The position numbers were made by a program, and so were the translations under genes. From the IMG/VR virus record IMGVR_UViG_3300005294_000012: a stretch of 64,000 nt of DNA, one strand, 5' to 3'. This document shows positions 1-64,000 of the stretch, piece after piece; positions within the stretch are counted from its first letter, which is position 1; every line of letters starts with the position of its first letter. Below the pieces are notes generated by a model, which was not told the origin of the DNA, made no database searches, and worked only from the letters and a program-made list of their open reading frames with translations. Origin of the DNA: an uncultured virus (IMG/VR IMGVR_UViG_3300005294_000012). Taxonomy: Duplodnaviria > Heunggongvirae > Uroviricota > Caudoviricetes.

Positions 1-260
1 GCAAGACGCTCGCGGCAGCTGACGTAACGGTCACCATCGACGACACGAACAACCGGGTCGACGTCGACATCGTCAATGATCAGAACTGGACGCCGACCGC
101 GACCAACGTGACGGACCTTTGCCTGGCGTACGACAACGACAACACCGCCGGCACCGACGCGAACCTGATCCCGCTGCTCTGGTTCGACTTCGCGATCACC
201 CCGGACGGCTCGCAGGTCGTAGCCCAGTTCAACGCCGCNGGCGTCTTCCGGGCCAGCTAG
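1..260 (+). CDS. Partial small virion structural protein (5' end outside the window)
   Basis: Open frame from base 3, KTLAAADVTVTIDDTNNRVDVD...LIPLLWFDFAITPDGSQVVAQFNAAGVFRAS, stop at 258-260; beta-rich and directly upstream of the fibre gene. Confidence 0.65.
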   Translation, partial: KTLAAADVTVTIDDTNNRVDVDIVNDQNWTPTATNVTDLCLAYDNDNTAGTDANLIPLLWFDFAITPDGSQVVAQFNAXGVFRAS

Positions 261-289
261 CCCCTGCCCCTACTGAAAGGGGCTGAGCC

Positions 290-3052
290 GTGACACTGCT
301 AGCGGAATACGGCTTCAAGGAGGGCGTCGGGCTTCACGCCTACGACTCCTCGGGTAATGGCCGCTCGCTTGCAGCGACCAACGCCACCACGTCCTGGAAC
401 TCCGAGGGCGGTCGGACCCAGATAACCGGCCTGCCCGGGCCGAACACGTCCCAGAACAGCTGGACGATGATGGCCTGGGTCAAGCGGACCGGGACCTGGA
501 CCGGCTGGGCGGCGGCATTCGGGAAGAACGGCTGCTATGTCGAGGTCAACGCGGCCGATAGCTATCGGCTGAACTTCTTCGGCGGCACGAACTCCAACAC
601 CACCTCGGCCGTCGCGACCCTGGATACCTGGATACACATAGCGGTCACCCGGGACACAGCGACCGGACAGACGCTGTTCTACATCAACGGCACCGTTCAA
701 GGATCCGGGGTCACCAACGGGGCGCAGAACTTCGGAACTGGTGGCCCGTGGGGTGTGGCGCTGAACGTCGCGACCTCGGCAGAGGACTCCGACTTCGTCG
801 GCACCGTCAAGGACTTCAGGGTCTTCGACACCGCTCTGGATTCGACCAACATCAACACCCAGATGAACACCGCCGTCACGGCGGCGGCGGTGACGATGGT
901 GGCGCAGACCTCTGGGGCCCCAGCCAACGCTTCGGCTTTCGCCCCGACTCTGCCGAGCCACGCCACCGGCGACCGGATGATCTTGAAGGTGGTCGGTAAG
1001 TACAACACGACCACGATCCCCACCATCAACCAGAGCTGGGTGCTGCTCGGCAGCGGCACCGGCGGCACAGGTTCTACGGGGAACGACACCGGCCAGGTCT
1101 TCTGGGCGGTTTACGGCAAGGACGCCACCTCCGGATCTGAGACGGCGCCCACGGTCACTCCCGGCGGTACAGCTCCGGACTCCTGGGAGTGGGAGTGTGA
1201 GGTTTGGCGCAAAGGCACCGGCAGGTCGTGGAAGGACGCGATCGCCACCTCTGCTGCCTGGGTCCAGGCGGTTTCAGACACCTCGACTGCCTCGCCACTC
1301 ACCGGGACCGCCAGCGCATTCTCCGGGCAGCCCACAGCTGAGGACGCGATCTCGTGCGCCGGCGTCATACCGACCGACCTCGGGTCGGCGCTGGGCGCCA
1401 CCACAATCACCGCCACGGGCCTCTCTGGCGGCTCGATCACCTCCACCAGCCAGTACGTAGAGAACGCCATGGGCGGCGACACAGCGCTTGTGTACCCGCG
1501 CTGGCTGGGCTTTGCGGGCACGGCGTCCGCCGGTGTCGCCATGTCGTTCACGGTCACCGGCGCGACCAACCAGTCCGGGGTCTTGGTCGCCATCGCGCTG
1601 CGGCAGCAGCCGGCCGGCCAAACCGTCACTTTGGGCCAGACCACCGAGACCGATTCGACTTTCGCCCTCAGCCGGCAGAAGGTCCGGACACTGGGTCTCG
1701 TCACGGAGACCGACAAGGCTTTCCGACTGGCCAAGGCGGTCGGGCGCCCGTCGGAGGCCGACTCGGCCTTCGTGATCACCCGGCAGAAGATCAGAACGCT
1801 CGGCCTGACCACTGAGACCGACCGGACGTTCCGGATTCCTACCCCGTTGGGGAGGCCTTCGGAGACGGATACTGCACAAGCGATAAACCGTATCAAGATA
1901 CGAATTCTCGGTCTGACCACCTCGGGAAACGCCACCTTTGCGGTGGGCCGGCAGAAGACCAAGACACTGGGCTTGATCACCGAGACGGATACTGCTCAAA
2001 CGAGCAGCAGGGTCAAGACCAAGATCCTCGGATTGGCCACCTCGAGCAACACGGTGCAGCCGATCTCCCGGGTTAAAACCAGGACTCTTGGGCTCGTCAC
2101 TGAGACCGATGTGGCCCAGACGATCACGCGTCGCAAGATCAAGATCTTGGGGCTCGTCACCGAGACGGACTCCACGTTCGCGATCAGTGTTGGTGGCAGT
2201 CACACGATCACCCTTGGGCTGACGACCGAGACCGATTTGGCTCAGCCGATAACTCGGCGCAAAATCAGGGCAGTAGGGCTGGCCACTGAGGTTGACTCCC
2301 TGCCAGCTGTGACCCGGCAGAAGATCAAAGCCGTTGGCCAGCCCTCGCAAACCAACACTGCCCAACCGATCACGCGGCAGAAGATCAAGACGTTGGGCCT
2401 GGTCACTCAGACCAACACCGCGCAGGCCATAACCAGGGTCAAGACCAAGACCCTTGGGCTCGTCACCTCGACCAACACCACGTTCGCCCTGTCGCGGCAG
2501 AAGATCAGGGTTCTCGGACGGCCGACTGAGACCGACCTGGTACAGCCGATCTCGATCGGCGGCAACCACACTATCCAGGTCGGGCAGGTCCTGGAGACCG
2601 ACACCTGCCAGCCGATCACCCGGGTTAAAACCAAGATCCTCGGGCTGACCACCGGGACCAACACCGCACTAGCGGTAACGCGCGTCCACCAGCGCACCCT
2701 CGGGCAGCCGACGACCACCGAGATCGCGCAGAAGATCACCCGGCGAATCGACATCGGACCGGCCACAGAGACCGACACCGCACTGGCTATGACGCGGCTT
2801 AAGACCAGATCCCTGGGCCGGCCGGTCGAAACAGATACCGTGTTCACGACGGTTCGAAGGAAGATCAAGATCATCGGCCTGGCGGTCGAGGCCGATTCGG
2901 CGCTGCACATCACGATCGGCGGATTGAACATTCCGCACGTGATCGACGGAACGCTGCACGTCCAGCCCAACCGGTCGACTGTGAACCTGACCTACAACCG
3001 ATCCGGGCTGAATCTTCAGCGCAACCTGGCAACTTTGGACGTGGAGGACTGA
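290..3052 (+). CDS. Fibre-like virion protein: N-terminal LamG/concanavalin-like domain plus long repeat shaft
   Basis: LamG motifs (DSSGNGR, WTMMAWVK, WIHIAVT, FYING, FVGTVKDFRVFDTAL); ~20-aa repeats in the C-terminal half. Confidence 0.8.
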   Translation: MTLLAEYGFKEGVGLHAYDSSGNGRSLAATNATTSWNSEGGRTQITGLPGPNTSQNSWTMMAWVKRTGTWTGWAAAFGKNGCYVEVNAADSYRLNFFGGTNSNTTSAVATLDTWIHIAVTRDTATGQTLFYINGTVQGSGVTNGAQNFGTGGPWGVALNVATSAEDSDFVGTVKDFRVFDTALDSTNINTQMNTAVTAAAVTMVAQTSGAPANASAFAPTLPSHATGDRMILKVVGKYNTTTIPTINQSWVLLGSGTGGTGSTGNDTGQVFWAVYGKDATSGSETAPTVTPGGTAPDSWEWECEVWRKGTGRSWKDAIATSAAWVQAVSDTSTASPLTGTASAFSGQPTAEDAISCAGVIPTDLGSALGATTITATGLSGGSITSTSQYVENAMGGDTALVYPRWLGFAGTASAGVAMSFTVTGATNQSGVLVAIALRQQPAGQTVTLGQTTETDSTFALSRQKVRTLGLVTETDKAFRLAKAVGRPSEADSAFVITRQKIRTLGLTTETDRTFRIPTPLGRPSETDTAQAINRIKIRILGLTTSGNATFAVGRQKTKTLGLITETDTAQTSSRVKTKILGLATSSNTVQPISRVKTRTLGLVTETDVAQTITRRKIKILGLVTETDSTFAISVGGSHTITLGLTTETDLAQPITRRKIRAVGLATEVDSLPAVTRQKIKAVGQPSQTNTAQPITRQKIKTLGLVTQTNTAQAITRVKTKTLGLVTSTNTTFALSRQKIRVLGRPTETDLVQPISIGGNHTIQVGQVLETDTCQPITRVKTKILGLTTGTNTALAVTRVHQRTLGQPTTTEIAQKITRRIDIGPATETDTALAMTRLKTRSLGRPVETDTVFTTVRRKIKIIGLAVEADSALHITIGGLNIPHVIDGTLHVQPNRSTVNLTYNRSGLNLQRNLATLDVED
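1631..2923 (+). repeat. Coding tandem repeat, ~60 nt/20 aa unit, >20 copies
   Basis: Consensus LGLxTETDTAQxITRxKxKT recurs throughout the translation. Confidence 0.9.
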
Positions 3053-3381
3053 TGGGCAACCTGCAGCTGGACATGAAGATCGGCGACACCCGGCCGAAGT
3101 TCGTCACTCCGGTGCTGGACAGCGATGGGGCAGCGATCTCGCTATCAGGGGCGAGCGCAGTGCTGAACATTCAGCTGCCGGACCAGACATTGGTGACCAA
3201 GACCCTGACTATCGATAGCCCTGCCACCAACGGCATTGTGAGCTACCAGTGGCTGATCGGTGACCTGCCGGTGATCGGGGACTACAAGTTCGAGGTCCAG
3301 GTCACATTCGGCGACGGCACCAAGCAGACATTTCCGCCGAAGGACTACGGAACCATCAGTGTGCACGCTGATCTCGACTAA
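3052..3381 (+). CDS. BppU-N-like Ig-fold virion protein
   Basis: GDTRP...NGIVSYQW..GDL...GDYKFEVQVTFGDGTKQTFP pattern; overlaps the fibre stop codon. Confidence 0.65.
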   Translation: MGNLQLDMKIGDTRPKFVTPVLDSDGAAISLSGASAVLNIQLPDQTLVTKTLTIDSPATNGIVSYQWLIGDLPVIGDYKFEVQVTFGDGTKQTFPPKDYGTISVHADLD

Positions 3382-3420
3382 GATCGCGCACGAGAGGCCA
3401 CGCTGAGCAGGGGGAAGAAG

Positions 3421-3627
3421 ATGGCATCACGTATCGTCGTGTTCCGTACCGGTCCGGCCGGCGGCGGCGGCACTCTGAGCGACCACAGCATCGCCAACCT
3501 CAATACGATCCGGGGCGCGACCAACCAGATCCCTGAGGGCAACGACCACCCGCAGACCCGTTTGCTGCCGGCGTACGTGCTGCCGGCCAACCGGAACAGC
3601 TTCGGGAATAAGGACGGCGGCATCTGA
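3421..3627 (+). CDS. Small hypothetical protein
   Basis: Purine-rich RBS, coupled by TGATG to the next gene. Confidence 0.55.
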   Translation: MASRIVVFRTGPAGGGGTLSDHSIANLNTIRGATNQIPEGNDHPQTRLLPAYVLPANRNSFGNKDGGI

Positions 3628-3821
3628 TGTCCCGCACCTTGGACGGCGTCGGCGCCGTCGGCGTACGCGGTATCCGCAGGACCACGTCAGCGGCCAAAGG
3701 CAGCAAGAGTCGGGCGAGGACATCGTCCTCGGTGGCCAATAAGGTTCGCCAGCACAATCCGCCCGCAGCCATCAACAGGGCTGCTACCTCTAAGAGCGGC
3801 ATCCAGAGGCGCAAGGTCTGA
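3627..3821 (+). CDS. Small basic hypothetical protein
   Basis: TGATG coupling on both sides; Arg/Lys/Ser-rich. Confidence 0.55.
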   Translation: MSRTLDGVGAVGVRGIRRTTSAAKGSKSRARTSSSVANKVRQHNPPAAINRAATSKSGIQRRKV

Positions 3822-4159
3822 TGGCTGGCCGCGTACTGCGTAACTCGCGCGGCCAGTTCGCAGGATCAACAGGTGGATGGGGTCGTGGCCGGGTCGGTCG
3901 CGGCGGCGGATTTGGCAACGGTCGCAAGGGTAAGGTCCGCTCGCTCAGCGGCTTTCAGCGGCAGCAGCGGATCACCCGGACCATCAGGCGCGGCGGGTCT
4001 GTCGGAGTGGCTGTCGGGGCCTCCCTGGCCGGCGCGGCTCTGGCGCACAAGGGCGCGTCTCACGGGAACGTCAGAGTCAGCCTTGCCGGACTCGGTCTTA
4101 CTGTCGTGGGGCAGGCAGCAACCGTGCATGCCAAGAGGACCATCGGGCGTCGCAGGTAG
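3821..4159 (+). CDS. Arg/Gly-rich protein with RNSRGQF motif and hydrophobic C-terminal segments
   Basis: Coupled ORF ending 3 nt before TerL. Confidence 0.6.
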   Translation: MAGRVLRNSRGQFAGSTGGWGRGRVGRGGGFGNGRKGKVRSLSGFQRQQRITRTIRRGGSVGVAVGASLAGAALAHKGASHGNVRVSLAGLGLTVVGQAATVHAKRTIGRRR

Positions 4160-4162
4160 GCC

Positions 4163-5551
4163 ATGCCCAAGGCCCTGTCAATGGCCGGGGTCTTTTCTGA
4201 GATCGGCTACTCCCCGCATAAGGTTCAGCAGCGCATCCATCGTCAGATCAACGAGAAGCGTTTCCGCGTGGTCTGCGCCGGCCGGCGTACCGGTAAGTCC
4301 ACTCTCGGCGGTCACGAGCTCGCCATCCGCGCGTTGCAGGCCCAGCTGCGTTACAACGAGCTGGAGCCGTTCGGCCGGCGCGCCGAGTACTGGATCGTCG
4401 GCCCGGAGTACTCCGATGCCGAGAAGGAATTCCGTGTTCTCTGGAACGACCTCACCACGCTCGAGGTGCCTCTTGATCATCCCGGCAGCTACAACGACCC
4501 CAACGGCGGGAACATGCACATCTCGCTGTGGGGCGGCAGATTCCAGGTGCACGCCAAGTCCGCTAAATACCCCGGCACTCTGGTCGGCGAGGCGCTCGAG
4601 GGAGTGATCCTGGCCGAGGCGGCGAAGCTGAAGCCGTCGGTCTGGACTAAATACATTCGACCTACATTGGCCGACTACAAGGGCTGGGCGCTGTTCAGCA
4701 GCACGCCCGAGGGCAAGAACTGGTTCTACGAGCAGTGGCAGCGCGGGCAGCGCGGAGACGGCAACTGGTGGTCGGTCCGGATGCCCAGCTGGACGAACAA
4801 CATCCTCTTCCCGCAAGGCCGCTACGACCCCGAAATCACGGACATGGAGTCCGAGATGACGGAGGAGAAATTCAACCAGGAGATCGGTGCCGACTTCACC
4901 GAGTTCGTCGGCCGGGTCTTCAAGGATTTCGACGAAGAGATCCACGTCGGGCACCACCTGTACGACCCGAATCTGCCGGTCTATCTGGCCACCGACTACG
5001 GCTACTCCAACCCCACCGTCGTGCTGTTCATCCAGGTCGACATCTGGGACAACGTCTTCGTGATCGGCGAGTACTACCACGTCCACAAGACCATCGACGA
5101 GGTGGCGCAGGAGATCTGGACGCACCCCCGGCTCGGCAACCTGGTGCGGGTTGCTCAAGATCTTTACCCCGACCCCGAAGACCCCGGGGCATCGAACTAC
5201 TTAGCCAAATCATGGAAGGTCACCGTCCACGGCGGCACCGGCGGTTTGATCAGGGATCGCATCGACATGATCCGGCGAGGCCTCAAGATCCAGCCCGAGT
5301 TCCTGATCCACGGGCACCCGGACAAGGCGCCGAAACTTTATGTCGATCACCAGTGCCGCAACACGATCAGGGAAATGCAGGATTATCGCTACCCTGAGAC
5401 CAAAGATGAGCTTACGCAGGACCCGAAAGAGAACCCGCTCAAGAAAGATGATCACTGCCCGGAGGCGCTGGGCCGGTTCTACAAGGGGCATTTCAGTGAC
5501 AGCGTAAGGAAGTCCCGGCAGGCGCGTCAGCGTACGGCCAGGTCGGCATAG
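4163..5551 (+). CDS. terL: Terminase large subunit (portal-linked copy)
   Basis: Walker A GRRTGKS, Walker B VILAEAAK, STPEG coupling motif, nuclease motifs TDYG and DDHCPEALGR; immediately upstream of the portal. Confidence 0.95.
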   Translation: MPKALSMAGVFSEIGYSPHKVQQRIHRQINEKRFRVVCAGRRTGKSTLGGHELAIRALQAQLRYNELEPFGRRAEYWIVGPEYSDAEKEFRVLWNDLTTLEVPLDHPGSYNDPNGGNMHISLWGGRFQVHAKSAKYPGTLVGEALEGVILAEAAKLKPSVWTKYIRPTLADYKGWALFSSTPEGKNWFYEQWQRGQRGDGNWWSVRMPSWTNNILFPQGRYDPEITDMESEMTEEKFNQEIGADFTEFVGRVFKDFDEEIHVGHHLYDPNLPVYLATDYGYSNPTVVLFIQVDIWDNVFVIGEYYHVHKTIDEVAQEIWTHPRLGNLVRVAQDLYPDPEDPGASNYLAKSWKVTVHGGTGGLIRDRIDMIRRGLKIQPEFLIHGHPDKAPKLYVDHQCRNTIREMQDYRYPETKDELTQDPKENPLKKDDHCPEALGRFYKGHFSDSVRKSRQARQRTARSA

Positions 5552-5559
5552 GGGGAACT

Positions 5560-7155
5560 TTGACAACGATCTGGGACACCGCGAGCCCGTTTACCGGGAC
5601 GCCGGCCGGCTGGTTGAACCAGGAGGACAGCCTCCGCCTCAACGCCTACCAGCTGTACGACCTGCTCAACGCCAACGACTCCTCCGCGATCAAACTCACG
5701 CTGCGTGAGGACGAAGAGAACCCGATCTATGTCCCGTCGGCGAAGCGGATCATCAAGACCAAGGCCCGTTATGTCTGCAAGGATCTCGGGTTCCAGATCG
5801 TCAACACCACCTCTGAGCTGGGCGAAGAGGGCGAGGTCGTCGTAGACCCGAGCCAACAGGTCGAGATGATCATGGCCTTCGGCAACTTCTTCACCCGCGA
5901 GCGGTTCTTCGCGATGTTCCGGTCGGCGATGAGCTTCGGCCTGGCGCAGGGCGACTGGTGCATCTACCTCTACGCCGACCCGTTGAAGCCCGAGGGATCC
6001 CGGGTATCGGTCACCGCGATTCAGCCCGAGACGTTCTTCCCGATCAAGGACCCCAAGGACAAGACCAAGATGGTCGGGGTTCGCATCGTCGAGGAGATCA
6101 TCGTCGACAACAAGAACTTGCTGAAGGTCCAGACCTGGCTGACGGCGCGCGCTTTCGGGCACCCGCAATACAACGACGGGCTATACGTCGATGGTGCGGA
6201 GATCGTCCGCGACATCCAGGTCATGGAGCCCACCGACTGGGAGGACCCCAAGAAGCGGAAGCTGGTCGCCCATCCCGACAACCTGCCGCAGGAACCGGTC
6301 GAAGGCATCACGCAGCTGCCGGTCTACCACTTCAAAGCCAACGAGAAGCGCGGCGAGTTCTACGGGATCAGCGACCTGGCCGGACTGGAGCGGGTCTTCT
6401 ACGGCGTCAACCAGGCAGTCACCGACGAGGATGTGGCGATCGCCATGGCCGGCCTCGGTGTCTATGTCAGCACCAACCGCCCGGTCGACGCGAACGGTAA
6501 CCCAACCGACTGGAAGATGGGCCCCCGCAGGGTGGTCGAGGTCGAGGGCGAGGACGGCCAATCCGCCGGCGACCAGTTCACCCGAGTTCCCGGCGTCACC
6601 AATATCCAGGCCAGCCAAGATCACTACAGGTACCTGCAGGACCAAGCCGAATCGACCGCCGGCATCTCCGGGGTGGCGCTTGGCGAGGTCGACACGGCCA
6701 TGGCCGAATCCGGGATCGCACTCTCCATCCGGTTGGCGCCGCTGCTGGACGACGCGAACGACAAGGACGAGCTGATCCTGGCCAAGCTGCGGCAGCTCTT
6801 CCACGACCTCAAAGAATGGTTCGCCGCGTACGAGACCAGCAACTTCCCCGAGGAGCTGGAGGTCGTCCCGGTCGTTGGGCCGAAACTGCCGCGCGACGTC
6901 GACAAGGACCAGGCCGTCTACAGCGACCTGCATCTGGCCGGCGTCATCCCGACACGGCTCTACATCGAGAAGCTCAACGAGCTCGGCTACGACCTGGGCA
7001 ACCCGGCAGACCTGATCGCCGAGGCTCAGAAAGAAGCCGACGAGAACTTCAAGCGACAGCAAGAGCAGCTGGACGCGGCAGGTATCGACGCTGGCGGGAA
7101 CCGTCTCGACCAGGAGGCCGGCGGGCCACCGTCTGATGAAGGGGCGGCGGCTTGA
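5560..7155 (+). CDS. Portal protein
   Basis: 531 aa following TerL; YGISDL and AESGIAL motifs; acidic tail. Confidence 0.9.
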   Translation: MTTIWDTASPFTGTPAGWLNQEDSLRLNAYQLYDLLNANDSSAIKLTLREDEENPIYVPSAKRIIKTKARYVCKDLGFQIVNTTSELGEEGEVVVDPSQQVEMIMAFGNFFTRERFFAMFRSAMSFGLAQGDWCIYLYADPLKPEGSRVSVTAIQPETFFPIKDPKDKTKMVGVRIVEEIIVDNKNLLKVQTWLTARAFGHPQYNDGLYVDGAEIVRDIQVMEPTDWEDPKKRKLVAHPDNLPQEPVEGITQLPVYHFKANEKRGEFYGISDLAGLERVFYGVNQAVTDEDVAIAMAGLGVYVSTNRPVDANGNPTDWKMGPRRVVEVEGEDGQSAGDQFTRVPGVTNIQASQDHYRYLQDQAESTAGISGVALGEVDTAMAESGIALSIRLAPLLDDANDKDELILAKLRQLFHDLKEWFAAYETSNFPEELEVVPVVGPKLPRDVDKDQAVYSDLHLAGVIPTRLYIEKLNELGYDLGNPADLIAEAQKEADENFKRQQEQLDAAGIDAGGNRLDQEAGGPPSDEGAAA

Positions 7156-9089
7156 ATGACAAGTGGATCCTCGAGCGTCTCTTCCTAGCAGTCCCCGAGC
7201 TGGCTGCTGACACCGGTTTCATTGACGCCCTGGTAGGCGCCGGCGTCCTCAACTCAGAGCACGTCAGGGTCTTCCGCAGACTCACCGGGCGTCACAAGAT
7301 CAGCGCGCTGCGCGGCCGGCCTCTGCTGCAGCGGATCATGGTGGTCGTCCCGGAGATCATCTCGGTGCGCACCATCAACCTGCTGGCCCGGTACAACCTG
7401 ATCCCGTCCAAAGAAGCGCACGCGCTGCGCATCACCTTGCGGGTCGCCAACCGACTGCTGCCGGCGCCGCTGAACACCGATCACATCTACGAGCGCCTGG
7501 CCATGATCTTCGATGACGTGTTCAGCCCGGAGATGGTGTCCTACCTGCGAGCGCTCGACAACGAGACCATCGACCTGGTGCGCGACGTGCTGCTGCGCGG
7601 CAAGACTCGACTGGGCAGCGCCGACGCAGCGCTGATCCGGCAGCTGCTGATCAATTCGATTCGCAGGGCCCAGGTGATGCGCTCGGTGATTTCGGCTGGC
7701 CGCATCACCCGGGACGTCGTGTCACAAGCCCGTGCGTTGGACAGTGTCTGGGACATTCTAGGGGTCACATTCGACGGCCTTTTGAGCCGACGAATGCTGA
7801 AGAACCTGGTCCGGGCTGGGGTGATCAGCGCTGAGAGGTACGAGCTGTGGGCCCATATCTCTGACCTGGGGCTCGGTGTGTGGCGCAAGGTGGCTGCTGG
7901 CCGGAATTACGAGTCTTGGGCAGCTCGGGGCTTGCTACTCAGCGAGGGAGTTCTCAGCCCGGAGCTGATCAAGGTCTTGCGAGATCTCGGGGTCATCTCG
8001 CAGCGCCAAGCGACGATCTTATATCCGGTGTCGCAGATCATGCGTGAGATAACACGCGGGCTCGGCGAGAAGTGGCGTACGTCTCGCCGGTACCGGATTG
8101 TGCCCGGTGAGGCACCGATCAAGACCTTCGCTCGGCACACTCAGACCACCGACAAGGCGATCCTGAAGCTACTCGCGCAGGCTGCCGACGACGCCGGCAA
8201 AGAGGCCGAGCGGCTGATGAAAACCCAGGGCTTCGCCAAGATGTCCAGGGCCCGCCAACAGCAGCTGGTCGCGCGGCAGCTGCACAACACGATGCAGGAT
8301 CTCTGGGAGGGCGCCGGCCACCTGGTGATCTTCGGCGAGAAGGAAACGGCCAAGGCCGCAATGGAGGCGCTGCCGTCCCTGCAGAAGCTGTTCGGGGCCA
8401 ACGCGGATGGCCAGGGGCTGGAGAGATCGCTCCTTGCCAGCGCCCGATCGGGCGTCGATAGCTTCATTAGCCGGGAAGAGCAACTTCGATCACTCTCCAG
8501 CCGTGTCTGGAAGAATATCGCTCTTCACAACGGACGGCTAGACAAGGAGATCGCCAAGGGCCTGCTCCGAGGCATGACGGCGCAGGAGCTGGCGGCGGTG
8601 GTACGAGGTTTCGTCCACCCCAATGTGCGGGGCGGAGTCTCTTACGCGGCCATGAGGCTGGCCCGGACCGAGATCAACAACGCCTTCCACAACACCGCGA
8701 TCCGCTACACCCGGGAGATGCCCTGGGTCGAGGGGTACGAGTGGCATCTGTCCGGCTCCCACCCCAAAACCGACATCTGTAATGATCTTGCCGAGCGCAA
8801 CGGTGGCCTCGGGCGAGGCGTCTATCAGAAGAACAATGTGCCTCAGAAGCCGCACCCATTGTGCCTGTGCTACATCACCCCGGCCACCGTCGACAACGCC
8901 CGGTTCTATCGGAACCTCCGTAACGGCGCGTACGACCGCTACCTCAACAGCGTCGAGCGGAACGGGGTTTTCGATGAAACCGACGATTACACGCCGACGA
9001 GGTGGCAGGAAATCGCCGGCGGCGCCGCTAAGGTTGCGCTGATCGCGGGGATGTCAGCTGCGGCACGCCGGTACTTACCAGCGGCTTGA
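7152..9089 (+). CDS. MuF/minor capsid (head morphogenesis) protein with long N-terminal extension
   Basis: RLARTEINNAFH, W-H-C..L and PHPLCLC motifs; follows the portal. Confidence 0.85.
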   Translation: MNDKWILERLFLAVPELAADTGFIDALVGAGVLNSEHVRVFRRLTGRHKISALRGRPLLQRIMVVVPEIISVRTINLLARYNLIPSKEAHALRITLRVANRLLPAPLNTDHIYERLAMIFDDVFSPEMVSYLRALDNETIDLVRDVLLRGKTRLGSADAALIRQLLINSIRRAQVMRSVISAGRITRDVVSQARALDSVWDILGVTFDGLLSRRMLKNLVRAGVISAERYELWAHISDLGLGVWRKVAAGRNYESWAARGLLLSEGVLSPELIKVLRDLGVISQRQATILYPVSQIMREITRGLGEKWRTSRRYRIVPGEAPIKTFARHTQTTDKAILKLLAQAADDAGKEAERLMKTQGFAKMSRARQQQLVARQLHNTMQDLWEGAGHLVIFGEKETAKAAMEALPSLQKLFGANADGQGLERSLLASARSGVDSFISREEQLRSLSSRVWKNIALHNGRLDKEIAKGLLRGMTAQELAAVVRGFVHPNVRGGVSYAAMRLARTEINNAFHNTAIRYTREMPWVEGYEWHLSGSHPKTDICNDLAERNGGLGRGVYQKNNVPQKPHPLCLCYITPATVDNARFYRNLRNGAYDRYLNSVERNGVFDETDDYTPTRWQEIAGGAAKVALIAGMSAAARRYLPAA

Positions 9090-9132
9090 CTAGACATTCT
9101 TCGTATACGATTTCGATCACCAGGGGGACATT

Positions 9133-9819
9133 TTGAAGAGCCAGAGGTTGAGCCTCGAACTCCCCACCTGGCACAATTTCTCGGTTTGTCTGGCTGAACC
9201 AGATCCTCCGAGTGGTGACCAGGCGGGATCCGAATCCGGTGGAGCCGGGAGCGGGCAAAAGGATCCGAAGCAAGGTGGCACGGCTGAGCCGGACCCCGAG
9301 CGCAAGATCCAGGCCTTGACGGAAGAGAAGGACCGTCACTTCAGGAAAGCTCAGGAGCAAGAGACCGAGCTGAATGAACTGCGGAAATTCCGTGAAGAGA
9401 CCGAGCGTGCCAAGCTCACCGAGGCGGACCGGATCAAGGCCGATAACGCGGCCCAGACCGAGCGCATCACCACTCTCGAAGCGGACAACCGCAGGCTCGC
9501 GATCGAGAACGCATTCCTGGCATCAAATTCCGTGAAGTGGCACGACGCAGCTGCGGCTCTCAAGCTGGTCGATCTCTCAGCAGTCGAGGTGAAGGACGGC
9601 GTGGTAACCAATCCCGACGTCCTCAAGACAGCCATCGAAACGACGGCGAAAGCTAACGCGTGGATGGTGGCTGGCGAGGAAGAGCCAGGTGGCAAGAAGA
9701 AGGCGCCTCCGCCGAAGTCCGGTGACGCACCCAACGGTGGTCAACCAGACCCGACGAAGCCCGACTTCGCCCACCTGGAAAAGAAATTCCCCGCTCTGAG
9801 GCATCACCGCACCTACTGA
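9133..9819 (+). CDS. Capsid scaffolding protein
   Basis: Low-complexity N-terminus, coiled coil, C-terminal KKFPAL motif; upstream of the capsid genes. Confidence 0.85.
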   Translation: MKSQRLSLELPTWHNFSVCLAEPDPPSGDQAGSESGGAGSGQKDPKQGGTAEPDPERKIQALTEEKDRHFRKAQEQETELNELRKFREETERAKLTEADRIKADNAAQTERITTLEADNRRLAIENAFLASNSVKWHDAAAALKLVDLSAVEVKDGVVTNPDVLKTAIETTAKANAWMVAGEEEPGGKKKAPPPKSGDAPNGGQPDPTKPDFAHLEKKFPALRHHRTY

Positions 9820-9833
9820 CTTCGCGGCTCTCG

Positions 9834-9870
9834 GATCGGGGGCGGAACTAGCTCTTCGGAGCTCCCGATC
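9834..9870 (+). promoter_or_regulatory. Bulged RNA hairpin with cUUCGg loop ahead of the capsid genes
   Basis: GATCGGG...AGCTC-TTCG-GAGCT-CCCGATC. Confidence 0.55.
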
Positions 9871-9890
9871 AAGAAAGAGAGCCACCAGGT

Positions 9891-10256
9891 ATGACTGCTC
9901 GGGTCGACAAGACCGAATCAGCGGTCGGGGTTACCCGTGGCACCCTCAACGCCGACATTGCCCAGGCTGACTGGGGCAAGGTCATCGGTGTCAGCATCAA
10001 CGGCACCGGCAAGGTCGTACGAGGGGGCGCGGCTGGCCTCATTATCGGCGTGATCATCGCCGACAAGACCAACTACAAGGCGGGTCAGCGCTGCGACATC
10101 ATCGGCAACGGTTCAGAGATCATCGAAGACACAGGTCTCACCGCCGGCGCCCAGTACTACGCAGATGCGACGACCGGTCTCCTCACCCTCACCACTACTT
10201 CTAACACCCGCGTCGGCTACACCGTCGAGGCGGACCGTCTGGTGGTGACGCTCTGA
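9891..10256 (+). CDS. Capsid decoration/cement protein
   Basis: 121 aa beta-rich (GLTAGAQYYAD..TG.L), between scaffold and capsid. Confidence 0.7.
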   Translation: MTARVDKTESAVGVTRGTLNADIAQADWGKVIGVSINGTGKVVRGGAAGLIIGVIIADKTNYKAGQRCDIIGNGSEIIEDTGLTAGAQYYADATTGLLTLTTTSNTRVGYTVEADRLVVTL

Positions 10257-11401
10257 TGTCTGAGCCGCAATGGAAGAACTTCTCGGCAGTCTTCTCCATG
10301 CCGACCCCGCAGGGTTACAACGCTGCGAACGACATCATCACCCAGACGATCGACGGGTTTGACCTCAACAACATCTGGAACGAGTTCCAGCAGGCTGTTG
10401 CCCTGGTCAACGCTCAGCGCCAGGTCTTCATCGACCTGCTGACATTCCCCGTCACCGATCTGATCGAGCGCGTGCCGCAGATCCAGTACGCGTCCTTCGA
10501 GAAGGCGTCCGAGTACGGCGAGCCTCGCGGCATCCGTCCGGCCGGGGCGTTCTTCAACCTGGGTTACGACTTCGACTGGTACGACATCGGAGCTCGTTTC
10601 ACCTGGAAGTTCCTGGCCGATGCGCCGGCGAACCAGATCGAAGCGATCAACTCGCAGGTGCTGGAGGCTGACAACAACCTCCTGTTCACCAATGTGATGA
10701 AGGCGGTGTTCAACAACGTCAACCGCACGGCGGACATCAATGGCCAGCTGGTCAGCGTCTACCCGCTGTACAACGCGGATGGCACGATTCCTCCGCCTTA
10801 CAAGACGAACACCTTCCTGGGCACCGAGACGCACTACATCACCTCGGGCAATGCCACTGTGCAGCATGACGACCTCACCGATATGTACGAGAAGCTGCGG
10901 GCCAAGGGCTACTCGACTGAGAACGGGGTCAAGCACGTTCTGTTCGTCAACCGTCAACAGGGCAACACCATCCGCACGTTCCGTGTGGCGTCCGGTGCGA
11001 CCTACGACTTCATCCCATCCGTAGGCACGCCGGCCAGCTACCTGCCGATCGACGTGGTTCTGTTCGGTGGCTCACAGCCGCAGAACACCTACGCAGGGTT
11101 GGCAGCTATCGGCTCCTACGGGCCGTGGCTGATCGTGGAAGACGACTTCATCCCCGCCGGCTACATGCTGGGCATCGGGACTGGTGGCCGTGCGAACCTA
11201 CGGAACCTCGTAGGCCTGCGCGAGCACATCAACCCGCAGCTGCGTGGCCTGCGGCTCGTCAAGGGCGCCGTGCCCGACTACCCGCTGATCGACAGCTATT
11301 ACCAGCGGGGCTTCGGAACCGGTGTTCGTCAGCGTGGCGGTGGAGTCGTCATGCAGGTCACCGCATCCGGCACCTACACCATTCCGGCGGCGTACGTCTA
11401 A
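10256..11401 (+). CDS. Major capsid protein
   Basis: 381 aa, position, strong codon bias, FEKASEYGEP motif. Confidence 0.9.
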   Translation: MSEPQWKNFSAVFSMPTPQGYNAANDIITQTIDGFDLNNIWNEFQQAVALVNAQRQVFIDLLTFPVTDLIERVPQIQYASFEKASEYGEPRGIRPAGAFFNLGYDFDWYDIGARFTWKFLADAPANQIEAINSQVLEADNNLLFTNVMKAVFNNVNRTADINGQLVSVYPLYNADGTIPPPYKTNTFLGTETHYITSGNATVQHDDLTDMYEKLRAKGYSTENGVKHVLFVNRQQGNTIRTFRVASGATYDFIPSVGTPASYLPIDVVLFGGSQPQNTYAGLAAIGSYGPWLIVEDDFIPAGYMLGIGTGGRANLRNLVGLREHINPQLRGLRLVKGAVPDYPLIDSYYQRGFGTGVRQRGGGVVMQVTASGTYTIPAAYV

Positions 11402-11416
11402 CCGCGCGGGGGAGCT

Positions 11417-11462
11417 GAAGGGCTCGACTGATCCGTGTGGCCTCACCTCAGTCGAGCCCTTC
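11417..11462 (+). terminator. Stem-loop after the capsid gene
   Basis: 15-bp perfect inverted repeat GAAGGGCTCGACTGA/TCAGTCGAGCCCTTC. Confidence 0.75.
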
Positions 11463-11490
11463 TCCCAAGAATCACTGGAGGAGATGAACA

Positions 11491-11874
11491 ATGGCACGTC
11501 AGATTGATGTCGATAACCTCGACGTCGACCAGGTCGCCTACATTCGTCAGCGCCCGTGGCTGATCGCCGAAGCCATCCAACTCGGTGTCGATGACATCGA
11601 GGAGCGGTTGGCCGAGGTAGAAGCCAAGGCGGCGGCGGATGAGCAGAAGGCTGCCGAGTCGGGCGAGTACGACGACCTCAACATCAAGGCCCTCCGGGAG
11701 CTCGCGGTCAGCCGTCAGCTCGACAAGAGCGGCAACAAGGCTGAGCTGATCCAACGGCTCACTGAAGAGGACCAGCGGCTCGAGGCGCAGCTGAAGCGCG
11801 CCGAGGCCGTATCGATCAACGAGAACGCTGGCGACAGTGTTCTGGGAGATGAGCACCCGGTACCGGGTCAGTAG
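11491..11874 (+). CDS. SAP/HeH-motif protein
   Basis: YDDLNIKALRELAVSRQLDKSGNKAELIQRL. Confidence 0.75.
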   Translation: MARQIDVDNLDVDQVAYIRQRPWLIAEAIQLGVDDIEERLAEVEAKAAADEQKAAESGEYDDLNIKALRELAVSRQLDKSGNKAELIQRLTEEDQRLEAQLKRAEAVSINENAGDSVLGDEHPVPGQ

Positions 11875-11883
11875 GACAGAACC

Positions 11884-12192
11884 ATGGCATCGCAAGAGGA
11901 CTTGAAGAAGCTCAAGCGGCTGGCTCCCGAGGGAGACTTCACCGACGCCGAGCTGGGCGTCCTCATCGATGCTCGGGGGATCAACGGAGCTGCGGCCGAG
12001 CTATGGGGTGCCCAGGCATCGGCCACAGCCTCGTTGGTAGACATCACCGAGAGCGGCTCCAGCAGGAAGAACAGCCAGGCCCATGACAAGGCCAAGGAGA
12101 TGCTGGAGTACTACAGCGGCATCTACGCTGCTGAGCAGGAGGCAGCGCAGCTCGGCGGGCGTAGGGCCCGGTCCGGGCTCATGACTCGATGA
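11884..12192 (+). CDS. Head-tail adaptor
   Basis: Size and position; LVDITESGSSRKNSQ motif. Confidence 0.7.
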   Translation: MASQEDLKKLKRLAPEGDFTDAELGVLIDARGINGAAAELWGAQASATASLVDITESGSSRKNSQAHDKAKEMLEYYSGIYAAEQEAAQLGGRRARSGLMTR

Positions 12193-12566
12193 CTGAGTAC
12201 GAACTCAACATCGCGAACACCCAAGCCTTCATCGATGCCGACCCATCGACTGTCACGATCAAGCGCGACACCTACATCTCTGACGGCGCCGGCGGCAAGA
12301 AGCGCAACGGGACCGTGGTCAATGTTTTCGTCGGCCAGGTCCGGATGGTCCCGCAGGGAGCCGACAACGCCACCTCGAACCCGGTCACGCAGACCACCAA
12401 CGGCGAGCTGGACCGGCCCGACTTCGTACTGCTCGCCATGCCTGGTCCGGTGCTGCAGCGCAAGGACTACTTCGACTACGCCGGCGAAACCTATGAGGTG
12501 TTCAGCATCCGCCGGTCCCCGGCCTATGAGGTCAAGGCCGACGTCAGGGTTCGAGAGGATCTCTGA
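12189..12566 (+). CDS. Head-tail stopper
   Basis: DGAGG motif, D.F...GETYEV; synteny. Confidence 0.7.
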   Translation: MTEYELNIANTQAFIDADPSTVTIKRDTYISDGAGGKKRNGTVVNVFVGQVRMVPQGADNATSNPVTQTTNGELDRPDFVLLAMPGPVLQRKDYFDYAGETYEVFSIRRSPAYEVKADVRVREDL

Positions 12567-12952
12567 TGGGCCGGGGCGACTTCGCGATCGACGTCGCTGG
12601 GCAGTTCTGCCAGATCATCTGGAAGGACGGGCTCAGCTCGAACCTGCGGAACGGTCCGGCCAAGGTGAAACGCGCGGCCATGATCACAGCACAGCGGATG
12701 GCGCCCGAGGTCGAGGCCTACATGAAGAACAACGCGCCATGGACCGACCGCACCGGCAATGCTCGCAACGGCCTGGCAGCGCACGCCTACCAGGAGGGGG
12801 ACGAGGTCGGCATCCTGCTGTACCACCAGGTCTCCTACGGGATCTGGCTCGAGGTCGCCAACGGCGGCAAATACGCGATCATCCAGCCGACCATTGACAC
12901 GATGGGTCCCAGGGTGATGCAGCAGTACAACAACCTGCTGGAGCGAATATGA
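12566..12952 (+). CDS. HK97 gp10-like neck protein
   Basis: APWTDRTGNARNGL and YGIWLE motifs. Confidence 0.8.
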   Translation: MGRGDFAIDVAGQFCQIIWKDGLSSNLRNGPAKVKRAAMITAQRMAPEVEAYMKNNAPWTDRTGNARNGLAAHAYQEGDEVGILLYHQVSYGIWLEVANGGKYAIIQPTIDTMGPRVMQQYNNLLERI

Positions 12953-13332
12953 GGGGTCTAGTCCAAACGATCTTGTCCGAGGTCGACCCGACCGTCTGGC
13001 TGCCGTCCCGGATCTACCAGGGCGGCAACGTCGATGATCAGCCGGACTTCCCGTTCATCGTGCATCGCTACCGCGCCGGCATCCCGAGCCCGTCCGGTCG
13101 CAGCGTGCCGGGACTGGAGGTCTGGTTCTACGACGAGCCCGGATCGTACCTGCGCATCGACAAAGCGCTCCGAGACTTCCGCAACTATTTGGTCGCGGTC
13201 GCACATCGTGTCGCCGGGTCTGAGCACATCGCTCAGATAGATTGGACCGGCGACTCGCCTGATCTTCCCGCCGAAGAGTACGGCGGCATCACAAGATCAG
13301 CATCGTTCAATCTCATAGGGGGAAGTTCCTGA
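12949..13332 (+). CDS. Tail terminator
   Basis: PDFPFIV motif; synteny. Confidence 0.6.
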   Translation: MRGLVQTILSEVDPTVWLPSRIYQGGNVDDQPDFPFIVHRYRAGIPSPSGRSVPGLEVWFYDEPGSYLRIDKALRDFRNYLVAVAHRVAGSEHIAQIDWTGDSPDLPAEEYGGITRSASFNLIGGSS

Positions 13333-13580
13333 TGGCTAAGACTGTCAAGGTCGAGTTCGTTGGGTCCGGGGCCGAGGTCACCGACCGTTTGCTTACCAAG
13401 AAGCACCTGTCGGAAGACCAGGGCGTCGTGGTCGAGCGTGATCTTCGTTGGAACCGGGGCACCATCGAGGTGATCGAGAACCCGGACGAGACGCTGCTGC
13501 ACTACTTCAAGGTGCACAACGACGAGTTCAAGGTCACCGAGCTGAAGAGCGACGCGGCCTCCGAAAAGCCCGCTGGCTGA
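13332..13580 (+). CDS. Hypothetical protein
   Basis: Coupled ORF with phage-like codon usage. Confidence 0.65.
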   Translation: MAKTVKVEFVGSGAEVTDRLLTKKHLSEDQGVVVERDLRWNRGTIEVIENPDETLLHYFKVHNDEFKVTELKSDAASEKPAG

Positions 13581-13601
13581 TCATCAGCCCATAAGATTCT
13601 C

Positions 13602-13793
13602 ATGCAAGATGTCCGCTGCGATAACGACATCCTGTTCGGTTACCTGGGGGATGGCTTCCTCGAGGTGAAGTGCAGGTCGCATCGCTGCGGAGCCGGGGTG
13701 GGCAGGGTAGTCATTCACCGTTTCCACTCCATCACTGGTGTCCTCCTGGAGACACGCAAGTTCAAGGACCCAGTGACGCGAAAGGGGGAGTAG
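13602..13793 (+). CDS. Com-like zinc-ribbon protein
   Basis: DVRC...LEVKCRSHRCG resembles the Mu Com pattern. Confidence 0.55.
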   Translation: MQDVRCDNDILFGYLGDGFLEVKCRSHRCGAGVGRVVIHRFHSITGVLLETRKFKDPVTRKGE

Positions 13794-13796
13794 TCA

Positions 13797-14342
13797 ATGG
13801 CGCTCGCCGAGACACTTCCGTACGGAATTCGCGACATCAAGCTCGCGACGGTCTCCTCAACAGGAGTCGTCGGGGGCACTACTGTCGATCTCCCAAACGC
13901 CCGAACCCTCAGCTTTGAAGAGTCTGAGGACTTCGAGGAGTTGTGGGGAGATGACAAGAAAGTCGCGACCAAGGGTGCTGGTTCTGTCATCGAGTGGGAA
14001 CTTGAGGCTGGCGGCATAAGCCTGGAGGCATTGGCCATCATTGCTGGTGGCACAGTGACCAGCTCCGGGACTACTCCGAACCAGGTCAAGACCTACAAGA
14101 AGCTGGCTACTGATGCCCGTCCTGACTTCAAGATCGAGGGCCAGGCCTACTCAGAGAGCGGTGGCGACGTCCACTGCATCATCTGGCGGGCCAAGCTCAC
14201 CGACAAGGTCAGCGGCGAGTTCAGCCAAGGCCAGTTCTTCTTGACGCAGGCGTCCGGAGAGGGCTTGCCCTCCAAGACGGCCACGCACATCGATGAGACC
14301 TACAACCTCATCCAGAACGAGACGGTTGCTGCGATCCCGTAG
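13797..14342 (+). CDS. Major tail protein
   Basis: LPYGIRDIK, EELWGDD motifs; upstream of chaperone and tape measure. Confidence 0.85.
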   Translation: MALAETLPYGIRDIKLATVSSTGVVGGTTVDLPNARTLSFEESEDFEELWGDDKKVATKGAGSVIEWELEAGGISLEALAIIAGGTVTSSGTTPNQVKTYKKLATDARPDFKIEGQAYSESGGDVHCIIWRAKLTDKVSGEFSQGQFFLTQASGEGLPSKTATHIDETYNLIQNETVAAIP

Positions 14343-14372
14343 TAGCCACAACCGAAGCAAAGGAGCACATGG

Positions 14373-14921
14373 ATGCCAGCTTCAACAACCACCCGCAGCG
14401 GGAATCCCGCCAAGCGGGCGGCAGCGAAGAAAGCGCCGGCGGATCGGCAGAAGCCGCTGGTCGTCTCCAACTGGGTCGACGAGGATGACACAGAGCTGCT
14501 GGAGTTTCCCAGTGGCAAGGTCGCCAAGATCGAACGGGTCCAGCTGACCACCCTGATCGCCGAAGGTCTCCTCGGAGACTCGCTGTCAGCTATCGCCTCG
14601 CAGGCTGTTGAGACCGGCCAGGGCATGGACACCGAGGCCATCAAGAAGATGGGCGAGGATCCGACCAAGGTCGCAGAGGCGCTCGACGCGTTCGACCGGA
14701 TCGCGGTCAAGTGCTTCGTAACTCCCGAGGTCCTCTACTACAGGGACGACGATGGCAAAACCATCCCCAAGTCCGAGCGGCAGCCGGGGGCCCTGTACAG
14801 CGACAAGATCGACATCAACGACAAGGTGTTCCTCTTCCAGGTGATCTCTGGAGGGTCACGCGATCTGCAGCGATTTCGTCAGCAGCTCGCGGAATCTGTG
14901 GCACGCGTATCAACTAGCTAA
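14373..14921 (+). CDS. Tail assembly chaperone (G)
   Basis: Between major tail and tape measure genes. Confidence 0.8.
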   Translation: MPASTTTRSGNPAKRAAAKKAPADRQKPLVVSNWVDEDDTELLEFPSGKVAKIERVQLTTLIAEGLLGDSLSAIASQAVETGQGMDTEAIKKMGEDPTKVAEALDAFDRIAVKCFVTPEVLYYRDDDGKTIPKSERQPGALYSDKIDINDKVFLFQVISGGSRDLQRFRQQLAESVARVSTS

Positions 14922-15165
14922 AGACCTACGATGCCGTCCGAGTGAGCTGTACGGCATCACCGAAACAGTGCAGGCGTTCTGTTTCGATCGAGCGGTGGTG
15001 ATCTTCGGATCGGCGCTATCGCACGAGCTGGAAAACGCCAAGGGCAAGACCGAAAAAGCACAAGAGGCGAGTCGAAGAAGGATCCTCCGCAGGTGGATTC
15101 CCGAGGCCACCGACTCAACCGGGCCAAAGAAGAGATTCCGCGACCCGAATGAGGTAGTGGTCTAG
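14875..15165 (+). CDS. Tail assembly chaperone T segment, probably reached by +1 frameshift
   Basis: +1 frame open from 14845: FVSSSRNLWHAYQLAKDLRCRPSELYGI...AFCFDRAV. Confidence 0.65.
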   Translation, partial: FVSSSRNLWHAYQLAKDLRCRPSELYGITETVQAFCFDRAVVIFGSALSHELENAKGKTEKAQEASRRRILRRWIPEATDSTGPKKRFRDPNEVVV

Positions 15166-15174
15166 GGGGAAGCA

Positions 15175-18100
15175 GTGGGCCAGGTCAACCTGGGCACCGC
15201 GAGCGGCCGGATCGTCATCGACGGTAGCGGCGCCAAGTCTGGCTTTGACGTTGCCACATCCGCCGCGAACGCCTTTTTCAACGTCGTCGCCGACCGGGTC
15301 CACGAGATCGATCGGATCGGCACTCAGCTCACCAAGATCGGCGCGGTAGCCGCCGGCGGCTTCGGTCTGGCCATCAACACAGCTGCCAATTTCGAGCAGC
15401 GGCTGTCCGCCATCCAGGCCGTCTCAGGGGCCACCAGCGACCAGATGGCGCAGGTGTCCAAGACCGCCCTACGACTGGGCGCAGACACCAAGTTCTCGGC
15501 CGGTGAGGCTGCCAACGCCATCGAGGAGCTGGTCAAGGCCGGCATCTCGGTGCAGGACGCCCTGAACGGCGCAGCTGACGCCACCACGGCCTTAGCAGCC
15601 GCCGGCGAGATCGACCTGCCACGGGCAGCCGAGATCTCGGCGAACGCAATGAACGTGTTCAACCTGGCAGCTGCCGACATGCCGCACGTGGCCGACCTGA
15701 TCGCCGGCGCAGCGAACGCCAGCGCGATCGACGTCGAGCAGTTCGCCCAGTCCCTACAGGCCAGCGGTGCTGCGGCGAACCTGGCTGGCTTCAAATTCGA
15801 TGATCTTTCCCAGGCCATCGCGCTGATGGGCAACGCCGGCATCAAGGGCTCCGACGCCGGCACCTCGCTCAAGACGATGCTGCTGAACCTCAACCCTGTC
15901 ACGGACAAGCAGAAGGGGTTGATGGAGGACCTTGGTCTGATCACCAAGGAGGCGGGCAACCGGTTCTTCGACGCCGAGGGCAACGTCAAATCCTTCGCCG
16001 ACGTGGCGCAGGTGCTGCAGGACTCCCTGAAGGGCCAGACCAAGCAGCAGAAGCTGGCCACCCTGGAGACCTTGTTCGGCTCCGACGCGATCCGGGCCGC
16101 AGCTGTCGTCTCCGAGGCCGGCGCCCAGGGCTTCAACGACATGGCCACGGCCATGGGCAAGGTCACCGCAGCTGGGGTGGCAGCGACCCGAATGGACAAC
16201 CTGCGCGGCTCGCTCGAGCAGCTCAAGGGCTCGCTGGAGACCGCAGGAATCATCATCGGCACCGTCTTTCTGCCGGCACTGAAGCGAATCGTCGACTTCA
16301 TAACCCGCGTGGTCAACGTCTTCAACAACGCCCCCGAGGGGGTTCAGAAGTTCCTGACCGTAGTGGTGGCGCTAGGGGGTGGTCTGTCGCTGCTGACCGG
16401 CATTGCGATCAAGCTCCTGTTCGTCCTGATCCCGCTACTGGCCAAATTTCTGGGGTTCGCTGCTCTCAAAAGCATCTTCTCGATTTTCACTGCTGGCTTT
16501 GGTGCTCTCCGTGGCGGAGCCGGCATCCTCGGGGCGCTCAGCGTCGCCGGCGGGCGCGCGGCAGTCGTCTTCACCCGGATCGGCAAGGTCGGCAAGTTCC
16601 TCTTCGGCAGCCTCACCAAGATCCTGGGCGTACTCCGCTTCCTACGTGTGGCTATCCCGTTCGCCTTCGGCCCGTGGGGAGCGTTGATCGCCGGGATCAT
16701 CTCCCTACTGGTGATCTTGTTCAAGAAATTCCAGCCCTTCCACGACCTGGTGCTCCGGGTGGGCGATGCCATCAAGACCGGATTCGGCAAGGCGGTGCAG
16801 TTCGTCCAGGACGCCATCGCCCAGATCGTGGCCGGATTCCAGGGGCTCGAGGGCAGCGGGCCGGCGGCGGTGTTCGCCGAGCTCGGGGCTGGCGCGCGGA
16901 TCCTGTGGGAAGCCCTGAAGGAGCTAGCGGCTGTCTTCCAGGCGCAAGTAATGCCTGTTTTGCGGGAAGCCGGCGGACAAATTCTCTCGGCACTAGGGGG
17001 TGCCTTCAAGGAAATCTCCGGTTCCGTGCAAGACGCGGCACCGGCCTTCCGCCAGCTGGTCTCAACGCTCAAGCCTTTAGTGGCAGCCCTTGCCCCGGTA
17101 GTGGCCGCAATTCTGAAATTCCAGCTGGCCATCGTCAAGGTGGCAGTGATCCTGGTCGGGGTCCTGCTGTTCGCCTTGATCAAGATCGCCACCTTCGTCG
17201 CCGGCAAGCTGCTGCCCCCGTTCATCCGGTTCGCCACCTGGCTGGTAACCGGGCTTATCGGCGTACTCGGACCGGTGGTCGGTTTCTTCGTCCAGGTCGC
17301 TGCGGCCATCGCATCCTTCGTCGCCGGCGTGGTCGGATTCTTCACCGGGGCAGAGGCGGCAGCTGGCAGCGGAGCAGCCAAAATCCAGGGCGTCCTATCC
17401 GGGATAGCTGCTTTCTTCGTCGGCATCTGGAACGCGGTCAAGGCCGTCGTTATCGGGGCCTGGACGGCCATCTGGACCTTCATCACCACGGCGATCAACA
17501 CCGTAAAGACGATCATCACCACCGGACTGAACTTCATAAAGGGGCTATGGACCGCTTTCTGGGGTAGCCAGCTCGGACAGCTGGTGCTCAACGCCCTCGG
17601 GCTGATCGGCGACATCATCAAGCTGGCCCTGGCAGCCATCAAATTCGTCTTCCTAGCCTGGATCGCTGGAGTAAAGGCCAGCTGGAACATTTTCTGGACC
17701 GGGCTGACTGCCATCGTGAGCGCCGTCTGGAACGGCATCAAGGCCGTAGTGCTGGCCGGTATCGCCGTCGTAAAGGCAGCCTTCATCGCCGGGTGGAACG
17801 CGGTTCGGGCGGCGACAGCTGCCGTGCTGGCGCCCATCGTCGCCTTTGTGGCCGGCAGAATCCGGGCAATCCGGGCTGTGGTGTTGGCCGTTTGGAATGC
17901 GATCAAGGCCGCTACTGCTGCCGCCTGGGCGGTGATCCGGGCCAGAATCGTCACCCCGATCGCTGCCGCAGCTGCTGCCGTGTACGCGCGGACCGCCGGC
18001 ATCCGTGCCCGGGTATCGGCGGCGTGGAACGCAGTCAAGTCAGCCACCGTCGCCGCCTGGAACCGGGTGGTCTCAGCGATTAAGACAGCGGTGGACAAGG

Positions 18101-18600
18101 CAGTTGCCGTGGCTCGAGGGATCAAGGACCGGATCGTCGGATTCTTCTCCGGGGCAGCGAGCTGGCTCTACAACGCCGGCAAAGACATCATCCAAGGCTT
18201 GATCAACGGAATCGACTCCATGATCGATTCGGCTCGAGCCAAGCTGCAGCACCTGACCAGCCTGATTCCGAAGAGCAAGGGCCCGCCGGCCAAGGACAAG
18301 GTGCTGCTGTACGACAACGGCAAGCTGATCATGGAAGGTCTGATCCGGGGTATCACCGACCAGTTCTCACCGTTCCAGGACACCCTGAAAGGCCTGACGA
18401 CATCCATCCCGGTGACGGCGATGTCCTCGGTAACGAGCAACGGAATTCCTAAGGTTGTCGTGCCACCGCCCAAGGCGCCGCAGTTCCCGAGCAAGTTGAC
18501 GCTGTCGGTCGGTGGCCGCGAGTTCGACGCCTACGTGGTCGAGAAGGCTGACGGGGTGCTCGGGACTGCTGCCGCCAAGATCGGCAGGGGGAGGAAGTAA
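15175..18600 (+). CDS. Tape measure protein
   Basis: 1141 aa; TP901-type core (TKFSAGEAA, GIKGSDAGTSLK), hydrophobic segments, periodic Trp repeats. Confidence 0.95.
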   Translation: MGQVNLGTASGRIVIDGSGAKSGFDVATSAANAFFNVVADRVHEIDRIGTQLTKIGAVAAGGFGLAINTAANFEQRLSAIQAVSGATSDQMAQVSKTALRLGADTKFSAGEAANAIEELVKAGISVQDALNGAADATTALAAAGEIDLPRAAEISANAMNVFNLAAADMPHVADLIAGAANASAIDVEQFAQSLQASGAAANLAGFKFDDLSQAIALMGNAGIKGSDAGTSLKTMLLNLNPVTDKQKGLMEDLGLITKEAGNRFFDAEGNVKSFADVAQVLQDSLKGQTKQQKLATLETLFGSDAIRAAAVVSEAGAQGFNDMATAMGKVTAAGVAATRMDNLRGSLEQLKGSLETAGIIIGTVFLPALKRIVDFITRVVNVFNNAPEGVQKFLTVVVALGGGLSLLTGIAIKLLFVLIPLLAKFLGFAALKSIFSIFTAGFGALRGGAGILGALSVAGGRAAVVFTRIGKVGKFLFGSLTKILGVLRFLRVAIPFAFGPWGALIAGIISLLVILFKKFQPFHDLVLRVGDAIKTGFGKAVQFVQDAIAQIVAGFQGLEGSGPAAVFAELGAGARILWEALKELAAVFQAQVMPVLREAGGQILSALGGAFKEISGSVQDAAPAFRQLVSTLKPLVAALAPVVAAILKFQLAIVKVAVILVGVLLFALIKIATFVAGKLLPPFIRFATWLVTGLIGVLGPVVGFFVQVAAAIASFVAGVVGFFTGAEAAAGSGAAKIQGVLSGIAAFFVGIWNAVKAVVIGAWTAIWTFITTAINTVKTIITTGLNFIKGLWTAFWGSQLGQLVLNALGLIGDIIKLALAAIKFVFLAWIAGVKASWNIFWTGLTAIVSAVWNGIKAVVLAGIAVVKAAFIAGWNAVRAATAAVLAPIVAFVAGRIRAIRAVVLAVWNAIKAATAAAWAVIRARIVTPIAAAAAAVYARTAGIRARVSAAWNAVKSATVAAWNRVVSAIKTAVDKAVAVARGIKDRIVGFFSGAASWLYNAGKDIIQGLINGIDSMIDSARAKLQHLTSLIPKSKGPPAKDKVLLYDNGKLIMEGLIRGITDQFSPFQDTLKGLTTSIPVTAMSSVTSNGIPKVVVPPPKAPQFPSKLTLSVGGREFDAYVVEKADGVLGTAAAKIGRGRK

Positions 18601-20579
18601 TGGCGGTACTGACCGACACGTCTGCCGACGGTGCACTGGACGCTCGCTACCCCAACGACCGGCGCGGGGTGTTCCTGCGTGCGCAGTTCCCGGAGAAGTA
18701 CTGGTTCACCAACGACTTCGAGGTGGTGGCCACCCCGGTCACCCACAATGCCAACGGCATCTCCGGAGCCTTCGCCTGGAAGCCTGTCGCCACCAAGGGG
18801 TTGCACCAGGTCACCTACGACGCTCCAGGATCCTCAGCCACGGAGCTCCAGTGGTGCGGGTGTGTGTTCAAGTCCAACGGCACAGCAGTCACCGTCGACA
18901 CTGCCACGGTCGCTCAGGTGACCTCCACAACCGCTCTGGGCGGCGCTGCGACGGCTGCCTTCAACACCTCGGCCAACACGCTGATCGCGGTCCTGATCAG
19001 TTATGACGCTGCCACAGCGGATGCTTCCGGGGACAAGGTGACGGTGACCAACAACAAGAGCCTCACCGTGGTCAAGGTGGTCGAGCGCGGGCATAAAGAG
19101 GCCGGGTCCATCGACGGCGGATCCGCGATCGCCTACATGTACTCTTCCGGGGCTCAGACCGGCATGACGGTCACGGTCACGTTGACCGGTGTCAACGCCT
19201 CCGACGACAACGTCAACTTCAAGGTGCTGCTGCTCGGCAACGTCGACCCCACCACCCCTCTCGGCGGCACCGCCCAAGAGGGTTTCTCCATCGCCAACGC
19301 AGCGCTGATGAGCGCGCTCTCCAGCGTCTCTCAGGGCCTCGCAGTCTGGGTCGGCACTGACAACCAGGGACTGGGCGCGCCAACCATCACAGAGGGCGCC
19401 TGGACGGTCTCCAGCGGCACTGGGACCTTGACCCTCAACACCACCAGCCCCCTGTCGGGAACGCGCGATCTGAAGCTCGCCTGGACCTCCGCAGGCACAC
19501 AGGCGGTGAAGCGCACCTTGAGCACTGCCGAGCAAATTCCTGGCGGTCGGATGATCCGGGTTTACTTCTCGATCCTGACCAACGATCCGCAAGTGGTAAC
19601 GCCGGCGCCCAAGGGTCAGACCGACTACTGGTCGCTGCGGATCAAGGCCTACGACAAGACCGGCAAGTACACCGACCAGCAGGTTCTGCCGCGCCCCGGC
19701 AATGGCACGACCCGGACCGACTGGTTCTGCCAGTTCTGGCTGGCCTCGGACAAGGTGATGGGAGCGATCGAGTTCCTGCTGGACAACACCACGACCAGCA
19801 AGCAGGTGCAGATCGACAACGTCCGGATTATCGCCCCGTCACCTCCCAAGGTGCGGTTCATCAGGAAGACCGACGGCGGCTATGTCCGGGGCGGTAACCC
19901 TGCGGAAGCGATCCAGGGGGTTGCGTACGCCTTCGACGACGAGCTGGTGCCCGGTCAGCTGACGCTCTGGACGGCACAGCCGGTCTTTGATACCGAGTGG
20001 AAGCAACCGGTCCCGCTGTACTTCGGGGCTGAGACCGGCAGCGTCGATTTCACCATCGAGAACCGTGACCTCACCCTGCTGCCGTCGCATCTGGTCAAGT
20101 CGGTCGAGACCCCGGGACTGCTGCTGTACCTGGCGGTCAACCAGAAAGAGTTCGGTCGGAGCCGCCAGGCGTCGTTCGTCAACAAGCAGACCGACGGCAA
20201 GCCCGCCGGCGGTATCTCGAGCGCGTACTCGGCGTCGGGGAACTACCAGCTGATCACCCAGACGATCCAGGAGAAGAACGACCTGGAGGCGATCCTGGAT
20301 GAGGCGGTGCTCTATATCCAGCCTCCTGGCCAGTACAACCGCCGGCCGTTCTACGCCACCGTCACCGCCTATTCGGTCAAGGACGTCGGCAAGATGAGCG
20401 ACGTCGAGAAGATCTTCGTCATCGACTTCCAGGAGGTTGAGCGGCCCGACACCTTCGGCCAGCCGAACTACATTCCGCTGCGGGACTATGCCTGGCTGGC
20501 CGGTCAGTACACCACCTATGCCGACTCGGGGCTGACCTCCCAGACTTATGACCAGCTCACCTTCTCGGCGGTCACCTGA
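18600..20579 (+). CDS. Distal tail-like protein with large beta-rich insertion
   Basis: First gene after the tape measure; Thr-rich central part followed by YVRGGNP...FQEVERP C-terminus. Confidence 0.7.
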   Translation: MAVLTDTSADGALDARYPNDRRGVFLRAQFPEKYWFTNDFEVVATPVTHNANGISGAFAWKPVATKGLHQVTYDAPGSSATELQWCGCVFKSNGTAVTVDTATVAQVTSTTALGGAATAAFNTSANTLIAVLISYDAATADASGDKVTVTNNKSLTVVKVVERGHKEAGSIDGGSAIAYMYSSGAQTGMTVTVTLTGVNASDDNVNFKVLLLGNVDPTTPLGGTAQEGFSIANAALMSALSSVSQGLAVWVGTDNQGLGAPTITEGAWTVSSGTGTLTLNTTSPLSGTRDLKLAWTSAGTQAVKRTLSTAEQIPGGRMIRVYFSILTNDPQVVTPAPKGQTDYWSLRIKAYDKTGKYTDQQVLPRPGNGTTRTDWFCQFWLASDKVMGAIEFLLDNTTTSKQVQIDNVRIIAPSPPKVRFIRKTDGGYVRGGNPAEAIQGVAYAFDDELVPGQLTLWTAQPVFDTEWKQPVPLYFGAETGSVDFTIENRDLTLLPSHLVKSVETPGLLLYLAVNQKEFGRSRQASFVNKQTDGKPAGGISSAYSASGNYQLITQTIQEKNDLEAILDEAVLYIQPPGQYNRRPFYATVTAYSVKDVGKMSDVEKIFVIDFQEVERPDTFGQPNYIPLRDYAWLAGQYTTYADSGLTSQTYDQLTFSAVT

Positions 20580-21742
20580 TGTTCCAGGTCCCTTGGTATG
20601 TGATCAACTCGCTGAACAGTGTGACCAAGCGTCGCATTGTCGTCGAGTGGTCCAACGACCGCTTCAAGACGGTCGGAGGNACCGTCGATGCCTATGACGC
20701 GAACTTCACCTGTGANCTGAACGCCCAGGTCCGCTGGGCAGCNACCTGCTCNGTGATCAACATCGACTCCAGGATCAACGACAAGACCACCTGGATGCGN
20801 CCCTACCTGGAGATCAAGGGCATGCGGTCCAACTGGTGGCGGATCCCGATGGGCGTCTATCGGGTCTACTCGATCAAGATCAGCGACATCTTCGCCGACC
20901 TCACCCTGGACGGTCTGGAGGCCATCGTCCGGGACCACACCTTCCACGTGCCGCGCACGCTGCCGCTGAGCAAGTCCGACAGCCGGCGGACCACGCTGAC
21001 CAAGCTGCTCCGAGAGTCGATCCCGTTCGTTCCGGTGGTCTGGAACCTGAAAGACTCCACCTCCGCGATGGCCAAGGTGACGATCGAGCGCGATCGCTGG
21101 GGGCTCATCGACGGCGACGGCGACGCCAAGTCGATCACCAACAGCCTGGCAGCCGATTGCTTCTGTGATCGGATCGGGCAGTTCGTGGTGTCACCGACGC
21201 CGATCGATACCGCCAAACCGGTGTGGGAGATCACGGTCGACGCCGGCGTCAAGGTGAGCTCGGCGACCACGTTGTCCCGGGAGAACATGAAGAACGTCTG
21301 GACGGTGTGGGCCGAGCCGGGAGGCACCAAGAAGAACGTCGGCCCGGTGCACGTCTGGGACAACGATCCCGGCAGTGACACGTACGCCGGCACAAATCCG
21401 ATCAAGAACTTCGCGCGGGATTCAAAGGCGTTCGGAATCGTCCCGGGCTACTACCAGAACCCACTGCTGAAGACCACCAAGGCCTGCGAGCAGGTGGGCC
21501 GGAAGCGTCTCGCGGTGTCGCTGGCCGAGCGCCGCACAGTAGAGATCACCTCGATCTTCAACCCGACCCTGGACGCCGGCGACTGCATCGCCCTGGTGCC
21601 CGACGGATCGACCAGGAAAAGCGGCTTCATCATCGAACAGGTGGCCTATTCGATCGAGGACGCCTCGACGTCGATGACGATGCGCACCCAGGGTCCGCCG
21701 GCCTTCGCCGAGTCGGCCGATGACGAGGGGGCCATCGAATGA
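20579..21742 (+). CDS. Minor tail (hub/Tal-like) protein
   Basis: IPMGVYRV, NPTLDAGD motifs; synteny. Confidence 0.75.
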   Translation: MFQVPWYVINSLNSVTKRRIVVEWSNDRFKTVGXTVDAYDANFTCXLNAQVRWAXTCXVINIDSRINDKTTWMXPYLEIKGMRSNWWRIPMGVYRVYSIKISDIFADLTLDGLEAIVRDHTFHVPRTLPLSKSDSRRTTLTKLLRESIPFVPVVWNLKDSTSAMAKVTIERDRWGLIDGDGDAKSITNSLAADCFCDRIGQFVVSPTPIDTAKPVWEITVDAGVKVSSATTLSRENMKNVWTVWAEPGGTKKNVGPVHVWDNDPGSDTYAGTNPIKNFARDSKAFGIVPGYYQNPLLKTTKACEQVGRKRLAVSLAERRTVEITSIFNPTLDAGDCIALVPDGSTRKSGFIIEQVAYSIEDASTSMTMRTQGPPAFAESADDEGAIE

Positions 21743-22596
21743 CCGGCCTTGATCAGTTCGTCAACGCCTCCTCCGGTGGTGAGAACAGGGAGAAGACGCT
21801 CTACGGGGCGCAGGTCACCGGCATCAACGCCGACGGCACGGTTGATCTTCGATACCTCGGTGGTGAGCACTCCGGGATTGAATGTTTGGGAAGCTATACA
21901 AACCGCACCACCGGCGACGTCGTGATGGTCAAGTCCGACGGGATCCGTTGGGTGGTGCTGGGCAAGCTCGGTGCTGAGGTCAACTCGATCCCGAACATCT
22001 CCTGGGGCAACGGGTCGCCAGTCGGCAGCGACTGGTCGGCAGCTGCGTCATCGATCAAGGTTCGGCCGGGGCAGATCTACATCCAGGGCACGGCGTTCGC
22101 TTCGACGGTGCCGACCCCGCAGGCGATCATCAATGCCTCGTTCGACCGCGCGTTCCAGAACAACCTGTGGAATCACGCGTTCTCAGGACGGCCGGCACAG
22201 GGCCAGGAGACGATCACCGGACTGTTCGGCAGCGGGACATGGGCCGGGGCCTGGTACTACAGCACAGACCTCACCACAGCTGTCCAGGCCAAGACGGTGC
22301 GCAGCATGGAGCTCCGGATCGAACGAGGCGCCGAGCCGTGGGGTTTGGACGAACCGGTCATCCCGTGGATCTACGCCCACGACGACAACACCCAGGGAAC
22401 CAGCTTGACGATGGTCGCCGGTCCTTACGCCGGCGTCCCGCTGGCGATCGGGCAGTCGGCCTGGTGGCAGGTGCCGGACACGATCATCAACATGCTCAAC
22501 GCCGGCACAGCAGCAGGGTTCGGAATCGCTTCGCTCCTTGCCGACGAGTTCATGGTCATGGCCGAGATGGCCGGCGACGTACGGATCTACAACTGA
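21739..22596 (+). CDS. Minor tail protein
   Basis: N-terminal OB-like spike motif (DGTVDL...GDVVMV...VVLGKL). Confidence 0.7.
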   Translation: MTGLDQFVNASSGGENREKTLYGAQVTGINADGTVDLRYLGGEHSGIECLGSYTNRTTGDVVMVKSDGIRWVVLGKLGAEVNSIPNISWGNGSPVGSDWSAAASSIKVRPGQIYIQGTAFASTVPTPQAIINASFDRAFQNNLWNHAFSGRPAQGQETITGLFGSGTWAGAWYYSTDLTTAVQAKTVRSMELRIERGAEPWGLDEPVIPWIYAHDDNTQGTSLTMVAGPYAGVPLAIGQSAWWQVPDTIINMLNAGTAAGFGIASLLADEFMVMAEMAGDVRIYN

Positions 22597-22606
22597 GGCG
22601 GGGGAT

Positions 22607-23212
22607 ATGGGCTCAGCACTGACAACTTTCGGCCAAGACCCGATACCGGCAACCAATGACGGGGTCTTGATCCCTGCCGACGTCTCGCAGTACGCGGAGG
22701 CGATCGCCCACAAGATCATTCACTTCGTCGCCGACCAGGCCGACCGCGACGTCCAGCTGGCTTCCGCAGCCGCCCCGGTGTTCGCTGCCTGCCCGACCGC
22801 AGTGTGGTTCAAGATCAGCGGTAGCGGTGGCGGCAGCGTGTGGGTGACGATCTGGCAGGACACCGGGCCGGTGGTCTCCGGGGTCGTGGCCGCGACCGAC
22901 TTCGACTACAGCTCCGGGTACGTGCGCAAGTTCAACGGCGGCTTCGCGTTCCTCGAGCTGGAGATGACGCGGCGCAACTCCGCGATCACCGCCGCCTCGA
23001 GCGGGAACATCACCGGCGACCCGCCGGCCTTTACGGTGCCTGTCGGATTCCGGCCCGACAGGAAGATCAACGGCGTGTGGCGCTCGGACATCACCGAGGG
23101 CACGTGGCGGATGGACACCGATGGCGTCGGAAGGATCATGTCCGGCAACCCCAGCCAGTCGATTCCGATCGACACGCTCGTGGAGTTCACCGCCGGCTAC
23201 GTGACCGCGTAG
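22607..23212 (+). CDS. Minor tail/fibre protein, paralog 1
   Basis: ATG at 22607 after GGGG; FTVPVGFRP motif typical of fibre tips. Confidence 0.7.
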   Translation: MGSALTTFGQDPIPATNDGVLIPADVSQYAEAIAHKIIHFVADQADRDVQLASAAAPVFAACPTAVWFKISGSGGGSVWVTIWQDTGPVVSGVVAATDFDYSSGYVRKFNGGFAFLELEMTRRNSAITAASSGNITGDPPAFTVPVGFRPDRKINGVWRSDITEGTWRMDTDGVGRIMSGNPSQSIPIDTLVEFTAGYVTA

Positions 23213-23225
23213 GGGGAGAGCACCA

Positions 23226-23828
23226 ATGGGATCAGCATTCACCACCTTCGGGCTCGACCCGATACCGGCGACGTCTGACGGGGTTCTCATCCCGGCTGAC
23301 ATCTCGGCCTATGCCGAATCGATCTTGCACAAGATCGCGCATTGGGTCGCCGACCAGGCCGAGCGGGACGTACTGTATGCCGCAGCTGTCGCCCCGATCC
23401 TGGTGGCGTCTCCAACGGCGATCTGGCTCAAGACATCAGGGTCGGGCGGCGGCAGTGTCTGGAAGACCGTCTGGAGCGACTCCGGATCGATCACCTCGGG
23501 CTTCGTCAACGGCGCTGACTTCACCGTCAGCGGCGGCTACGTCCGCAAGCAGAACAACCTGGTGCAGTTCACAGTGACGACGCTGCGAGCCAACTCGACG
23601 CTGGCGATCTCGGCTGCCGGCAACATCGTGGGCGACCCGACCATGTTCACACTGCCGACCGGGTACTGGCCGACGATCACGACTCCGGTCCTGGTCCGAC
23701 TGAACACTGGCGAGGCGATCGGTGAGGTTGACACCTCCGGAGCCTGCAAAATCCTGGCCGGCACTCCGAGCTACTCGATCGCGGTGGCCGAGACCTGCGT
23801 GGTGGCCGGATGCTTCTTTACGCCATAA
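23226..23828 (+). CDS. Minor tail/fibre protein, paralog 2
   Basis: Near-identical N-terminus to the preceding gene; FTLPTGYWP motif. Confidence 0.7.
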   Translation: MGSAFTTFGLDPIPATSDGVLIPADISAYAESILHKIAHWVADQAERDVLYAAAVAPILVASPTAIWLKTSGSGGGSVWKTVWSDSGSITSGFVNGADFTVSGGYVRKQNNLVQFTVTTLRANSTLAISAAGNIVGDPTMFTLPTGYWPTITTPVLVRLNTGEAIGEVDTSGACKILAGTPSYSIAVAETCVVAGCFFTP

Positions 23829-24136
23829 CCGGCGACTTCACCCCGGTCATCGTGGCCCTGGGCACCATCATCACGGTGCTGGCCACGGCGGTCGGATGGG
23901 GCATCAGACAGCTGTTCACTGGCAGACTTGTCCCGAGGTCGCACGTTGAGGATGTCAGGCAGGACCGTCGGGAACGTGTTAGTGAGATCGCGAATGAGAG
24001 AGACACATGGCGAGCGACCGTCGAAACGCAACAGGGCACGATTCAAACCTTGGTTGGGCAGATGGATCAGCTGCTCTCTCAGTTCGCCCTTTTCAATCAA
24101 GTTCTATCCGCGTTGAGGGACCGGGCCGAGCGGTGA
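23810..24136 (+). CDS. Membrane protein, one TM plus coiled coil (holin-like)
   Basis: Hydrophobic N-terminus, GRLVPRS motif. Confidence 0.6.
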   Translation: MLLYAITGDFTPVIVALGTIITVLATAVGWGIRQLFTGRLVPRSHVEDVRQDRRERVSEIANERDTWRATVETQQGTIQTLVGQMDQLLSQFALFNQVLSALRDRAER

Positions 24137-24363
24137 AGTGGCCCTGGAGTCGCGTCCCAGACCCCGATGACGATCTCCCCAAGGCGGATCAAAGAGCAGC
24201 TGACCAGGCTCAGCAGCGAGCGCACATGTGGCGCTCAGACGTAGAACGTCAGCAGGCTCGAGTAGATTTTGTAACAGAGCAAGCCAAGGCCAATCGCTCC
24301 GACGATCGTTTTGCTCAGATGTTTGAGGAGACGATGCACAGGAGACCACATGGAAGCGGTTAA
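24133..24363 (+). CDS. Small lysis-cassette-associated protein
   Basis: GTGA overlap start, MKWPW...DRFAQMFEETM. Confidence 0.55.
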   Translation: MKWPWSRVPDPDDDLPKADQRAADQAQQRAHMWRSDVERQQARVDFVTEQAKANRSDDRFAQMFEETMHRRPHGSG

Positions 24364-24700
24364 CGACTTCCTGTTCTACGGGATCTTCTTCGGTTACCTG
24401 TTCTTCTTGCTGGTCTATGGCTTCGGATCACCGTGGTGGAAGTCCGAGATGGGCATCCACATCATGTCGTTCATGGCGGTGTTCTTCGTCCTGATGAGCC
24501 TAGGTCTCACTTCGAGGCTCACCGGTGACGCCTGGTTCGACGCCCATCGGGTGGTGCTGCAGTTCTGCTCGTTCCTCAGCATGTTTGCCACGGTCTGGTG
24601 GCGGAACGTGATCTTGGTCAGGGCCCAGCTGTACAAGGGGGATCTTGAACAAGCGGTCCAAGACGCGCACCGCGCGCGCCCCGGCGATCAGCGGAGCTGA
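24350..24700 (+). CDS. Putative holin (3 TM)
   Basis: AGGAG RBS; three hydrophobic segments; SPWWKSEMG motif. Confidence 0.65.
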   Translation: MEAVNDFLFYGIFFGYLFFLLVYGFGSPWWKSEMGIHIMSFMAVFFVLMSLGLTSRLTGDAWFDAHRVVLQFCSFLSMFATVWWRNVILVRAQLYKGDLEQAVQDAHRARPGDQRS

Positions 24701-25062
24701 TTAGGCGCGCCCGCCGCCACGGATTCATCGCAAAGATATTGAGCGCGCGGGCGATCACGCTCATCATCCATGCGCGCGCGCAGGCGGTGCACCTGGAACG
24801 CGTCGCGCACAGATGTTGAGCACACGCGTCCATTCGCGCGAGCGCGCGAGCGCGCGGTTGTTCCCCGCGCGGAAAGATGATGAGCCCGCGCACGAGGCTT
24901 TGCCAGCATCTCGCGCGCGATTCTTACCAGGCGCGCGCAGTATTGAGCCCGCGTCGTGCATCGCGTGCGCGCAGTAAAACCGCGCGGGCGGTACACATTG
25001 AACGCGCCGCACATCGCGATTCTCGGCAAAAGGGGGAACGCGCGCGGGGTATTCACGCGCGT
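24664..25062. repeat. Alternating-CG-rich island with degenerate direct repeats
   Basis: Dense GCGCGC/CGCG runs; AGAT(A/G)TTGAGCnCGCG-like units at ~24734, 24811, 24875, 24939, 24995. Confidence 0.6.
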
Positions 25063-25236
25063 AGGCCGATGGATAGCCTGGCTATGCAAAATTAGCGAAC
25101 ATAGGTCGGCTATATGCCCTAGTCACAGCGTTTTCACTACAGCTGAGAGCGCCATGTAAGGACAAAGTTTCACCGCGACACGCCCGACTGCATTGTCGCT
25201 CTGACTAGGGACTTTGCATGTTTTTCCCGAATTGGC

Positions 25237-25266
25237 TTGACGTCATGGTGCGACATGGCCTAGATT
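25237..25266 (+). promoter_or_regulatory. Sigma70-type promoter P1 overlapping a 16-bp box
   Basis: TTGACG-18 nt-TAGATT; CGTCATGGTGCGACAT at 25241-25256. Confidence 0.75.
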
Positions 25267-25271
25267 TCTCG

Positions 25272-25810
25272 TTGTAAGGCCAGCAGGGAGGCAGGGACCG
25301 GGAGCAAGTGGAGGCCCGGGCCAGGCGGACAGGCTGGCAACCGGCCCAGACGGGACGGCTAGCAGGGAGTGTTAGACGGGTCGCCCGCATCTCCACGCCT
25401 AGCCCGTAGGGCTAGCTCGACCAATCAACCGCACAACCAAATAGACCTGTACCGGCGTAGAAGCGCGGACTCCGTATGAGGGAGGCACCCGCTGCAACGC
25501 GAGCCCATGGCGGCGCCGCTACAGAAGGACAATTCCACAAGAGACTGAGGGATATTTCCCCCGATGACTCGACCGCCACGACCGGCGCCCCTACGGGGCG
25601 GCGCGAGCGGATCGGATGACGAAACCACATCGAAAGGCGCGCGGTGGCGTGCGCCCTTGGGGAGAAGACCACGCGGAAAACTGCGGCGCGAAACGTCATC
25701 GCGTCGGCAGCAAACACGGGACTAAAGCCTAAAGAACGCGTGAGGAACCGTAGGTAAAGGGTTTAGCAACCCATGGTTTTAGTGAGGCTCGGAGTGTGAC
25801 CGAGCCTCGC
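25272..25810 (+). ncRNA. Putative long structured non-coding RNA or leader
   Basis: No credible ORF; many hairpins; lies directly after P1. Confidence 0.45.
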
Positions 25811-25834
25811 CATGACCAGAGGGAAGGAGTGATC

Positions 25835-26137
25835 ATGTCCGAACTGGTTTTCATCGTGTCGGGAACCGACACGCTCTACATGGCGCGCAGGCTGACCGCC
25901 GTTGAAGCTGAGAACTTCGGATGCCCGGGGTCGAATCTCATGCTGACAAGTGTCAAGCGCAAGGGCAGCCACATCGTGGGGAAACTGACCTTGACCGGCA
26001 CCAAGATCATCAAGCTGCACGGGAAGTTCCGTGGCACGGAGGGCATCCGTGCGCGGTTCGTGCCGTGGTCCGATCCGAACCCAGCAACCCCGGCCAAGGG
26101 CAGCTTCGCGCTGGCTGGCTACTTCTGCGAGGTGTGA
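25835..26137 (+). CDS. Hypothetical early protein
   Basis: AAGGAG RBS before ATG 25835. Confidence 0.65.
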   Translation: MSELVFIVSGTDTLYMARRLTAVEAENFGCPGSNLMLTSVKRKGSHIVGKLTLTGTKIIKLHGKFRGTEGIRARFVPWSDPNPATPAKGSFALAGYFCEV

Positions 26138-26595
26138 GATGGATCGAGTAACCCTGGCGCTCGCCGCGCTGTATGGCCAGCGGATCGCTGAGCTATTGGT
26201 CGAGAGTCTGGCCGATGTGCTCGCTGAAATCGACCGCAAAGAAGGGCTGCGCAACCTGTCGTACCAAGAGATCGCAGCCAACGCGCTCGAGATGATGGGA
26301 AGGGGTTTGTGATGGCAAAACTGAAGCCCAAGGAACGCTTCGTTGTGAAGTGCTCGGTGTACGTGACCACGTATTCGATGTCCCGGCAGCGCGCTGAGCA
26401 GCTGGCGGAGGAGATGAATCGTCCGGAGTCCAAGTGCTCCGAGACTGACCACGTCGCTATTGCAGAGGAGGTGCTGCGACCTTTCCATGGCCCCCTGATC
26501 TAGGAGGTGATCCACAGGAGTAGGCATCCATGTTCGAGCCCGGGCCATCCCCGCCCGGGCTTGTTCACGTTTGTCTAGTCAATCGGGAGGACTTA

Positions 26596-27200
26596 TGAGC
26601 ACGACGGACGACGTCTTGATCAAGAAAGCTGGGAAGTCTTCCGGCGAAGTGATCAACAACATTCTTTCCTACTGGGAGGCAGCGACCGAGCGCAACCGCG
26701 AGGACGGCGCCCAGTGGTACCTGATCAATCAGCAGGCCATCGATGAGATGGCCCACGGGAGCGGGGTGAGCCTGGACACAGCTGCGGCTGTGGTGGCTCA
26801 CCTATCACCCCGAATTCACTGGTCACGAAACATCATCGCGGCTCACAGTGTGCTGAACGGGCTGCCGGTGACCGGGATCATGACCAGAAGTCTGGCCGGC
26901 GCCCGGGCCGCGATTGCGGCCTATCAGATGGGTGAGGACCCGCTGAAGACACTCAAGGGCCCGAAGATTCGCAACTTCGCGGCCAACCTGATCGGTGACT
27001 CTGACGCGGTCACGATCGACATCTGGGCGGGACGCGTGGCGCTGGANTCAACGGCGGACCTGGAATTGATCATGGCCCGCGCCGGGGTCTACNNCGCGCT
27101 GGCNCAGTGCTACCGCGAGGCTGCCGCCCGCGTCGATGTCACNCCATCAACCATGCAGGCCACTTGCTGGATCGTGGCGCGAAACGGAAGGGCCGATTGA
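26596..27200 (+). CDS. Conserved phage protein with helical, possibly DNA-glycosylase-like fold
   Basis: G..WY, A.LSP...W..N, GPK..NF..N, VTIDIWA, MQA..W motifs; GGAGG RBS. Confidence 0.6.
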
Positions 27201-27202
27201 CC

Positions 27203-27697
27203 ATGTCTTACGACTACCGGAAAGACTGGGAAGAGAGCCGCAAGCGCGAGCTCGAGGAGCACCGTGCCTACTGGAGCCTGCGCGTTCATTGGGCACCGTT
27301 CCTAGGCCCTGACAGGCTCGGCCGCACCCTGAAGTGTGGCAGGGCCGGTGGCCCCTCCAGCTGGTGGACCTACACCGCGCCGCCACAGCTGAAGCCGTGG
27401 AAGCATTCCACGAAGCCCACCGCGTCCACGACTGCGCACGTCGAGATGTCGCAGCGCGTGTTTCGTGACCATAACACCGGCTGGGAGTTCACCTTCTGGG
27501 CGCTGGCGCCCAAGGCGCATCAACGGTCTGCCGCAGAGGCTGCTCACACCGAGTGGGTCTGGCTGATCTTGGAAGGCACCAACGGGCGCGGAGTCCACCA
27601 AGCTCTGGTCGACAACGAAACCGACCAGGTCTATTGGTGGGACAAGATCCCGGCGCACTACGTGGCACCCGCAGAAAAACTTTCTAATTCCGCTTGA
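27203..27697 (+). CDS. Hypothetical protein
   Basis: ATG 2 nt after the preceding stop. Confidence 0.6.
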   Translation: MSYDYRKDWEESRKRELEEHRAYWSLRVHWAPFLGPDRLGRTLKCGRAGGPSSWWTYTAPPQLKPWKHSTKPTASTTAHVEMSQRVFRDHNTGWEFTFWALAPKAHQRSAAEAAHTEWVWLILEGTNGRGVHQALVDNETDQVYWWDKIPAHYVAPAEKLSNSA

Positions 27698-27723
27698 CAC
27701 GCCGTCATGGTGCGACATATTAT
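27694..27723 (+). promoter_or_regulatory. Near-consensus sigma70 promoter P2 with the same 16-bp box
   Basis: TTGACA-18 nt-TATTAT; CGTCATGGTGCGACAT at 27703-27718. Confidence 0.85.
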
Positions 27724-27779
27724 GAAGACATGAGCGCGAGGGTACGAGCCGACAGAGACTCGTACTCCGCGCCCAGCAA

Positions 27780-27859
27780 GGGGCTGACTTTGGTGTCGCC
27801 CGGTCGGAAAGCCGCACGCGGAACCGACCGGTACGCGAGTTCGATTCTCGCCAGCTCCA
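27780..27859 (+). ncRNA. Minimal tmRNA-like RNA (tRNA-like domain only)
   Basis: Acceptor GGGGCTG/CAGCTCC-A with G3:U; 13-nt unpaired D-loop; 8-bp stem; T-arm GCGAG-TTCGATT-CTCGC. Confidence 0.75.
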
Positions 27860-27890
27860 CTCCAACCAAAACCCAAGAAGGGGAAGCAGC

Positions 27891-28874
27891 ATGACTCTCA
27901 TCACCCGCAGCACCCGCACCTACCACCTCGGCCAGGACGTCAGCCAGGCAACCAGCGCTCGCGAGGCCCTGCAGCTCGCCAACATGGACTGGGATCCCAT
28001 CGTGGTCCCCGGAGACTTCGTCTCGCTGGCCAAGCCCGACAAGGACGCCGCCAACGGTCACGGCCCGTGGGCACTGTTCGCAGCGCCAGGCCTGGAGTTC
28101 CTGGCTCGCGGCGACACCCGCAACATCCTCGGCGTGCACGGCGGGCGCTACCAGGAGGTCTCCAACCGGCAGGCCTTCGCGGTCGCCGATGTTCTCAAGG
28201 CCCAGGGCGCGGTCTTCAGCCGTGCAGCTGAGATCAACTTCGGCCGTCGGGCGTACCTGACCATGGACCTGCCAGGCGTGACCTACAGGATCGCCGAGGG
28301 CGACGAGATCACGTTCGGTATCCGGTTCCTGGCCACCCACGACGGCTCTGGCAGGCTCAAGGGTTCGGTCGAGGCCGAGCGTCTGGTTTGCGCCAACGGG
28401 CTCACGGTTCCGATCAAGGGAACCAAGATCGAATACGCCATCGCGCACACCGCGTCGGCCGAGCTGCGCCTCTCTGAGGCCAAAGAGATCATGCTCGGCG
28501 CCACCCGGTACGCTCGGGCCTTCGCAGCCGCTGCGGAGCACCTGATCGATACCCCGATGAGCGTTGCCGAGTTCGGCGCCTTCGTTGACGGTCTCTTCCC
28601 CGAGCCGAAGATCGAGGAGCGTCGGGCCCACCAGAACTGGGCCGATCGCCGCGCCGAGCTCAAGACGCTCTTCACCGAGGCCGAGACCCAGGATTCCGGG
28701 CGCGGCACCAAGTGGGCAGCGTTCAACGCGGTCACCGAGTACGTCGACTGGGGCACCCCGGTGCAGCAGGGCGGCGCGGAGTCCGTCGAGATGGCCCGTG
28801 CAATCCGTCAGATCGAGAGCACCGAGCGCCAGGCCACCAAGGACCGCGCGTTCACGATGGTGCTCGCGGCCTGA
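27891..28874 (+). CDS. DUF932-family phage/plasmid protein
   Basis: THDGSG, RLVCANGL, HTASA, GTKWAAFNAVTEYVD motifs. Confidence 0.85.
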   Translation: MTLITRSTRTYHLGQDVSQATSAREALQLANMDWDPIVVPGDFVSLAKPDKDAANGHGPWALFAAPGLEFLARGDTRNILGVHGGRYQEVSNRQAFAVADVLKAQGAVFSRAAEINFGRRAYLTMDLPGVTYRIAEGDEITFGIRFLATHDGSGRLKGSVEAERLVCANGLTVPIKGTKIEYAIAHTASAELRLSEAKEIMLGATRYARAFAAAAEHLIDTPMSVAEFGAFVDGLFPEPKIEERRAHQNWADRRAELKTLFTEAETQDSGRGTKWAAFNAVTEYVDWGTPVQQGGAESVEMARAIRQIESTERQATKDRAFTMVLAA

Positions 28875-28884
28875 TCCCCTAGAC

Positions 28885-29000
28885 CTCCTGGCCCTGGCTA
28901 CCTCGCGAAGTGTGCACCTAGTAGCGGCGGTACCCCGGGCCAGGAGCCAGACCCGGGCCCCGGCGTAGGCCTGCCTGTAGCGGCAGGGCGTCGGGGCCCG
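28885..29000 (+). other. Two adjacent long stem-loops in an intergenic region
   Basis: CTCCTGGCCC/GGGCCAGGAG (28885-28946) and CGGGCCCCGGCG/CGTCGGGGCCCG (28954-29000). Confidence 0.6.
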
Positions 29001-29039
29001 CTTCCCTTCTCAAATGACACTCAAATGAAAGGCAAGACC

Positions 29040-30303
29040 ATGGCCGACGATCTCTGCGACGAGACCACCATCCCGCGAGCCCGCGAGATTGCCCGTACCG
29101 CCCTGGAGGCGGTCAACTTCAGCACCGAGGACGGCATCGTCGACCTGATCGCCGACCTAATGCACCTGGCCGACGAGGTCAACTCCGGCCGCGCACCCGA
29201 CCTGAGGAGCGGTTACCGCCACGGATACGACGTGATGGCTGCTGCGCGGAGCCACTACGTGGCCGAGCTGCCCGACTTCCCGCCGGTCTTGACCCTGCCG
29301 ACCCCCGAGCAGATGCGCGACCAAACGCTAACCAAGGCCCAGGCCGCATACAAACTTGCCGGTGACCTGGCCTACGCCGACCCGGATGAACACGAGGCGA
29401 AGCCCTGCGACCACGCGTCGCCCTGCAACTGCTGCAAAATCTGTGGTCGTGATATCAGCTGGCTCGGCGGCTACTCCGGAAACGAATGGGAGCACGAAGA
29501 ATGACCGCATATCCCAAGATCACCCTTGCCTGCGACGAGTCGTTGTGTTTCTTCCGCTTCCAAGGAGCACCAGGGCAGAACGCACAGCAAACCCGGGATT
29601 TGGCCTTCGACAGCCCCGGATGGCGCGTCATTGGCGGCAAGGATTACTGCCCGCAGCACGGCAGGCAGCGCGAGGACGAACACACCCCCGTAGCCACCTA
29701 TGACAACTGGACCAAGGCGATCAGCCAGCTGCAGAACTATGCCGAATCTCTCGGCCTGGAATGGGCCGGTGGCTGGGGAGGGATCCCCAAGAACTCTCCG
29801 AAGATCAGGATGAACCCCGAGACCGAGGACTTTTATTGCCCGCACTGCGGCAAGACGCAAGGCGAGTTCCTTCTGGCACTCGATGACGGTTCGGCCATGC
29901 TGGCCGAATGGGCCGATGATCATTGGGAGGCCTACCCGGACGCTGAAGAGGTCAGCTGGCTGGGTGCCTACTGCGCCGAGTGCAACGGCTGGATCAGCCC
30001 CGAGGATGAGGTGGTCCTGAAATGAGCAAGAAGATCATCTTCCCTGAGAACCTTCGGGTAAATCGTGGCGATCTCGCCGGCGCCCTTTGGGCGAACACGT
30101 CGCTATCCCAGGGTGGCGAGGGCGGAATGGCACGTGCTGAGTGGCTGGTCGACCAGTTCGTCCGAGACCAGCTGGCCGAGCTGCAAGCCCGGATCGATGC
30201 CGCGCTGGCCGCGTGCGCTCTCGCCGAGACCGGTTATAGCCCGGGCGTCGGGGTCTGGATCTCCACCGCAGAAATCCGAGCACACCTGGAGCCAAGATCA
30301 TGA
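29040..30303 (+). other. Three coupled hypothetical genes (29040-29504, 29501-30025, 30022-30303)
   Basis: ATGA overlaps; two carry CxxC motifs. Confidence 0.6.
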
Positions 30304-30614
30304 GCCTCACATACATGCAGATGCATCTGCTGCAGATCCTCGCCGACGTCGAACCCAACGCCCTGACGGGCCAGGAGGTCCTTGACATTGCCGGTGCGGA
30401 CACGTTGATGCTCAACCCCTGGGCCAGCCGGGAGGGCGTCCACCAGACCGCCAGCAGCCTGTCACGGCGCGGTCTGATCGTGAAGCACAACCCGGCTGCG
30501 ATCCCGCAGCGTGGCATCTCGTACGCGATCTCCATTGCCGGTAAGACGGCACTGGCCACACAGAAGGAGGCTCGTCGAAGTGGAATCAAGCCACCCCGGC
30601 CCTCAACACCCTGA
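30300..30614 (+). CDS. Winged-helix DNA-binding protein
   Basis: LLQIL...LTGQEV...SLSRRGLI...YAISIAG pattern. Confidence 0.55.
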   Translation: MSLTYMQMHLLQILADVEPNALTGQEVLDIAGADTLMLNPWASREGVHQTASSLSRRGLIVKHNPAAIPQRGISYAISIAGKTALATQKEARRSGIKPPRPSTP

Positions 30615-30728
30615 CAACGGCGCGTTCCTGCTAATCATCTGCGTGATCTGCTTCGTCGTAATTCCCACCTTGATCATCATCGGCTACTTCTGGCTGGTGT
30701 CCCGCTCCTAACGAAAGGAAGTGCGCTC

Positions 30729-31637
30729 GTGAAAGTTGCATTCAAGACCTGGAACCCGCGAGGTGAAGCCCTCGAACAGGTGCGCCAGGCCAACGCCATC
30801 TGCGCCGAGTACGCCAACCAGGGATACGACCTGACGCTGAGGCAGCTGTTCTACCAGTTCGTATCCCGCGACCTGATCCCCAACACCCAGCGGGCCTACA
30901 AGAACCTGGGGACCGTGGTCGACAAGGCCCGCCTCGCCGGTCTGCTCGACTGGAACTACATCGTCGACCGCACCCGGAACGCTTACCGCACCGACGGTGC
31001 CGACACCTCACCAGAGGACGCCGTCCGGGCCATGGCCGACGCCTACCAGCGCGCGCTATGGGAAGACCAGCCCTGGCACGTCGAGGTCTGGGTGGAGAAG
31101 GAGGCCTTGGCCGGTGTCATCCAGCGCGCAGCCTCTGAGGTCGGAGTGATCTACTTCTCCTGCCGTGGCTACGTCAGCCAGTCGGAGATGTACTCCGCCG
31201 GCCGGCGGTTCAAGTCCTGGTCGCAGAGCGGAAAGCAGAACCTGCTGATCCACCTCGGAGACCACGACCCGTCCGGGATCGACATGACCCGCGACATCAA
31301 CGAGCGCGTCAACATGTTCTCCTGGCCGGCCGATGTGGAGGTCAAACGAATCGCTCTCAACATGGACCAGATCGGGCAGTACAACCCGCCGCCCAACCCG
31401 GCCAAGCTCACCGATTCCAGGTTCGAGGCCTACGAAGCACAGTTCGGAGATGAGAGCTGGGAGCTGGACGCGCTGGAGCCGCAGGTGCTGCACGACCTGA
31501 TCGTGCAGGAGGTCCTGACAGTGCGCGACCAGGAGCTCTGGGACGCTGCCGAGCAGCGCCAGGAGGACGAGCGCTCCGCGCTGATCAGCGTCTCGGACAA
31601 CTGGAGCGAGATCGTCGCCCAGGGCCTGGCCGGATAA
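30729..31637 (+). CDS. TOPRIM protein of TopoVI-A/Spo11-like architecture
   Basis: N-terminal TLRQLFY, EVWVEKEAL, GDHDPSG, WELDAL. Confidence 0.75.
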   Translation: MKVAFKTWNPRGEALEQVRQANAICAEYANQGYDLTLRQLFYQFVSRDLIPNTQRAYKNLGTVVDKARLAGLLDWNYIVDRTRNAYRTDGADTSPEDAVRAMADAYQRALWEDQPWHVEVWVEKEALAGVIQRAASEVGVIYFSCRGYVSQSEMYSAGRRFKSWSQSGKQNLLIHLGDHDPSGIDMTRDINERVNMFSWPADVEVKRIALNMDQIGQYNPPPNPAKLTDSRFEAYEAQFGDESWELDALEPQVLHDLIVQEVLTVRDQELWDAAEQRQEDERSALISVSDNWSEIVAQGLAG

Positions 31638-31737
31638 CAAAATGATCACGGACCTATTGCCGGTGTCCGCGACGATCACGGTTGCATCTACCTCCGGCGA
31701 TTCGCAGGCACCGACCACTAACGTCAGGAGGTCGGCT

Positions 31738-32013
31738 ATGCCGCCCATCAACCATGGAACTGAACGCGGCTGGCGACGCTGCAAGGGGGAGAACGGTGTC
31801 GCCTGTGACAAGTGCCGCAAAGCCAAGCAGGACGCCTGGGAGCGTCAACGCCAGAAGCGTCTCGGGAAGCCCATCCCCGAGCACCTCGAGCACGGCATGT
31901 ACGTCCACTACAACTACGGCTGCAACTGCGACATCTGCATGGCCGATCTGCGCGCCAAGAAGAACAAGCAGAAGCGCATCGAGCGCGCCAGGAGAAGGGA
32001 GGCGCATAGCTAA
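31738..32013 (+). CDS. Small Zn-binding protein with two HG..C..C repeats
   Basis: HGTERGWRRC...CDKC and HG...YGCNCDIC; AGGAGG RBS. Confidence 0.65.
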   Translation: MPPINHGTERGWRRCKGENGVACDKCRKAKQDAWERQRQKRLGKPIPEHLEHGMYVHYNYGCNCDICMADLRAKKNKQKRIERARRREAHS

Positions 32014-32510
32014 TCGATCAAGAAACGCGGGACGCGGTGACGATCATGGAGCCCGAGTTGGGCCAGTTCCTGTTTGCGGCAGTGAACCAGCACGACGTCG
32101 TCCAGATGACTTTCACCCGCAGGACCATCCCGCGATCACGGCTGAGATATCTAGCGAACAGGAGGGCTCGTGACCAAAAAAGTCACCTCGACCAGGGCTC
32201 GGAAGAAGCTGACCACGGATCAGCGCGAGAGGATCTATGACCTGATCCTCATAGGCATCATGGCCGGACTCGGGGCTATCGCAGCCGAGATCCGGGGCGG
32301 GAACGATGCCTTGCAGTAAGGCGATGATGAAGTGCCGCGCGGACTGTCTACACCGCCGCGATGTGCAGGAATACCGCGCGGCACGCAACGCCGACGAAGA
32401 GCGCATGGAGCGGGAAACCAGGCTCTTCCCCGGCGACATCGCGATCTGGAAAGAGGCCAACTACATGATCACCTTCAAAGACTGGCTGATCGGGAAGAAG
32501 CAATGGCAAC

Positions 32511-34346
32511 GTGAAGATCTGGCTGGATGAGCGGAAAGGACTGGTACTCGGGCGAGCGAAGTGGACCGGCGGCACGATCAACATCTGCAAAACCATCGGC
32601 GGGTTCCGGTACCTGAAGCGCACCCAGACGGCCAGCTGGCCGTTGACCATGGGCACCCTGTACAGACTGCGCGACGCCTTCGGAGAGTCTCTGGAGGTCG
32701 ACCACGGTCTGTACCGGTGGGCGCGAATGCAACGCAAACGCGACGCAAATGGGACAGATCTGGCACAGATTGCGCCAGAGCTGGCGGAGGCGATCAACAG
32801 CCGGCCCTACCAGGTGCGTGGCGTATCGCGTATCGCTACACAGAAGGCACTGGGGCTGTTTGACGAGCCGTCCCTCGGCAAGACCCTGCAGTCCCTGGCG
32901 GGGTTGATGGCTGCCGGGGAATGGAACGGACGGCACTTGGTGATCTGTCCCAAGACAGCCATCAACATCACCTGGGGCCGGCAGATAGCTGCCTGGACCG
33001 ATGGCCAAGTATTCCCCATCACCGGCACCGCGTCTCAGAAGAGATCCGCGATCCAGCAGTTTCTGGATGCCGGTCGCGGCCCGCGCATCGCGATCACCAA
33101 CCCCGAAACCTTGCGCATCAAGATGGATCAGCGCTGCGACCGCTGCGAGCGCTGGAAGAACGAGCTGCGCGACGAGGAGCACGAAGGACGCACCGGACAC
33201 CAGCTGCGCTGGCGGATCCGCCGACAGGACTACCCCGAGCTGTTCGGCATCACCTGGGACTCGATCATCGCCGACGAGTGCGACCGCTACCTGCTGGCTC
33301 TGCGGCCACACACCAACGGCAGGATGCCCGACTGGGGCGAGGGCATGGTCCGGCTGGCAGCTGATCGCAAGATCGCCATGACCGGAACACCGTTCCACGG
33401 CTCCGAGGTCAACATGTTCGGGATCCTGCACTGGCTCGACCCGCAGCGCTTCGACGCCTTCTGGACGCATATCGACCAGTACTTCGAGCAGCAGCAGACT
33501 CACTTCGGCCGGGAGATCATCGGCATCCGAGCGGACAGCCGGCAGGCCTATGAGGAGCTGCTGGACATGTACACGCTGCGCCGGACCAAGCTCGAGGCCA
33601 AGCCCGATCTGCCGGCGGAGCTCCACCAGGACCATTTCATCGACATGAGCCCGATCCAGCGCCGCGCTTACGAAGAGTTCGAGGAGCTGGGTTGGACCAA
33701 GATCGAAGGCGATGCGCTCCGCAGTCGCGGGATCCTGGCGCAGATCGTCCGGCTGCAGCAGCTGGCCTTCGGCGAGATGATGATCAGAGGCAACAAGTTG
33801 GCACCGGTGCGCTCGGAGAAGTATGAGTGGCTGCTGGCGGCGCTGTCCGAACGCGGGATCAAGGTCAAGGGCGTCAACACCGGCCACATGAAATACGTGA
33901 TCGTTTCGCAGTTCACCTTCGTCCTGAACTGGATCAGCGAGCAGTTCGACCGGGCCGGGATCAAACACCTGATGATCACCGGCGATGTCACCGGCGAGCG
34001 CCGGGGCAACGCGGTTGCCTTGTTCCAGAGCTACGGCGACCCCCACCGGGTGATGCTGCTCAACACGAAGGCAGGCGGCGTCTCCATCGACCTAGACGCC
34101 TGGTGCGATGAGATGTTCATCCTGGACGAGACCGACGTCGAGGACGAGATGGAGCAGGTCCGGGGTCGGATCAACAACCGTGGCGAGAGGGTGGCGCCGC
34201 GTACCTTCCACTACGTCAGAACCGCCGACACGATCCAGGAGCGGATGGCGGACAAGGCCCTTCGGCAGGCCCTGATGCAGCATCAACTACTCGACGGCCG
34301 GCGCGGCCTGGAGCTCGCGGCCCGACTCTTGGGAAGGCAACTGTGA
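32511..34346 (+). CDS. SNF2-family helicase
   Basis: DEPSLGKT, IIADECD, MTGTP, AGGVSIDL motifs. Confidence 0.85.
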   Translation: MKIWLDERKGLVLGRAKWTGGTINICKTIGGFRYLKRTQTASWPLTMGTLYRLRDAFGESLEVDHGLYRWARMQRKRDANGTDLAQIAPELAEAINSRPYQVRGVSRIATQKALGLFDEPSLGKTLQSLAGLMAAGEWNGRHLVICPKTAINITWGRQIAAWTDGQVFPITGTASQKRSAIQQFLDAGRGPRIAITNPETLRIKMDQRCDRCERWKNELRDEEHEGRTGHQLRWRIRRQDYPELFGITWDSIIADECDRYLLALRPHTNGRMPDWGEGMVRLAADRKIAMTGTPFHGSEVNMFGILHWLDPQRFDAFWTHIDQYFEQQQTHFGREIIGIRADSRQAYEELLDMYTLRRTKLEAKPDLPAELHQDHFIDMSPIQRRAYEEFEELGWTKIEGDALRSRGILAQIVRLQQLAFGEMMIRGNKLAPVRSEKYEWLLAALSERGIKVKGVNTGHMKYVIVSQFTFVLNWISEQFDRAGIKHLMITGDVTGERRGNAVALFQSYGDPHRVMLLNTKAGGVSIDLDAWCDEMFILDETDVEDEMEQVRGRINNRGERVAPRTFHYVRTADTIQERMADKALRQALMQHQLLDGRRGLELAARLLGRQL

Positions 34347-35195
34347 TCGACCAATACATCCCCTGGATCGTCTGCCTGATCCTCGGTGCGCTCATCGCCT
34401 CCGCAGCTTTTGTCGGACGGATGGTGTATGTTGAAGGTCGTAGAAGGTGGAGGAAAGCCGCTGAACCCCCACAGGTCCCTGTGAAGTTCAGACAGCAGAC
34501 AGTTTCCATCCGCCAACGCTCGACCACAGATGAACCGCTGCCACCTCGGCGCCCCCGGGGGACAGCCCACGTGCGACCCATCAGGAGGTCCAAATAATGC
34601 TCTACTGGCGCAAGCCTGACGGCACTTACAAACTGATCGATGAGGTGCTGGAGTACGCACCTCTGCGGATGGCCCGGGTCCTCACCGAGGGCTCCCGACT
34701 GCTCATCCCGATGGAGAGCCTGGTCATCCTCTGATGCCCGAAGAGGATTGGCACAACTGCCACTTTTGCGGCGAGCTGGTCAAGGACGGCCACGAGGTCG
34801 ATCCCACTCGCCGGCACTGGCTCAGCGATTGCCGGCCAGACCTGGTCAGGCACGAGATCGGCCCGACCTGCACCTGGGCTTTTCGAACACTGGAGAACGA
34901 AGGCGACGCCGTCGATCTCGAACAGATCCAGCGCGAACACCTTTGCTACGCGTTCGAGTGGATGGGCGACAAGACCAACAACTACCAGCGCGTCTGGACT
35001 TCTAGGCACATCCACTTCTACAACGACGGGCCGATGTGATGAGAATCGTTGTCGACGGAATGATCATCAAGCTGTTCTGTCTGAAGTGTGATGCCCCTAT
35101 AGATACCTGGTCTCGCGACTCTGTCGCGGAACTAGACGAGATCGTTGAGGTCGAGTACCAGCACAACCTGCTGGTGCACCTACAGGGCGCCAACG

Positions 35196-36293
35196 ATGCA
35201 AGAGCTTAGGACCTCGGAGCGCAAGACGTGGGGCGATTGCCCGCAGCAGTGGTGGTGGTCCTACGTCGAGGAGCTGGCGCCGATCCGGAAGGCCAATGCG
35301 CTGTGGTTCGGCGCACTCTGGCACGACGCCATGGCGCTGTGGTACCTGCAGGGCAAGCATCGCGGTCCGCACCCGGCAGAGACGCTGGAGAAGACCATCA
35401 ACCAGCACCGCCGGATCTTCGTCAACTCCGAGGAGGAGGAAGAGGAGGTCATCGACGCCCGCGAGCTGGGCATAGCGATGGGCATTGGTTACGTCGACAA
35501 GTACGGCAACGACGAGCAGTGGGACATCCTGGCGGTCGAGAAGACCTCAGCGCTGATCTTCCGGCGCGGCGGAGAGCCGTTCCTCCGCTACCTGCTGTGC
35601 ATCGACGGTCTCTATCGTGATCTTGAGACCGGCGAGATCTTCATTCTCGAGCACAAGACCGCCAAGGCGGTCAAGATTGGCCATCTGCGGCTCGACAACC
35701 AAGCTGGCAGCTACTACGCCGCAGCACCCTACGTGCTACCCCTGGCGAAGCTGCTGAGGCCCGGGGAGCGCATTGCCGGTATCCAGTACAACTACGCCCG
35801 GAAGGCCAAGCCCGACCAGCGACCGGTCAACTCACGCGGCATGTTCACCAACAAGCCGACCAAGGCCCACTACGTGGCGGCGCTGGCAGGCAGGGTGCAG
35901 GCCCGTCGTGTCGGCGAGCCTCTCGGTGAGGTGGCACTCAGCAGGTTCAGCCTGGACGACTTGACTGTGCTTGCTGCGGAGTACGGCATCATCGTGTTCG
36001 GCGAGGAGTCGAAGACCCAGCCGGCGCCCTACTTCGTACGTCCTGACCCTGTCTACCGGACCCCGGCCGAGCAGGAGACCCAGCTGCTGCGCATCCAGGA
36101 CGAAGCCTTCTACATGAACCAGATGCGCACGGGCGCATTGCCGGTGATCAAGACCCCCGGCGAGCACTGCAACTGGTGCCCGTTCAAAGAGATGTGCGAG
36201 CTGGACGAGTACGACCAAGACGCAGCGGAGGGATTCAAGCAGGCCCGGATGATCCACCGCGATCCCTACGAGCAGTACAGAAAGGTGGCCTGA
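35196..36293 (+). CDS. Cas4/RecB-like PD-(D/E)xK exonuclease
   Basis: N-terminal CP, ID...EHKT, Q...Y, C-terminal CNWCPFKEMC. Confidence 0.85.
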   Translation: MQELRTSERKTWGDCPQQWWWSYVEELAPIRKANALWFGALWHDAMALWYLQGKHRGPHPAETLEKTINQHRRIFVNSEEEEEEVIDARELGIAMGIGYVDKYGNDEQWDILAVEKTSALIFRRGGEPFLRYLLCIDGLYRDLETGEIFILEHKTAKAVKIGHLRLDNQAGSYYAAAPYVLPLAKLLRPGERIAGIQYNYARKAKPDQRPVNSRGMFTNKPTKAHYVAALAGRVQARRVGEPLGEVALSRFSLDDLTVLAAEYGIIVFGEESKTQPAPYFVRPDPVYRTPAEQETQLLRIQDEAFYMNQMRTGALPVIKTPGEHCNWCPFKEMCELDEYDQDAAEGFKQARMIHRDPYEQYRKVA

Positions 36294-36558
36294 TGGCGAA
36301 GATCGCCCACGAGGACCACGATCATCCCAATACCCCGGCCGCGCGGCTGCTCTGCCGGCGCCAGCACGGCCAAGTGGTAGTCGACCAGACCGAGTTCATC
36401 TCGGTCACCGGGGACGCCCCGGTGGTGTATTTCGACAGCGACCCTCGGCAGAACTGGCTGCTCGTGGTGGGGGTCTGCAACATCATCTTCCTGCCCGAGC
36501 AGAAGGCAGAAGTCATCGAGCGTCTGCGGGGCGCCATCAAGATTTTGGAGAGTGACCA

Positions 36559-37044
36559 GTGACCATCCCCGGAACACCAGTGCACATGGCCTACGAGGCG
36601 TTGGAGAACGGCCCTCTCCACCAGCTGGCCAAGGCGATCTACCGGATCAACCGCGACAACGGCTGGTTCGAGGGCCCCGAACGTTCAGTCAGCGACGAGC
36701 TGATGCTGATCGTCGGCGAGGTCGCTGAGGCCCACGAGGAGGACCGCAAGGGGTACAGCGCGACTCATCGTTACTACACCTACAGCTTCCCCGCGACCTC
36801 TGGCTATGGCGTCGAGATTGCCGGCGGCGAGATCCGCTACTTCCTTCGGGGCGAAGAGGTGCCGTGGTCGACGATTCCTCCGGAGTACGCCAAGCCCGAG
36901 GGCATTCCGTCAGAGATGGCTGACATCATCATCCGCGTTCTCGACTTCTGCCACCGCCACAAGATCGACATCGAAGAGGTGCTGCTGGAGAAGCTCACCT
37001 ACAACACCACCCGTGGCCACCGCCACGGCGGAAAGAGGCTCTGA
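36559..37044 (+). CDS. MazG-like nucleotide pyrophosphohydrolase
   Basis: GEVAEAHEE, SEMADIIIRVLD, K..YN..R..RHGGK. Confidence 0.85.
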   Translation: MTIPGTPVHMAYEALENGPLHQLAKAIYRINRDNGWFEGPERSVSDELMLIVGEVAEAHEEDRKGYSATHRYYTYSFPATSGYGVEIAGGEIRYFLRGEEVPWSTIPPEYAKPEGIPSEMADIIIRVLDFCHRHKIDIEEVLLEKLTYNTTRGHRHGGKRL

Positions 37045-37970
37045 TGCGATCCAAGATCCAAGACCTGGGGGACATGGGATTCGTCCGGATGGCTGTGGTG
37101 GCCCCCGGCGGATTCGGCAAGACCCGGTTCGCCGGCACCGCTCCCGACGCGCTGTTCCTGACCGTCGACCCCGAGGGCACACTGTCGGCCAAGTTTGCGG
37201 GGTCGACCGCCAAAGAGATCGTGATCCACGATCAAGAAGACTTGATCAACGCGCAGCTGGACTTGTTCGACGGCATCGTAGGTGAGAAGCCGAACCAGCG
37301 GATAGTGCTCGACGGCAAGCGGTATCGCTGGCTGATCGTGGACGATGCCACGGCGGTTCAGTACATCTACATGCGGACCGCGATCGACAACCGGATCCGC
37401 CGCACCCTGGCTCGAGGCGGTACCCAGAAGCCTGGCGATGCCTTGCCCGAGATGGAGATGGCCGACATCACCGCGCTGCTGGAGGGCGAGGGCAACCTCA
37501 ACCGCTACGTACCGGAGCTGAACGACCGCTACACCTACCAGAACGCGATCATCGACTTCTTCAAGAAGATCTCCGGGCTGCCGATCAACGTGATCTTTGT
37601 CTGCAAGCGGGCGATGTCCAGCTACGAGGTCGGCGAGGAGGGCAGCGACGCCTACTGGACCGCCGCCATCGAAGGGCAGCGCGGCGCGGTTGCCGAGCAG
37701 TGCCTCGGGTTCTGTCCGATCGTCGCCTCCGGAGAGATCATCCAGCGCGACAAGAAGGAAGTCCGGCGGTTCATCTTCACCCACATCGGCAAGCATCGCG
37801 GCAAGGACCGCACCAACACTCTCGGCCGGGTCAAGGACAACCTGACAGTGCCGCTGATGATGCGAATCATCGAGAACGGCGCGACGGCAGATGCCGAAGT
37901 TGATGACGGAGAGGAGGTAGCGTCCACCCCAGCTCGACCACGTCCGCGTAGGCGGATCCAAGCCCAGTAA
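37044..37970 (+). CDS. AAA ATPase (Sak4/AAA_24-like)
   Basis: PGGFGKT, LIVDD, GKDR motifs; between nuclease and SSB-like gene. Confidence 0.75.
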   Translation: MRSKIQDLGDMGFVRMAVVAPGGFGKTRFAGTAPDALFLTVDPEGTLSAKFAGSTAKEIVIHDQEDLINAQLDLFDGIVGEKPNQRIVLDGKRYRWLIVDDATAVQYIYMRTAIDNRIRRTLARGGTQKPGDALPEMEMADITALLEGEGNLNRYVPELNDRYTYQNAIIDFFKKISGLPINVIFVCKRAMSSYEVGEEGSDAYWTAAIEGQRGAVAEQCLGFCPIVASGEIIQRDKKEVRRFIFTHIGKHRGKDRTNTLGRVKDNLTVPLMMRIIENGATADAEVDDGEEVASTPARPRPRRRIQAQ

Positions 37971-37992
37971 TAACAAGATCAGGAAAGGCACC

Positions 37993-38922
37993 ATGCCAAA
38001 GTTCAAGAGGCAAGTTTCAAACGCCCCCGACCAGCAGGCAGCTGCGGTCTACGAAGGGCCCGACGTCCCGGACGGCACCTATTCCGGGATTCTGCGGTGG
38101 ATGAAGTACCGGGAGTCCCGCAAGAAGGGCACCCCGTTCTGGAACAACCTGGTGGTCCTCGACGCCAAGGACAAGGAGGGCAGCAACGCCAAGTACGACG
38201 GTTATGCGGTGTTCGTCGAGGTCTACATGGTCGATGAGTCCGACGTCAACGAGGCGCGGGAGAAGAGCCTGTACACCGCGATCTCGGGTAAGGCCGACGT
38301 CGACATCATCACCGACGACAAGGTCCAAGGTGATCCCATTGTGACCAAGGTCGGTGGTTTCAATCCGAGCGGGACTCGGGTCTATGTGCAGCTCCGGACC
38401 GAGTACGACGAGGAGTACGGCTCTCGGCAGCGTGGCACCTGGATCTATCCCGATCCGTCGTTCCAGCGGGACGGCCAGAAGGATGACCAGTCCGACATCA
38501 CCGGCGAGGACCTGGACGCCGAGGCGGCAGCTGAGGCACCGCCGAAGCGTACGCGCAAAGCGCCGGCCAAGAAGGCCACAACGTCCAACGTCACGCCCAT
38601 CAAGGCGGCTCAGAAGGCCGACGACGGTGAGCTGGACTACGACGCCATGAACCTCCCAGACATCCGGCAGGAGGCTGCCAAGCACAACCTGGAGGTCAAG
38701 GGTGTCCCGAAGGGCGAACTGATCAAGCAGCTCAAGGCGATCGCCGGCGGCAATGCCGGTGACCCGAACAAGAAGTCGCCGAAGCAGATCACCGCGATGG
38801 ATGACGACGAGCTGAACGAGTTCCTCGAGGCGAACGACTACGTCGTGGAGGACTTCGACGGCATGTCGCGCGAGGACACCGTGGAGATCCTCAAGGACGA
38901 CGGGATCATCAACCCCTTCTGA
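37993..38922 (+). CDS. Putative ssDNA-binding protein with acidic tail
   Basis: VPDGTYSG, position after the Sak4-like gene, C-terminal NPF. Confidence 0.6.
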   Translation: MPKFKRQVSNAPDQQAAAVYEGPDVPDGTYSGILRWMKYRESRKKGTPFWNNLVVLDAKDKEGSNAKYDGYAVFVEVYMVDESDVNEAREKSLYTAISGKADVDIITDDKVQGDPIVTKVGGFNPSGTRVYVQLRTEYDEEYGSRQRGTWIYPDPSFQRDGQKDDQSDITGEDLDAEAAAEAPPKRTRKAPAKKATTSNVTPIKAAQKADDGELDYDAMNLPDIRQEAAKHNLEVKGVPKGELIKQLKAIAGGNAGDPNKKSPKQITAMDDDELNEFLEANDYVVEDFDGMSREDTVEILKDDGIINPF

Positions 38923-38929
38923 CCTCCCA

Positions 38930-38955
38930 CTCGGGGGCTTTGTAAAGACTCCGAG
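38930..38955 (+). terminator. Hairpin after the SSB-like gene
   Basis: CTCGGGGGCTTTGTAAAGACTCCGAG. Confidence 0.45.
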
Positions 38956-39034
38956 CCCGTGATCCTGGCACGGTTTTGTGACCTTTTACCGCCAGGTCAC
39001 GGGCTCGGTCATCCAAGTGGAAAGGTCGGGAGGA

Positions 39035-41281
39035 GTGACAACTCGTTACGATCCCGACGCAGCCAGGCAGTTTCTGGAGCAATGGCTGGTTCGGGATGAG
39101 GGGGACGAAACCAGGGCGTTCTGCCCGCTGTGCGAGGAGCCTGGTGCTTCGCATTCGCCGAGCGCCAGCATCAACTTCGCCGACAACAAGTGGAACTGCC
39201 TGAAGACCGAGGGCCACGGCGGCTCCGTCAAGGCATTAGTCAAGACCGTGCAGGACCGCGAGAGCGGCGCCAACGTCCGGACCATACGACGCAACGTAGA
39301 GCTACCCACTGACAACACATTGCCGGTCACCGAGGACGAGGTGGCCAGCTGGCATGACTACCTGATCGACGAGCGCCAAGACCTGGTCGACGAGATCGAG
39401 AATCTGCGCGGCTGGTCCCCAGCCACCCTCTCCCATTTCATGATCGGCTACCACCGCAGCCGGTTCACCATCCCGATCTATGACGAGCACGGCAAGCTGG
39501 TCAACGTCCGGCAGTACAAGCCCGGTGACGAGCTGAAGTTCATCAACGTCAAAGGCCACGGCAAGAACCGGATCTGGGGCTACGACACGCTTCGTGAGTC
39601 CGAGGCCATCCTGCTGTGCGCCGGCGAGCCGGACCGCATCCTGGCCGTCCAGCAGGGCTTCCCAGCAGTCACCTGGACCGGTGGCGAGGGCAGCTTCCAA
39701 CCCGAGTGGGGGCAGCTGTTCGCCGGCAAGACGGTCTACATCTGCCTCGACGCCGACGACGCCGGCCGCGAAGGCACCGAGAAGATCATCCCGATCCTGC
39801 AGCCACACGCAGCCGACGTCCTGGTGGTCACGATCCCCGAGATCGCCAAGGGCTACGACATCACCGATGTGCTGCTCAACGACGGCCCTATCGCGCTGCA
39901 AAAGCTGATCGATGAGGCGGAGCTGCAGGAGCGTCCGGAGCGGCACCATCCGATCACCGAGACCGACCACGGCAACGCGTTGAGGCTGATCGACGCCCAC
40001 TCCGACATCCTGCGCCACATCGCCGATATGGGGCAGTGGCACCACTGGGACGGCTGCAAGTGGGCCAGAGACGTCAACAACCGCAGGGTTCGCCAGGCCC
40101 ACATCGACCTGGCCCACGACCTGCCCAACGGCGGCTTCAAGCGCAACTCGCTGTCGTCTGGAGGAATCACCGCCGGAATCAAGGTGGCCGAGGTCGACCG
40201 CCGTATCTCGATCACGGCCGACCAGCTGGACACTTACGCCGAGCTGATCAACACCCCGAGCGGAATCGTGGATCTGCGGACCGCTGAGCTGGGCCCTTTC
40301 GACCCAACTTTGCTGCTGACCCGCAGCACGGCGATAGCAGCCGATATGCAGGCTTTGCACCCCAGGTGGGACCAGTTCTTGGCCGAGACCTTCAAAGGCT
40401 CGGAGAAGCTGATCGGGTACCTGCAACGACTGTTCGGGCTGGCACTGCTCGGCGAGGTTCGAGAACACATCCTGCCGTTCCTGTACGGCAGCGGGCGCAA
40501 CGGTAAGGGCGTCATCACCCTGGTACTTCAGGGGCTCCTGGGCGACGCTGACGAGGGCGGCTACGCCGTCTCGGCACCCGACGGGTTCCTGATGGCCGGC
40601 CGGGACAGCGCGCACCCCACAGAGATCGCCCGGATTCGTGGCGCTCGGCTGGTGGTGTGCTCGGAGCAGAGCTCCACCCGGAAGTTCGACGAGCAGCGGG
40701 TCAAGAAGTTCACCGGTGGTGACCGTTTGGCGGGCCGCTGGATGCGCGGCGATCTGTTCGAGTTCAACCCGAGCCACCTGCTGTGGGTGATGAGCAACAA
40801 CCTGCCGGCGGTCAAAGAGGGCGGTCCTGCCTTCTGGGCACGGGTCCGGCTCATCCCGTTCAAGAACGTGGTGCCCGATGAGCGGCAGATCAAGGATCTG
40901 CACCGCCAGCTGCTCGACGAAGAAGGTCCGGCCATCTTGGGCTGGGCGGTGCGCGGTGCTGTCGAGGTATTGCAGAACGGTCTGCAGGACCCTCCGGAAG
41001 TGATCAAAGCCACCGAGGACTACAAGGTCAGCGAGGACACTCTGGCGTCGTTCGTCAAAGAGGAATGCGACCTAGGCCCCGACGAGCAGTGCACGGTGAG
41101 CGACTTCGGTCACCGCTACCGGGAGCACTGCGAAGAGATGGACGCGGATCCGCAGAGTTCCAGATCGATCACCATGCGGCTGATGAGTGAGTACGGAATC
41201 GAGCGTGGCAAGAACGGTACCGGCCGGCTTTACAAGGGGGTGGCGCTATCCGCGAAAGCGAAAATCTCAGACAACAAATGA
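39035..41281 (+). CDS. Primase-helicase (Zn finger, TOPRIM, P4/D5-type SF3 helicase)
   Basis: CPLC..H, DADDAG, TDHGNA, GSGRNGKG, KKFTGGD; GGAGGA RBS before GTG. Confidence 0.9.
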   Translation: MTTRYDPDAARQFLEQWLVRDEGDETRAFCPLCEEPGASHSPSASINFADNKWNCLKTEGHGGSVKALVKTVQDRESGANVRTIRRNVELPTDNTLPVTEDEVASWHDYLIDERQDLVDEIENLRGWSPATLSHFMIGYHRSRFTIPIYDEHGKLVNVRQYKPGDELKFINVKGHGKNRIWGYDTLRESEAILLCAGEPDRILAVQQGFPAVTWTGGEGSFQPEWGQLFAGKTVYICLDADDAGREGTEKIIPILQPHAADVLVVTIPEIAKGYDITDVLLNDGPIALQKLIDEAELQERPERHHPITETDHGNALRLIDAHSDILRHIADMGQWHHWDGCKWARDVNNRRVRQAHIDLAHDLPNGGFKRNSLSSGGITAGIKVAEVDRRISITADQLDTYAELINTPSGIVDLRTAELGPFDPTLLLTRSTAIAADMQALHPRWDQFLAETFKGSEKLIGYLQRLFGLALLGEVREHILPFLYGSGRNGKGVITLVLQGLLGDADEGGYAVSAPDGFLMAGRDSAHPTEIARIRGARLVVCSEQSSTRKFDEQRVKKFTGGDRLAGRWMRGDLFEFNPSHLLWVMSNNLPAVKEGGPAFWARVRLIPFKNVVPDERQIKDLHRQLLDEEGPAILGWAVRGAVEVLQNGLQDPPEVIKATEDYKVSEDTLASFVKEECDLGPDEQCTVSDFGHRYREHCEEMDADPQSSRSITMRLMSEYGIERGKNGTGRLYKGVALSAKAKISDNK

Positions 41282-41305
41282 TCACTTCCCCTTAGAAAGA
41301 GACCA

Positions 41306-41509
41306 ATGGCAAATACCCCAGAAAAAGACTGGTTCGACTACCCGCGAGCCGCCAAATACCTCCACGACCGAGTCCCCGGAGGCTTCACCGTACGCAGCCT
41401 GGAGCACGCCAAGCGGACCAACAAGATCCCCGGGGCGCGGATCCGTGGCCGGATTTGGTTCAAGAAGGCCGACCTCGACAACTACGTAAAGGAGATCACC
41501 ACAGTATGA
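41306..41509 (+). CDS. Excisionase-like HTH protein
   Basis: AAKYL...IPGARIRGRIWFKKADLD. Confidence 0.7.
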   Translation: MANTPEKDWFDYPRAAKYLHDRVPGGFTVRSLEHAKRTNKIPGARIRGRIWFKKADLDNYVKEITTV

Positions 41510-42336
41510 AAATCGCAGTGCTCGGGCTGAACGACACCACCCTGGTGGCGCTCGACGCGATCAACTCGCGCGGCGACCACGAGGCCTATGTGGTGGTTCC
41601 GACGACAGAGGACTTCATCGACCCCTCGCCGCTGAATGAGCTGAACTTCGGCTACCCCGGCGTCGAGGACTCGGTGATCAACTTCCAGATCCGAGGCCTC
41701 CAGCCGTGGCGAACGATGCACCCGGAGCTGTACAGGGCCGGGTTCGACGCCTTCGAGGGCAAGAAGGGCATGGCCAGCTCGATCAAGATCTACGCCAAGC
41801 TCGCGCAGACCCCCAACACGATCAACAACATCATCTGGAATCCAGATAGGGAGACGCTCCGCGAGCTGCTGGAGCGGGAGATCGGCGGCGCCGACGCGAT
41901 CATCAACGTGCTCGACCGGGCGCAGCTGTGCGGCGTCGATGATCACACTTTCGTCCTGACCAGGGTGTGGTGGTCGACCGAGAAAGGACCTCGGGTCGGC
42001 GAGGGCCAGGTGCTCTACAACACCGACCCGAACACCAGCTGGGCCATGACCTCCAATATCGATGGGCGCACCGTCACCGTCTGGGACAAGCCAGCGCCGT
42101 TCGACCACGTCCAGACCTACGACATGCCGACCAGGATGGTCTGCAGATGCGAGACGCCTGGCATCGATCTGCACGTGGGCCGCTGGGCGACCTACACCCC
42201 GATCGGGCTGTCCCGGGCGTACGAGCAGGTCGTGGAGTTCCTGTCCCACATCAACGAAGACACCCTGCAGATGCTGCCCGTCGACTACGACCTTGAGGAG
42301 GTCCCCGATGGCGGTCAGCCACGCAGCGATTCGTGA
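41506..42336 (+). CDS. Degenerate Rossmann-like/oxidoreductase-like protein
   Basis: MKIAVLG start and VGRWATY near the end, but no GxGxxG. Confidence 0.45.
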   Translation: MKIAVLGLNDTTLVALDAINSRGDHEAYVVVPTTEDFIDPSPLNELNFGYPGVEDSVINFQIRGLQPWRTMHPELYRAGFDAFEGKKGMASSIKIYAKLAQTPNTINNIIWNPDRETLRELLEREIGGADAIINVLDRAQLCGVDDHTFVLTRVWWSTEKGPRVGEGQVLYNTDPNTSWAMTSNIDGRTVTVWDKPAPFDHVQTYDMPTRMVCRCETPGIDLHVGRWATYTPIGLSRAYEQVVEFLSHINEDTLQMLPVDYDLEEVPDGGQPRSDS

Positions 42337-42510
42337 GGTCGCAGAGGCGTTCAACCGGGGCGAGCTGGAGTTCCGCCTGACCCACGAACCAGAGACCGTG
42401 GGCCCTCCCTGGTGGCTTGAGATCAAGGCCAGAGAGGAAGGGCGTGCGCAGATCTACCTGGAAACCCCAACTATCGCGGCAAGCGTCGAGCCAGGACACG
42501 GGGACTACTG

Positions 42511-45500
42511 ATGCAATTCGTCTCGCTTCACACACATTCCACGTTCAGCTACGGCGATGGGCTCGGCATGCCGGCCGAGCACGTGGCCCGGGTTGCCGAG
42601 CTTGGGATGAAGGCTCTGGCGCTCACCGATCACGGGAACGTCTCCGGCCACGTGAAGCTGGACCAGGCAGCCAAGGCTGCCGGCATCAAGCCGATCTTCG
42701 GGCTGGAGGCCTACACCGGTCCGAAAGAGATGCGGGAGATCAAGCAGCGCGCCAAGTGGCACCAGACGATCCTCGCGGCCGACCAGACGGGCTACCACAA
42801 CCTGATGGAGCTGGTCTCACGGTCGTACTCGGAGGGCTTCTACCACGACCCCACGATCCATTGGGACATGCTGGTGGATCACAACGCGGGACTGATCGTC
42901 ACCTCGGGGTGCGCAGACTCGCTGCTGAGCAGCACGCTACTCGGAGGTCAGAAGGCGATTGAGGTCGGGTCCGAACGGGCCGCTATCGGGATCCTCAAGG
43001 CCTACCAGCGACTCTTCGGTGACAGGTTCTATCTCGAAGTACAGGCGTTCCCCACCCTTGAACGCACGCGCCTGATTAACGCCGCTTTTCAGGAGTGGTC
43101 GGTCAGGTTCGGTGTCGGGCTGGTCGCGACCAGAGACGTTCATCATCCTCTTCCAGAGCAGACAGAACTACGCAAGATCCTGCACGCCGCCAACCGGGGT
43201 ATCGCCTCGGTCGACGTCGCCGCTGCGCAGTGGGAATACGACGTCCCCTGCACCTATCCAGCTACCGATCATGATCTTTTCGATGCACTCCGGGCCACAG
43301 GGCTCTCCACCATCGGCGCGATGCAGGCGATAAAGAATTCGGCCGAAATCGCTGATCGGTGCAATGTCGAGCTGCCCTCCATGGCCCGCGTGCAGTATCC
43401 ATTCGCCCAGGACGGTGCTGAGTCCCCGGACGACCTCATACGACAGTGGCTCAGTGAGGGCTGGGTCCTGCGGGGATTCGATCGTCTTGACCCAGTCCAG
43501 CGCCGCGCGGCACGCCAGCGCGTCCAACGCGAGCTGGATGTTTTCGAGCAGAAGGACTTCATCCACTACTTTCTGATGATCGCTGACGCTGTCCGTTTTG
43601 CGAAGTCGGAGGGGATCGCCGTCGGCCCAGGGCGGGGCAGTGCCGCAGCGAGCCTGTGCATGTACCTGCTGCAGGTAACCGAGATCAACCCTCTCGAATT
43701 TCCATTGATGATGTTCGAGCGCTTCGTCGACCCCGACCGCATGGACCTCCCAGACGTCGACATCGACTTCGACCCCGGCCGGCGGGATGAGGTTCGCCAG
43801 TACCTGGTCCGCAAGTATGGGGAGAACCGCGTCGGGAACGTGGGAACGTACACGTACTACCGGGGGAAGAATTCCGTCAACGATGTCGCCAGGGTTCACA
43901 ACGTGCCTTTCGTGGTGGCTCAGAAGGTGAAGGACATGACCCCCGATGAGGGGTTCAAGGTTGCTCACGCAGTCTTCCCCGTCGTCCAGGACCTCGTCAA
44001 GGAATACCCGCAGCTGGAGTGGGCCCTGCAGCTCGAGGGCAACATCAAAGGCTTCGGCATTCATGCCGCCGGCCTGGTGGTGGGTGCTGAGCCGCTGTCG
44101 AACTACGTCGCCACCTACACCCGCGTCACCGGGACCGGGCTGGCCAAGAAGCGCGTCTCGGTGTTGAGCGTGGACAAGTACGACGGCGAGACGATGGGGC
44201 TGCTGAAGATCGACGCGCTAGGGCTCACAACCATGGGGGAAATTCAGACCATGGCTGGGATCGCGGGCATGAGCCTTGAAGAGGTCTACCGCATTCCCCT
44301 GGATGAGGATGCCGTCCTCCAAGGCTTTCGTGATGGCCGCACCAACGGCATCTTCCAGTTCGCCGGATCGACAACACGAGACATCTGCGTCGAGGTGGCG
44401 CCTCGGGAATTCATGGACTTGGCCCATATCAACGCATTATCGCGGCCGGGTCCGCTGCACGGCGGTAGCACCGCGCAGTTCATCAAGGCCCGACAGGGCC
44501 ACGTACGCGGTGTGATGCATCCGCTGATCGAGGAGGTGCTGGCCACCACCGAGGGCGAGCTGATCTACCAGGAGCAGGTGATCAAGCTGGCACAGGTGGT
44601 CGGCGGGTTCGACGTCGCCGGCGCCGCCAGGGTGCGTTCGATCATGTCAAAGAAAAAGGGGCAGGCAGCATTCGCAGACCTCTGGAAGGACTTCGCCGAG
44701 GGGGCACTCAAGAACGGTGTGCCAGCAGAGGAAGCAAAACGTGTCTGGCGAAACATGATCACCTCCGGTGGCTACGCCTTCAACGTCGCGCACGCCGTCA
44801 GCTACTCGGTCCTCGCCTACTGGACCATGTGGTTCCGCGTTCATCACCCTCTGGCTTTCTTCTACGCTCGGCTGCTGCACGCCGCCGACAAGGAGGCGGA
44901 GGCGACACTGGACATCCTCAAAGACATGACCGCCACAGCCCCGGACATCAAGGTGATGCCGCTGGATCCGTGGTTCTCCGGTGCCAACTGGACCATCGAC
45001 GAGGGCGCTCTGCGTCCCGGTTTCCGGCAGGTCAAGGGCATCGGTGCCTCCGTGGCGAATCTGTTGGTGCTGTTCCGGGACGGCTGGGCGGCTAAGCCAT
45101 GGATCTCCTGGGACGACTACCTGCAGGTCGGTAGCATCGGCCCGAAAACGATCAAGACCCTAACCGATTTCGCCGAGTCCGATGACCCGTTCGGTGTCAA
45201 GAAGTTGTTCCGGCAATCGGCGGAGATCGCCGAATGGGCGCACCAGAAGGGCCGGCCGAAGGTCACCAAGACCTCCGACATGATCCCCTACCGGGAAGGC
45301 AAGTGGTCCGGGGTGCTGCTCGGAGTGGTGATCGAGGTGCAGCTGCGTGACCTGTTCGAGACCCATCGCAACCGGACCGGTGAGGTGTTGTCACGAGACG
45401 ACGTCGACCAGCCCGAGCTCGCGACGTCGGCGTACCTGTACTGCGAGGATGTGCGCGGCAAATACAAGATCAGGATCAACCGCTTCACCTACCCGCGCTA

Positions 45501-45618
45501 TCGCCGGGAGATCGAGGCGATCGACCCCGGCAAGGACTGGGTGCTGGCGGCTGTGTCGAAGAGCAACTTCCCAGGAAAAACGACCAAGGTGGATGCGATG
45601 TGGGTGATCTCGCTATGA
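42511..45618 (+). CDS. dnaE: DNA polymerase III alpha subunit
   Basis: PHP motifs HTHS/TDHG, GPGRGSAA, PDVDIDF, HAAG, KIDALGL, YAFNVAHA. Confidence 0.95.
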   Translation: MQFVSLHTHSTFSYGDGLGMPAEHVARVAELGMKALALTDHGNVSGHVKLDQAAKAAGIKPIFGLEAYTGPKEMREIKQRAKWHQTILAADQTGYHNLMELVSRSYSEGFYHDPTIHWDMLVDHNAGLIVTSGCADSLLSSTLLGGQKAIEVGSERAAIGILKAYQRLFGDRFYLEVQAFPTLERTRLINAAFQEWSVRFGVGLVATRDVHHPLPEQTELRKILHAANRGIASVDVAAAQWEYDVPCTYPATDHDLFDALRATGLSTIGAMQAIKNSAEIADRCNVELPSMARVQYPFAQDGAESPDDLIRQWLSEGWVLRGFDRLDPVQRRAARQRVQRELDVFEQKDFIHYFLMIADAVRFAKSEGIAVGPGRGSAAASLCMYLLQVTEINPLEFPLMMFERFVDPDRMDLPDVDIDFDPGRRDEVRQYLVRKYGENRVGNVGTYTYYRGKNSVNDVARVHNVPFVVAQKVKDMTPDEGFKVAHAVFPVVQDLVKEYPQLEWALQLEGNIKGFGIHAAGLVVGAEPLSNYVATYTRVTGTGLAKKRVSVLSVDKYDGETMGLLKIDALGLTTMGEIQTMAGIAGMSLEEVYRIPLDEDAVLQGFRDGRTNGIFQFAGSTTRDICVEVAPREFMDLAHINALSRPGPLHGGSTAQFIKARQGHVRGVMHPLIEEVLATTEGELIYQEQVIKLAQVVGGFDVAGAARVRSIMSKKKGQAAFADLWKDFAEGALKNGVPAEEAKRVWRNMITSGGYAFNVAHAVSYSVLAYWTMWFRVHHPLAFFYARLLHAADKEAEATLDILKDMTATAPDIKVMPLDPWFSGANWTIDEGALRPGFRQVKGIGASVANLLVLFRDGWAAKPWISWDDYLQVGSIGPKTIKTLTDFAESDDPFGVKKLFRQSAEIAEWAHQKGRPKVTKTSDMIPYREGKWSGVLLGVVIEVQLRDLFETHRNRTGEVLSRDDVDQPELATSAYLYCEDVRGKYKIRINRFTYPRYRREIEAIDPGKDWVLAAVSKSNFPGKTTKVDAMWVISL

Positions 45619-48299
45619 GGTTCAAAAGGGCCAGGAAATGGATCGGTAAGCGGCTGCGCTACCTGGCCGACGACATCGATTACGAGGGTGCGCCGAGAGT
45701 GCTGACCAGTTATACGTTCACCTTCGAGCGCGGCAAGGGCTTGGTGTTCCGAAAGGACCGCAGGGGCTGCAAGTTGATGTACCCGGGCATGGACGAGTAC
45801 GAGAAGGCACACACAGAAGCGGACAGCCCACTATGAAGTTCGAACAGACGACGCAGGACCGGAAGAACGGGATGTCTCTGGACGAGCTGCGGCAGTTCAT
45901 CGCCAGGCTCGAGAGTCTCGGGGTGTCTGGCCACAGCCGGCTCAAGGCCAACAGCATCAAGCTGAAGACGATATCGGTCGAGGCCGATAACGAGGTGTGG
46001 AGCGACTGATGACACCGCCACAGGTTCTCAAGGTGCCCAAGAACGTCACCGACTTTGTGGACGAGATCGATGACGCCTATATCCGAACCAAGTTGCAGCA
46101 GCTGATCGCGGCGTACGAAGAGCCCGATCTGAACTTCGTCAAGCAGGTGGAGATGGTCGAGAAGGCCACCGAGCGCTGGCAGCTGGCCGTCATGAATCAG
46201 CGCGATTCGATCAGCCGGCTGCTCGCCGAGCGCGATCGGCACCTGGGTGAGATCGCCGGCCTGAGACGCGAGCTGGACGTCTGGGTGGAAGTACAGGGAA
46301 CAAAGCGAAAGGTGGGACCGGAATGACCGATTACGACGCGCAGATAGCACTGCTGAAGATGGCCGCGTTGCGGCAGCTGAGGTCGAGGACCACAGCCCCG
46401 TTCAGCATCGCCCAGGGCGACCTTCCAGGCTTCTTCACCGCCACCCTGGACGCTGTGCTAGGTCCGTTCGCCGAGAAGCTCATGGCGGCTCTGATCGACC
46501 GTGACGCGTGGAGGGAGCGGGCCGAGCACTGGATTCGGGCCTATAACGAAATGCAGGCCGAGCAGGACGCGTGGAAGACGAGGGTCGAGGAGAAGCAGCG
46601 CCAGATCGATCGCTGGATCGTCTCCTGCAACGAGATCCAGGCCAATTGGGAAGAGGAGCACCGCCGGCTGGCAGCGGCCGAGGAGGCCCTGGAGAGGGCG
46701 GTGGCCTGATGTCTTCGTCGTTTCGCTTCCCCCGGGCCGCTAACGGGGAGATGACGCCGGCGCAGATCGCCGAGCGCGACCTGTTCTGGCTGATCGAGCA
46801 GGCCGGCGGCGCCATCACCGTGGTCCTGGAGGAGAACGAGTCCGGTCTGCCGGCGATGCTGCGTGGAATCGCCCGGACCGCGTCCAAGACCGCCCTGCAC
46901 TATGAGCGGCAGCTGGGCTTGCCGCCCCCGGACAACCGGGGGAGAAAGAAAAAGGGCGGTGCCTAGGCTTATTCTGAAGTGCCCCGGATGCTTGACCATG
47001 ATCGAAACCGGGGACCTGTGCTGTGACCGGTGTTGGCGACGCCTGCCGCTGCTACTTCGTAGCCGGCTACGCGTGCTCCACACTCGGAAGAACTACCCCA
47101 AGTACCTGGCAGCTGAGATGCGGATCCGCGTCTGGCTGATCGACCACAGGGAGGACACGTGAAGAAGACAAAGGTCCCTACCAAGGTGCAGAGCAGGGCT
47201 TCAGCCAAGAGCGGCTGCGACTGCTCTGGTCCCGGCGGCTTCTACTGGGGCGAGATCCCTCCGAGCACTCCAATACCGGCGCCGAGGGAGCTGCAGCGAT
47301 GAAATATCGGCTGGTCTGCGACCTGGCTCCCAACTGGAACAAGACCCCCGGCAACAGGTTCGGCAAGGCCGAGGCCGAGCGCCGGCTGAAGGATGCGAAC
47401 GCGGGTTGCCCCGGCAGACATCATCTGGAGGAGATCAAGGAATAGTCGTGGACGTCTTCCACGGCTGGATCCTGGCCATCATCGTCTCCGTGGCGGTGAT
47501 CATGGCGATGTATTTGTCGGCTATGTGGTTTCTGACGTTGTTCGGCCCTCGGTCGCGAAAGCGGCCCTGGTGGTGGGACATGACAAGAAGGAGGAGACGG
47601 TGATGGGGCTGAACTACAACTCGAGCTGGCACGGGTATCGCGCCGCGTACGCGGTCTTCTGGATCGCGGTCATATTGGGTCTGGCCACGCTGGTCCTGCT
47701 GGTGATCTACCGGTGAGCTTCGAGGCGAAGTACCGGGGCATGTGTGGCAGCTGTGATGGGCCAATCGCGGTCGGCCAGCTGATCCGGTCTCTGTACACAG
47801 ATCGCGGCTATGAGCACGTGGAATGTCCTCCGGAGGTGCCCGAGATCAAGAGAGAGGTGTGCAAGAAGTGTTTCCAGGAGAAGGCGGCGAACAGGAGTTG
47901 TGCTTGTGATTGAGAACTTGACGGTGTTCATCGTGATGTGCGTCTGCACCAGCATCTTGGTTCTGGGGTCGGCATGGGCATAAGGCAATGGGGCTGGAGA
48001 CAGTGGCTGGTGGCGGTGATCATCAGCGTCTTTTCGTTCTTCGTGGCGTACGTGGTTGTGCGGGTGTCCCTATGAGCTGGGAGATCATCAGCAGCCAGCG
48101 CGGCGAGCGGTACATCTACAAGGCCTACTACGGGCCGAACGGCCGCAAGGGCGGCAAGGGCCGGCGGGGAGAGTGCGCCGGCGACTTCGCCTGCGGGCTG
48201 GACAGTCCCAGCAAGGATCAGCGGGACCTGGAGGCGTCCCTGGCGCGGGCTCGGGAGGACATCGGTTTGGTGGAGACGTGGGAGGAGTTCAGGGCATGA
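45615..48299 (+). other. Run of small coupled hypothetical genes
   Basis: Consecutive overlapping ORFs, e.g. 46323-46709, 46709-46966, 47713-47913. Confidence 0.55.
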
Positions 48300-49033
48300 A
48301 CTGGGATGAGTGGGTCACCCAGACCACCAAGATGGTGGACACCTGGAGGGGTGGGCAGCTGCTCGCCGGCGGCGGCACGTCGCAGCTGCGCTGGGTGTCC
48401 GGGATGGATCCTGGGAAGGCTACGGGGCTCGCTCACGTGGTCTATCTGGTGCCGCCGACACCCGAACGGGTGGAGGGCCTTTCGAATGGGAAGGACGGGC
48501 ATAGGGGCGGCGGCGGGGACCGCGTGGGGTTGGTGGGGTACGCGGTCGACCAGTGGGCCAAGATCCTCGCCGGCCTGAGGGTTCAGAACGTGCCGGGTGG
48601 GTTGTTGCAGACCTACGACGCGACCGGGGTAATCGTGCTCTCGTTCTATTCGGAGTTCTTCACCGGAGACGAGAACAGCATCGTGCGGAGAGCGGTATCA
48701 CGGGTGCGTGATATGGGGTCGTGCTGGGCCGGCACACCGTCCTGGGGAGTCGGGGAGGAGTCGGGTCTAGGGGCGGTCACCTGTGAGCGGTTCAAGGTGC
48801 TGAGGCAGGACCCCAGCGAGGACTACGTGAGCCCCTTGAGGGTGCGCTCGGCGTTCTCGTACGGCCTCGAGGACGAGTTCGGTGTTCGAATAACTGGGCA
48901 TCAGCCGGCGGATGCGAAGGACGCTTTTGGAGCGGTTCAATTCAAGCAGCTCGGGATGTGGCTGTCGGGACCGGACCATGTGCGCGACGCACTGTCCCAC
49001 GCTTTATTTGAAATTAGGAAAGCTAATTCGTAA
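48296..49033 (+). CDS. RuvC-like Holliday junction resolvase
   Basis: GMDPGKATG, CERF, QPADAK, HVRDALSH. Confidence 0.75.
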   Translation: MNWDEWVTQTTKMVDTWRGGQLLAGGGTSQLRWVSGMDPGKATGLAHVVYLVPPTPERVEGLSNGKDGHRGGGGDRVGLVGYAVDQWAKILAGLRVQNVPGGLLQTYDATGVIVLSFYSEFFTGDENSIVRRAVSRVRDMGSCWAGTPSWGVGEESGLGAVTCERFKVLRQDPSEDYVSPLRVRSAFSYGLEDEFGVRITGHQPADAKDAFGAVQFKQLGMWLSGPDHVRDALSHALFEIRKANS

Positions 49034-49039
49034 GTGAGA

Positions 49040-49260
49040 TTGAGGGTGGAGAGGCGATTTCAGGACACTTGTGGGCTAAGTGTCCATGGGTTGACTAGGG
49101 GGAACAGGCAGATATGACACTTAGCGACAGATGGCACATTTAAACCCGTTACACGCGTGCGCGAAAAATCGTCCTATAGGTACTAGAACAGAAGGGAAGA
49201 AGCCCTATACGCCTTGAAATGTCGAATTTCGCGATAAGTGTCAAGTGTCATTGAAACAGA
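49040..49260. other. Candidate replication origin
   Basis: AT-richer non-coding gap with four GACACTT/AAGTGTC copies in both orientations. Confidence 0.5.
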
Positions 49261-49295
49261 GTTTCGATTGCGAGGAGTTACGAAGTTGTGAAATC

Positions 49296-49754
49296 ATGGG
49301 TGATGTGAGGCCAAAGCGTTCGATTATCTACGACGAGATCGGTGATCGGCTGGGACGTGGCCGCAAGGCCGGCCGGACCCAGGTGTCGACCCCCGCCGGC
49401 GTGAGCCATGAGACCAAGAGGATCGCGCTCGAGCACGCCAAGCAGGTCATCGTGCACCGTCATCTCGCCGAGGTGATCGCGGTCTTCAAACACGAGATCG
49501 AGTTCCTCAAAATGCTCGACGAGTGGTACCAGAACCACTTCCCCGACGCCCCTCAACCTTCGGAATCCGGAGTCGACACACTGGCCGAGATCATCGGTGA
49601 GTACTACCGGCAGAACGGGCTGTACCGCCCCGGCCTCGAGCCACCCAGACCAGACGCCAGCGGCGCCATCGCAGAGCCCATGATCGACGTCGATGGGCGC
49701 CCGATGTTCAAAGGCCGGCCACGACCCCGGCGCAAGAAGGCGGCTGTGACGTGA
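49296..49754 (+). CDS. Hypothetical protein
   Basis: ORF with phage-like codon usage. Confidence 0.6.
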   Translation: MGDVRPKRSIIYDEIGDRLGRGRKAGRTQVSTPAGVSHETKRIALEHAKQVIVHRHLAEVIAVFKHEIEFLKMLDEWYQNHFPDAPQPSESGVDTLAEIIGEYYRQNGLYRPGLEPPRPDASGAIAEPMIDVDGRPMFKGRPRPRRKKAAVT

Positions 49755-50199
49755 GCTCAAATATCGCTCAAATTGTCGAAAAAGGACCGCCATGGGAACT
49801 CGGCGAGCTGATCAGCATCCGGATCGAGGCCGGGACGTTCATGAACGAATGGTGGATAGCGGTCGGCCAGTCGGGGTTCTACTGGCATCGTCGTCTCCGC
49901 AGTTTCCGCTACGAGTACTGCGAGATGGATGCCAGGCAGTTCCTGGCAGCGTTGGGGTGGGTATGAGCATCAAGCACCAGTTCGTGGTCAGCTGCGACCA
50001 GAACCCCATCCCCAACCGCTGCGACCAACGGCTGACCATCCAGGCGCTGCCCTCGGTGCCGATGATCGAACTCGAGCGATACCTCGCCGAGCAGGACTGG
50101 GCGACTCTGGAGATCAGCCCGAAGCACAAGGCCCACTACTGCCCATGGCACCGACCGGTGCGCTAGTATTTCCTAACTCGACCAAGGAGCTTCCCCGCA

Positions 50200-50655
50200 T
50201 TGTCTGAGAATTCGATCAAGCGTCCCCGGCCACGCCGCAAGCAGTCGCGCTGGGTCTGGCCGCGCTGGCTGGTAGTCACCTTCGTGTGCCTAGTGCTCTG
50301 CCTGGTCGCGGCAGTGATCTCGTTCAGCATCAACCCGCAGGACCAGACGCTCGAATCGGCGGAGCCGACACCGACCCCGTTACCGACCGCGACCTGGACG
50401 GTCTACGTCCCGGTGATGTCACCCCAGTGCGCCGAGATGCTGGAGACCGCAGACACGCTCTACGACACCTCGGTGCTCAACGAGCAACAGCTGCTGGCCG
50501 TGGCCAAGCTCGCCGTGGACGGTGCCGAACAGGGCAGCGCGACCAAGCTGATCGAGGCCGGCAAGACGGTCGAGAAGGCCCAGAAGCTCACTCCGAAACT
50601 TAAAGCCGCACGAACCAAGTTCCTCGACCAATACCGAAAGTGTGCAGATTCATGA
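50200..50655 (+). CDS. Membrane-anchored protein
   Basis: Basic N-terminus, one TM, PTPTP linker; AAGGAG RBS. Confidence 0.7.
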   Translation: MSENSIKRPRPRRKQSRWVWPRWLVVTFVCLVLCLVAAVISFSINPQDQTLESAEPTPTPLPTATWTVYVPVMSPQCAEMLETADTLYDTSVLNEQQLLAVAKLAVDGAEQGSATKLIEAGKTVEKAQKLTPKLKAARTKFLDQYRKCADS

Positions 50656-51971
50656 TCATCAGCTGGCTCGACATGGGCGTCCACGTCGGCGCCTACGCCC
50701 GGGAGAACCTGCTCAGCAGGTGGGCCGCGTACGACGAACCCGAGGGCGAGTCGAAGGATCTGCGGATCCGGCTCAACGTCTACCCCGACCACGCCGACGC
50801 CTGGTGGTTCCCCAAGGACCGAGACCCGAACGACCCAAACACCGGGCCCTTCATCAGGCTCACCGCCAAGAAGGGTGATGCTGAGGAGGCCAAGCAGTTG
50901 GCCATCACCTGGGTCCGGCGCGAGTTCGGGGTCGACATCGTGCAGCGCAAAGAGCCTGAGATCCGGCCGATCCGCGTGCACCCCAAGACCCGCGAGGTGA
51001 TGCAGGAGATCGGGATGATTTCGGCAGACCCTAGCTTCGGAGGCGTGGTCTGGGCCGACGAGTTGAAGTCTTGGGAGTGGCACCAGGTCGGCGGGAACAA
51101 AGACATCCGTCATGGCGTACGCAGCACCCCGGATGGTCGAGCCCAGATGCACGTCACCATCACCCCTCGCGGCGATGACTTCGGATACCAAGGACGGATC
51201 GAGCTGGACGCCTGGGAGCGACGTTGGGTGCACACCGTGAACAGCCTCAAAGCAGAAGATATCGACGCTCTGGCTGAGGACTGGGCCGACTCGATCGTGG
51301 CCAAAAATCCTAATGAGCCCATCGAGATGGACCCGATAAGCACCACCGATGCGGTCTATTGGGCCGAGACGTTCACCAAGCGGTTCGGCGGGAAGTACAT
51401 CACCGCCTACACAGCAGACCCTGAAGAGGGCGAGGTCGACTTCGGGACCATGGTGGCCTGGTTTGCCAATGCCATCGAAACTGGACGCAAAGCCGGTCAT
51501 GTGCAGATCGATCCGGAGGAGAAGCTGGTCGAGCTGCTACAGCGGAAGGTCGCCGGCCTCGAAGAGATGCTCGACCAGGAGCGGAAGAACAACAAGGCGC
51601 TGCAGCAACACCTGGTCACCAAGAGCGAGGCTGTGCCCGATGAGGATGCGCTGCCCAAGGTGCCACTGGTGCCGGCAGATGACGTCGAGGCCAGCTTCAT
51701 CGCCGATCTGGACCGGCTGGTTGACGGGATGCGGGAGCGGATCCGGGTGCTGCAGCAATGGCGCACCAACCTGCTCAACGGCTCCGACCAATACGAGATC
51801 CAACGCAACGAGATCCAACGTCGCGAGGCCGCGCTCGATGACCAGATCGAGCAGGCGTATCTACGCGGCAAGGAGTTCGCAGTAACCCAAATCAAGAGCG
51901 GCCTCGCCGACATCTGGTTCGGTGCAGACCCGCCACTACGAGAGGAGCAAGACCATGACGATGATCGATGA
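50652..51971 (+). CDS. Hypothetical protein with C-terminal coiled coil
   Basis: Long ORF, coupled start. Confidence 0.7.
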   Translation: MIISWLDMGVHVGAYARENLLSRWAAYDEPEGESKDLRIRLNVYPDHADAWWFPKDRDPNDPNTGPFIRLTAKKGDAEEAKQLAITWVRREFGVDIVQRKEPEIRPIRVHPKTREVMQEIGMISADPSFGGVVWADELKSWEWHQVGGNKDIRHGVRSTPDGRAQMHVTITPRGDDFGYQGRIELDAWERRWVHTVNSLKAEDIDALAEDWADSIVAKNPNEPIEMDPISTTDAVYWAETFTKRFGGKYITAYTADPEEGEVDFGTMVAWFANAIETGRKAGHVQIDPEEKLVELLQRKVAGLEEMLDQERKNNKALQQHLVTKSEAVPDEDALPKVPLVPADDVEASFIADLDRLVDGMRERIRVLQQWRTNLLNGSDQYEIQRNEIQRREAALDDQIEQAYLRGKEFAVTQIKSGLADIWFGADPPLREEQDHDDDR

Positions 51972-52169
51972 GCCGCGCTTGACCGACGCAGCGATCGCCC
52001 ACCGCAAGGACGTCGAGGCGATGCTGGCGCCCTTGCCACCGCACCCGGACGACCTGTTCATCCACATCTCGGGTGCTGACGTACCCGACAACGTTCCGGT
52101 GCACGTCTGGCTGAAGTTCAAGGCCGAGGTGTACGCCTATATCGCGAACAAGCTCAAGGACCTCGGGAC

Positions 52170-52667
52170 ATGATGTTCTGGCGCAAGTGGTGGGGCAGCG
52201 CCTACCGGAGGCGACTCCGCGAGCTCGAGCAACTCGCCGCGCAGAAGGCCGAAGGCGCGATGGGCCGGCACGTGCTGGTCAGTACGCGGAGCGGCAAGAA
52301 GGCGATGACCGAGGCTATGGTCGCCAAGGCGCAGGCCGAGGGCAAACAGGTCTTGATCTGGGATCCGAAAGGTGACCTCGAGGACTGGCCGGCGTACCTC
52401 CGTGAAGGGATCAGGATCGGCCAGTGGCCACGGTCGGGCAAGTCCCAGGTGATCGTCTCCGGTGGAGGCGGGATGGGCGGTTCGTACGACCAGCGCGCGC
52501 TACAGATCATGACCGACGAGCTCGAGGGGCTGGCTGCGCAGCTGAACCTCTGGGCCGATGGCAACAACAAGACGACCACGCAGCGGGCCATCGCCACCGA
52601 GCAGCGCAACATCGCCCGCCAGCTGCGACAGATCGCCAAGGGAGGCAAGGCCGAGGATGGACGCTAG
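52170..52667 (+). CDS. Hypothetical protein
   Basis: Coupled ORF. Confidence 0.6.
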   Translation: MMFWRKWWGSAYRRRLRELEQLAAQKAEGAMGRHVLVSTRSGKKAMTEAMVAKAQAEGKQVLIWDPKGDLEDWPAYLREGIRIGQWPRSGKSQVIVSGGGGMGGSYDQRALQIMTDELEGLAAQLNLWADGNNKTTTQRAIATEQRNIARQLRQIAKGGKAEDGR

Positions 52668-53286
52668 GTTCTCCCCGCAGCCCTGGACGCGGCCGGCCAC
52701 GCCGAAGACCCAGCGCAAGCACGGCAACTTCCGAACCAGCTACACCCGGACCCTGGAGAAGCTGCAGTACGAGCTGGAGAAGATCGGCGCCACCGAGATT
52801 CTGTTCGAGTGTTCGTTCCACGCCAACCAGATCCGGCTCGACGGCTGGCCCAAGGCCAACCAGTCCCCGGAGTACAACGGGATCGCGGTCAGCTTCAACC
52901 ATCCTGAAGTTGGCCGGGTCGAGTACGTCACCGACCGGTACTTCTTGTGGCAGGACAACCTGCACGCCATCGCCTTGACGCTGGAAGCGCTGCGCGGCGT
53001 CGAACGCTGGGGTGTGGTCGCATCCGGCCAGCAATACACCGGGTTCAAGGCCATCGAATCGGGCAACGGATCGCGTCGGCCGGCAGCTGTGTGGATCGCC
53101 AAGCTGGTCGAACCCGACGACGCCGAGCGGCAGAAGGTCGTGGTCGACGGACTGCTGACCAAGTCCAGCCACATGACCAAGGTGGTGGTCCGACAGGCCA
53201 AGATCCGGGCCCATCCAGACACCGGCGGCAGCCACGACATGTACCAGCTGCTCACCGAACGACTAGAGACATTGGGGTTGTCATGA
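52657..53286 (+). CDS. Phage protein with C-terminal J-domain-like HPD motif
   Basis: DRY..WQDNLHAIALTLEALRGVERWG family motif; AHPDTGGS. Confidence 0.8.
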   Translation: MDARFSPQPWTRPATPKTQRKHGNFRTSYTRTLEKLQYELEKIGATEILFECSFHANQIRLDGWPKANQSPEYNGIAVSFNHPEVGRVEYVTDRYFLWQDNLHAIALTLEALRGVERWGVVASGQQYTGFKAIESGNGSRRPAAVWIAKLVEPDDAERQKVVVDGLLTKSSHMTKVVVRQAKIRAHPDTGGSHDMYQLLTERLETLGLS

Positions 53287-53798
53287 GTGATTTGCAACCG
53301 TGGGGACGACCAGGCGGCGACAAGGGCCGGGTCAACTACGACACCATCAACGGCGGGCCCGAGATCGAATCGATCAACGGCGCCACCAAGAAGGGCGACA
53401 GCGGCTTCCACGATCCCTACCAGAAGCCGCCGGCAGGATTCGAGGACTGGCACCAGGTCGGGCAGTCCAACATGGACACGATCAACGAGGCCGCAGAACG
53501 GCAGAAGGCCCTGGAAGGCGCCGGGTTCAAGTACGACTCGAGCAACGGCACCTGGGTGGGACCGTCGGGCCGTACGACCACGCTGTTCGGCAACGATCCC
53601 GGCCCTGAGGGCGGCGTGGACTACCACTGGGATCGGCAGGGCGCAGGCAGCGAGCGAGGCCAGATCGAAGGCCAGTACGGCGACGATCCGCGCCGGCAGG
53701 GCGACGACGACAAGGGCACCGAGATGCCTTCCGGGCTGAGCAGCTTTCTTGAGAAGTGGACCATCTGGGGGCGGATCCTGAAGCACTTCGGGCGGTGA
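53283..53798 (+). CDS. Gly/Asp-rich hypothetical protein
   Basis: ATGA-coupled low-complexity ORF. Confidence 0.6.
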   Translation: MSDLQPWGRPGGDKGRVNYDTINGGPEIESINGATKKGDSGFHDPYQKPPAGFEDWHQVGQSNMDTINEAAERQKALEGAGFKYDSSNGTWVGPSGRTTTLFGNDPGPEGGVDYHWDRQGAGSERGQIEGQYGDDPRRQGDDDKGTEMPSGLSSFLEKWTIWGRILKHFGR

Positions 53799-53801
53799 GT
53801 C

Positions 53802-54299
53802 ATGGGTTGGGGCGACGATCAGGACGACCAGACCTGGGATGACGTCGCGTCCGACCGCAACCAGGAGCCGACCGACCGCTATCGCCGCGACCCGAACCAG
53901 CCCTACCGCTCCATCTGGGACGACCCCGATGATGATGAGGAGGAGAACCCGGCCGAAGGCTACAAGTACCGCAACAACGGTCTGGTCCAGAACAAGGGCA
54001 ACAGCATCTGGGGCGCGCCGGCGCCCGGTACCCGGTGGGGCGACGGTCCGAACAACGTCGACCTGGACGATCATGGTGATCCGGTCGGACCGCGCGGCGG
54101 AGTCAGCTACGGCGGCTTCGGGTTCCACCGGGGGCAGACCGGGCACGGGGTCAAGACCAAGTACGACGACGTGCTGGCCAAGTACCAGACCATCCGCCAT
54201 CCCGGCGGGGCGATGCGCAGGAAGATCAAGGCCGAACTGGAGCGCCGGATGCCGAAGGCCGAAGCGAGGAAGATCATGAAGGACCACAACTGGCTATGA
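53802..54299 (+). CDS. Asp/Gly-rich hypothetical protein with basic C-terminus
   Basis: Starts 3 nt after the preceding stop. Confidence 0.6.
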   Translation: MGWGDDQDDQTWDDVASDRNQEPTDRYRRDPNQPYRSIWDDPDDDEEENPAEGYKYRNNGLVQNKGNSIWGAPAPGTRWGDGPNNVDLDDHGDPVGPRGGVSYGGFGFHRGQTGHGVKTKYDDVLAKYQTIRHPGGAMRRKIKAELERRMPKAEARKIMKDHNWL

Positions 54300-54447
54300 C
54301 CTGGATGGAAATGCTGCACCAGCTGGCCGAGCGGAGCGCGACCGGATCGTTCGTCGCGTTGATGCTGCTCGGCCTGGTGCTCGGCGTTCCCGTGGTGACC
54401 TTCTTTGTGTGGCTGAACTCCCTTTTCGACGGGAGTAGGTCCTAATT

Positions 54448-55848
54448 ATGGCCAGGCGTCCCGGCATGATCCGATACGGCAGTTTCGCCGAGGTGACCAA
54501 CGGTGTCATCGGTTTCGTGCCGTGGGTCAAAGACAAGGTGCGGCGCTATATCTGGGGCATTGTCTGGCCCGGGATATTCGCAATTACGATGACGTGCCTG
54601 CTGGCTTATGGCCAGCACAAAATGGCCGAGATATTCGCCTCCGCCTCGATCGCCTTGGTCACGATCAAGCTGTTCATGGTCGCCTCGCAGCTGATATTGA
54701 TGGGTTTCACGGCGGCGTTGCTGTGGGGAATGCACCACACCTCGCAGGCGGTGATGCCCACATTCAGTGTGGAGATTCCGCGTTTCGAGCCGCGTCCACC
54801 GCCGAACCTGGAGGCCGGCGAGACCTGGGAAGAGTGGCTCCGCAAGGGCGTACGCATCGGCCGTTGGCAGGGTGAGGTCGGGTCGCTCGAGCCCGGTGAC
54901 ATCTGCTGGATGCCGATCGTGGACGTCCACCCGTTCATCGCGGCCGAGTCCCGGATGGGCAAGTCGACGCTGCTCTGGGCGATCCTGTGGGAGCTGAAGC
55001 CGGCCATCGAGGCGGGCGTGGTCGAGATCATCTTGTTCGACCCGAAGAACGGCATGGAGATGGCGCCGGCAGTGGCGCTGGGTCTGGTCAAGTCCATGGA
55101 GCGGATGGGCCGTCCCGAGGGCATGGTGGACGAGGTCGATAACTTCTTCTACGGCCAAGACGTCGGGCACCCGGACCCGAACAATCCCGAGCGCTGGATC
55201 GGCAAGAAGTACGAGGAGACGTTCGTCCCGCCGCTGGAGCACCACGTGCAGCTGATGCGGGAACGCGCTTCTGAGGTGCGCGGTTCGATGCAGTGGATTC
55301 CGGCCAGCCGGAAGCATCCGCGCCGCATCGTGATCGTGGACGAGGGCGCCTCGCTGGCCCGCCCGTCGGCCAACCTGAACACCCGGCAGCGGATCATCTC
55401 CGCGATGCTGAACCTCTGCGACCAGGGCGCAGGCGCCGGCTACACGATCATCACCGCGACCCAGCATCCCGACGTCAAGAAGGTGCCGTGGCGCCACGGT
55501 CTGATCGGTGCCGGCCTGTGTGGCCGGGTCAAGACCTGGGACGCGGTCGACATGGTGCTGGGCCGGGGCAGCTACGCGCGCGGCGCCTGGGGCGATCAGC
55601 TGAGCTCCAAGGTCAAGGGCGTGTTCTTCATGTCCGGTCACGGCGCCTGGCAGCTGCGGGTGCAGAACGCCAAGCCGAAGTTCACCCGGAAGCCTCCGGA
55701 CCGTGGCGGCGGTAAGGAGATCGAGGAGTTCAACCCGAGTTCGGAGCCGACCAACGCGCAGCTGGCGCAGGTGGTGCCGCTCCGTAACCGCAACATCTGG
55801 CCGGTCCGGGAGAACGTCGGCGGGGACCGCGAAGTAGGGGCCGCATGA
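54448..55848 (+). CDS. Membrane FtsK/SpoIIIE (TraB-like) ATPase
   Basis: N-terminal TM segments; ESRMGKS, FDPKNGME, IVIVDE, ATQHP motifs. Confidence 0.85.
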   Translation: MARRPGMIRYGSFAEVTNGVIGFVPWVKDKVRRYIWGIVWPGIFAITMTCLLAYGQHKMAEIFASASIALVTIKLFMVASQLILMGFTAALLWGMHHTSQAVMPTFSVEIPRFEPRPPPNLEAGETWEEWLRKGVRIGRWQGEVGSLEPGDICWMPIVDVHPFIAAESRMGKSTLLWAILWELKPAIEAGVVEIILFDPKNGMEMAPAVALGLVKSMERMGRPEGMVDEVDNFFYGQDVGHPDPNNPERWIGKKYEETFVPPLEHHVQLMRERASEVRGSMQWIPASRKHPRRIVIVDEGASLARPSANLNTRQRIISAMLNLCDQGAGAGYTIITATQHPDVKKVPWRHGLIGAGLCGRVKTWDAVDMVLGRGSYARGAWGDQLSSKVKGVFFMSGHGAWQLRVQNAKPKFTRKPPDRGGGKEIEEFNPSSEPTNAQLAQVVPLRNRNIWPVRENVGGDREVGAA

Positions 55849-55849
55849 G

Positions 55850-56386
55850 ATGGTTACCCGACTTCAGATCGTTGACGACCCGGGTGAGGACGACCGCGAC
55901 GAGGAGGCTGCCGGCGTCCCGCAGCGGGAACGCGCGGCCAACATAATGGGCACCGAGCGCCGCCAGCTGATCATCGAGCTGGCCCGGGGTACCCGGCGGA
56001 TCGTTGATCTTGCCTTCGAGCACGAACGCCCGCCGCAGGTCATCTCGAATTTCAAATACCGGAATAAGCAGGAGATCCTGCAGATGCGACGGGTGCTGGA
56101 TTCCAAAACAGCTGATCTACATTTCGCAATTCAGCTGCACCGAATCGCCGATGCCGAGCGCCATCTGGCCTTTCTCGATGATCAGATCCGCAGAATGCAG
56201 GAGGGATTCCTGGACGGCGAGGAGGTCGACACCAAGGAATTGCGAGGTCTTATCGCCGACGCGTCGAAACTTCGTAAGGAGATCCGCGAGGAATTGAAGC
56301 CGACCATGTCCCTGGGCGATATTCAGGTGACCCCGTCGAAGAAATACGGAGGCCAAAACTGGTTTGGTGAGGAGGGCGAGACATGA
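55850..56386 (+). CDS. Terminase small subunit-like HTH protein
   Basis: HTH-like N-terminus plus helical hairpin; ATGA overlap with the TerL-like gene. Confidence 0.55.
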   Translation: MVTRLQIVDDPGEDDRDEEAAGVPQRERAANIMGTERRQLIIELARGTRRIVDLAFEHERPPQVISNFKYRNKQEILQMRRVLDSKTADLHFAIQLHRIADAERHLAFLDDQIRRMQEGFLDGEEVDTKELRGLIADASKLRKEIREELKPTMSLGDIQVTPSKKYGGQNWFGEEGET

Positions 56387-57678
56387 GTATGCCTGTTCTC
56401 CTCGACGACTACGTGGCGATCGGTTCCAACTGGGAGGCGTGCACAGCTACCGAGCAGGAGGTGATCGTCACCGGTCAATCGGGCAGCGGGAAGACCCGCG
56501 CGCTGCTGGAAAAGGTCCATCGGGCTTGCAAGGAGTTCACCAACATCAAGGTGTTGCTGCTGCGCAAGCGCAGTGCTGATCTGGCCGGCAGCGCTCTGGA
56601 GTTGTTCCGTGATCATGTCGCTGGGCCGGCGCTGCACACCGGTGAGGTGAGGTTCTTCGACGCTTCCCGCTCGGAGCCGGCGCGCTATGAGTACCGCAAC
56701 AGCGGGTCGATGATCGTGCTGGGTGGGCTGTGGCCTCCGACGCAGGCGACCAAGGTCACCAACTCGGAGTGGGACATCGTCTGTGTGATCGCGGCGAACG
56801 AGCTGACCGAGCACGACTGGGAGCTACTGATCCCGCTATGCCGCAACGGGTCGCTGCCGATCAACCAGCTGATCGGAGAATGCCAGCCACAAGGCGATGA
56901 TCACTGGATCCTGCAGCGCGCCAAGCGCGGCCAGCTGCGACTCATCGAGGGCGTCATCGAGGACAACCCGCGCTGGTTCCGCAACGGCGAGATAACCAGG
57001 GAGGGACGGGCCTTCATCGCCAAGCTGGACGCTCTCACCGGGGTCACCAAGCTGCGCAACCGGTACGGCTACTGGGTGGCCGCACAAGGCCAGTGCTGGC
57101 CCAGCTACAACGACAAGGTCCACCTGATCGAGCCGTTCCCGTTCCCGTTCCACTGGCCCACCTGGTGGAGCATCGACTTCGGGAAGGTGCACCCGTTCGC
57201 GTTCGGGCTGTTCACCATGGACCCCAACGGCCGAGCGTTCCTAGTGAAGCAGATCCACATGTCCGGCCGGGAGACCGAGGAGCACTGCCGCGACATCCTG
57301 CGGATCACCCAGCCGTACGCCTCGCCGACCGACATCATCACCGATCACGCGGCCAACGACGTGGCGATCTGTGAGCGGATGTTCGGCCGCAAGGTGGTCT
57401 TGGCCAACAAGTCCGTACTCGAGGGCATCGACTACGTGGAGAAGCGGTGGGCGCAGCGCAAGCTGTTCATCTTCGATGACTCCCTGGTCGAGATCGATGA
57501 GACGTTGCGGTCGCGTGGCCGGCCGATCGACCTGCAGTCGGAGATCCCGGGGTACGTGTGGCAGTCGGGCAAGCGTTCCAAGGAGGGCCCGGTGAAGGCC
57601 TGGGACGATAGTTGTGACATGACGCGTTACTTCATCGCCGAGCAGGACGCGCCCGAGCAGTGGGAGGTGAGCTGGTGA
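56383..57678 (+). CDS. Second terminase large subunit (PBSX-like)
   Basis: GQSGSGKT, EDNP, SIDFG..HP, ITDH, PVKAWDDSCDMTRY. Confidence 0.85.
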   Translation: MSMPVLLDDYVAIGSNWEACTATEQEVIVTGQSGSGKTRALLEKVHRACKEFTNIKVLLLRKRSADLAGSALELFRDHVAGPALHTGEVRFFDASRSEPARYEYRNSGSMIVLGGLWPPTQATKVTNSEWDIVCVIAANELTEHDWELLIPLCRNGSLPINQLIGECQPQGDDHWILQRAKRGQLRLIEGVIEDNPRWFRNGEITREGRAFIAKLDALTGVTKLRNRYGYWVAAQGQCWPSYNDKVHLIEPFPFPFHWPTWWSIDFGKVHPFAFGLFTMDPNGRAFLVKQIHMSGRETEEHCRDILRITQPYASPTDIITDHAANDVAICERMFGRKVVLANKSVLEGIDYVEKRWAQRKLFIFDDSLVEIDETLRSRGRPIDLQSEIPGYVWQSGKRSKEGPVKAWDDSCDMTRYFIAEQDAPEQWEVSW

Positions 57679-58053
57679 GCGCTCTAGGCGAGTACGCCGT
57701 CAAGACGGTCGCGGCAGGCATGGCCTTGATCAAGATGCTGGGGTTTCTCAAGACCGAGGACGAGAGCCTGGTACTGACCCGCGCCGAGGTGGAGGCGATC
57801 ATCATGACGATCCGCGAACAGGCGACAGAACTCAAACTTCGCAATATCAGGGGGCGGCAGCGGTGATCCCGATGATGATGGTCGACTGGAACCGGCCGAT
57901 GTGGGTGATCTTCATGATCTGCATGACCGTGATCATCTGTGTGACGATCAGCAATCTGCACCGGTGGTTCAAGTGAAAGACGGCTGGAGCCTGGTCCGCT
58001 TCTGCATGGTCTTGGTGATCATTGCAGTGGTTGCAAACGAGTTGCTGAAGTGA
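57675..58053 (+). other. Two or three very small genes, including hydrophobic peptides
   Basis: Chain of overlapping short ORFs between TerL2 and the PH-domain gene. Confidence 0.45.
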
Positions 58054-58685
58054 TTAGCGTTGCAGCTGTCGGCCGGCCGTTCCGGTACGCCGGGATGTTC
58101 TCCGCCGCCGGCGCCAGCTGGATCTCTCGGAAGCTGGATCCCAAGGTGGACCGGGAGATCATGACTGAGATCGGTGAGCGGAAGGTGCTGGAGATTCGCA
58201 AGCACTGGTTCGCCTCGAACTGGGCGATGATCCGGATCTTGTTCAGTGCGATCGTGCTGGGCTGGTTGACGGCGCTGACGCCCGAGCACTGGTATGAGTG
58301 GGTCGGTTTCTTCTGGGTGGTCTGGGTGATCATCTTCATCGCCACCCGCGCGGTGTGGCGGGTGCTGGAGCACTACCGGGACCGGTTCGTGATCACCAAC
58401 CAGCGGATCCTGCGCTGTGATGGGGTAGTCGGCACCGATACCGCGATGATTCCGTTGAAGCGGATCACTGACATCACCGTCAAGCAGTCGGTGTGGGGGA
58501 AGCTGTTCAACTACGGCCACATGATCTTCGAGTCCGCCGGCCAGGTGCAGGGGCTGAACGAGATCCGCTACGTGGCCAACCCGCGCAAGCGCAAGCGCAT
58601 CCTGCTGATCGCCATGAACGGCGACAATCCCGAGGCCCTGGTCCTCGACCCGTCCGAGGGGAACCCCAATGACGATGGCACCTGA
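58050..58685 (+). CDS. Membrane protein with bacterial PH domain
   Basis: IRKHW, two TM segments, FVITNQRI..G, IPLKRITD, GKLFNYG...ESAG. Confidence 0.85.
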   Translation: MISVAAVGRPFRYAGMFSAAGASWISRKLDPKVDREIMTEIGERKVLEIRKHWFASNWAMIRILFSAIVLGWLTALTPEHWYEWVGFFWVVWVIIFIATRAVWRVLEHYRDRFVITNQRILRCDGVVGTDTAMIPLKRITDITVKQSVWGKLFNYGHMIFESAGQVQGLNEIRYVANPRKRKRILLIAMNGDNPEALVLDPSEGNPNDDGT

Positions 58686-58807
58686 GCAGATCCTGTTCTC
58701 GATCGGACTGCTGCTCTGGCTGTTCGCCTGGATCGCCATCTTGCTCGAACTGCTGTACCACCTGGTGCGCTTCGAGATCTACCTGTGCAGGAAGCTCCGC
58801 CGGATGA

Positions 58808-59065
58808 TCAAAGCAAGACGGTCGGATCCCATCCCTCAGTGATCTGGTAGACCCGCCGGCGGGGGCGTCCTGGCTCGAGATCGGGCTCGTGCTCCCAGGT
58901 GCTGGAGAGGCAGTGCTCGCGCTCGAGCCTGGCCAGAATCGGATAGACCACCCCGCTCGCTACGCCGGCGCGTACGGCGACCTCGTAGCCATAGATGCTT
59001 TCCTCCTCGTCGCGGAGTTGGATGATCGCTCGGACCACGGCTTTGACGGCCATCGTTTTCTTCAT
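58808..59065 (-). CDS. PadR-family transcription regulator
   Basis: YGYEV...GVVYPILARLE...W...GRPRRRVYQITEG. Confidence 0.85.
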   Translation of the reverse strand: MKKTMAVKAVVRAIIQLRDEEESIYGYEVAVRAGVASGVVYPILARLEREHCLSSTWEHEPDLEPGRPRRRVYQITEGWDPTVLL

Positions 59066-59084
59066 AATCCGTATGCTACATGTG

Positions 59085-59113
59085 TTGACTACGACCCGCA
59101 ACTAGTTCATAAT
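59085..59113 (+). promoter_or_regulatory. Sigma70-type promoter, probably leaderless, divergent from PadR
   Basis: TTGACT-17 nt-CATAAT; ATG 59120 follows after 6 nt. Confidence 0.7.
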
Positions 59114-59119
59114 TGAGGT

Positions 59120-60660
59120 ATGGCCAAACAAGACTTGCAGAACGGCATCGAGGACATCGTCAACATCCTCAGCGACCTCCCCAACGATCAGGTCAAGATC
59201 ATCGACCGCCTCGACACGATCACCGATCTGCTGCAGCGCATCGCAGTCGCCATGGAAACCCGCGAACTCCGCGAGGCTGGCCTCCCCAAGCACGCCGATC
59301 TCCTCCAGAAAGGGCGAGTGTCATGACCTTCCGCCGCACCCCGTTCATCCCGTACGACACCTCCAGCTGGACCGCTAGCCCGGAGTGCATGGACGTCAGC
59401 TACGCCGTCGCCCAAGAGCGCGCCCCCGAGGCTGGCGTCCCTCTCCGCCGCCCGACCGAGACCGACGAGGAGTACGCCGAGCGCAACGAGTCCGAGATCG
59501 AGATGACTCCCTGGACCGAGAACGAGCCCGAGACCTACGCCGAGACCCTGGGCCTCGACGACTACGACGTGGTGAACGACCGATGAAGCACTGGACCGAG
59601 GGCCGGATGAAGCTCCAGATGGTTGCGCTGGGGATGGCTGCGGTCCTTCTCGTCGTCACCATGGTTCCCGACGGCAAGCCCAGCATTATCGCCATCGTCT
59701 GCGCAGTCTCAGCACTCGTCAGCTGGGTCTCGAAACGCCTCTCCCTGTACGCCGAACTCCAAGACCAGGAGGACCAGTCATGACCCCCGAACAGCTCTCC
59801 AAGATCATCGCCGCATTCCCCAACGACTCCAAGCGCCATCACCACGCGCTGATCCGCCAGCTGGCGCAGCAGTGCTTGCAGTCAGGCTTCGAGGCCACCA
59901 TGCTCAAGGCTCATGTTGATGGCCTCCGCGCCGAGTTGGCCAAGAAGCCTGTCCCGTTCAAGGCCGATTGCGACGCAGCATGAAGCCCTGCGAAGTCTGC
60001 GGCAGCGATCACTGGGCCATATCGGTCCAGTGTTTCGTCTGTGAGCACAAGGTCAAGCCGCCGACCCAAGCTCAGATCATGATGGCCCGTCTGCACATCC
60101 AGCTGCACGCCGCCGGCGACGAGGAGATCACCGAGGGGATGTGGGCCATCGCCGGCTTACCGCTCGAGGTGCACACATGAGCTTTGAGGAGCAGATCAAG
60201 GACCTGCGCGAAGGCTGCCCGTGCTGGACCAACGGCGCCCGCCTCGGCCACGAGGGCCACTGCTGTTTCCTGATCGATGACCGCGAAGGCAAGCCGATCA
60301 GCCAGTGCTGGCGTGAAACCGACGACATTTGCCACGTGCCGCCGAAGGTGAAGCGTTGAAGCTCAGCAAGTCCTGCTCTCGGGGTTGGCACGGCAGATGC
60401 AGGGGCCTGATCTGGCCTCTCGGGCCCAAAGGCACCACGAACGTCCTGTGTCGCTGCACCTGCCACGAAGCGCATCCCACTACCGTGACCGAATGGCCAC
60501 CCGAGAACGCTCCCCGCGAACCGTCAAAACTATCGACACCGAGCTGGCCCAAGCGGCCTACCGGCGGATGATGCACGGCGACAACGAGATCTCGCGGCGC
60601 TCCAACATGAGCGCGATCGATGTTCTGTTGGATGAGCGTCTGCGCGTCGCCGGCCGATAG
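59120..60660 (+). other. Operon of about seven small hypothetical genes
   Basis: Coupled ORFs 59120-59326, 59323-59586, 59583-59783, 59780-59983, 59980-60180 and following. Confidence 0.55.
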
Positions 60661-60722
60661 CTGAGAAATTCCCGATAGCTTTCGATCGGAATATTCCTCT
60701 CGGCTCTGTGAAAGGGCACCAC

Positions 60723-61835
60723 ATGAAGCGATCGGGGCGCTTACGGCGCGTCTTCGCAGGCTTCGCAGTGATGGGGATTCTCGGCGGCGGCATCACTGCG
60801 CTGACCGAGACGCCAGCGTTCGCGGCATGGCCAGCGACCATCAAGATCTGTAACTCGACCTCCTCGGAAGACACCAACGGTGGCGGCACCGATGGCAAGA
60901 ACATCGACGTCGATCGGTTGCCAGGCAGCTCGTACGGCACCTACTCGAACGAGTTGCTGCCTGGCGACTGCACCGGGAACGTCAACGACCCGGCGAACGT
61001 CCGCATCGACGCGACCGACGACGGCGCGAACTACTCAGCCGCCGGCTCATTCCAGGTTGGAATCGACCAGGACGGCATCGACGACGGTCAAAGCACCTAC
61101 GACCCGGCATGCGCCAACACCGCCTCGATCAGCAATGAGAACGCCTACCCGGTGCCGCAGACCGCTGCGGAGCATGTCGTGGCCGGCTACGGCCTTGAGG
61201 TTCGCCTCCAGACTCGCACCTCGTGTGGTGCGGATGACCCGAACTTCGGGCGGATCTGCTCCGACTCTGGCAGCTACGACGACTTCGACGCTGAGGGCAT
61301 CGGCACGAACACCTACAACAACAACCTGCCTCCAGGTGAGTGCACGGCGTTCTTCCCGGTCGCAGCTGCCGGAACCGAAGGCACCGAGAACGAGTACGAG
61401 GCCAACCGGATGCTCGCCGACCTGTCGGACGACAACTCGGCTGGTGAGACGGTGGCGTACAAGTGGAAGGACAACTACCAGCAGACCACTCTCACGCACT
61501 GCGAGCAGACCTTCTCCACGGAGCTGGGCGGCACATCTGGCACCGGCTGGGATGTACCAGTCCAGCACGACCCCACCACCGGCGCCCTGGTCGCCGGTAA
61601 GACGGTGACGATTAAGACCTTCCTCGGCAATCAGGATCCTGACGAGGGAATCTGCGGTCTTGAGGCTCCGGTCGTGAGCTCGTTCGTGGACGAGAGCGCC
61701 TACGGCAAGGCGACTGACACCGACTACGCGGAGGGCCAGGGCACTGACCCGGGAGACAGCCTCCCCACAGAGCAGGTGACGTGGCCATACCAGACCACGA
61801 CCACCGAGCCTCTCGGCGAACCGGATGGGAGCTAG
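60723..61835 (+). CDS. Secreted acidic Cys-containing protein with internal duplication
   Basis: Signal peptide ending PAFA; two IC...TY.N.L.PG.CT units. Confidence 0.75.
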   Translation: MKRSGRLRRVFAGFAVMGILGGGITALTETPAFAAWPATIKICNSTSSEDTNGGGTDGKNIDVDRLPGSSYGTYSNELLPGDCTGNVNDPANVRIDATDDGANYSAAGSFQVGIDQDGIDDGQSTYDPACANTASISNENAYPVPQTAAEHVVAGYGLEVRLQTRTSCGADDPNFGRICSDSGSYDDFDAEGIGTNTYNNNLPPGECTAFFPVAAAGTEGTENEYEANRMLADLSDDNSAGETVAYKWKDNYQQTTLTHCEQTFSTELGGTSGTGWDVPVQHDPTTGALVAGKTVTIKTFLGNQDPDEGICGLEAPVVSSFVDESAYGKATDTDYAEGQGTDPGDSLPTEQVTWPYQTTTTEPLGEPDGS

Positions 61836-61838
61836 ATC

Positions 61839-62279
61839 ATGAATATCAAGAAGAGACTCCTCGCCCTGCTAGTGGCGATCCCGTTCTTGGCGATCATGAT
61901 CACCGGGATGACGGCGCCGGCAGCCTCGGCAGGCGACAACGCCTACACCGGCACGAAGTTCCTCTCGGTCGACTACGACATGATCAAGATGTGCCACAAC
62001 TGGGCGACGAACACCTGTTCGAGCACCTCGGGCAACAAGAAGTTCATCTGGAAGAACAGCAGCTACTACCGTTGCACCAGCACCAACCTCAATGCGTGCG
62101 GGTCCAACGCCTTCAACTGGAACGACAGCGACGGGTTCTACCTGCCTTCCGGCTGGAAGGCTGCGACCAACGTCATGGGCATTCCGACAGGCTGGGTGCA
62201 TTACGGCCTGTGGGATGGCTACTGGAACAAGGTTGGCGACTGCGGGTGCTGGAAGTACATCAAGAGGTACCCGAAGTAG
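61839..62279 (+). CDS. Secreted Cys/Trp-rich protein
   Basis: Signal peptide ending PAASA; 6 Cys, 8 Trp. Confidence 0.75.
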   Translation: MNIKKRLLALLVAIPFLAIMITGMTAPAASAGDNAYTGTKFLSVDYDMIKMCHNWATNTCSSTSGNKKFIWKNSSYYRCTSTNLNACGSNAFNWNDSDGFYLPSGWKAATNVMGIPTGWVHYGLWDGYWNKVGDCGCWKYIKRYPK

Positions 62280-62810
62280 GTGAATAAGCGCCTCTGGCTC
62301 GTAGGGGTGGCGGCGGTCCTGTTGTCCGCCGTCACCGCCGTGCTCATCTACGTGAACGCATCCAAAGACGACGGTAAGTGGCGGCCCGATCAGGAGAACT
62401 GGCCGCCCGCGCAAATTTGGGGACAAGGTGAGGAAGGCAAGGATCTGCCTGCCGACTTCACCCCACCGAGGCCGCAGATCGAGGTGCTGTGGTCCGCCTA
62501 TCGACCCGGGTTCAAGAAAGAGATCGACCGGGCGGGAGACGCTGGGGACTGTGCGGCTCTCAACAGATACTTCGATGACGCCGCCGCTACCGACACTCAG
62601 GACCGGCTAGCTCTAACCTACATCGACCGGTGGGGAATGCACTTGGAATGCCGCGAGTTCCTCGGGGACAGCGGTGACCCGTCCAAGCCCGTAGCTCCCG
62701 ACGCCTACATGATCTGCGAACCGGAGGGCAAGAAGGCCCAGACCCCAGGTGGGACCAAAGTGGTCTGCAAGAAAGGCGCTGACGGCTCGCTCCGCTGGCA
62801 GAAGAGGTGA
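62280..62810 (+). CDS. Membrane-anchored or secreted protein
   Basis: N-terminal hydrophobic segment; C-terminal C...G......G..VVC......LRW module. Confidence 0.7.
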   Translation: MNKRLWLVGVAAVLLSAVTAVLIYVNASKDDGKWRPDQENWPPAQIWGQGEEGKDLPADFTPPRPQIEVLWSAYRPGFKKEIDRAGDAGDCAALNRYFDDAAATDTQDRLALTYIDRWGMHLECREFLGDSGDPSKPVAPDAYMICEPEGKKAQTPGGTKVVCKKGADGSLRWQKR

Positions 62811-62977
62811 CGCAGATCACTTGCCGCCTCAGCGTTACCACAGGTAACGTGCTGTAACGGAAATGCGCACGGGGGAGCCGGCACTGTCGGCTGCATGGGG
62901 CGCCGCCTGTTGGGGGCGAGCTCGGGGGATGATTGGTGGGTCCGGCGATGTCAGGCCATGGCGCCGGACCCTTCCAA

Positions 62978-63050
62978 TCCTCGGTAGCTCAGCCGGCAGA
63001 GCGTCGGATTGTTAATCCGCAGGTCGCTGGTTCGAATCCAGCCCGGGGAG
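62978..63050 (+). tRNA. tRNA-Asn(GTT)
   Basis: TCCTCGG/CCGGGGA acceptor, GCTC/GAGC D arm, loop TTGTTAA, GCTGG-TTCGAAT-CCAGC T arm; CCA not encoded. Confidence 0.93.
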
Positions 63051-63066
63051 CCGTAACCTGATCAGC

Positions 63067-63348
63067 ATGGCAACCTTCAACCCGCTCAAGTCGGCAGACA
63101 ACGAGCCGGCGGAAGGCACCGAGTACGGCGGTCGGCCCGGATTCATCCAGCCCAAGTCTCTCGGCCACAACATCGACGCTCCTGATCATGTCGCCGAGAA
63201 GGTGGCGATCATCCACTTCGAGGCCTTCCATTCGGCCCAGGTGATGGAAGACCTGCCCCCGACTGACGAGCACTACGATGCCGTCCTGGAGCTCCAGACG
63301 TTGAGAGCCGCGCGACTCGGCGAGTACACGATCGAAGATGCGCTCTAG
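63067..63348 (+). CDS. Hypothetical protein
   Basis: ORF following the tRNA. Confidence 0.55.
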   Translation: MATFNPLKSADNEPAEGTEYGGRPGFIQPKSLGHNIDAPDHVAEKVAIIHFEAFHSAQVMEDLPPTDEHYDAVLELQTLRAARLGEYTIEDAL

Positions 63349-63395
63349 CTAGGTAAGCTCACCCGCGAGGCCATGATGGGGGAAAGGTCTCACGC

Positions 63396-64000
63396 ATGCC
63401 CACGGTCAAGATGATCAACCCGGTGACCTTTGACGAGATCACCGTTGACGGCGGACAAGCCGATTACTGGGCCAACAAAGGCTGGGTCCAGATCCTCAAC
63501 ACTCCGGACGGGGTCTTCTGGGGTACCCCAGGGGCCAATCCGGTGGTCGCCCGCCCCTTGATCGAAAAGCTGCAGTCCGCCACCGAGTACGCGGCTGTGG
63601 CCGTGTTTGGCGACAACTCGGCGAACGCCAACACCGAGTGGTTCTTCCAGCTGATGCAGTGGCTGACGCTGAAATTCCCGGCCTACTCGGTCACCCATCT
63701 CAGCTGGAACGACACCCTGCAGTTCTGGGACAACCTCAGCCAGGCCGCTGGGATCAACTACCAGATGCAAACCGGTACCGCCGGCGACGCGTACGTCGAT
63801 TTCACCGGCGCCGGCACTCTGACCACCCCCAACGTTGCCGCACTGCAACTCACCGGCAGCCTGGACATCCGGGTCAAGGCCCGCGCCAACGACTGGACGC
63901 CGGCAGCCAACATGGTGCTCACCTCCAAGTACGGTGCCGCCGGCCAGCGCAGCTGGCGCTTCTACCTCTCCACAGCTGGCAATCTGATCCTGGAAGTCAG
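63396..64000 (+). CDS. Partial virion-type protein (SGNH-like start plus LamG-like domain), runs off the window
   Basis: My translation: MPTVKMINP...AVFGDNSAN...LQLTGSLDIRVKARANDWTP...QRSWRFYL, no stop. Confidence 0.65.
   Translation, partial: MPTVKMINPVTFDEITVDGGQADYWANKGWVQILNTPDGVFWGTPGANPVVARPLIEKLQSATEYAAVAVFGDNSANANTEWFFQLMQWLTLKFPAYSVTHLSWNDTLQFWDNLSQAAGINYQMQTGTAGDAYVDFTGAGTLTTPNVAALQLTGSLDIRVKARANDWTPAANMVLTSKYGAAGQRSWRFYLSTAGNLILEV

Follow-up and report, generated by a model that had tools for sequence, protein, structure and literature searches.

A putative untranslated, mosaic leader ahead of the early genes of an uncultured actinophage-like virus

In phage lambda, an untranslated leader of some hundred nucleotides (nt) lies between the early promoter pL and the first early gene, N, with a large hairpin just before the ribosome-binding site (RBS) of that gene. 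In the early region of phage T7, the tandem promoters A1-A3 are similarly followed by a leader, and an RNase III site lies ahead of gene 0.3. RNase III hairpins precede both T7 gene 0.3 and lambda N. In phage HK022, the put RNAs are elements that recur directly downstream of both early promoters and could act on the polymerase. A further point of comparison is provided by GOLLD and ROOL, which are large structured RNAs of phages.

The window examined here is a stretch of 64,000 nt from an uncultured virus, and it carries at 25272-25834 a region whose mode of action would, by analogy, come closest to that of the long early leaders in lambda and T7. As in the pL-N region, there is an early promoter (P1), an untranslated leader and a stem located just before the RBS. 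However, this leader is two to three times longer than that of lambda and the host is a high-GC actinobacterium. Moreover, no boxA- or boxB-like element was seen, no N-like gene was recognised, and cutting by RNase III would be a prediction only. The resemblance to the early region of T7 lies in a lytic phage that uses a host-type promoter, a long untranslated stretch and a hairpin of the processing type, with processing being predicted, and a relative of the window phage (contig L031) has three tandem promoters in its leader. Unlike in T7, the region is located mid-map rather than at the entering end, and the window has a single promoter. An RNA placed directly after an early promoter is also reminiscent of HK022 put, although the sequences that follow P1 and its sister promoter P2 appear unrelated by reading and the two-stem arrangement of put was not found. 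Finally, a phage region with over 500 nt of non-coding sequence recalls GOLLD and ROOL, and a sequence-only reading of this DNA, which made that comparison, had suggested a possibly new phage non-coding RNA. A new large structured RNA of the GOLLD or ROOL kind is not supported. There is no Rfam match and no conserved multi-helix architecture, the folding and hairpin content equal the genome background, the middle of the region is swapped in a close relative, and the sequence is not conserved in other relatives.

The window represents a lytic-looking, actinophage-like siphovirus of soil with a GC content of about 63%, and its + strand carries all genes. By PHROG searches, the interval 4-22 kb encodes a terminase, portal, major capsid, tape measure and tail proteins, each from the + strand, and the interval 32-46 kb a helicase, exonuclease, primase and DnaE-type polymerase. 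The nearest cultured relatives are actinophages, namely Arthrobacter phage Wollypog (57% identity in the capsid protein and 47.5% in the polymerase) as well as Microbacterium, Gordonia and Mycobacterium phages. A DNA-level search of the window against the phage collection gave no match. We found nothing in the literature on phage Wollypog, and the portion of the literature on actinophage non-coding RNA that was accessible held unrelated work only.

There is a gene-free gap of 1.13 kb at 24701-25834, between the first early gene and the holin gene, with which the late (structural and lysis) block ends (Table 1). This gap is the largest of its kind in the window and is also the longest stretch with flat codon-position GC, wherein the spread is 0.00-0.27 over 24700-25830 compared with 0.3-0.6 in the flanking genes. 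Twelve ORFs taken from the gap (33-133 amino acids) have no Pfam match and no PHROG match below an E value of 0.06. When 32 stop-to-stop segments of at least 25 amino acids were compared with 117 fetched loci, only two noise matches (E 0.056 and 0.079) were returned. These findings bear out the earlier view that no credible ORF lies between P1 and the ATG at 25835. The non-coding stretch noted in that reading is real, but its extent of about 540 nt (25272-25810) was too small, as the stretch is contained within the 1.13-kb gap. The RBS GGAAGGAG precedes ATG 25835. The product of the first early gene has no relative in Pfam, PHROG, phages, IMG/VR or the protein Atlas.

Table 1. Coordinates of the features described in the text, given as positions in the 64,000-nt window
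Feature	Position	Strand	Remarks
Holin gene	24311..24700	+	Pfam PF23778 Phage_holin_2, E 5.4e-16; strong codon-position GC signal
7-bp hairpin over the holin stop codon	24685..24702	+	no U tract
GCGC-rich repeat field	24703..25060		many short direct and inverted repeats
Conserved 41-nt box	25176..25216	+	shortly before the -35 element of P1, within the lower-GC portion of the gap
Promoter P1 (sigma-70 type)	25237..25266	+	TTGACG, 18 nt, TAGATT; predicted start near 25272
5' segment of the leader	25272..25317	+	kept in a close relative (X3 contig); very purine- and G-rich
Variable middle cassette	25318..25659	+	tandem duplication; hairpins 25399-415, 25549-60 and 25586-600
3' segment, kept across mosaic variants	25660..25834	+	hairpins 25687-25703, 25759-25772 and 25784-25808, then the ribosome site
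First early ORF	25835..26137	+	100 amino acids; codon-position GC signal; no known family
Promoter P2, sister of P1	27694..27723	+	TTGACA, 18 nt, TATTAT; shared 15-mer in the spacer
tmRNA-like mini RNA	27780..27862	+	83 nt; tRNA-like domain only; downstream of P2

P1 is the sole consensus promoter in 24000-26500, and a stricter promoter pattern finds only two sites across the 64 kb, P1 and P2. By itself, P1 is not significant (one site versus 0.7 expected in shuffled sequences), and a DNA-pattern search with the P1 pattern gave no match. There is, however, an exact 15-mer, GTCATGGTGCGACAT, that is present in the spacers of both P1 and P2 and nowhere else in the 64 kb. The P1 region (25256-25281) is 81% identical over 26 nt to Wollypog (L007) 9057-9082, which is in the syntenic place (E 0.062).

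The RNA predicted downstream of P2 scores 43.2 bits against the Rfam tmRNA model (gathering score 47; E 2.4e-16). It matches both ends of the model, comprising the acceptor stem, the T arm and the ending, while 304 model positions are skipped. ARAGORN does not call this mini RNA. The surrounding region (27728-27868) folds with a z score of -3.67, and a strong hairpin at 27731-27775 is located upstream of the mini RNA. Neither ARAGORN nor Rfam finds a tRNA- or tmRNA-like element in 24600-25900. Because P1 and P2 share an exact 15-mer and the RNA behind P2 matches the tRNA-like domain of tmRNA, the co-regulation with a mini-tmRNA that had been suggested earlier is plausible. In our view, the non-coding region and P1 are real, and the promoter link to the tmRNA-like RNA is well supported.

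The mini RNA sits just upstream of a gene at 27891 for a 327-amino-acid protein, whose relatives in IMG/VR, metagenomes and genomes are only 24-33% identical, save for one contig (L009) with a 96% relative. That contig begins near window position 26200 and misses the leader. The assembly is ambiguous at about 26900-27150, where eleven N letters lead to X residues in two ORFs (26571-27200 and 27107-27697).

Several pieces of the gap upstream of P1 have counterparts in the IMG/VR contig L031. A block at 24673-24720 is 81% identical to L031 2349-2396 (E 1.4e-8) and includes the hairpin over the holin stop codon. In the corresponding L031 hairpin (2363-2380), two stem pairs are changed on both sides with pairing retained. 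This hairpin is likely the end or a 3' barrier of the late transcript. The repeat field resembles L031 2349-2614 (nhmmer E 0.0037), and a GCGC-rich field of short repeats follows the last late gene in three phages (window 24703-25060, Wollypog 8400-8940 and L031 2340-2620). It may serve as an origin, as a set of regulator sites or as a stack of transcript-end hairpins. Within the field of the window, five units start by reading with an AT-rich pentamer plus a TTGAGC-like word at a spacing of about 55-75 bp.

The 41-nt box is 80% identical to L031 2625-2664, just upstream of the first promoter of L031 (E 2.5e-5). No other non-coding piece is as well conserved between the window and L031, two phages with just 51% identity in the helicase. 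The right part of the box supplies one arm of an inverted repeat (25117-25130 and 25197-25210). When a 17-mer from the box was used as a DNA pattern, the matches were the contig of L031 itself and one unrelated prophage-like element, present in a regulatory gap of three near-identical contigs (L033, L035 and L036, at about 1501-1517 in each). The number of matches is in line with chance, and this element was rejected as a relative.

The seven hairpins listed in the sequence-only reading are all self-complementary by reading, but two are displaced in predicted folds and their density is that of the genome background. Four of them contain perfect stems of at least 5 bp (25399-415, 25586-600, 25759-72 and 25784-808), and the hairpin at 25549-60 is present in the local fold. 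Each of the hairpins at 25332-46 and 25672-85 relies on a G-U pair and loses out to other pairings. There are five perfect hairpins in the stretch compared with a genome mean of 3.7 (sd 1.8), and at least five occur in 196 of 635 segments of the genome. As many stem base pairs as in the stretch are present in 85 of these 635 segments.

The fold of 25272-25810 is borderline when compared with dinucleotide shuffles (z -2.09, with 3 of 100 shuffles as good) and average when compared with 248 same-length segments of the genome after GC adjustment (z -0.04, rank 118 of 248). The minus strand of the stretch gives z -1.34. Folding is thus close to being no better than that of shuffled controls, an outcome that the earlier reading had itself named as counting against a structured RNA. 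At gathering score, the only Rfam match in the whole window is tRNA-Asn. With E values up to 10 allowed, 24600-25900 gives 10 matches from unrelated families (best E 0.59), all far below gathering scores, and the L031 leader likewise has no family match.

The composition of the stretch is more distinctive than its folding. The A-rich linkers noted previously hold true as composition, in that purines make up 58% (top 1% of segments) and T makes up 12% (bottom 2%). The 9-mer AGCAGGGAG indeed occurs twice near the 5' end (at 25283 and 25362), and the second copy is accounted for by a 25-nt tandem duplication at 25316-25364, wherein the two copies are 80% alike. There is also a mild enrichment of SD-like 5-mers, with 11 in the leader versus a mean of 4.4 and 41 of 635 segments at least as high. 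No such enrichment is found in the leaders of L031 (four) and Wollypog (none).

No RNA run was found to contain the stretch. Natural variants of this locus were sought among DNA contigs from four soil and rhizosphere runs, compared over 24700-25900. In a 1534-nt contig from run X3, the flanks 24862-25317 and 25660-25900 are matched at about 95% identity, but the 342 nt between (25318-25659) are replaced by 417 unrelated letters. The variant leader is nevertheless still long, with about 45 + 417 + 175 nt (about 640 nt). Three contigs from two runs are alike from 25660 or 25668 onward, each with a different sequence upstream. The leader is therefore built in three parts, of which the 5' piece goes with the promoter, the middle can be exchanged and the 3' piece goes with the first gene. 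By nhmmer, the likeness of the 5' segment to L031 extends to 25325. Among variants of the stem at 25686-25704, the pair 25691/25699 is changed on both sides and still pairs, whereas two neighbouring pairs are broken. There is no clear sign of selection on structure in this pattern.

More distant relatives were collected by a helicase search, using a single sequence and a four-sequence alignment, which found L031 (51%), L032 (37%) and 80 more distant loci. The window, Wollypog and L031 share only 37-57% identity in their capsid, polymerase and helicase proteins. In Wollypog, there is an unannotated gap of 1.29 kb at the syntenic place after the endolysin gene, at record positions 22,266-23,558. 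Its parts are, in order, a strong terminator, a field of GCGC-rich repeats, a very AT-rich stretch, a piece similar to the -10 and start of P1, and a leader of about 487 nt. No consensus promoter is found in this gap by the promoter tool. If the leader reading is true, its start may be expected near the conserved TTGTAAGG. The L031 contig has a flat-GC gap of 0.92 kb and a leader of 541 nt. This leader holds three tandem promoters, the second and third being two further copies of L031's own promoter family. Overall, L031 has seven + strand promoters at 2675-8264 (in 8 kb) with TTGAC, about 17 nt and a -10 within TGCCCTAAGAT, of which two carry a variant. These look like a phage-specific early promoter family.

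Thus a leader of about 490-640 nt behind the same gap layout is found in Wollypog and L031 as well. Judged from these comparisons, the leader is conserved in position and length but not in sequence. Aside from the first 55 or so nt after the start, there is no significant leader likeness among the relatives. Against L031 and Wollypog, 25326-25810 yields no individually significant block, and the best one (E 0.046) is not collinear. A comparison by nhmmer of the three gaps with 117 sequences (the window included) recovers only the likeness of the window to L031. With three leader homologues found, all very diverged, MAFFT alignments of whole or partial leaders are unreliable. Short common motifs (CGGACTCCG, AGGAACC-TAG and an ACGGGTC hairpin about 100 nt past the start) were set aside, as their E values are at least 0.5 and they may be due to chance. 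The leaders of L031 (z -1.22) and Wollypog (z -1.15) fold much like their shuffles. All three leaders end in a strong stem of 9-11 bp before the RBS, and the sequences of these stems are unrelated. The related Microbacterium phage Krampus (L008) has no such gap, as only 126 bp separate its holin gene from the next gene. An unannotated gap of about 490 bp is present elsewhere in Krampus, at 16062-16550 ahead of the primase gene.

We have about even confidence that 25272-25834 is the untranslated, mosaic 5' leader of an early operon, with transcription being predicted. A promoter lies upstream, no ORF intervenes, and an RBS and ATG are located at the end. The stretch reads as a 5' UTR, given that no separating element stands between it and the first early ORF. 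The only terminator-like site before ATG 25835 is the weak 5-bp stem at 25759-72, and no U-tract terminator is present. The strong 9-bp stem at 25784-25808 lacks a U tract, and it is followed within about 25 nt by the RBS and ATG, which leaves no room for another promoter. An untranslated leader is therefore the simplest reading. Host RNA polymerase would start at P1 and continue uninterrupted into the first early gene. The leader would be the downstream half of a control region of 1.13 kb, which would mark the end of late and the beginning of early transcription and which comprises, in order, the holin-stop hairpin, the GCGC-rich repeat field, the lower-GC stretch with the box, P1 and the leader. 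The short G-rich 5' piece stays with the promoter and the 175-nt 3' piece with the first gene, and the 342 nt in between can be exchanged. By analogy with known early messages, the 3' piece and its 9-bp stem may act as a processing or stability element, and the purine-rich, U-poor composition may spare the untranslated RNA from early ending. The 15-mer common to P1 and P2 would be the site of a shared regulator.

A plain UTR fails to explain why a long leader persists in four lineages, and phages rarely retain 0.5 kb without a job. Furthermore, this phage has a true small structured RNA behind P2, just upstream of a gene, and so co-transcribed, processed RNAs do occur here. These points give some weight to the possibility that the P1 transcript is, or is cut into, stand-alone structured RNAs arranged as a modular array, with the exchangeable middle as an accessory RNA module and the stem at 25784-25808 as the place where the RNA is processed or terminated. 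In Actinobacteria, strong stems that lack a U tract have been suggested to act as terminators, and so this stem could end a separate RNA. The swapping of the middle as a unit is module-like, a strong stem of unrelated sequence closes each of the three leaders, and the 3' 145 nt (25690-25834) show a modest folding advantage over shuffles (z -2.39; 4 of 200 shuffles as good). Nevertheless, we consider stand-alone RNAs unlikely, given that folding energy and hairpin count equal the genome background, the leaders of the relatives fold no better, Rfam finds nothing at E values up to 10, no individually significant block links 25326-25810 to L031 or Wollypog, and a U-tract terminator is absent. A bolder form of this idea, which we regard as distinctly unlikely, is that the P1 transcript is freed from the early message and works as one or more stand-alone RNAs, constituting a new lineage-specific modular cassette of lytic actinophages that is switched on with the P2 mini RNA. 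The pair would then act as an early 'RNA arm' of host takeover that could, for instance, sequester factors of ribosome rescue or RNA decay, and the middle would be the host-specific part.

Alternatively, the gap might act mainly as DNA, either as a replication origin or as a switch region, with the leader being the transcribed flank of the origin. The repeats would bind an initiator or regulator, the lower-GC stretch would unwind, and the G-rich transcript of the promoter would help to open or prime the DNA. This would fit the repeat field, AT-richer stretch and promoter occurring in the same order in all three phages, the location of the best conserved pieces of the gap upstream of the start site and outside the leader, and the 68% purine content and +0.30 GC skew of the first 100 transcribed nt. 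However, an initiator gene or binding motif was not identified, the GC skew of the leader as calculated from compositions is inconsistent among the three phages (about +0.08, +0.02 and +0.16), and the cumulative skew makes no clear turn here. An origin also fits the upstream half of the gap better than it fits 25272-25810, and we judge it quite unlikely. It is very unlikely that the stretch is mere filler, such as a scar left by recombination or what remains of small early genes that decayed at a mosaic hot spot, retained only for being harmless, even though the sequence is unconserved among relatives, the middle is replaced outright in a near-identical phage and the folding is ordinary. Lineages whose proteins are only 37-57% identical retain a leader of comparable length, former coding sequence leaves no trace in Pfam, PHROG or translated comparisons, decay would not yield so strong a composition bias, and Krampus shows that the lineage can manage without the gap. 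The idea that the stretch hides one or more short translated ORFs has the least to recommend it and is highly improbable. There are ATG-started + strand ORFs of 47 (25476-25619) and 53 (25564-25725) amino acids, but codon-position GC is flat, neither ORF has an RBS upstream, no family or translated similarity was found, and both lie wholly or largely inside the cassette that is replaced in the close relative.

The same gap is present in the culturable relative Wollypog, a phage of Arthrobacter globiformis B-2979, and thus the choice between an untranslated leader and these alternatives is testable at the bench. If the untranslated-leader reading is true, then the region would be an ordinary early leader, though an unusually long one. 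What would be gained is a mapped control region from an uncultured actinophage, two early promoters under common regulation and a map of mosaic junctions. If instead the leader is a processed RNA, this would mean that lytic actinophages carry early non-coding RNA cassettes beside a tmRNA-like decoy.

Follow-up and report, generated by a model that had tools for sequence, protein, structure and literature searches.

The locus and its setting

The window analysed here, a stretch of 64,000 nucleotides from an uncultured virus, holds a siphovirus-like genome in which nearly all genes lie on the + strand, as judged from PHROG and Pfam searches. Between the genes for structure and lysis and those for replication lies an RNA gene of 80 nt, counted up to the discriminator base, which reads directly from the sequence as a tRNA-like domain only and is called a mini-tmRNA gene in what follows (Table 1). 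The DnaE-like polymerase of the window has its best identity, 47.5%, to Arthrobacter phage Wollypog and Microbacterium phages, a kinship which makes it probable that the host is an actinobacterium. Neither an integrase nor an SmpB gene was found among the 39 + 49 window ORFs scanned.

Table 1. Features of the mini-tmRNA locus and of the surrounding genome, in window coordinates
Feature	Position	Strand	Basis or remark
Terminase gene	4163		structural/lysis genes
Portal gene	5560		structural/lysis genes
Major head protein gene	10256		structural/lysis genes
Tape measure gene	15175		structural/lysis genes
Holin gene	24311		structural/lysis genes
DUF7178 gene	26571		followed by the mini-tmRNA and the DUF932 gene
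Upstream ORF	27107-27697	+	ORF; GC3 0.75; stop codon within the -35 hexamer
Promoter-like site, sigma-70 type	27694-27723	+	TTGACA (27694-99), 18-nt spacer, TATTAT (27718-23); consensus match only
Predicted leader hairpin	27734-27772	+	MFE and centroid folds of 27728-27895; z -3.1; 0/200 shuffles
Acceptor stem, 5' strand GGGGCTG	27780-27786	+	G3 = 27782; partner 27852-58
D-loop analogue, tmRNA-type, ACTTTGGTGTCGC	27787-27799	+	13 nt, without D stem; RF00023 alignment
Helix P2 (tmRNA helix 2a analogue), 5' strand CCGGTCGG	27800-27807	+	partner 27824-31
Apex AAAGCCGCACGCGGAA	27808-27823	+	A-rich asymmetric internal loop and small CCGC/GCGG hairpin; family comparison
Helix P2, 3' strand CCGACCGG	27824-27831	+	sequence, RNAfold, family covariation
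Linker TAC	27832-27834	+	family consensus GGAC, including the last P2 base
T arm GCGAG / TTCGATT / CTCGC	27835-27851	+	identical to the DS6A T arm
Acceptor stem, 3' strand CAGCTCC, with discriminator A (27859)	27852-27859	+	T70 = 27856
DUF932 protein gene, 327 aa	27891-28874	+	first gene downstream; PF06067, E 4.6e-37
Helicase gene	32511		replication genes
Exonuclease gene	35145		replication genes
Primase gene	38978		replication genes
DnaE-like polymerase gene	42511		replication genes

The mini-tmRNA starts about 56 nt behind the promoter-like site, which agrees with the consensus at 11 of 12 positions and is the best consensus match of the whole window in a simple scan; in the RNA region, two such sites were found where shuffles would lead one to expect 0.3. 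The first-pass annotation had placed the strongest-looking promoter of the window here, with a leader hairpin between it and the RNA, and both features held up when recalculated. The upstream ORF, the start of which is uncertain because of the N letters at 27047-27143, gave no family match in PHROG and Pfam scans and is probably the last gene of the preceding unit. On the other side, no terminator-like site is listed between the mini-tmRNA and the DUF932 gene, and the two are probably co-transcribed.

The stretch was found mainly in a soil metagenome run; no RNA run is listed among the public runs that contain it, which has no bearing on whether the gene is expressed. In addition, contigs of three other soil or rhizosphere samples carry the leader, the mini-tmRNA and the DUF932 gene together at about 95% identity. 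In these contigs, the leader hairpin has three substitutions and one deletion, and the sole RNA change among the 40 listed of 64 differences is A27823G, at a position where the family described below alternates between A and G. The DUF932 gene is about as conserved as the mini-tmRNA in this comparison, which drew on contigs of four DNA runs, and no extra constraint on the RNA can be claimed from it.

Anatomy of the RNA and recognition by general models

The acceptor stem has seven pairs, including G3:T, that is, G3:U70 in the RNA, and is followed by an A as discriminator, all of which are read from the sequence. The D-loop analogue ACTTTGGTGTCGC is matched by cmscan to the Rfam tmRNA consensus cuGGaUUCGAC; written as GGTGTCGCC, it represents a minor variant of the GG..UCGAC-like tmRNA type. 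Helix P2 comprises 8 bp and is closed by only the 16 nt of 27808-27823, where tmRNA has its pseudoknots and tag region. No anticodon arm, tag frame or resume codon is found in 27780-27859, and between the apex and the 3' end all frames are free of stop codons. A hidden tag frame, which was considered, is ruled out by the lack of a stop codon. CCA is not encoded (CTC comes next), C74 being the encoded part of it. Every element of the anatomy described in the first-pass annotation was recovered where it had been placed, and the RNAfold centroid is exactly this structure, with a folding energy (-37.6 kcal/mol, z -2.2) that is weak evidence alone, as 5 of 200 shuffles fold as well.

General RNA finders pass over the element. 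In the window, ARAGORN calls only a tRNA-Asn (62978-63052), with no tRNA, tmRNA or tag peptide at 27780-27859, and an Rfam scan at gathering thresholds likewise gives only the tRNA-Asn and misses the mini-tmRNA. Under permissive thresholds, applied to the 301 nt of 27650-27950, the best Rfam match is the tmRNA model RF00023 (27780-27862, 43.2 bits, E 3.3e-16), a score below the gathering cut-off of 47 from a match that spans model positions 1-374 with 304 of the 374 positions skipped. By model scores, the tmRNA match is far beyond chance. Since cmscan keeps the best family of a clan, here RF00023, and drops those of the same clan that score lower, the test of RF02544, the model of jakobid mitochondrial tmRNAs, is to be read from a best-per-clan output, in which it is not better than RF00023. 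A better fit to an ordinary or decayed tRNA, which would have told against the first-pass annotation, was thus not obtained.

The published precedent, phage DS6A

The literature has included a 'TLD only' phage tmRNA since 2009/2014. In the passage concerned, PMC4131195 (Hudson, Lau, Williams 2014) lists 'Mycobacterium phage DS6A (TLD only)' with tmID 11587 and states that tmRNA is strongly inhibited by a similar molecule, with SmpB titration offered as a possible cause, citing Mao et al. 2009 for an inhibition that occurs 'whether or not chargeable'. The corresponding entry text of the 2025 tmRNA database (PMC11915505) says of 'Phage__Mycobacterium.9' that it inhibits endogenous tmRNA in E. 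coli. The idea of a mini-tmRNA is therefore sound and not new, and the novelty implied by the first-pass annotation has to be given up. Titration of SmpB, as it had been suggested there, is also what the cited passage proposes for the homologous DS6A RNA. No phage TLD-only case beyond DS6A was found in a search of open-access papers, and both the size of the family and its conserved apex, which is similar to the helix-2a/2b junction of tmRNA, appear to be unpublished.

A low-stringency blastn search matches the window element to DS6A at 89.1% over 55 nt, in an unannotated gap of the phage genome (NC_023744 28478-28557). The two RNAs are the same part for part, with an acceptor bearing G3:U70 and A73, a tmRNA D-loop and a short helix 2, with the apex motif CCGCACGCGG in common and with identical T arms; 67 of the 80 bases are identical, each RNA scores 43.2 bits against RF00023, and both match R1, the covariance model introduced below. 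Moreover, each is unannotated and occupies an intergenic gap where the lysis/late region ends, ahead of the replication genes. The phages themselves are different and unrelated; a megablast search of phage records with 27000-29000 returned nothing. The differences concern acceptor pair 6, which is U-A in the window and C-G in DS6A, helix 2, which differs in sequence and has 8 bp in the window but 5-6 bp in DS6A, and the end of the D-loop, GCC in the window and GAC in DS6A. The Streptomyces phages BRock and pSt2308 also gave unannotated blastn matches to the mini-tmRNA and, together with DS6A, possess the full architecture, the common apex motif and compensatory changes in the acceptor stem. 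No full-length tmRNA is present in the window, DS6A, BRock or pSt2308.

A family of mini-tmRNAs

DS6A was reported as a single case, whereas the window element belongs to a family in which more than 100 different sequences are known. When viral contigs were scanned for the apex motif, 36 loci came up, 24 of them complete elements and 12 chance matches; of the 17 loci that bacterial genome contigs yielded, five are real, under the labels Sideroxyarcus, Poriferisphaera, Mycobacterium, Pseudonocardia and Nitriliruptorales. All five bacterial carrier genomes also have a full-length tmRNA (132-217 bits), and the Pseudonocardia genome has two copies of the mini-tmRNA. A third scan specified only GGTTTCGAC, which is the D-loop consensus across the family, together with GGAC and the T loop, and left the apex, the acceptor and the 3' strand of the T stem free. 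It gave at least 120 loci, with 95 unique sequences among the matches listed; all 95 of these have a fully paired T stem and 93 have a complete acceptor (7/7 pairs), the two failures being due to a 1-nt deletion or one mismatch, while G1-C72, G2-C71, G3:U70 and the discriminator A are found in all 93 paired acceptors.

The covariance model R1 was made from 19 gaplessly aligned phage members with the window left out. It recognizes the window element over all 78 positions with 79.5 bits (E 8.5e-20) and as a single copy in the 64 kb, whereas matches in phage records that are not mini-tmRNAs reach at most 29 bits, and the tRNA-Ala genes that flank related loci are absent from the R1 matches at E <= 1e-5. 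A metagenome scan for the subtype of the window and DS6A added one more member (L201, 78.6 bits), with an uninformative context. Over 100 sources, R1 gave 101 matches, aligned as A3 (101 distinct sequences). In A3, the fitting of which to R1 favours the structure, standard pairs fill 97.0% of the cells, shuffles giving 65.5%; the third scan's counts for acceptor and T stem are independent of A3. The covariation score of A3 is 0.733, with 0.146 for shuffled alignments, none of 500 shuffles reaching 0.733, and it is at most 0.10 when the partners are slid by 1-3 columns.

The homologues covary in all four helices over the 101 sequences, as had been anticipated, and 19 of the 23 pairs change on both sides. 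The invariant pairs are G1-C72, G2-C71 and G3:U70 (101/101), together with the last pair of the T stem, and acceptor positions 4-7 covary across the family. As for helix P2, it is 93.8% paired in A3, all seven modelled pairs vary on both sides, and an anchor-based count gives all four Watson-Crick pair types at every position. Of 110 unique sequences, 102 have C74 after the discriminator and 25 encode the whole CCA. Next to the SmpB-contact bases, the window differs from the family consensus, with GCC where most members have GAC and GGTAC for GGAC, a difference which, among the 110 unique sequences, is common to L014 and L049 only.

With the RF00023 match, the R1 score, the covariation and the lack of a stop codon, the first-pass view of a phage tmRNA made of the tRNA-like domain only, with no tag ORF, stands. 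As far as sequence comparison goes, there is good support for 27780-27859 being a tmRNA carried by a phage of which only the tRNA-like domain and a stub of helix 2 are left. The pattern of conservation shows that the alanine identity set is under selection, as are the SmpB-contact loop and the helix-2 junction. A functionless relic, whether it came from a tRNA-Ala by decay, from a tmRNA gene by internal deletion or from an ssrA attachment site as a leftover, is an explanation to which we give very little credence. Support comes from Poriferisphaera, where such an element lies directly in front of a tyrosine integrase gene, the start of which falls within the 3' end of the element. Nevertheless, both acceptor halves are present in the window and no integrase is found among its scanned ORFs; tRNA models fit worse than tmRNA; compensatory changes in four helices and invariant identity bases extend over 101 sequences; and the element persists in relatives from other samples. 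An attP site or a fragment of the ssrA 3' end had also been considered as such and was rejected, given both the 5' and 3' halves and the integrase-free set of 39 + 49 ORFs.

The apex and the helix-2 junction

In most members, helix P2 is capped by an AAAR stretch, then a small hairpin and then one or two purines. The hairpin opens with two nearly invariant C-G pairs and its inner pairs covary (helix 3 of A3), the variants including CCGC/GCGG, CCAC/GTGG, CCCC/GGGG and CCGT/ACGG, with GNRA loops in some, while a minority of members has plain short loops or an AT-rich variant at the apex. In the Rfam tmRNA consensus, helix 2a has 12 pairs, a 3-nt bulge on the 5' side (GAa), C-G-rich pairs and one unpaired base in the 3' strand, and five full-length host tmRNAs aligned by cmscan have 1-3 bases, mostly purines, at the bulge columns (AA, GA, CG, GG and, with an insertion, U/GC). 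Compared with helix 2a, helix P2 with GAC has about two pairs fewer. The apex looks like a helix-2a/2b junction that has been kept together with a stub of helix 2b, a likeness and not an established homology. Two other descriptions of the apex were tried and rejected: a kink-turn is at odds with the second tandem pair and with the strand that has no bulge, and neither the window nor DS6A preserves a pairing of the apex with the D-loop.

Genomic contexts of the family

The first-pass annotation had suggested that homologues be sought upstream of DUF932 genes in related phages, a link that the search did not bear out. R1 finds a mini-tmRNA in none of nine loci with DUF932 homologues and in none of five whole records of the nearest cultured relatives, whereas the same search recovers DS6A, BRock and pSt2308; the element is therefore dispensable in the lineage of those five. 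The relatives of the DUF932 protein are distant, with at most 32% identity in phage records and 25-29% in six viral loci. Elsewhere, mini-tmRNAs lie between the prohead protease and major capsid genes (15 and 18 loci), upstream of a DnaB-like gene (10 loci), in tRNA arrays (many members) and, in one bacterial record, near a small terminase gene. No protein neighbour is constant, and the neighbours differ by group, which points to host factors as partners. Host rather than phage factors are also what one meets in the genomes themselves, as carrier bacteria keep a full-length tmRNA and the window phage has no SmpB among the ORFs scanned.

These contexts bear on two alternatives in which the ribosome has no part. 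A tRNA-shaped processing signal only, at which RNase P and 3' nucleases would set the 5' end or the stability of the DUF932 mRNA and from which the excised RNA would emerge with no role, would suit the place of the element between the promoter-like site and the first gene, with no terminator-like site between, as well as the position in other phages between protease and capsid genes of one operon. However, such a signal needs no G3:U70, A73, tmRNA D-loop or apex, all of which are kept across more than 100 diverged sequences, and many members lie in tRNA arrays, not before genes, so we hold this explanation to be improbable. Still less probable is an alanyl-RNA with a role away from the ribosome, either as an alanine donor for a transferase or as a decoy for a defence nuclease that attacks tRNA-like RNA or tmRNA. 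The conserved alanine identity set is its sole support, but the conserved D-loop of tmRNA type points to SmpB, and neither a transferase nor a defence gene is a conserved neighbour, contexts differing by group.

Comparison with related RNAs

Bacterial one-piece tmRNA (SsrA, RF00023) and the window element agree in their alanine identity elements, in the SmpB-contacting bases of the D-loop, in the T arm and in the opening part of helix 2, and the apex of the element is like the helix 2a/2b junction in having a 5' bulge followed by C-G pairs (compare the Rfam consensus GAa-cacccc). According to the structural description in PMC8363625, the SmpB contacts are A15, U17, C18, G19 and A334; by our own assignment on the Rfam consensus GGaUUCGAC, the window would keep U17, C18 and G19 and the A of the 3' linker. 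The same description has helix 2 passing between the subunits, touching uS19 and crossing bridge B1a. Unlike SsrA, the window element is devoid of the mRNA-like domain, the resume codon, the tag frame, the stop codon and pseudoknots PK1-PK4, and without an mRNA-like domain it cannot direct tagging or termination.

A similar reduction to a tRNA-like domain without a tag frame is described for tmRNAs of jakobid mitochondria and some plastids that have no CDS (RF02544; PMC11915505, in its account of these forms). In the organelles, however, SmpB is encoded in the nucleus and the short form replaces the full-length one, whereas the phage RNA would act beside a host tmRNA, as in the five carrier genomes. 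Laboratory TLD fragments have the same parts and, in the experiments quoted in PMC3895274 and PMC8363625, accept a nascent peptide and bind SmpB, EF-Tu and the ribosome; they are man-made, whereas the mini-tmRNA is a natural conserved gene with a conserved apex of its own. As regards tRNA-Ala, the acceptor with G3:U70, the discriminator A and the T arm are common to both, but the D stem and the anticodon arm are missing from the window element, which neither ARAGORN nor the Rfam tRNA model calls.

A proposed mode of action

The reading that we favour, and consider reasonably likely, is that of a gene for a mini-tmRNA without a tag, the RNA product of which is charged, bound by SmpB and in competition with the host tmRNA; its expression, processing, charging, binding and benefit we infer from conserved features. 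The RNA would be transcribed early from the promoter-like site, as the leader of an operon that opens with the DUF932 gene, and would be excised by the tRNA-processing enzymes of the host, with RNase P acting at the 5' end, followed by 3' trimming and CCA addition. Host AlaRS would then charge it with alanine through G3:U70 and A73, and host SmpB would bind it through the tmRNA-type D-loop. In this state the RNA would compete with the full-length tmRNA of the host for SmpB, and probably for stalled ribosomes, and would thereby block or short-circuit tagging by trans-translation in the infected cell.

The alanine identity set is invariant and C74 nearly so, while neighbouring pairs drift freely. 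Since neither is needed for titrating SmpB, both are probably selected for charging and hence for an action on the ribosome, which suggests that the mini-tmRNA is charged as well as bound by SmpB. As a counterpoint, the inhibition in E. coli, in the terms in which it is cited, occurs with or without chargeability, and titration alone leaves the conservation of the alanine set unexplained.

Rather than inhibiting, the charged RNA might rescue ribosomes without a tag, in that only alanine would be added, once or as a tail, and another factor would release the chain, no degradation tag being attached. The conservation of the AlaRS identity set and C74 argues for it, as SmpB binding alone would not need them; so do the peptidyl transfer to truncated, TLD-only tmRNA that PMC3895274 mentions, citing Shimizu and Ueda 2006, and the view given in PMC11915505 that mitochondrial and plastid tmRNAs without a CDS, the plastid forms being among those it describes, are thought to help with incomplete mRNAs. 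A conserved helix-2 junction, too, would matter for passage through the ribosome, in view of the contacts with uS19 and bridge B1a described in PMC8363625. Nevertheless, with no stop or resume codon, release needs an unnamed second step; the phage supplies no SmpB among the ORFs scanned, so that any gain would be limited by the SmpB of the host; and the experiment cited in PMC4131195 found inhibition, not rescue. On these grounds, we regard tag-free rescue as doubtful.

Going one step beyond the favoured competition with host tmRNA, it is conceivable, and we put it forward tentatively, that the RNA is a working ribosome ligand and not just a sponge for SmpB. In that case, the alanyl-RNA would be taken into stalled ribosomes along with SmpB and EF-Tu of the host, where it would end or rewrite trans-translation without a tag, through one alanine or an alanine tail, the apex being a required contact with the ribosome or a factor.

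Implications and distribution

The window thus offers a previously unannotated RNA gene that would head a putative early operon of an uncultured actinophage-like virus, which suggests, from its sequence and position, that the phage may interfere with ribosome rescue in the host from the first minutes of infection. Standard finders of tRNA and tmRNA miss mini-tmRNAs, and the records examined leave them unannotated. Seen against viral contigs, the single published case of DS6A becomes one member of a large family, and its natural variants bear on how a tmRNA without a message acts on the ribosome, also in mitochondria and plastids, and on why phages would alter trans-translation, with Streptomyces phages as carriers that are harmless to work with. 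If the RNA does act as a ribosome ligand, phages of several bacterial phyla would carry a minimal, reprogrammed rescue RNA, which would be the first tractable model for the organellar tmRNAs without a CDS.

As for the carriers, cultured Streptomyces and Stenotrophomonas phages are among them, and the carriers in bacterial records are labelled Actinomycetota (Mycobacterium, Pseudonocardia, Nitriliruptorales), Sideroxyarcus and Poriferisphaera, with terminase or integrase genes adjoining in two. One Mycobacterium-labelled contig also has, in common with the window, a weak DUF7178/phrog_3842 neighbour (28% over 127 aa).

Genomic setting of the mini-tmRNAs

In the head-operon group, comprising L075, L104, L124 and about 15 related viral loci, the mini-tmRNA lies within the head operon, flanked on one side by the prohead protease gene (PF04586) and on the other by that of the major capsid protein (PF05065), a position which implies that in this group it is expressed late rather than early.

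Upstream of the mini-tmRNA, both in the window and in L052, a contig labelled as Mycobacterium, a DUF7178 (phrog_3842) gene is found at a distance of a few hundred bases and in the same orientation. The two DUF7178 proteins have only 28% identity over 127 aa. The arrangement may represent a shared neighbourhood. The window contains 11 N bases (at 239, 20680-20800 and 27047-27143), five of which fall where the DUF7178 gene and the ORF at 27107-27697 overlap, and, therefore, the frames and the gene boundary are uncertain there.

In the Poriferisphaera chromosome (L049), the start of a tyrosine integrase gene falls within the 3' end of the mini-tmRNA, which may be an integration site or may travel with one. 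Paired copies were also found: the viral contig L126 carries two mini-tmRNAs (1177-1253 and 2489-2564) about 1.2 kb apart, and a single Pseudonocardia genome has two on separate contigs (L064 and L068). As regards the cultured phages GiJojo and Stenotrophomonas virus Jojan60, the coding sequences annotated over their mini-tmRNAs may be wrong calls, since the RNA occupies the same stretch.

Features considered in the window and in other loci carrying mini-tmRNAs
Feature	Location	Strand	Source or remark
MuF-like head-morphogenesis protein, 645 aa	window 7152-9089	+	PHROG scan
DUF7178 / phrog_3842 gene	window about 26571-27200	+	PHROG, Pfam scans
Second ORF, weak match to terminase large subunit (nuclease part)	window 56383-57678	+	PHROG, E 2e-10
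Second-best promoter-like site, TTGACT-17-CATAAT	window 59085	+	consensus match 10/12
tRNA-Asn (GTT) gene	window 62978-63052	+	ARAGORN, Rfam
mini-tmRNA	L049 2972-3048	+	Poriferisphaera chromosome
Tyrosine integrase gene (PF00589)	L049 3024-4118	+	Poriferisphaera chromosome
DUF7178 / phrog_3842 gene	L052 3348-3914	-	Mycobacterium-labelled contig
tRNA	L077 4588-4660	same as L077 mini-tmRNA	
mini-tmRNA	GiJojo (H82) 17025-17102		under annotated 'hypothetical protein'
mini-tmRNA	Jojan60 (H84) 37725-37804		under annotated 'hypothetical protein'

tRNAs and other genes of the window

The tRNA-Asn gene was the sole tRNA called in the window by ARAGORN and Rfam. At most 2.5 kb away from their mini-tmRNA, several contigs (L077, L088, L089 and L129) have an ordinary tRNA-like gene whose acceptor bears G3:U70 and whose anticodon context is TGC.

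The second terminase-like ORF is distant from the packaging terminase (4163-5551) and gave no match in the Pfam scan. In the MuF-like protein, the C-terminal part gave an additional match (E 1.3e-8), to a PHROG that carries the annotation Bxa ADP-ribosyl transferase.

Follow-up and report, generated by a model that had tools for sequence, protein, structure and literature searches.

A second large terminase, apparently deprived of its ATP motor, is encoded with an FtsK-like membrane ATPase in an operon of uncultured soil actinophages

We analyzed a stretch of DNA of 64,000 nt (hereafter, the window), which as a whole is one siphophage contig from an uncultured soil phage of actinobacteria. Positions 53283-58842 form a tightly coupled + strand operon, which encodes an FtsK/SpoIIIE ATPase with two transmembrane (TM) helices, a protein resembling a small terminase (TerS-like), a second large terminase (TerL2) and a membrane protein with a bacterial PH (bPH) domain. 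The features considered are as follows.

4163-5551, + strand: canonical large terminase (TerL1); Terminase_6N 4.1e-9, phrog_2 5.8e-45
5560-7155, + strand: portal, adjoining TerL1
53283-53798, + strand: 171-aa protein with no assigned function, first gene of the packed chain
53802-54299, + strand: 165-aa acidic, Gly-rich protein with no assigned function (GC3 0.87)
54296-54445, + strand: 49-aa single-pass membrane peptide (hydrophobic stretch 13-45), directly upstream of the FtsK-like gene
54448-55848, + strand: 466-aa FtsK/SpoIIIE-family P-loop ATPase (phrog_1358, 8.6e-13)
55850-56386, + strand: 178-aa TerS-like protein, named from position and predicted architecture
56383-57678, + strand: 431-aa TerL2 of the PBSX/Terminase_3 type, from homology to P1312 TerL
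57660-58053, + strand: two short ORFs, one of 68 aa and one of 50 aa with a single TM; variable filler that does not belong to the conserved module
58050-58685, + strand: 211-aa membrane protein with two TM helices N-terminal to a bacterial PH domain (bPH_2, YdbS/YdbT-like)
58669-58842, + strand: 57-aa single-TM peptide (TM 6-35), last gene of the + strand run
58808-59101, - strand: PadR-family regulator, transcribed towards the module and away from the + strand genes that come next

An earlier note on this DNA had described a second TerL, a coupled FtsK-like gene, a bPH gene and a PadR gene, and all of these are present where it had placed them. The tight coupling that it claimed was confirmed when the junctions were read in the sequence: 1 nt separates the FtsK stop codon from the ATG of the TerS-like gene at 55850, and the TerS-like stop and the TerL2 start share an ATGA overlap (56383-56386), an overlap also present in L001-L004. 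As had been noted, no portal or capsid gene was found in the region of 50-64 kb by Pfam and PHROG profile searches. The same region yielded no repeated motif that might act as a recognition site, and no integrase or transposase was seen adjoining the module. The GC content is slightly raised at 52-56 kb (0.65, compared with about 0.62).

The first gene of the chain overlaps the upstream gene, which ends at 53286, by ATGA. Its frame has a GC3 of 0.86-0.88, a tblastx comparison with L012 gave 62% identity, and the protein has no Pfam match. A low-complexity ORF (53287-53739) was rejected as the first gene because the frame 53283-53798 has a GC3 of 0.86 and is conserved in L012. The C-terminal 105 aa of the 165-aa protein are 91% identical in L010 and 40% identical in L012; its dN/dS is 0.17, and it matches no family in Pfam, PHROG or NCBIfam. 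The 49-aa peptide is 90% identical in L010, and a 105-125-aa one-TM protein with CxxC...CxxC is encoded at its position in L001-L003. The hydrophobic peptides that the earlier note had placed after TerL2 are present; however, they are partly variable filler, in that the ORFs at 57660-58053 are not conserved: 57679-57861 has no counterpart in L010, and a contig of run X3 skips or replaces 57673-58048. The bPH protein matched phrog_3707 as well as Pfam bPH_2 at residues 110-175 (1.3e-11; 45 bits, the cut-off being 22), and its TM segments lie within residues 58-106, N-terminal to the PH domain. Its homologues (38-48% identity) adjoin the module in L001-L004; the gene is upstream of the FtsK gene in four distant relatives, whereas it is downstream of TerL2 in the window. 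PHROGs places the FtsK-like and bPH families in the category 'moron, auxiliary metabolic gene and host takeover'. The last 57-aa peptide is 95% identical in L010. The PadR match (8.2e-9) scored 35.8 bits against a cut-off of 27, and this protein is 94% identical in L010; a promoter-like site lies near its gene (59085-59113), the count of such sites being no higher than in shuffled sequences.

The FtsK-TerS-TerL2 triad and the bPH gene occur together in all four related IMG/VR phage contigs (4/4), so the linkage does recur, which the earlier note had wished to see checked. In these four IMG/VR relatives of the FtsK-like protein, the order is bPH, small ORF, FtsK, TerS-like and TerL2, with overlapping genes. 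The triad always has a bPH membrane protein and a small TM protein alongside. The triad is also present on independent metagenome contigs, and independent contigs bridge FtsK-TerS-TerL2-bPH. Both TerL types occur in two near-complete virus records, and in three of the four relatives (L015, L014 and L007) TerL2 is followed at a distance of 1.2-4.7 kb by a TerL1 homologue (45-48% identity). In contrast, an FtsK-like gene is present at none of 11 loci with ordinary TerL homologues. Against L010, the dN/dS values were 0.058 for FtsK, 0.152 for TerS-like, 0.126 for TerL2 and 0.036 for bPH; second values for FtsK and TerS-like were 0.168 and 0.115, respectively. Within TerL2, the N-domain gave 0.151 and the C-domain 0.094. 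Thus, the proposed dN/dS check gave 0.04-0.17, which indicates purifying selection and no decay.

A captured relic had been set as the null hypothesis. If the module were a relic, a selfish insert or an assembly chimera with no phage function, its rarity would be understandable: it was not found in 50,697 phage records (tblastn, E<=1e-3) save for three weak Geobacillus matches. The slightly higher GC content at 52-56 kb would fit as well. However, the genes evolve under the low dN/dS given above and contain no stops, the module proteins have diverged (33-48%) about as much as the backbone (TerL1 45-48%, capsid 52%), no integrase or transposase lies alongside, and independent contigs span the junctions. 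Because of the dN/dS values, the recurrence in 4/4 relatives and the bridging contigs, the null hypothesis was rejected: the module is not a relic or a chimera, and we consider such an explanation hardly credible.

Along its full length (100%), TerL2 matched the Thermobifida phage P1312 TerL (39% identity, 2e-84; tblastn), and it matched the listed Streptomyces phage terminases at 32-35% identity (tblastn). The match to the TerL PHROGs was weak (2e-10), and profile matches were obtained to D6E TerL (5oe8, 3.3e-33) and the ATPase of Sf6 gp2 (9e-8). TerL2 had been called a quite different TerL, and indeed BLASTP found no likeness between TerL1 and TerL2 (best E 0.51). The TerL phylogeny that had been suggested was also constructed. 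In the 106-row tree, the window-like proteins (7), the L001-like proteins (4) and P0184/5 (2) form one clade (SH-aLRT 94), which has long stems and is nested inside the actinophage TerLs. On sequence evidence, TerL2 descends from PBSX-type actinophage terminases.

We then counted catalytic motifs in 11 TerL2 proteins (7 window-like and 4 L001-like) and 95 ordinary homologues. In the ordinary homologues, the Walker-B acid is at position 7 (74/95) or position 9 (21/95), and no protein lacks both (0/95). In contrast, the acids at both positions are missing in 10 of the 11 TerL2 proteins. The window protein has IVCVIAANEL at the Walker-B strand, and in P0181, a member of the TerL2 clade, position 9 is occupied by Asp. 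In the alignment to Sf6 gp2, position 7 corresponds to the end of its 'VEEA' strand. In HK97 TerL, Walker B is at the strand end and the E154A substitution abolishes ATPase activity and packaging, according to PMC9410871. The Walker-A lysine is kept in 95 of 95 ordinary homologues and lost in 4 of the 11 TerL2 proteins (L001-L004); Walker A is retained in the window TerL2 (GQSGSGKT) and in the window-like subclade, and the ATPase motifs of the P0184/5 sister group are intact. As for the nuclease, D265, D321 and D412 do not vary across 51 sequences, of which at least 90% retain D408; all four are present in every TerL2 protein (11/11). Judged from these motifs, TerL2 seems to have lost the ATP motor and kept the DNA-cutting site. 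In view of the Walker A of the window-like subclade and the Asp of P0181, window-like TerL2 may still bind ATP or show residual hydrolysis. PADLOC gave noise-level GajB and DRT matches for TerL2, which covered the P-loop only.

An ATPase-dead TerL copy might serve as an immune decoy, which soaks up host sensors of terminases (Avs1-3, Upx). PMC13601566 reports that terminase ATPase domains directly trigger Avs2 and Upx, and it describes T4 vs.8 as a terminase-ATPase-like protein that stands alone. Moreover, the N-domain of TerL2 is under purifying selection despite the lost catalytic acid. However, a decoy would need neither the conserved nuclease aspartates nor a TerS-like partner and a strictly linked membrane ATPase, and we regard this function as very improbable.

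The protein encoded upstream of and overlapping TerL2 has the position expected of the TerS-like partner in the earlier note, whereas no profile match or significant fold match supporting that assignment was found. Pfam, PHROG and NCBIfam searches gave no match. The predicted model (pLDDT 73.2) has a disordered N-terminus, short helices at 35-46, 51-57 and 62-71, a long helical hairpin at 73-149 and short strands at 153-160. Foldseek returned nothing at E<=0.001 (the G20c small terminase was at rank 2, E 0.64), and VIA-align found generic hairpins only. At rank 23 among the ESM Atlas look-alikes was a cluster named 'T5 terminase small subunit', which is a lead only. The protein is 20-24% identical to the same-position protein in L001-L004 and has no similarity to the protein upstream of P1312 TerL. 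The term TerS-like for 55850-56386 therefore denotes position and predicted architecture.

TerL1 lies beside the portal, as previously claimed, and its identity was confirmed by Terminase_6N and phrog_2; these two proteins are presumed to be the real packaging pair. TerL2 is neither beside portal or head genes nor the sole TerL, so it does not qualify as the packaging enzyme. Among isolated phages, Arthrobacter phage Wollypog is the nearest as judged by the capsid protein (57%); it does not have the module, so the module is dispensable for virion production. Packaging could be divided in the window phage, with the TerS-like protein as its only small terminase, TerL2 as a pac-cutting nuclease and TerL1 as the motor at the portal. 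There is no convincing TerS adjoining TerL1 (ORF 3821-4159 is Gly/Arg-rich, with low GC3 and no matches), a TerS near TerL1 was also not seen in L014 and L007, and the module is only 1.2-4.7 kb upstream of TerL1 in the three relatives described above. However, Wollypog has the same head-gene layout with no module, and the TerL1 translation, read by eye, contains Walker A, a Glu after the Walker-B strand and terminase-like acidic motifs in the nuclease half. In addition, the L001 phage has a 162-aa ORF overlapping the TerL1 start, and the FtsK-like ATPase and membrane proteins would be left unexplained. Such a division of labor is decidedly unlikely.

From the N- to the C-terminus, the FtsK-like protein comprises two predicted TM helices, a motor domain in the cytoplasm and a disordered tail ending in Ala-Ala. 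In the predicted model (pLDDT 67.8), helices span 23-62 and 66-99, with the hydrophobic helices at about 34-53 and 59-95. Its Walker motifs (G171-K172-S173 and D298-E299) show no variation among 18 sequences. The relatives of this protein pass Pfam FtsK_SpoIIIE; the window protein itself has no Pfam match at E<=0.01. The best PDB folds for the model were TcpA (6o1w; E 5.5e-8, TM 0.37/0.48), EssC/EccC and the FtsK motor, and ranks 1-18 had E values of 5.5e-8 to 9.4e-6. The best plasmid match was Tra of the actinomycete plasmid pMR2 (27% identity, 5e-15), which also carries integrase, excisionase and Rep genes. A conjugative-element context (rep, int, spd, clt) was not found, the surroundings of the FtsK-like gene being phage genes. 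With the patterns used, no relatives were found in a set of one genome per species (185,579 species). Sequence and predicted model thus place the coupled ATPase in the conjugative TraB/TcpA kind, in agreement with the TM-anchored FtsK/TraB-like ATPase of the earlier note. The C-terminal winged helix of FtsK gamma or TraB is the sequence-recognition domain of such translocases. No such domain was predicted in the model, in which the tail is of low confidence: disorder begins at about residue 405, and residues 413-466 have pLDDT <50 and one short helix. FtsK-family ATPases also move proteins, and EssC and EccC are among the fold matches, which counts against a reading as a DNA pump.

The operon is neither a packaging machine nor a relic. 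We propose, with about evenly balanced confidence, that it is a conserved accessory operon of an uncultured soil actinophage lineage, in which an exapted terminase nuclease and an FtsK motor work at the membrane. The TerS-like protein would bind a DNA site, and TerL2, a nuclease with no motor of its own, would make a double-strand end. The membrane-anchored FtsK-like ring would supply ATP-driven translocation, and DNA would be processed and transported at, or across, the cytoplasmic membrane with no capsid. Our preferred cargo, a guess, would be replicated phage DNA pushed into a neighboring cell or hyphal compartment, if a mycelial host is assumed; this would resemble TraB/Spd-mediated plasmid spreading, the direction again being a guess. 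Several observations weigh against this proposal: the window-like subclade retains Walker A, the P0184/5 sister group has intact ATPase motifs, no winged-helix domain is predicted at the C-terminus of the FtsK-like protein, and 50-64 kb showed no repeated motif for recognition. Because TerL2 is without the Walker-B acid but with the nuclease aspartates, the idea of a repurposed module gains direct support, and the TraB/TcpA-type ATPase also favors it. The earlier interpretation is therefore upheld in part, as regards repurposing, while its relic null has fallen. The operon points to capsid-independent DNA handling, for which we found no earlier published description; likewise, no description of the FtsK-TerS-TerL2 module was found in the literature.

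A more specific version of this proposal is a conjugation-like, capsid-independent genome route. TerL2 and TerS would be the analogue of a relaxosome that makes a site-specific cut in replicated phage DNA, the TraB/TcpA-like ATPase would be the pump that drives this DNA into an adjacent cell or hyphal compartment, bPH and small membrane proteins would take part, and the phage would spread virion-free along a filament or cell chain. We consider this full scheme unlikely. Alternatively, the membrane complex might interfere with or exclude other phages by intercepting foreign DNA (superinfecting genomes or competitor concatemers with related pac/TerS), which TerL2 would cut and the FtsK-like protein would feed or expel. 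TerL2 and the resident TerL1 derive from different phage lineages, that of TerL2 being of the P1312/Streptomyces-phage type. Moreover, TerL2 has kept the nuclease and lost the motor, and it belongs to a module rich in membrane proteins; the PHROGs category of the FtsK-like and bPH families and a weak match of the FtsK-like ATPase core to the PADLOC model mad8 (1.8e-9) point in the same direction. However, the PADLOC models besides mad8 are at noise level, the TerS-like protein does not resemble the protein upstream of P1312 TerL, and no foreign target was identified. Interference is thus a somewhat unlikely explanation.

Terminases are regarded as enzymes devoted to capsid packaging, and FtsK/TraB pumps are seen as chromosome or plasmid tools. 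Under the proposed exaptation at the membrane, a terminase with no motor, kept under selection as a nuclease together with an FtsK pump, would be a clear case of exaptation for another DNA transaction. Particle-free DNA movement between cells by phages of filamentous or chain-forming actinobacteria becomes testable, as does the source of DNA ends for TraB-type pumps. If the operon instead serves for exclusion, the terminase of a rival would have been made into a phage-against-phage weapon of a new class. On either reading, a sequence-directed nuclease and pump pair would have possible use as a tool.

Compared with known systems, TerL2 has full-length homology (33-41% identity) to the PBSX/Terminase_3 TerLs of actinophages (P1312 and the Streptomyces phages Dagobah and Xkcd426), with the same nuclease motifs and a small gene overlapping the 5' end. 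Unlike these enzymes, it has lost the Walker-B acid and, in one subclade, the Walker-A lysine; it has no adjoining portal, occurs as an additional copy in a phage that has an unrelated working TerL, and is always linked to FtsK. The best structural match of the FtsK-like protein, TcpA of Clostridium perfringens pCW3 (6o1w), is 19% identical. In TcpA, N-terminal TM helices precede the motor domain. TcpA works in a type-IV-like conjugation apparatus with a relaxase, whereas the phage module has no relaxase. TraB/Tra and Spd of Streptomyces plasmids and AICEs (pSVH1, as described in PMC4447253; pMR2 Tra) likewise combine a membrane-associated FtsK/SpoIIIE motor with small membrane proteins encoded alongside. 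pMR2 Tra is the nearest annotated relative, and the C-terminal Ala-Ala is common to the family. The FtsK-like protein differs in that it is phage-encoded, has no rep/int/clt context, is shorter (466 compared with 553 aa), has no predicted C-terminal DNA-recognition domain (in a low-confidence tail) and is coupled to terminase-derived proteins. T4 vs.8, according to PMC13601566, is also a second terminase-derived gene beside a working terminase and consists of the ATPase domain only, with Walker A and B kept. In contrast, TerL2 is full length, keeps the nuclease, has lost the ATPase acid and is encoded with TerS-like and FtsK-like partners.

The window (64 kb, GC content of about 62%) carries nearly all of its genes on the + strand and, judged by gene content, reads as one siphophage genome. 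The main landmarks and the module under study are as follows.

4163-5551, + strand, TerL1, the canonical large terminase
5560-7155, + strand, portal
between the portal and the major capsid protein, MuF-like head protein, then scaffold
10256-11401, major capsid protein
15175-18600, tape measure, among the tail genes
3' of the tail genes, replication genes: topoisomerase-like, WhiB-like regulator, helicase, exonuclease, primase
42511-45618, Pol III alpha
54448-55848, + strand, FtsK-like ATPase (P0002)
55850-56386, + strand, TerS-like protein (P0003)
56383-57678, + strand, TerL2, the second large terminase
58050-58685, + strand, bPH membrane protein

Among isolated phages, Arthrobacter phage Wollypog has the capsid protein closest to that of the window (57%); Microbacterium, Gordonia and Mycobacterium phages come next. 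The left end of Wollypog is laid out as in the window, with a large "minor tail protein", small genes and then TerL; the module is absent from Wollypog. The genome "join" upstream of TerL1 has a very large protein on either side. One is a 920-aa protein (290-3052, phrog_14065); the other occupies 63396-64000 and continues in L010, a close variant contig (L010:9070-11421), where it is 783 aa long with a weak tail-fibre match. The Wollypog equivalent of the very large join-flanking gene is annotated as a minor tail protein and lies outside the tail operon. The protein database lists TerL2 on a 71,103-base contig. Single or double N letters occur at eleven scattered places in the window (239, 20680-20800 and 27047-27143), and the module is free of them.

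The earlier note had described a second terminase pair tightly coupled to a membrane FtsK-like ATPase, and this arrangement was borne out: from 53283 to 58842, the + strand genes overlap or lie 1-3 nt apart. When the sequence was read directly, a common ATGA was found at 54296 (g165/g49 junction) and another at 56383 (TerS-like/TerL2 junction), and the FtsK-like stop is separated from the TerS-like start by 1 nt. The first gene of the chain is 53283-53798; its GC3 (0.86) and its conservation in L012, a further variant contig, led us to reject a low-complexity frame at 53287-53739. Logan contigs from other sequencing runs, on soil and rhizosphere, show the small ORFs at 57673-58048 to be replaceable. 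In 50-64 kb, a repeat search revealed only short pairs such as chance would produce and nothing that could be a recognition array. Predicted promoters and terminators were no more numerous than in shuffled sequence, and this also held for sigma-70-like sites, the best of which in the region (59085-59113, 10/12 matches) separates the PadR gene from the divergent gene at 59120.

TerL2 (431 aa) gave weak PHROG matches and no Pfam match. In tblastn, the terminase of Thermobifida phage P1312 was 39% identical over the whole length (2e-84), and Streptomyces phage terminases among the matches listed were 32-35% identical. BLASTP detected no similarity between TerL2 and TerL1. Motifs were counted in an alignment of 100 database homologues and eight locus-derived proteins. 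The ordinary homologues all keep the Walker-A lysine (95/95), and all 95 have an acid where the Walker-B strand ends, in 74 cases at position 7 of "DhhhhxEAxEL" and in the other 21 two residues further on. Both acids are missing in ten of the 11 TerL2 proteins (seven window-like and four L001-like, the two subclades); the sole exception is P0181, where the later position is Asp. The Walker-A lysine is gone as well in all four L001-like proteins. An HMM alignment, the only source for this placement, pairs position 7 with "VEEA" at the end of the strand in the Sf6 gp2 ATPase. In HK97 TerL, Walker B lies at a strand end, and the E154A substitution abolishes both ATPase activity and packaging (PMC9410871). 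In the nuclease half, D265, D321 and D412 are invariant and D408 is nearly so (51 sequences), and the TerL2 profile matches the D6E terminase structure over this half (3.3e-33). TerL2 is most likely a terminase without its motor chemistry, whose N-domain would not drive translocation. The dN/dS values against L010 were 0.151 for residues 1-225 and 0.094 for residues 226-431. Because both halves are thus under purifying selection, the N-domain retains some role, for example in binding ATP, DNA or a partner. Nucleotide binding may persist in the window-like subclade, because Walker A is kept there.

A phylogeny of TerL2, one of the checks proposed in the earlier note, was built by an IQ-TREE quick search of 106 rows; rows P0228 and P0263 were excluded because they carry an intein or are fragmentary. 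The window-like group, the L001-like group and the pair P0184/P0185 form one clade (SH-aLRT 94), the stem of each being 1.0-1.3 changes per site long. The clade branches from within the actinophage PBSX-type terminases, in the vicinity of P1312 and Dagobah. P0184 and P0185 keep all ATPase motifs. IMG/VR searches with P0185 and with P0018 gave ordinary terminase loci or chance matches only. P0185 and the FtsK-like protein P0167 each come from a 65,953-base ENA contig, which is no more than a hint at one common contig. If they share it, the link to FtsK would be older than the loss of the motor.

The FtsK-TerS-TerL-bPH linkage recurs in other genomes, a point on which the earlier note had made its reading depend. 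All four IMG/VR relatives of the FtsK-like protein (L001-L004) have bPH, a small TM protein, FtsK-like, TerS-like and TerL2 in overlapping genes. Three of them encode a TerL1 homologue (45-48%) 1.2-4.7 kb downstream, and the fourth contig ends short of that point. Both terminase types are present in two near-complete virus records (CheckV 100% and 94%). An FtsK-like gene was found in none of the 11 loci of ordinary TerL2 homologues. Closer to the window, the JGI contig L010 matches 53877-57678 at 93% identity and extends as far as 63962; two more variants are L011 and L012. The dN/dS values against L010 (FtsK 0.058, TerS 0.152, TerL2 0.126 and bPH 0.036) are not near 1, the value that had been named as a sign of decay, and those against L011 were 0.168, 0.115 and 0.061. 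The divergence of the module proteins is about that of the phage backbone, and no integrase was found near the module. Thus, low dN/dS, recurrence and backbone-like divergence rule out a captured relic, the null hypothesis of the earlier note. Chimeric assembly is ruled out because independent contigs bridge the module; Logan contigs from other soil and rhizosphere sequencing runs span FtsK-TerS-TerL2-bPH. The sequencing runs listed with this sequence included no RNA run. In 50,697 phage records, megablast with the region had no match; an IMG/VR search with TerL2 as query returned no related loci; and no actinophage among the isolated phages has a relative of the bPH protein.

P0002 consists of two N-terminal hydrophobic helices and a P-loop domain, and all 18 family members compared share GKS 171-173 and DE 298-299. 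The best fold match of its AlphaFold model (pLDDT 67.8) is TcpA, the conjugative coupling protein of pCW3 (E 5.5e-8), followed by EssC/EccC and the FtsK motor. In the model, the tail after about residue 405 is predicted to be disordered and no DNA-recognition domain was seen. Among 1.84 billion representatives, a profile search picked up 4,727 relatives, 62 of them at E<=1e-30. Apart from the small phage family, these are 470-560-aa actinobacterial "FtsK/SpoIIIE domain-containing proteins", for example in Corynebacterium variabile, in Tenggerimyces and, in three copies, in one Fodinicola contig. In the plasmid collection, Tra of the Micromonospora plasmid pMR2 matches best (27%, 5e-15). The element also encodes an integrase, an excisionase, Rep and small hypothetical proteins; we used pMR2 as a stand-in for the chromosomal context (AICE or not) of the nearest cellular relatives. 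The FtsK-like alignment search of genome contigs gave no match, and a genome scan with the distant relative P0041 gave only remote Firmicutes and Planctomycetota matches.

Several smaller observations concern this protein and its neighbors. The family often ends in Ala-Ala (13/15 close members and 45/148 distant representatives, compared with about 1.5% expected from composition). This ending resembles an ssrA-like ...AA degradation tag, and it could serve proteolytic control or be a docking peptide. Directly 5' of the FtsK-like gene, three of the distant relatives (L001:5627-6004, L002:5523-5840 and L003:1871-2230) encode a small protein with one N-terminal TM helix and a conserved C-terminal CxDCG...RCDLCxAIxxAELxYYG[FY], which resembles a zinc ribbon; the counterpart position in the window holds only a 49-aa TM peptide. 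A 165-aa protein (52170-52667, +), 1.8 kb upstream of the FtsK-like gene, contains the stretch EDWPAYLREGIRIGQW, which resembles FtsK-like residues 125-140 (BLASTP E 0.001), and a P-loop-like "TRSGKK...WDPKGD" segment with a weak match to the TraD coupling protein (TIGR03743, 6.9e-4). It may be a rearranged fragment or a small paralogue of the FtsK-like gene.

P0003 has no family match. In its model (pLDDT 73.2), a disordered N-terminus is followed by three short helices, a long helical hairpin and two short strands, a predicted architecture that corresponds to the usual small-terminase plan; fold searches with the model gave nothing significant. The proteins at the same position in L001-L004 are 20-24% identical to P0003. 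Beside TerL1, 3627-4163 contains no convincing small terminase gene: the ORF at 3821-4159, rich in Gly and Arg, has no matches and does not pass the GC3 test. An annotated TerS is likewise absent in Wollypog. The lack of a convincing TerS beside TerL1 would fit a rival explanation, in which the module would be part of a split packaging enzyme.

The strict linkage and translational coupling lead us to infer that TerL2, the TerS-like protein and the FtsK-like protein act together. We propose that the nuclease and DNA-recognition parts of a terminase have been kept in the module and that the motor function would be supplied by the membrane-anchored FtsK/TraB-type ATPase, together with the membrane proteins. 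The facts fit such a module. Besides the split enzyme, rival readings are a device for exclusion or against competitors, and a decoy for immune sensors of terminases (PMC13601566). The combination was not found in the 50,697 phage records, and none of the papers listed in full-text searches on second or additional large terminases and on phage terminases with FtsK/TraB describes such a module. Phage FtsK-like proteins already exist as a class (phrog_1358, and BFVD matches named "DNA translocase FtsK"), and T4 vs.8 is a known example of an extra terminase-like gene. The proposed kept terminase parts with a membrane motor would parallel TraB and the Spd proteins, which together make up a DNA translocation complex for intramycelial plasmid spreading (PMC4447253).
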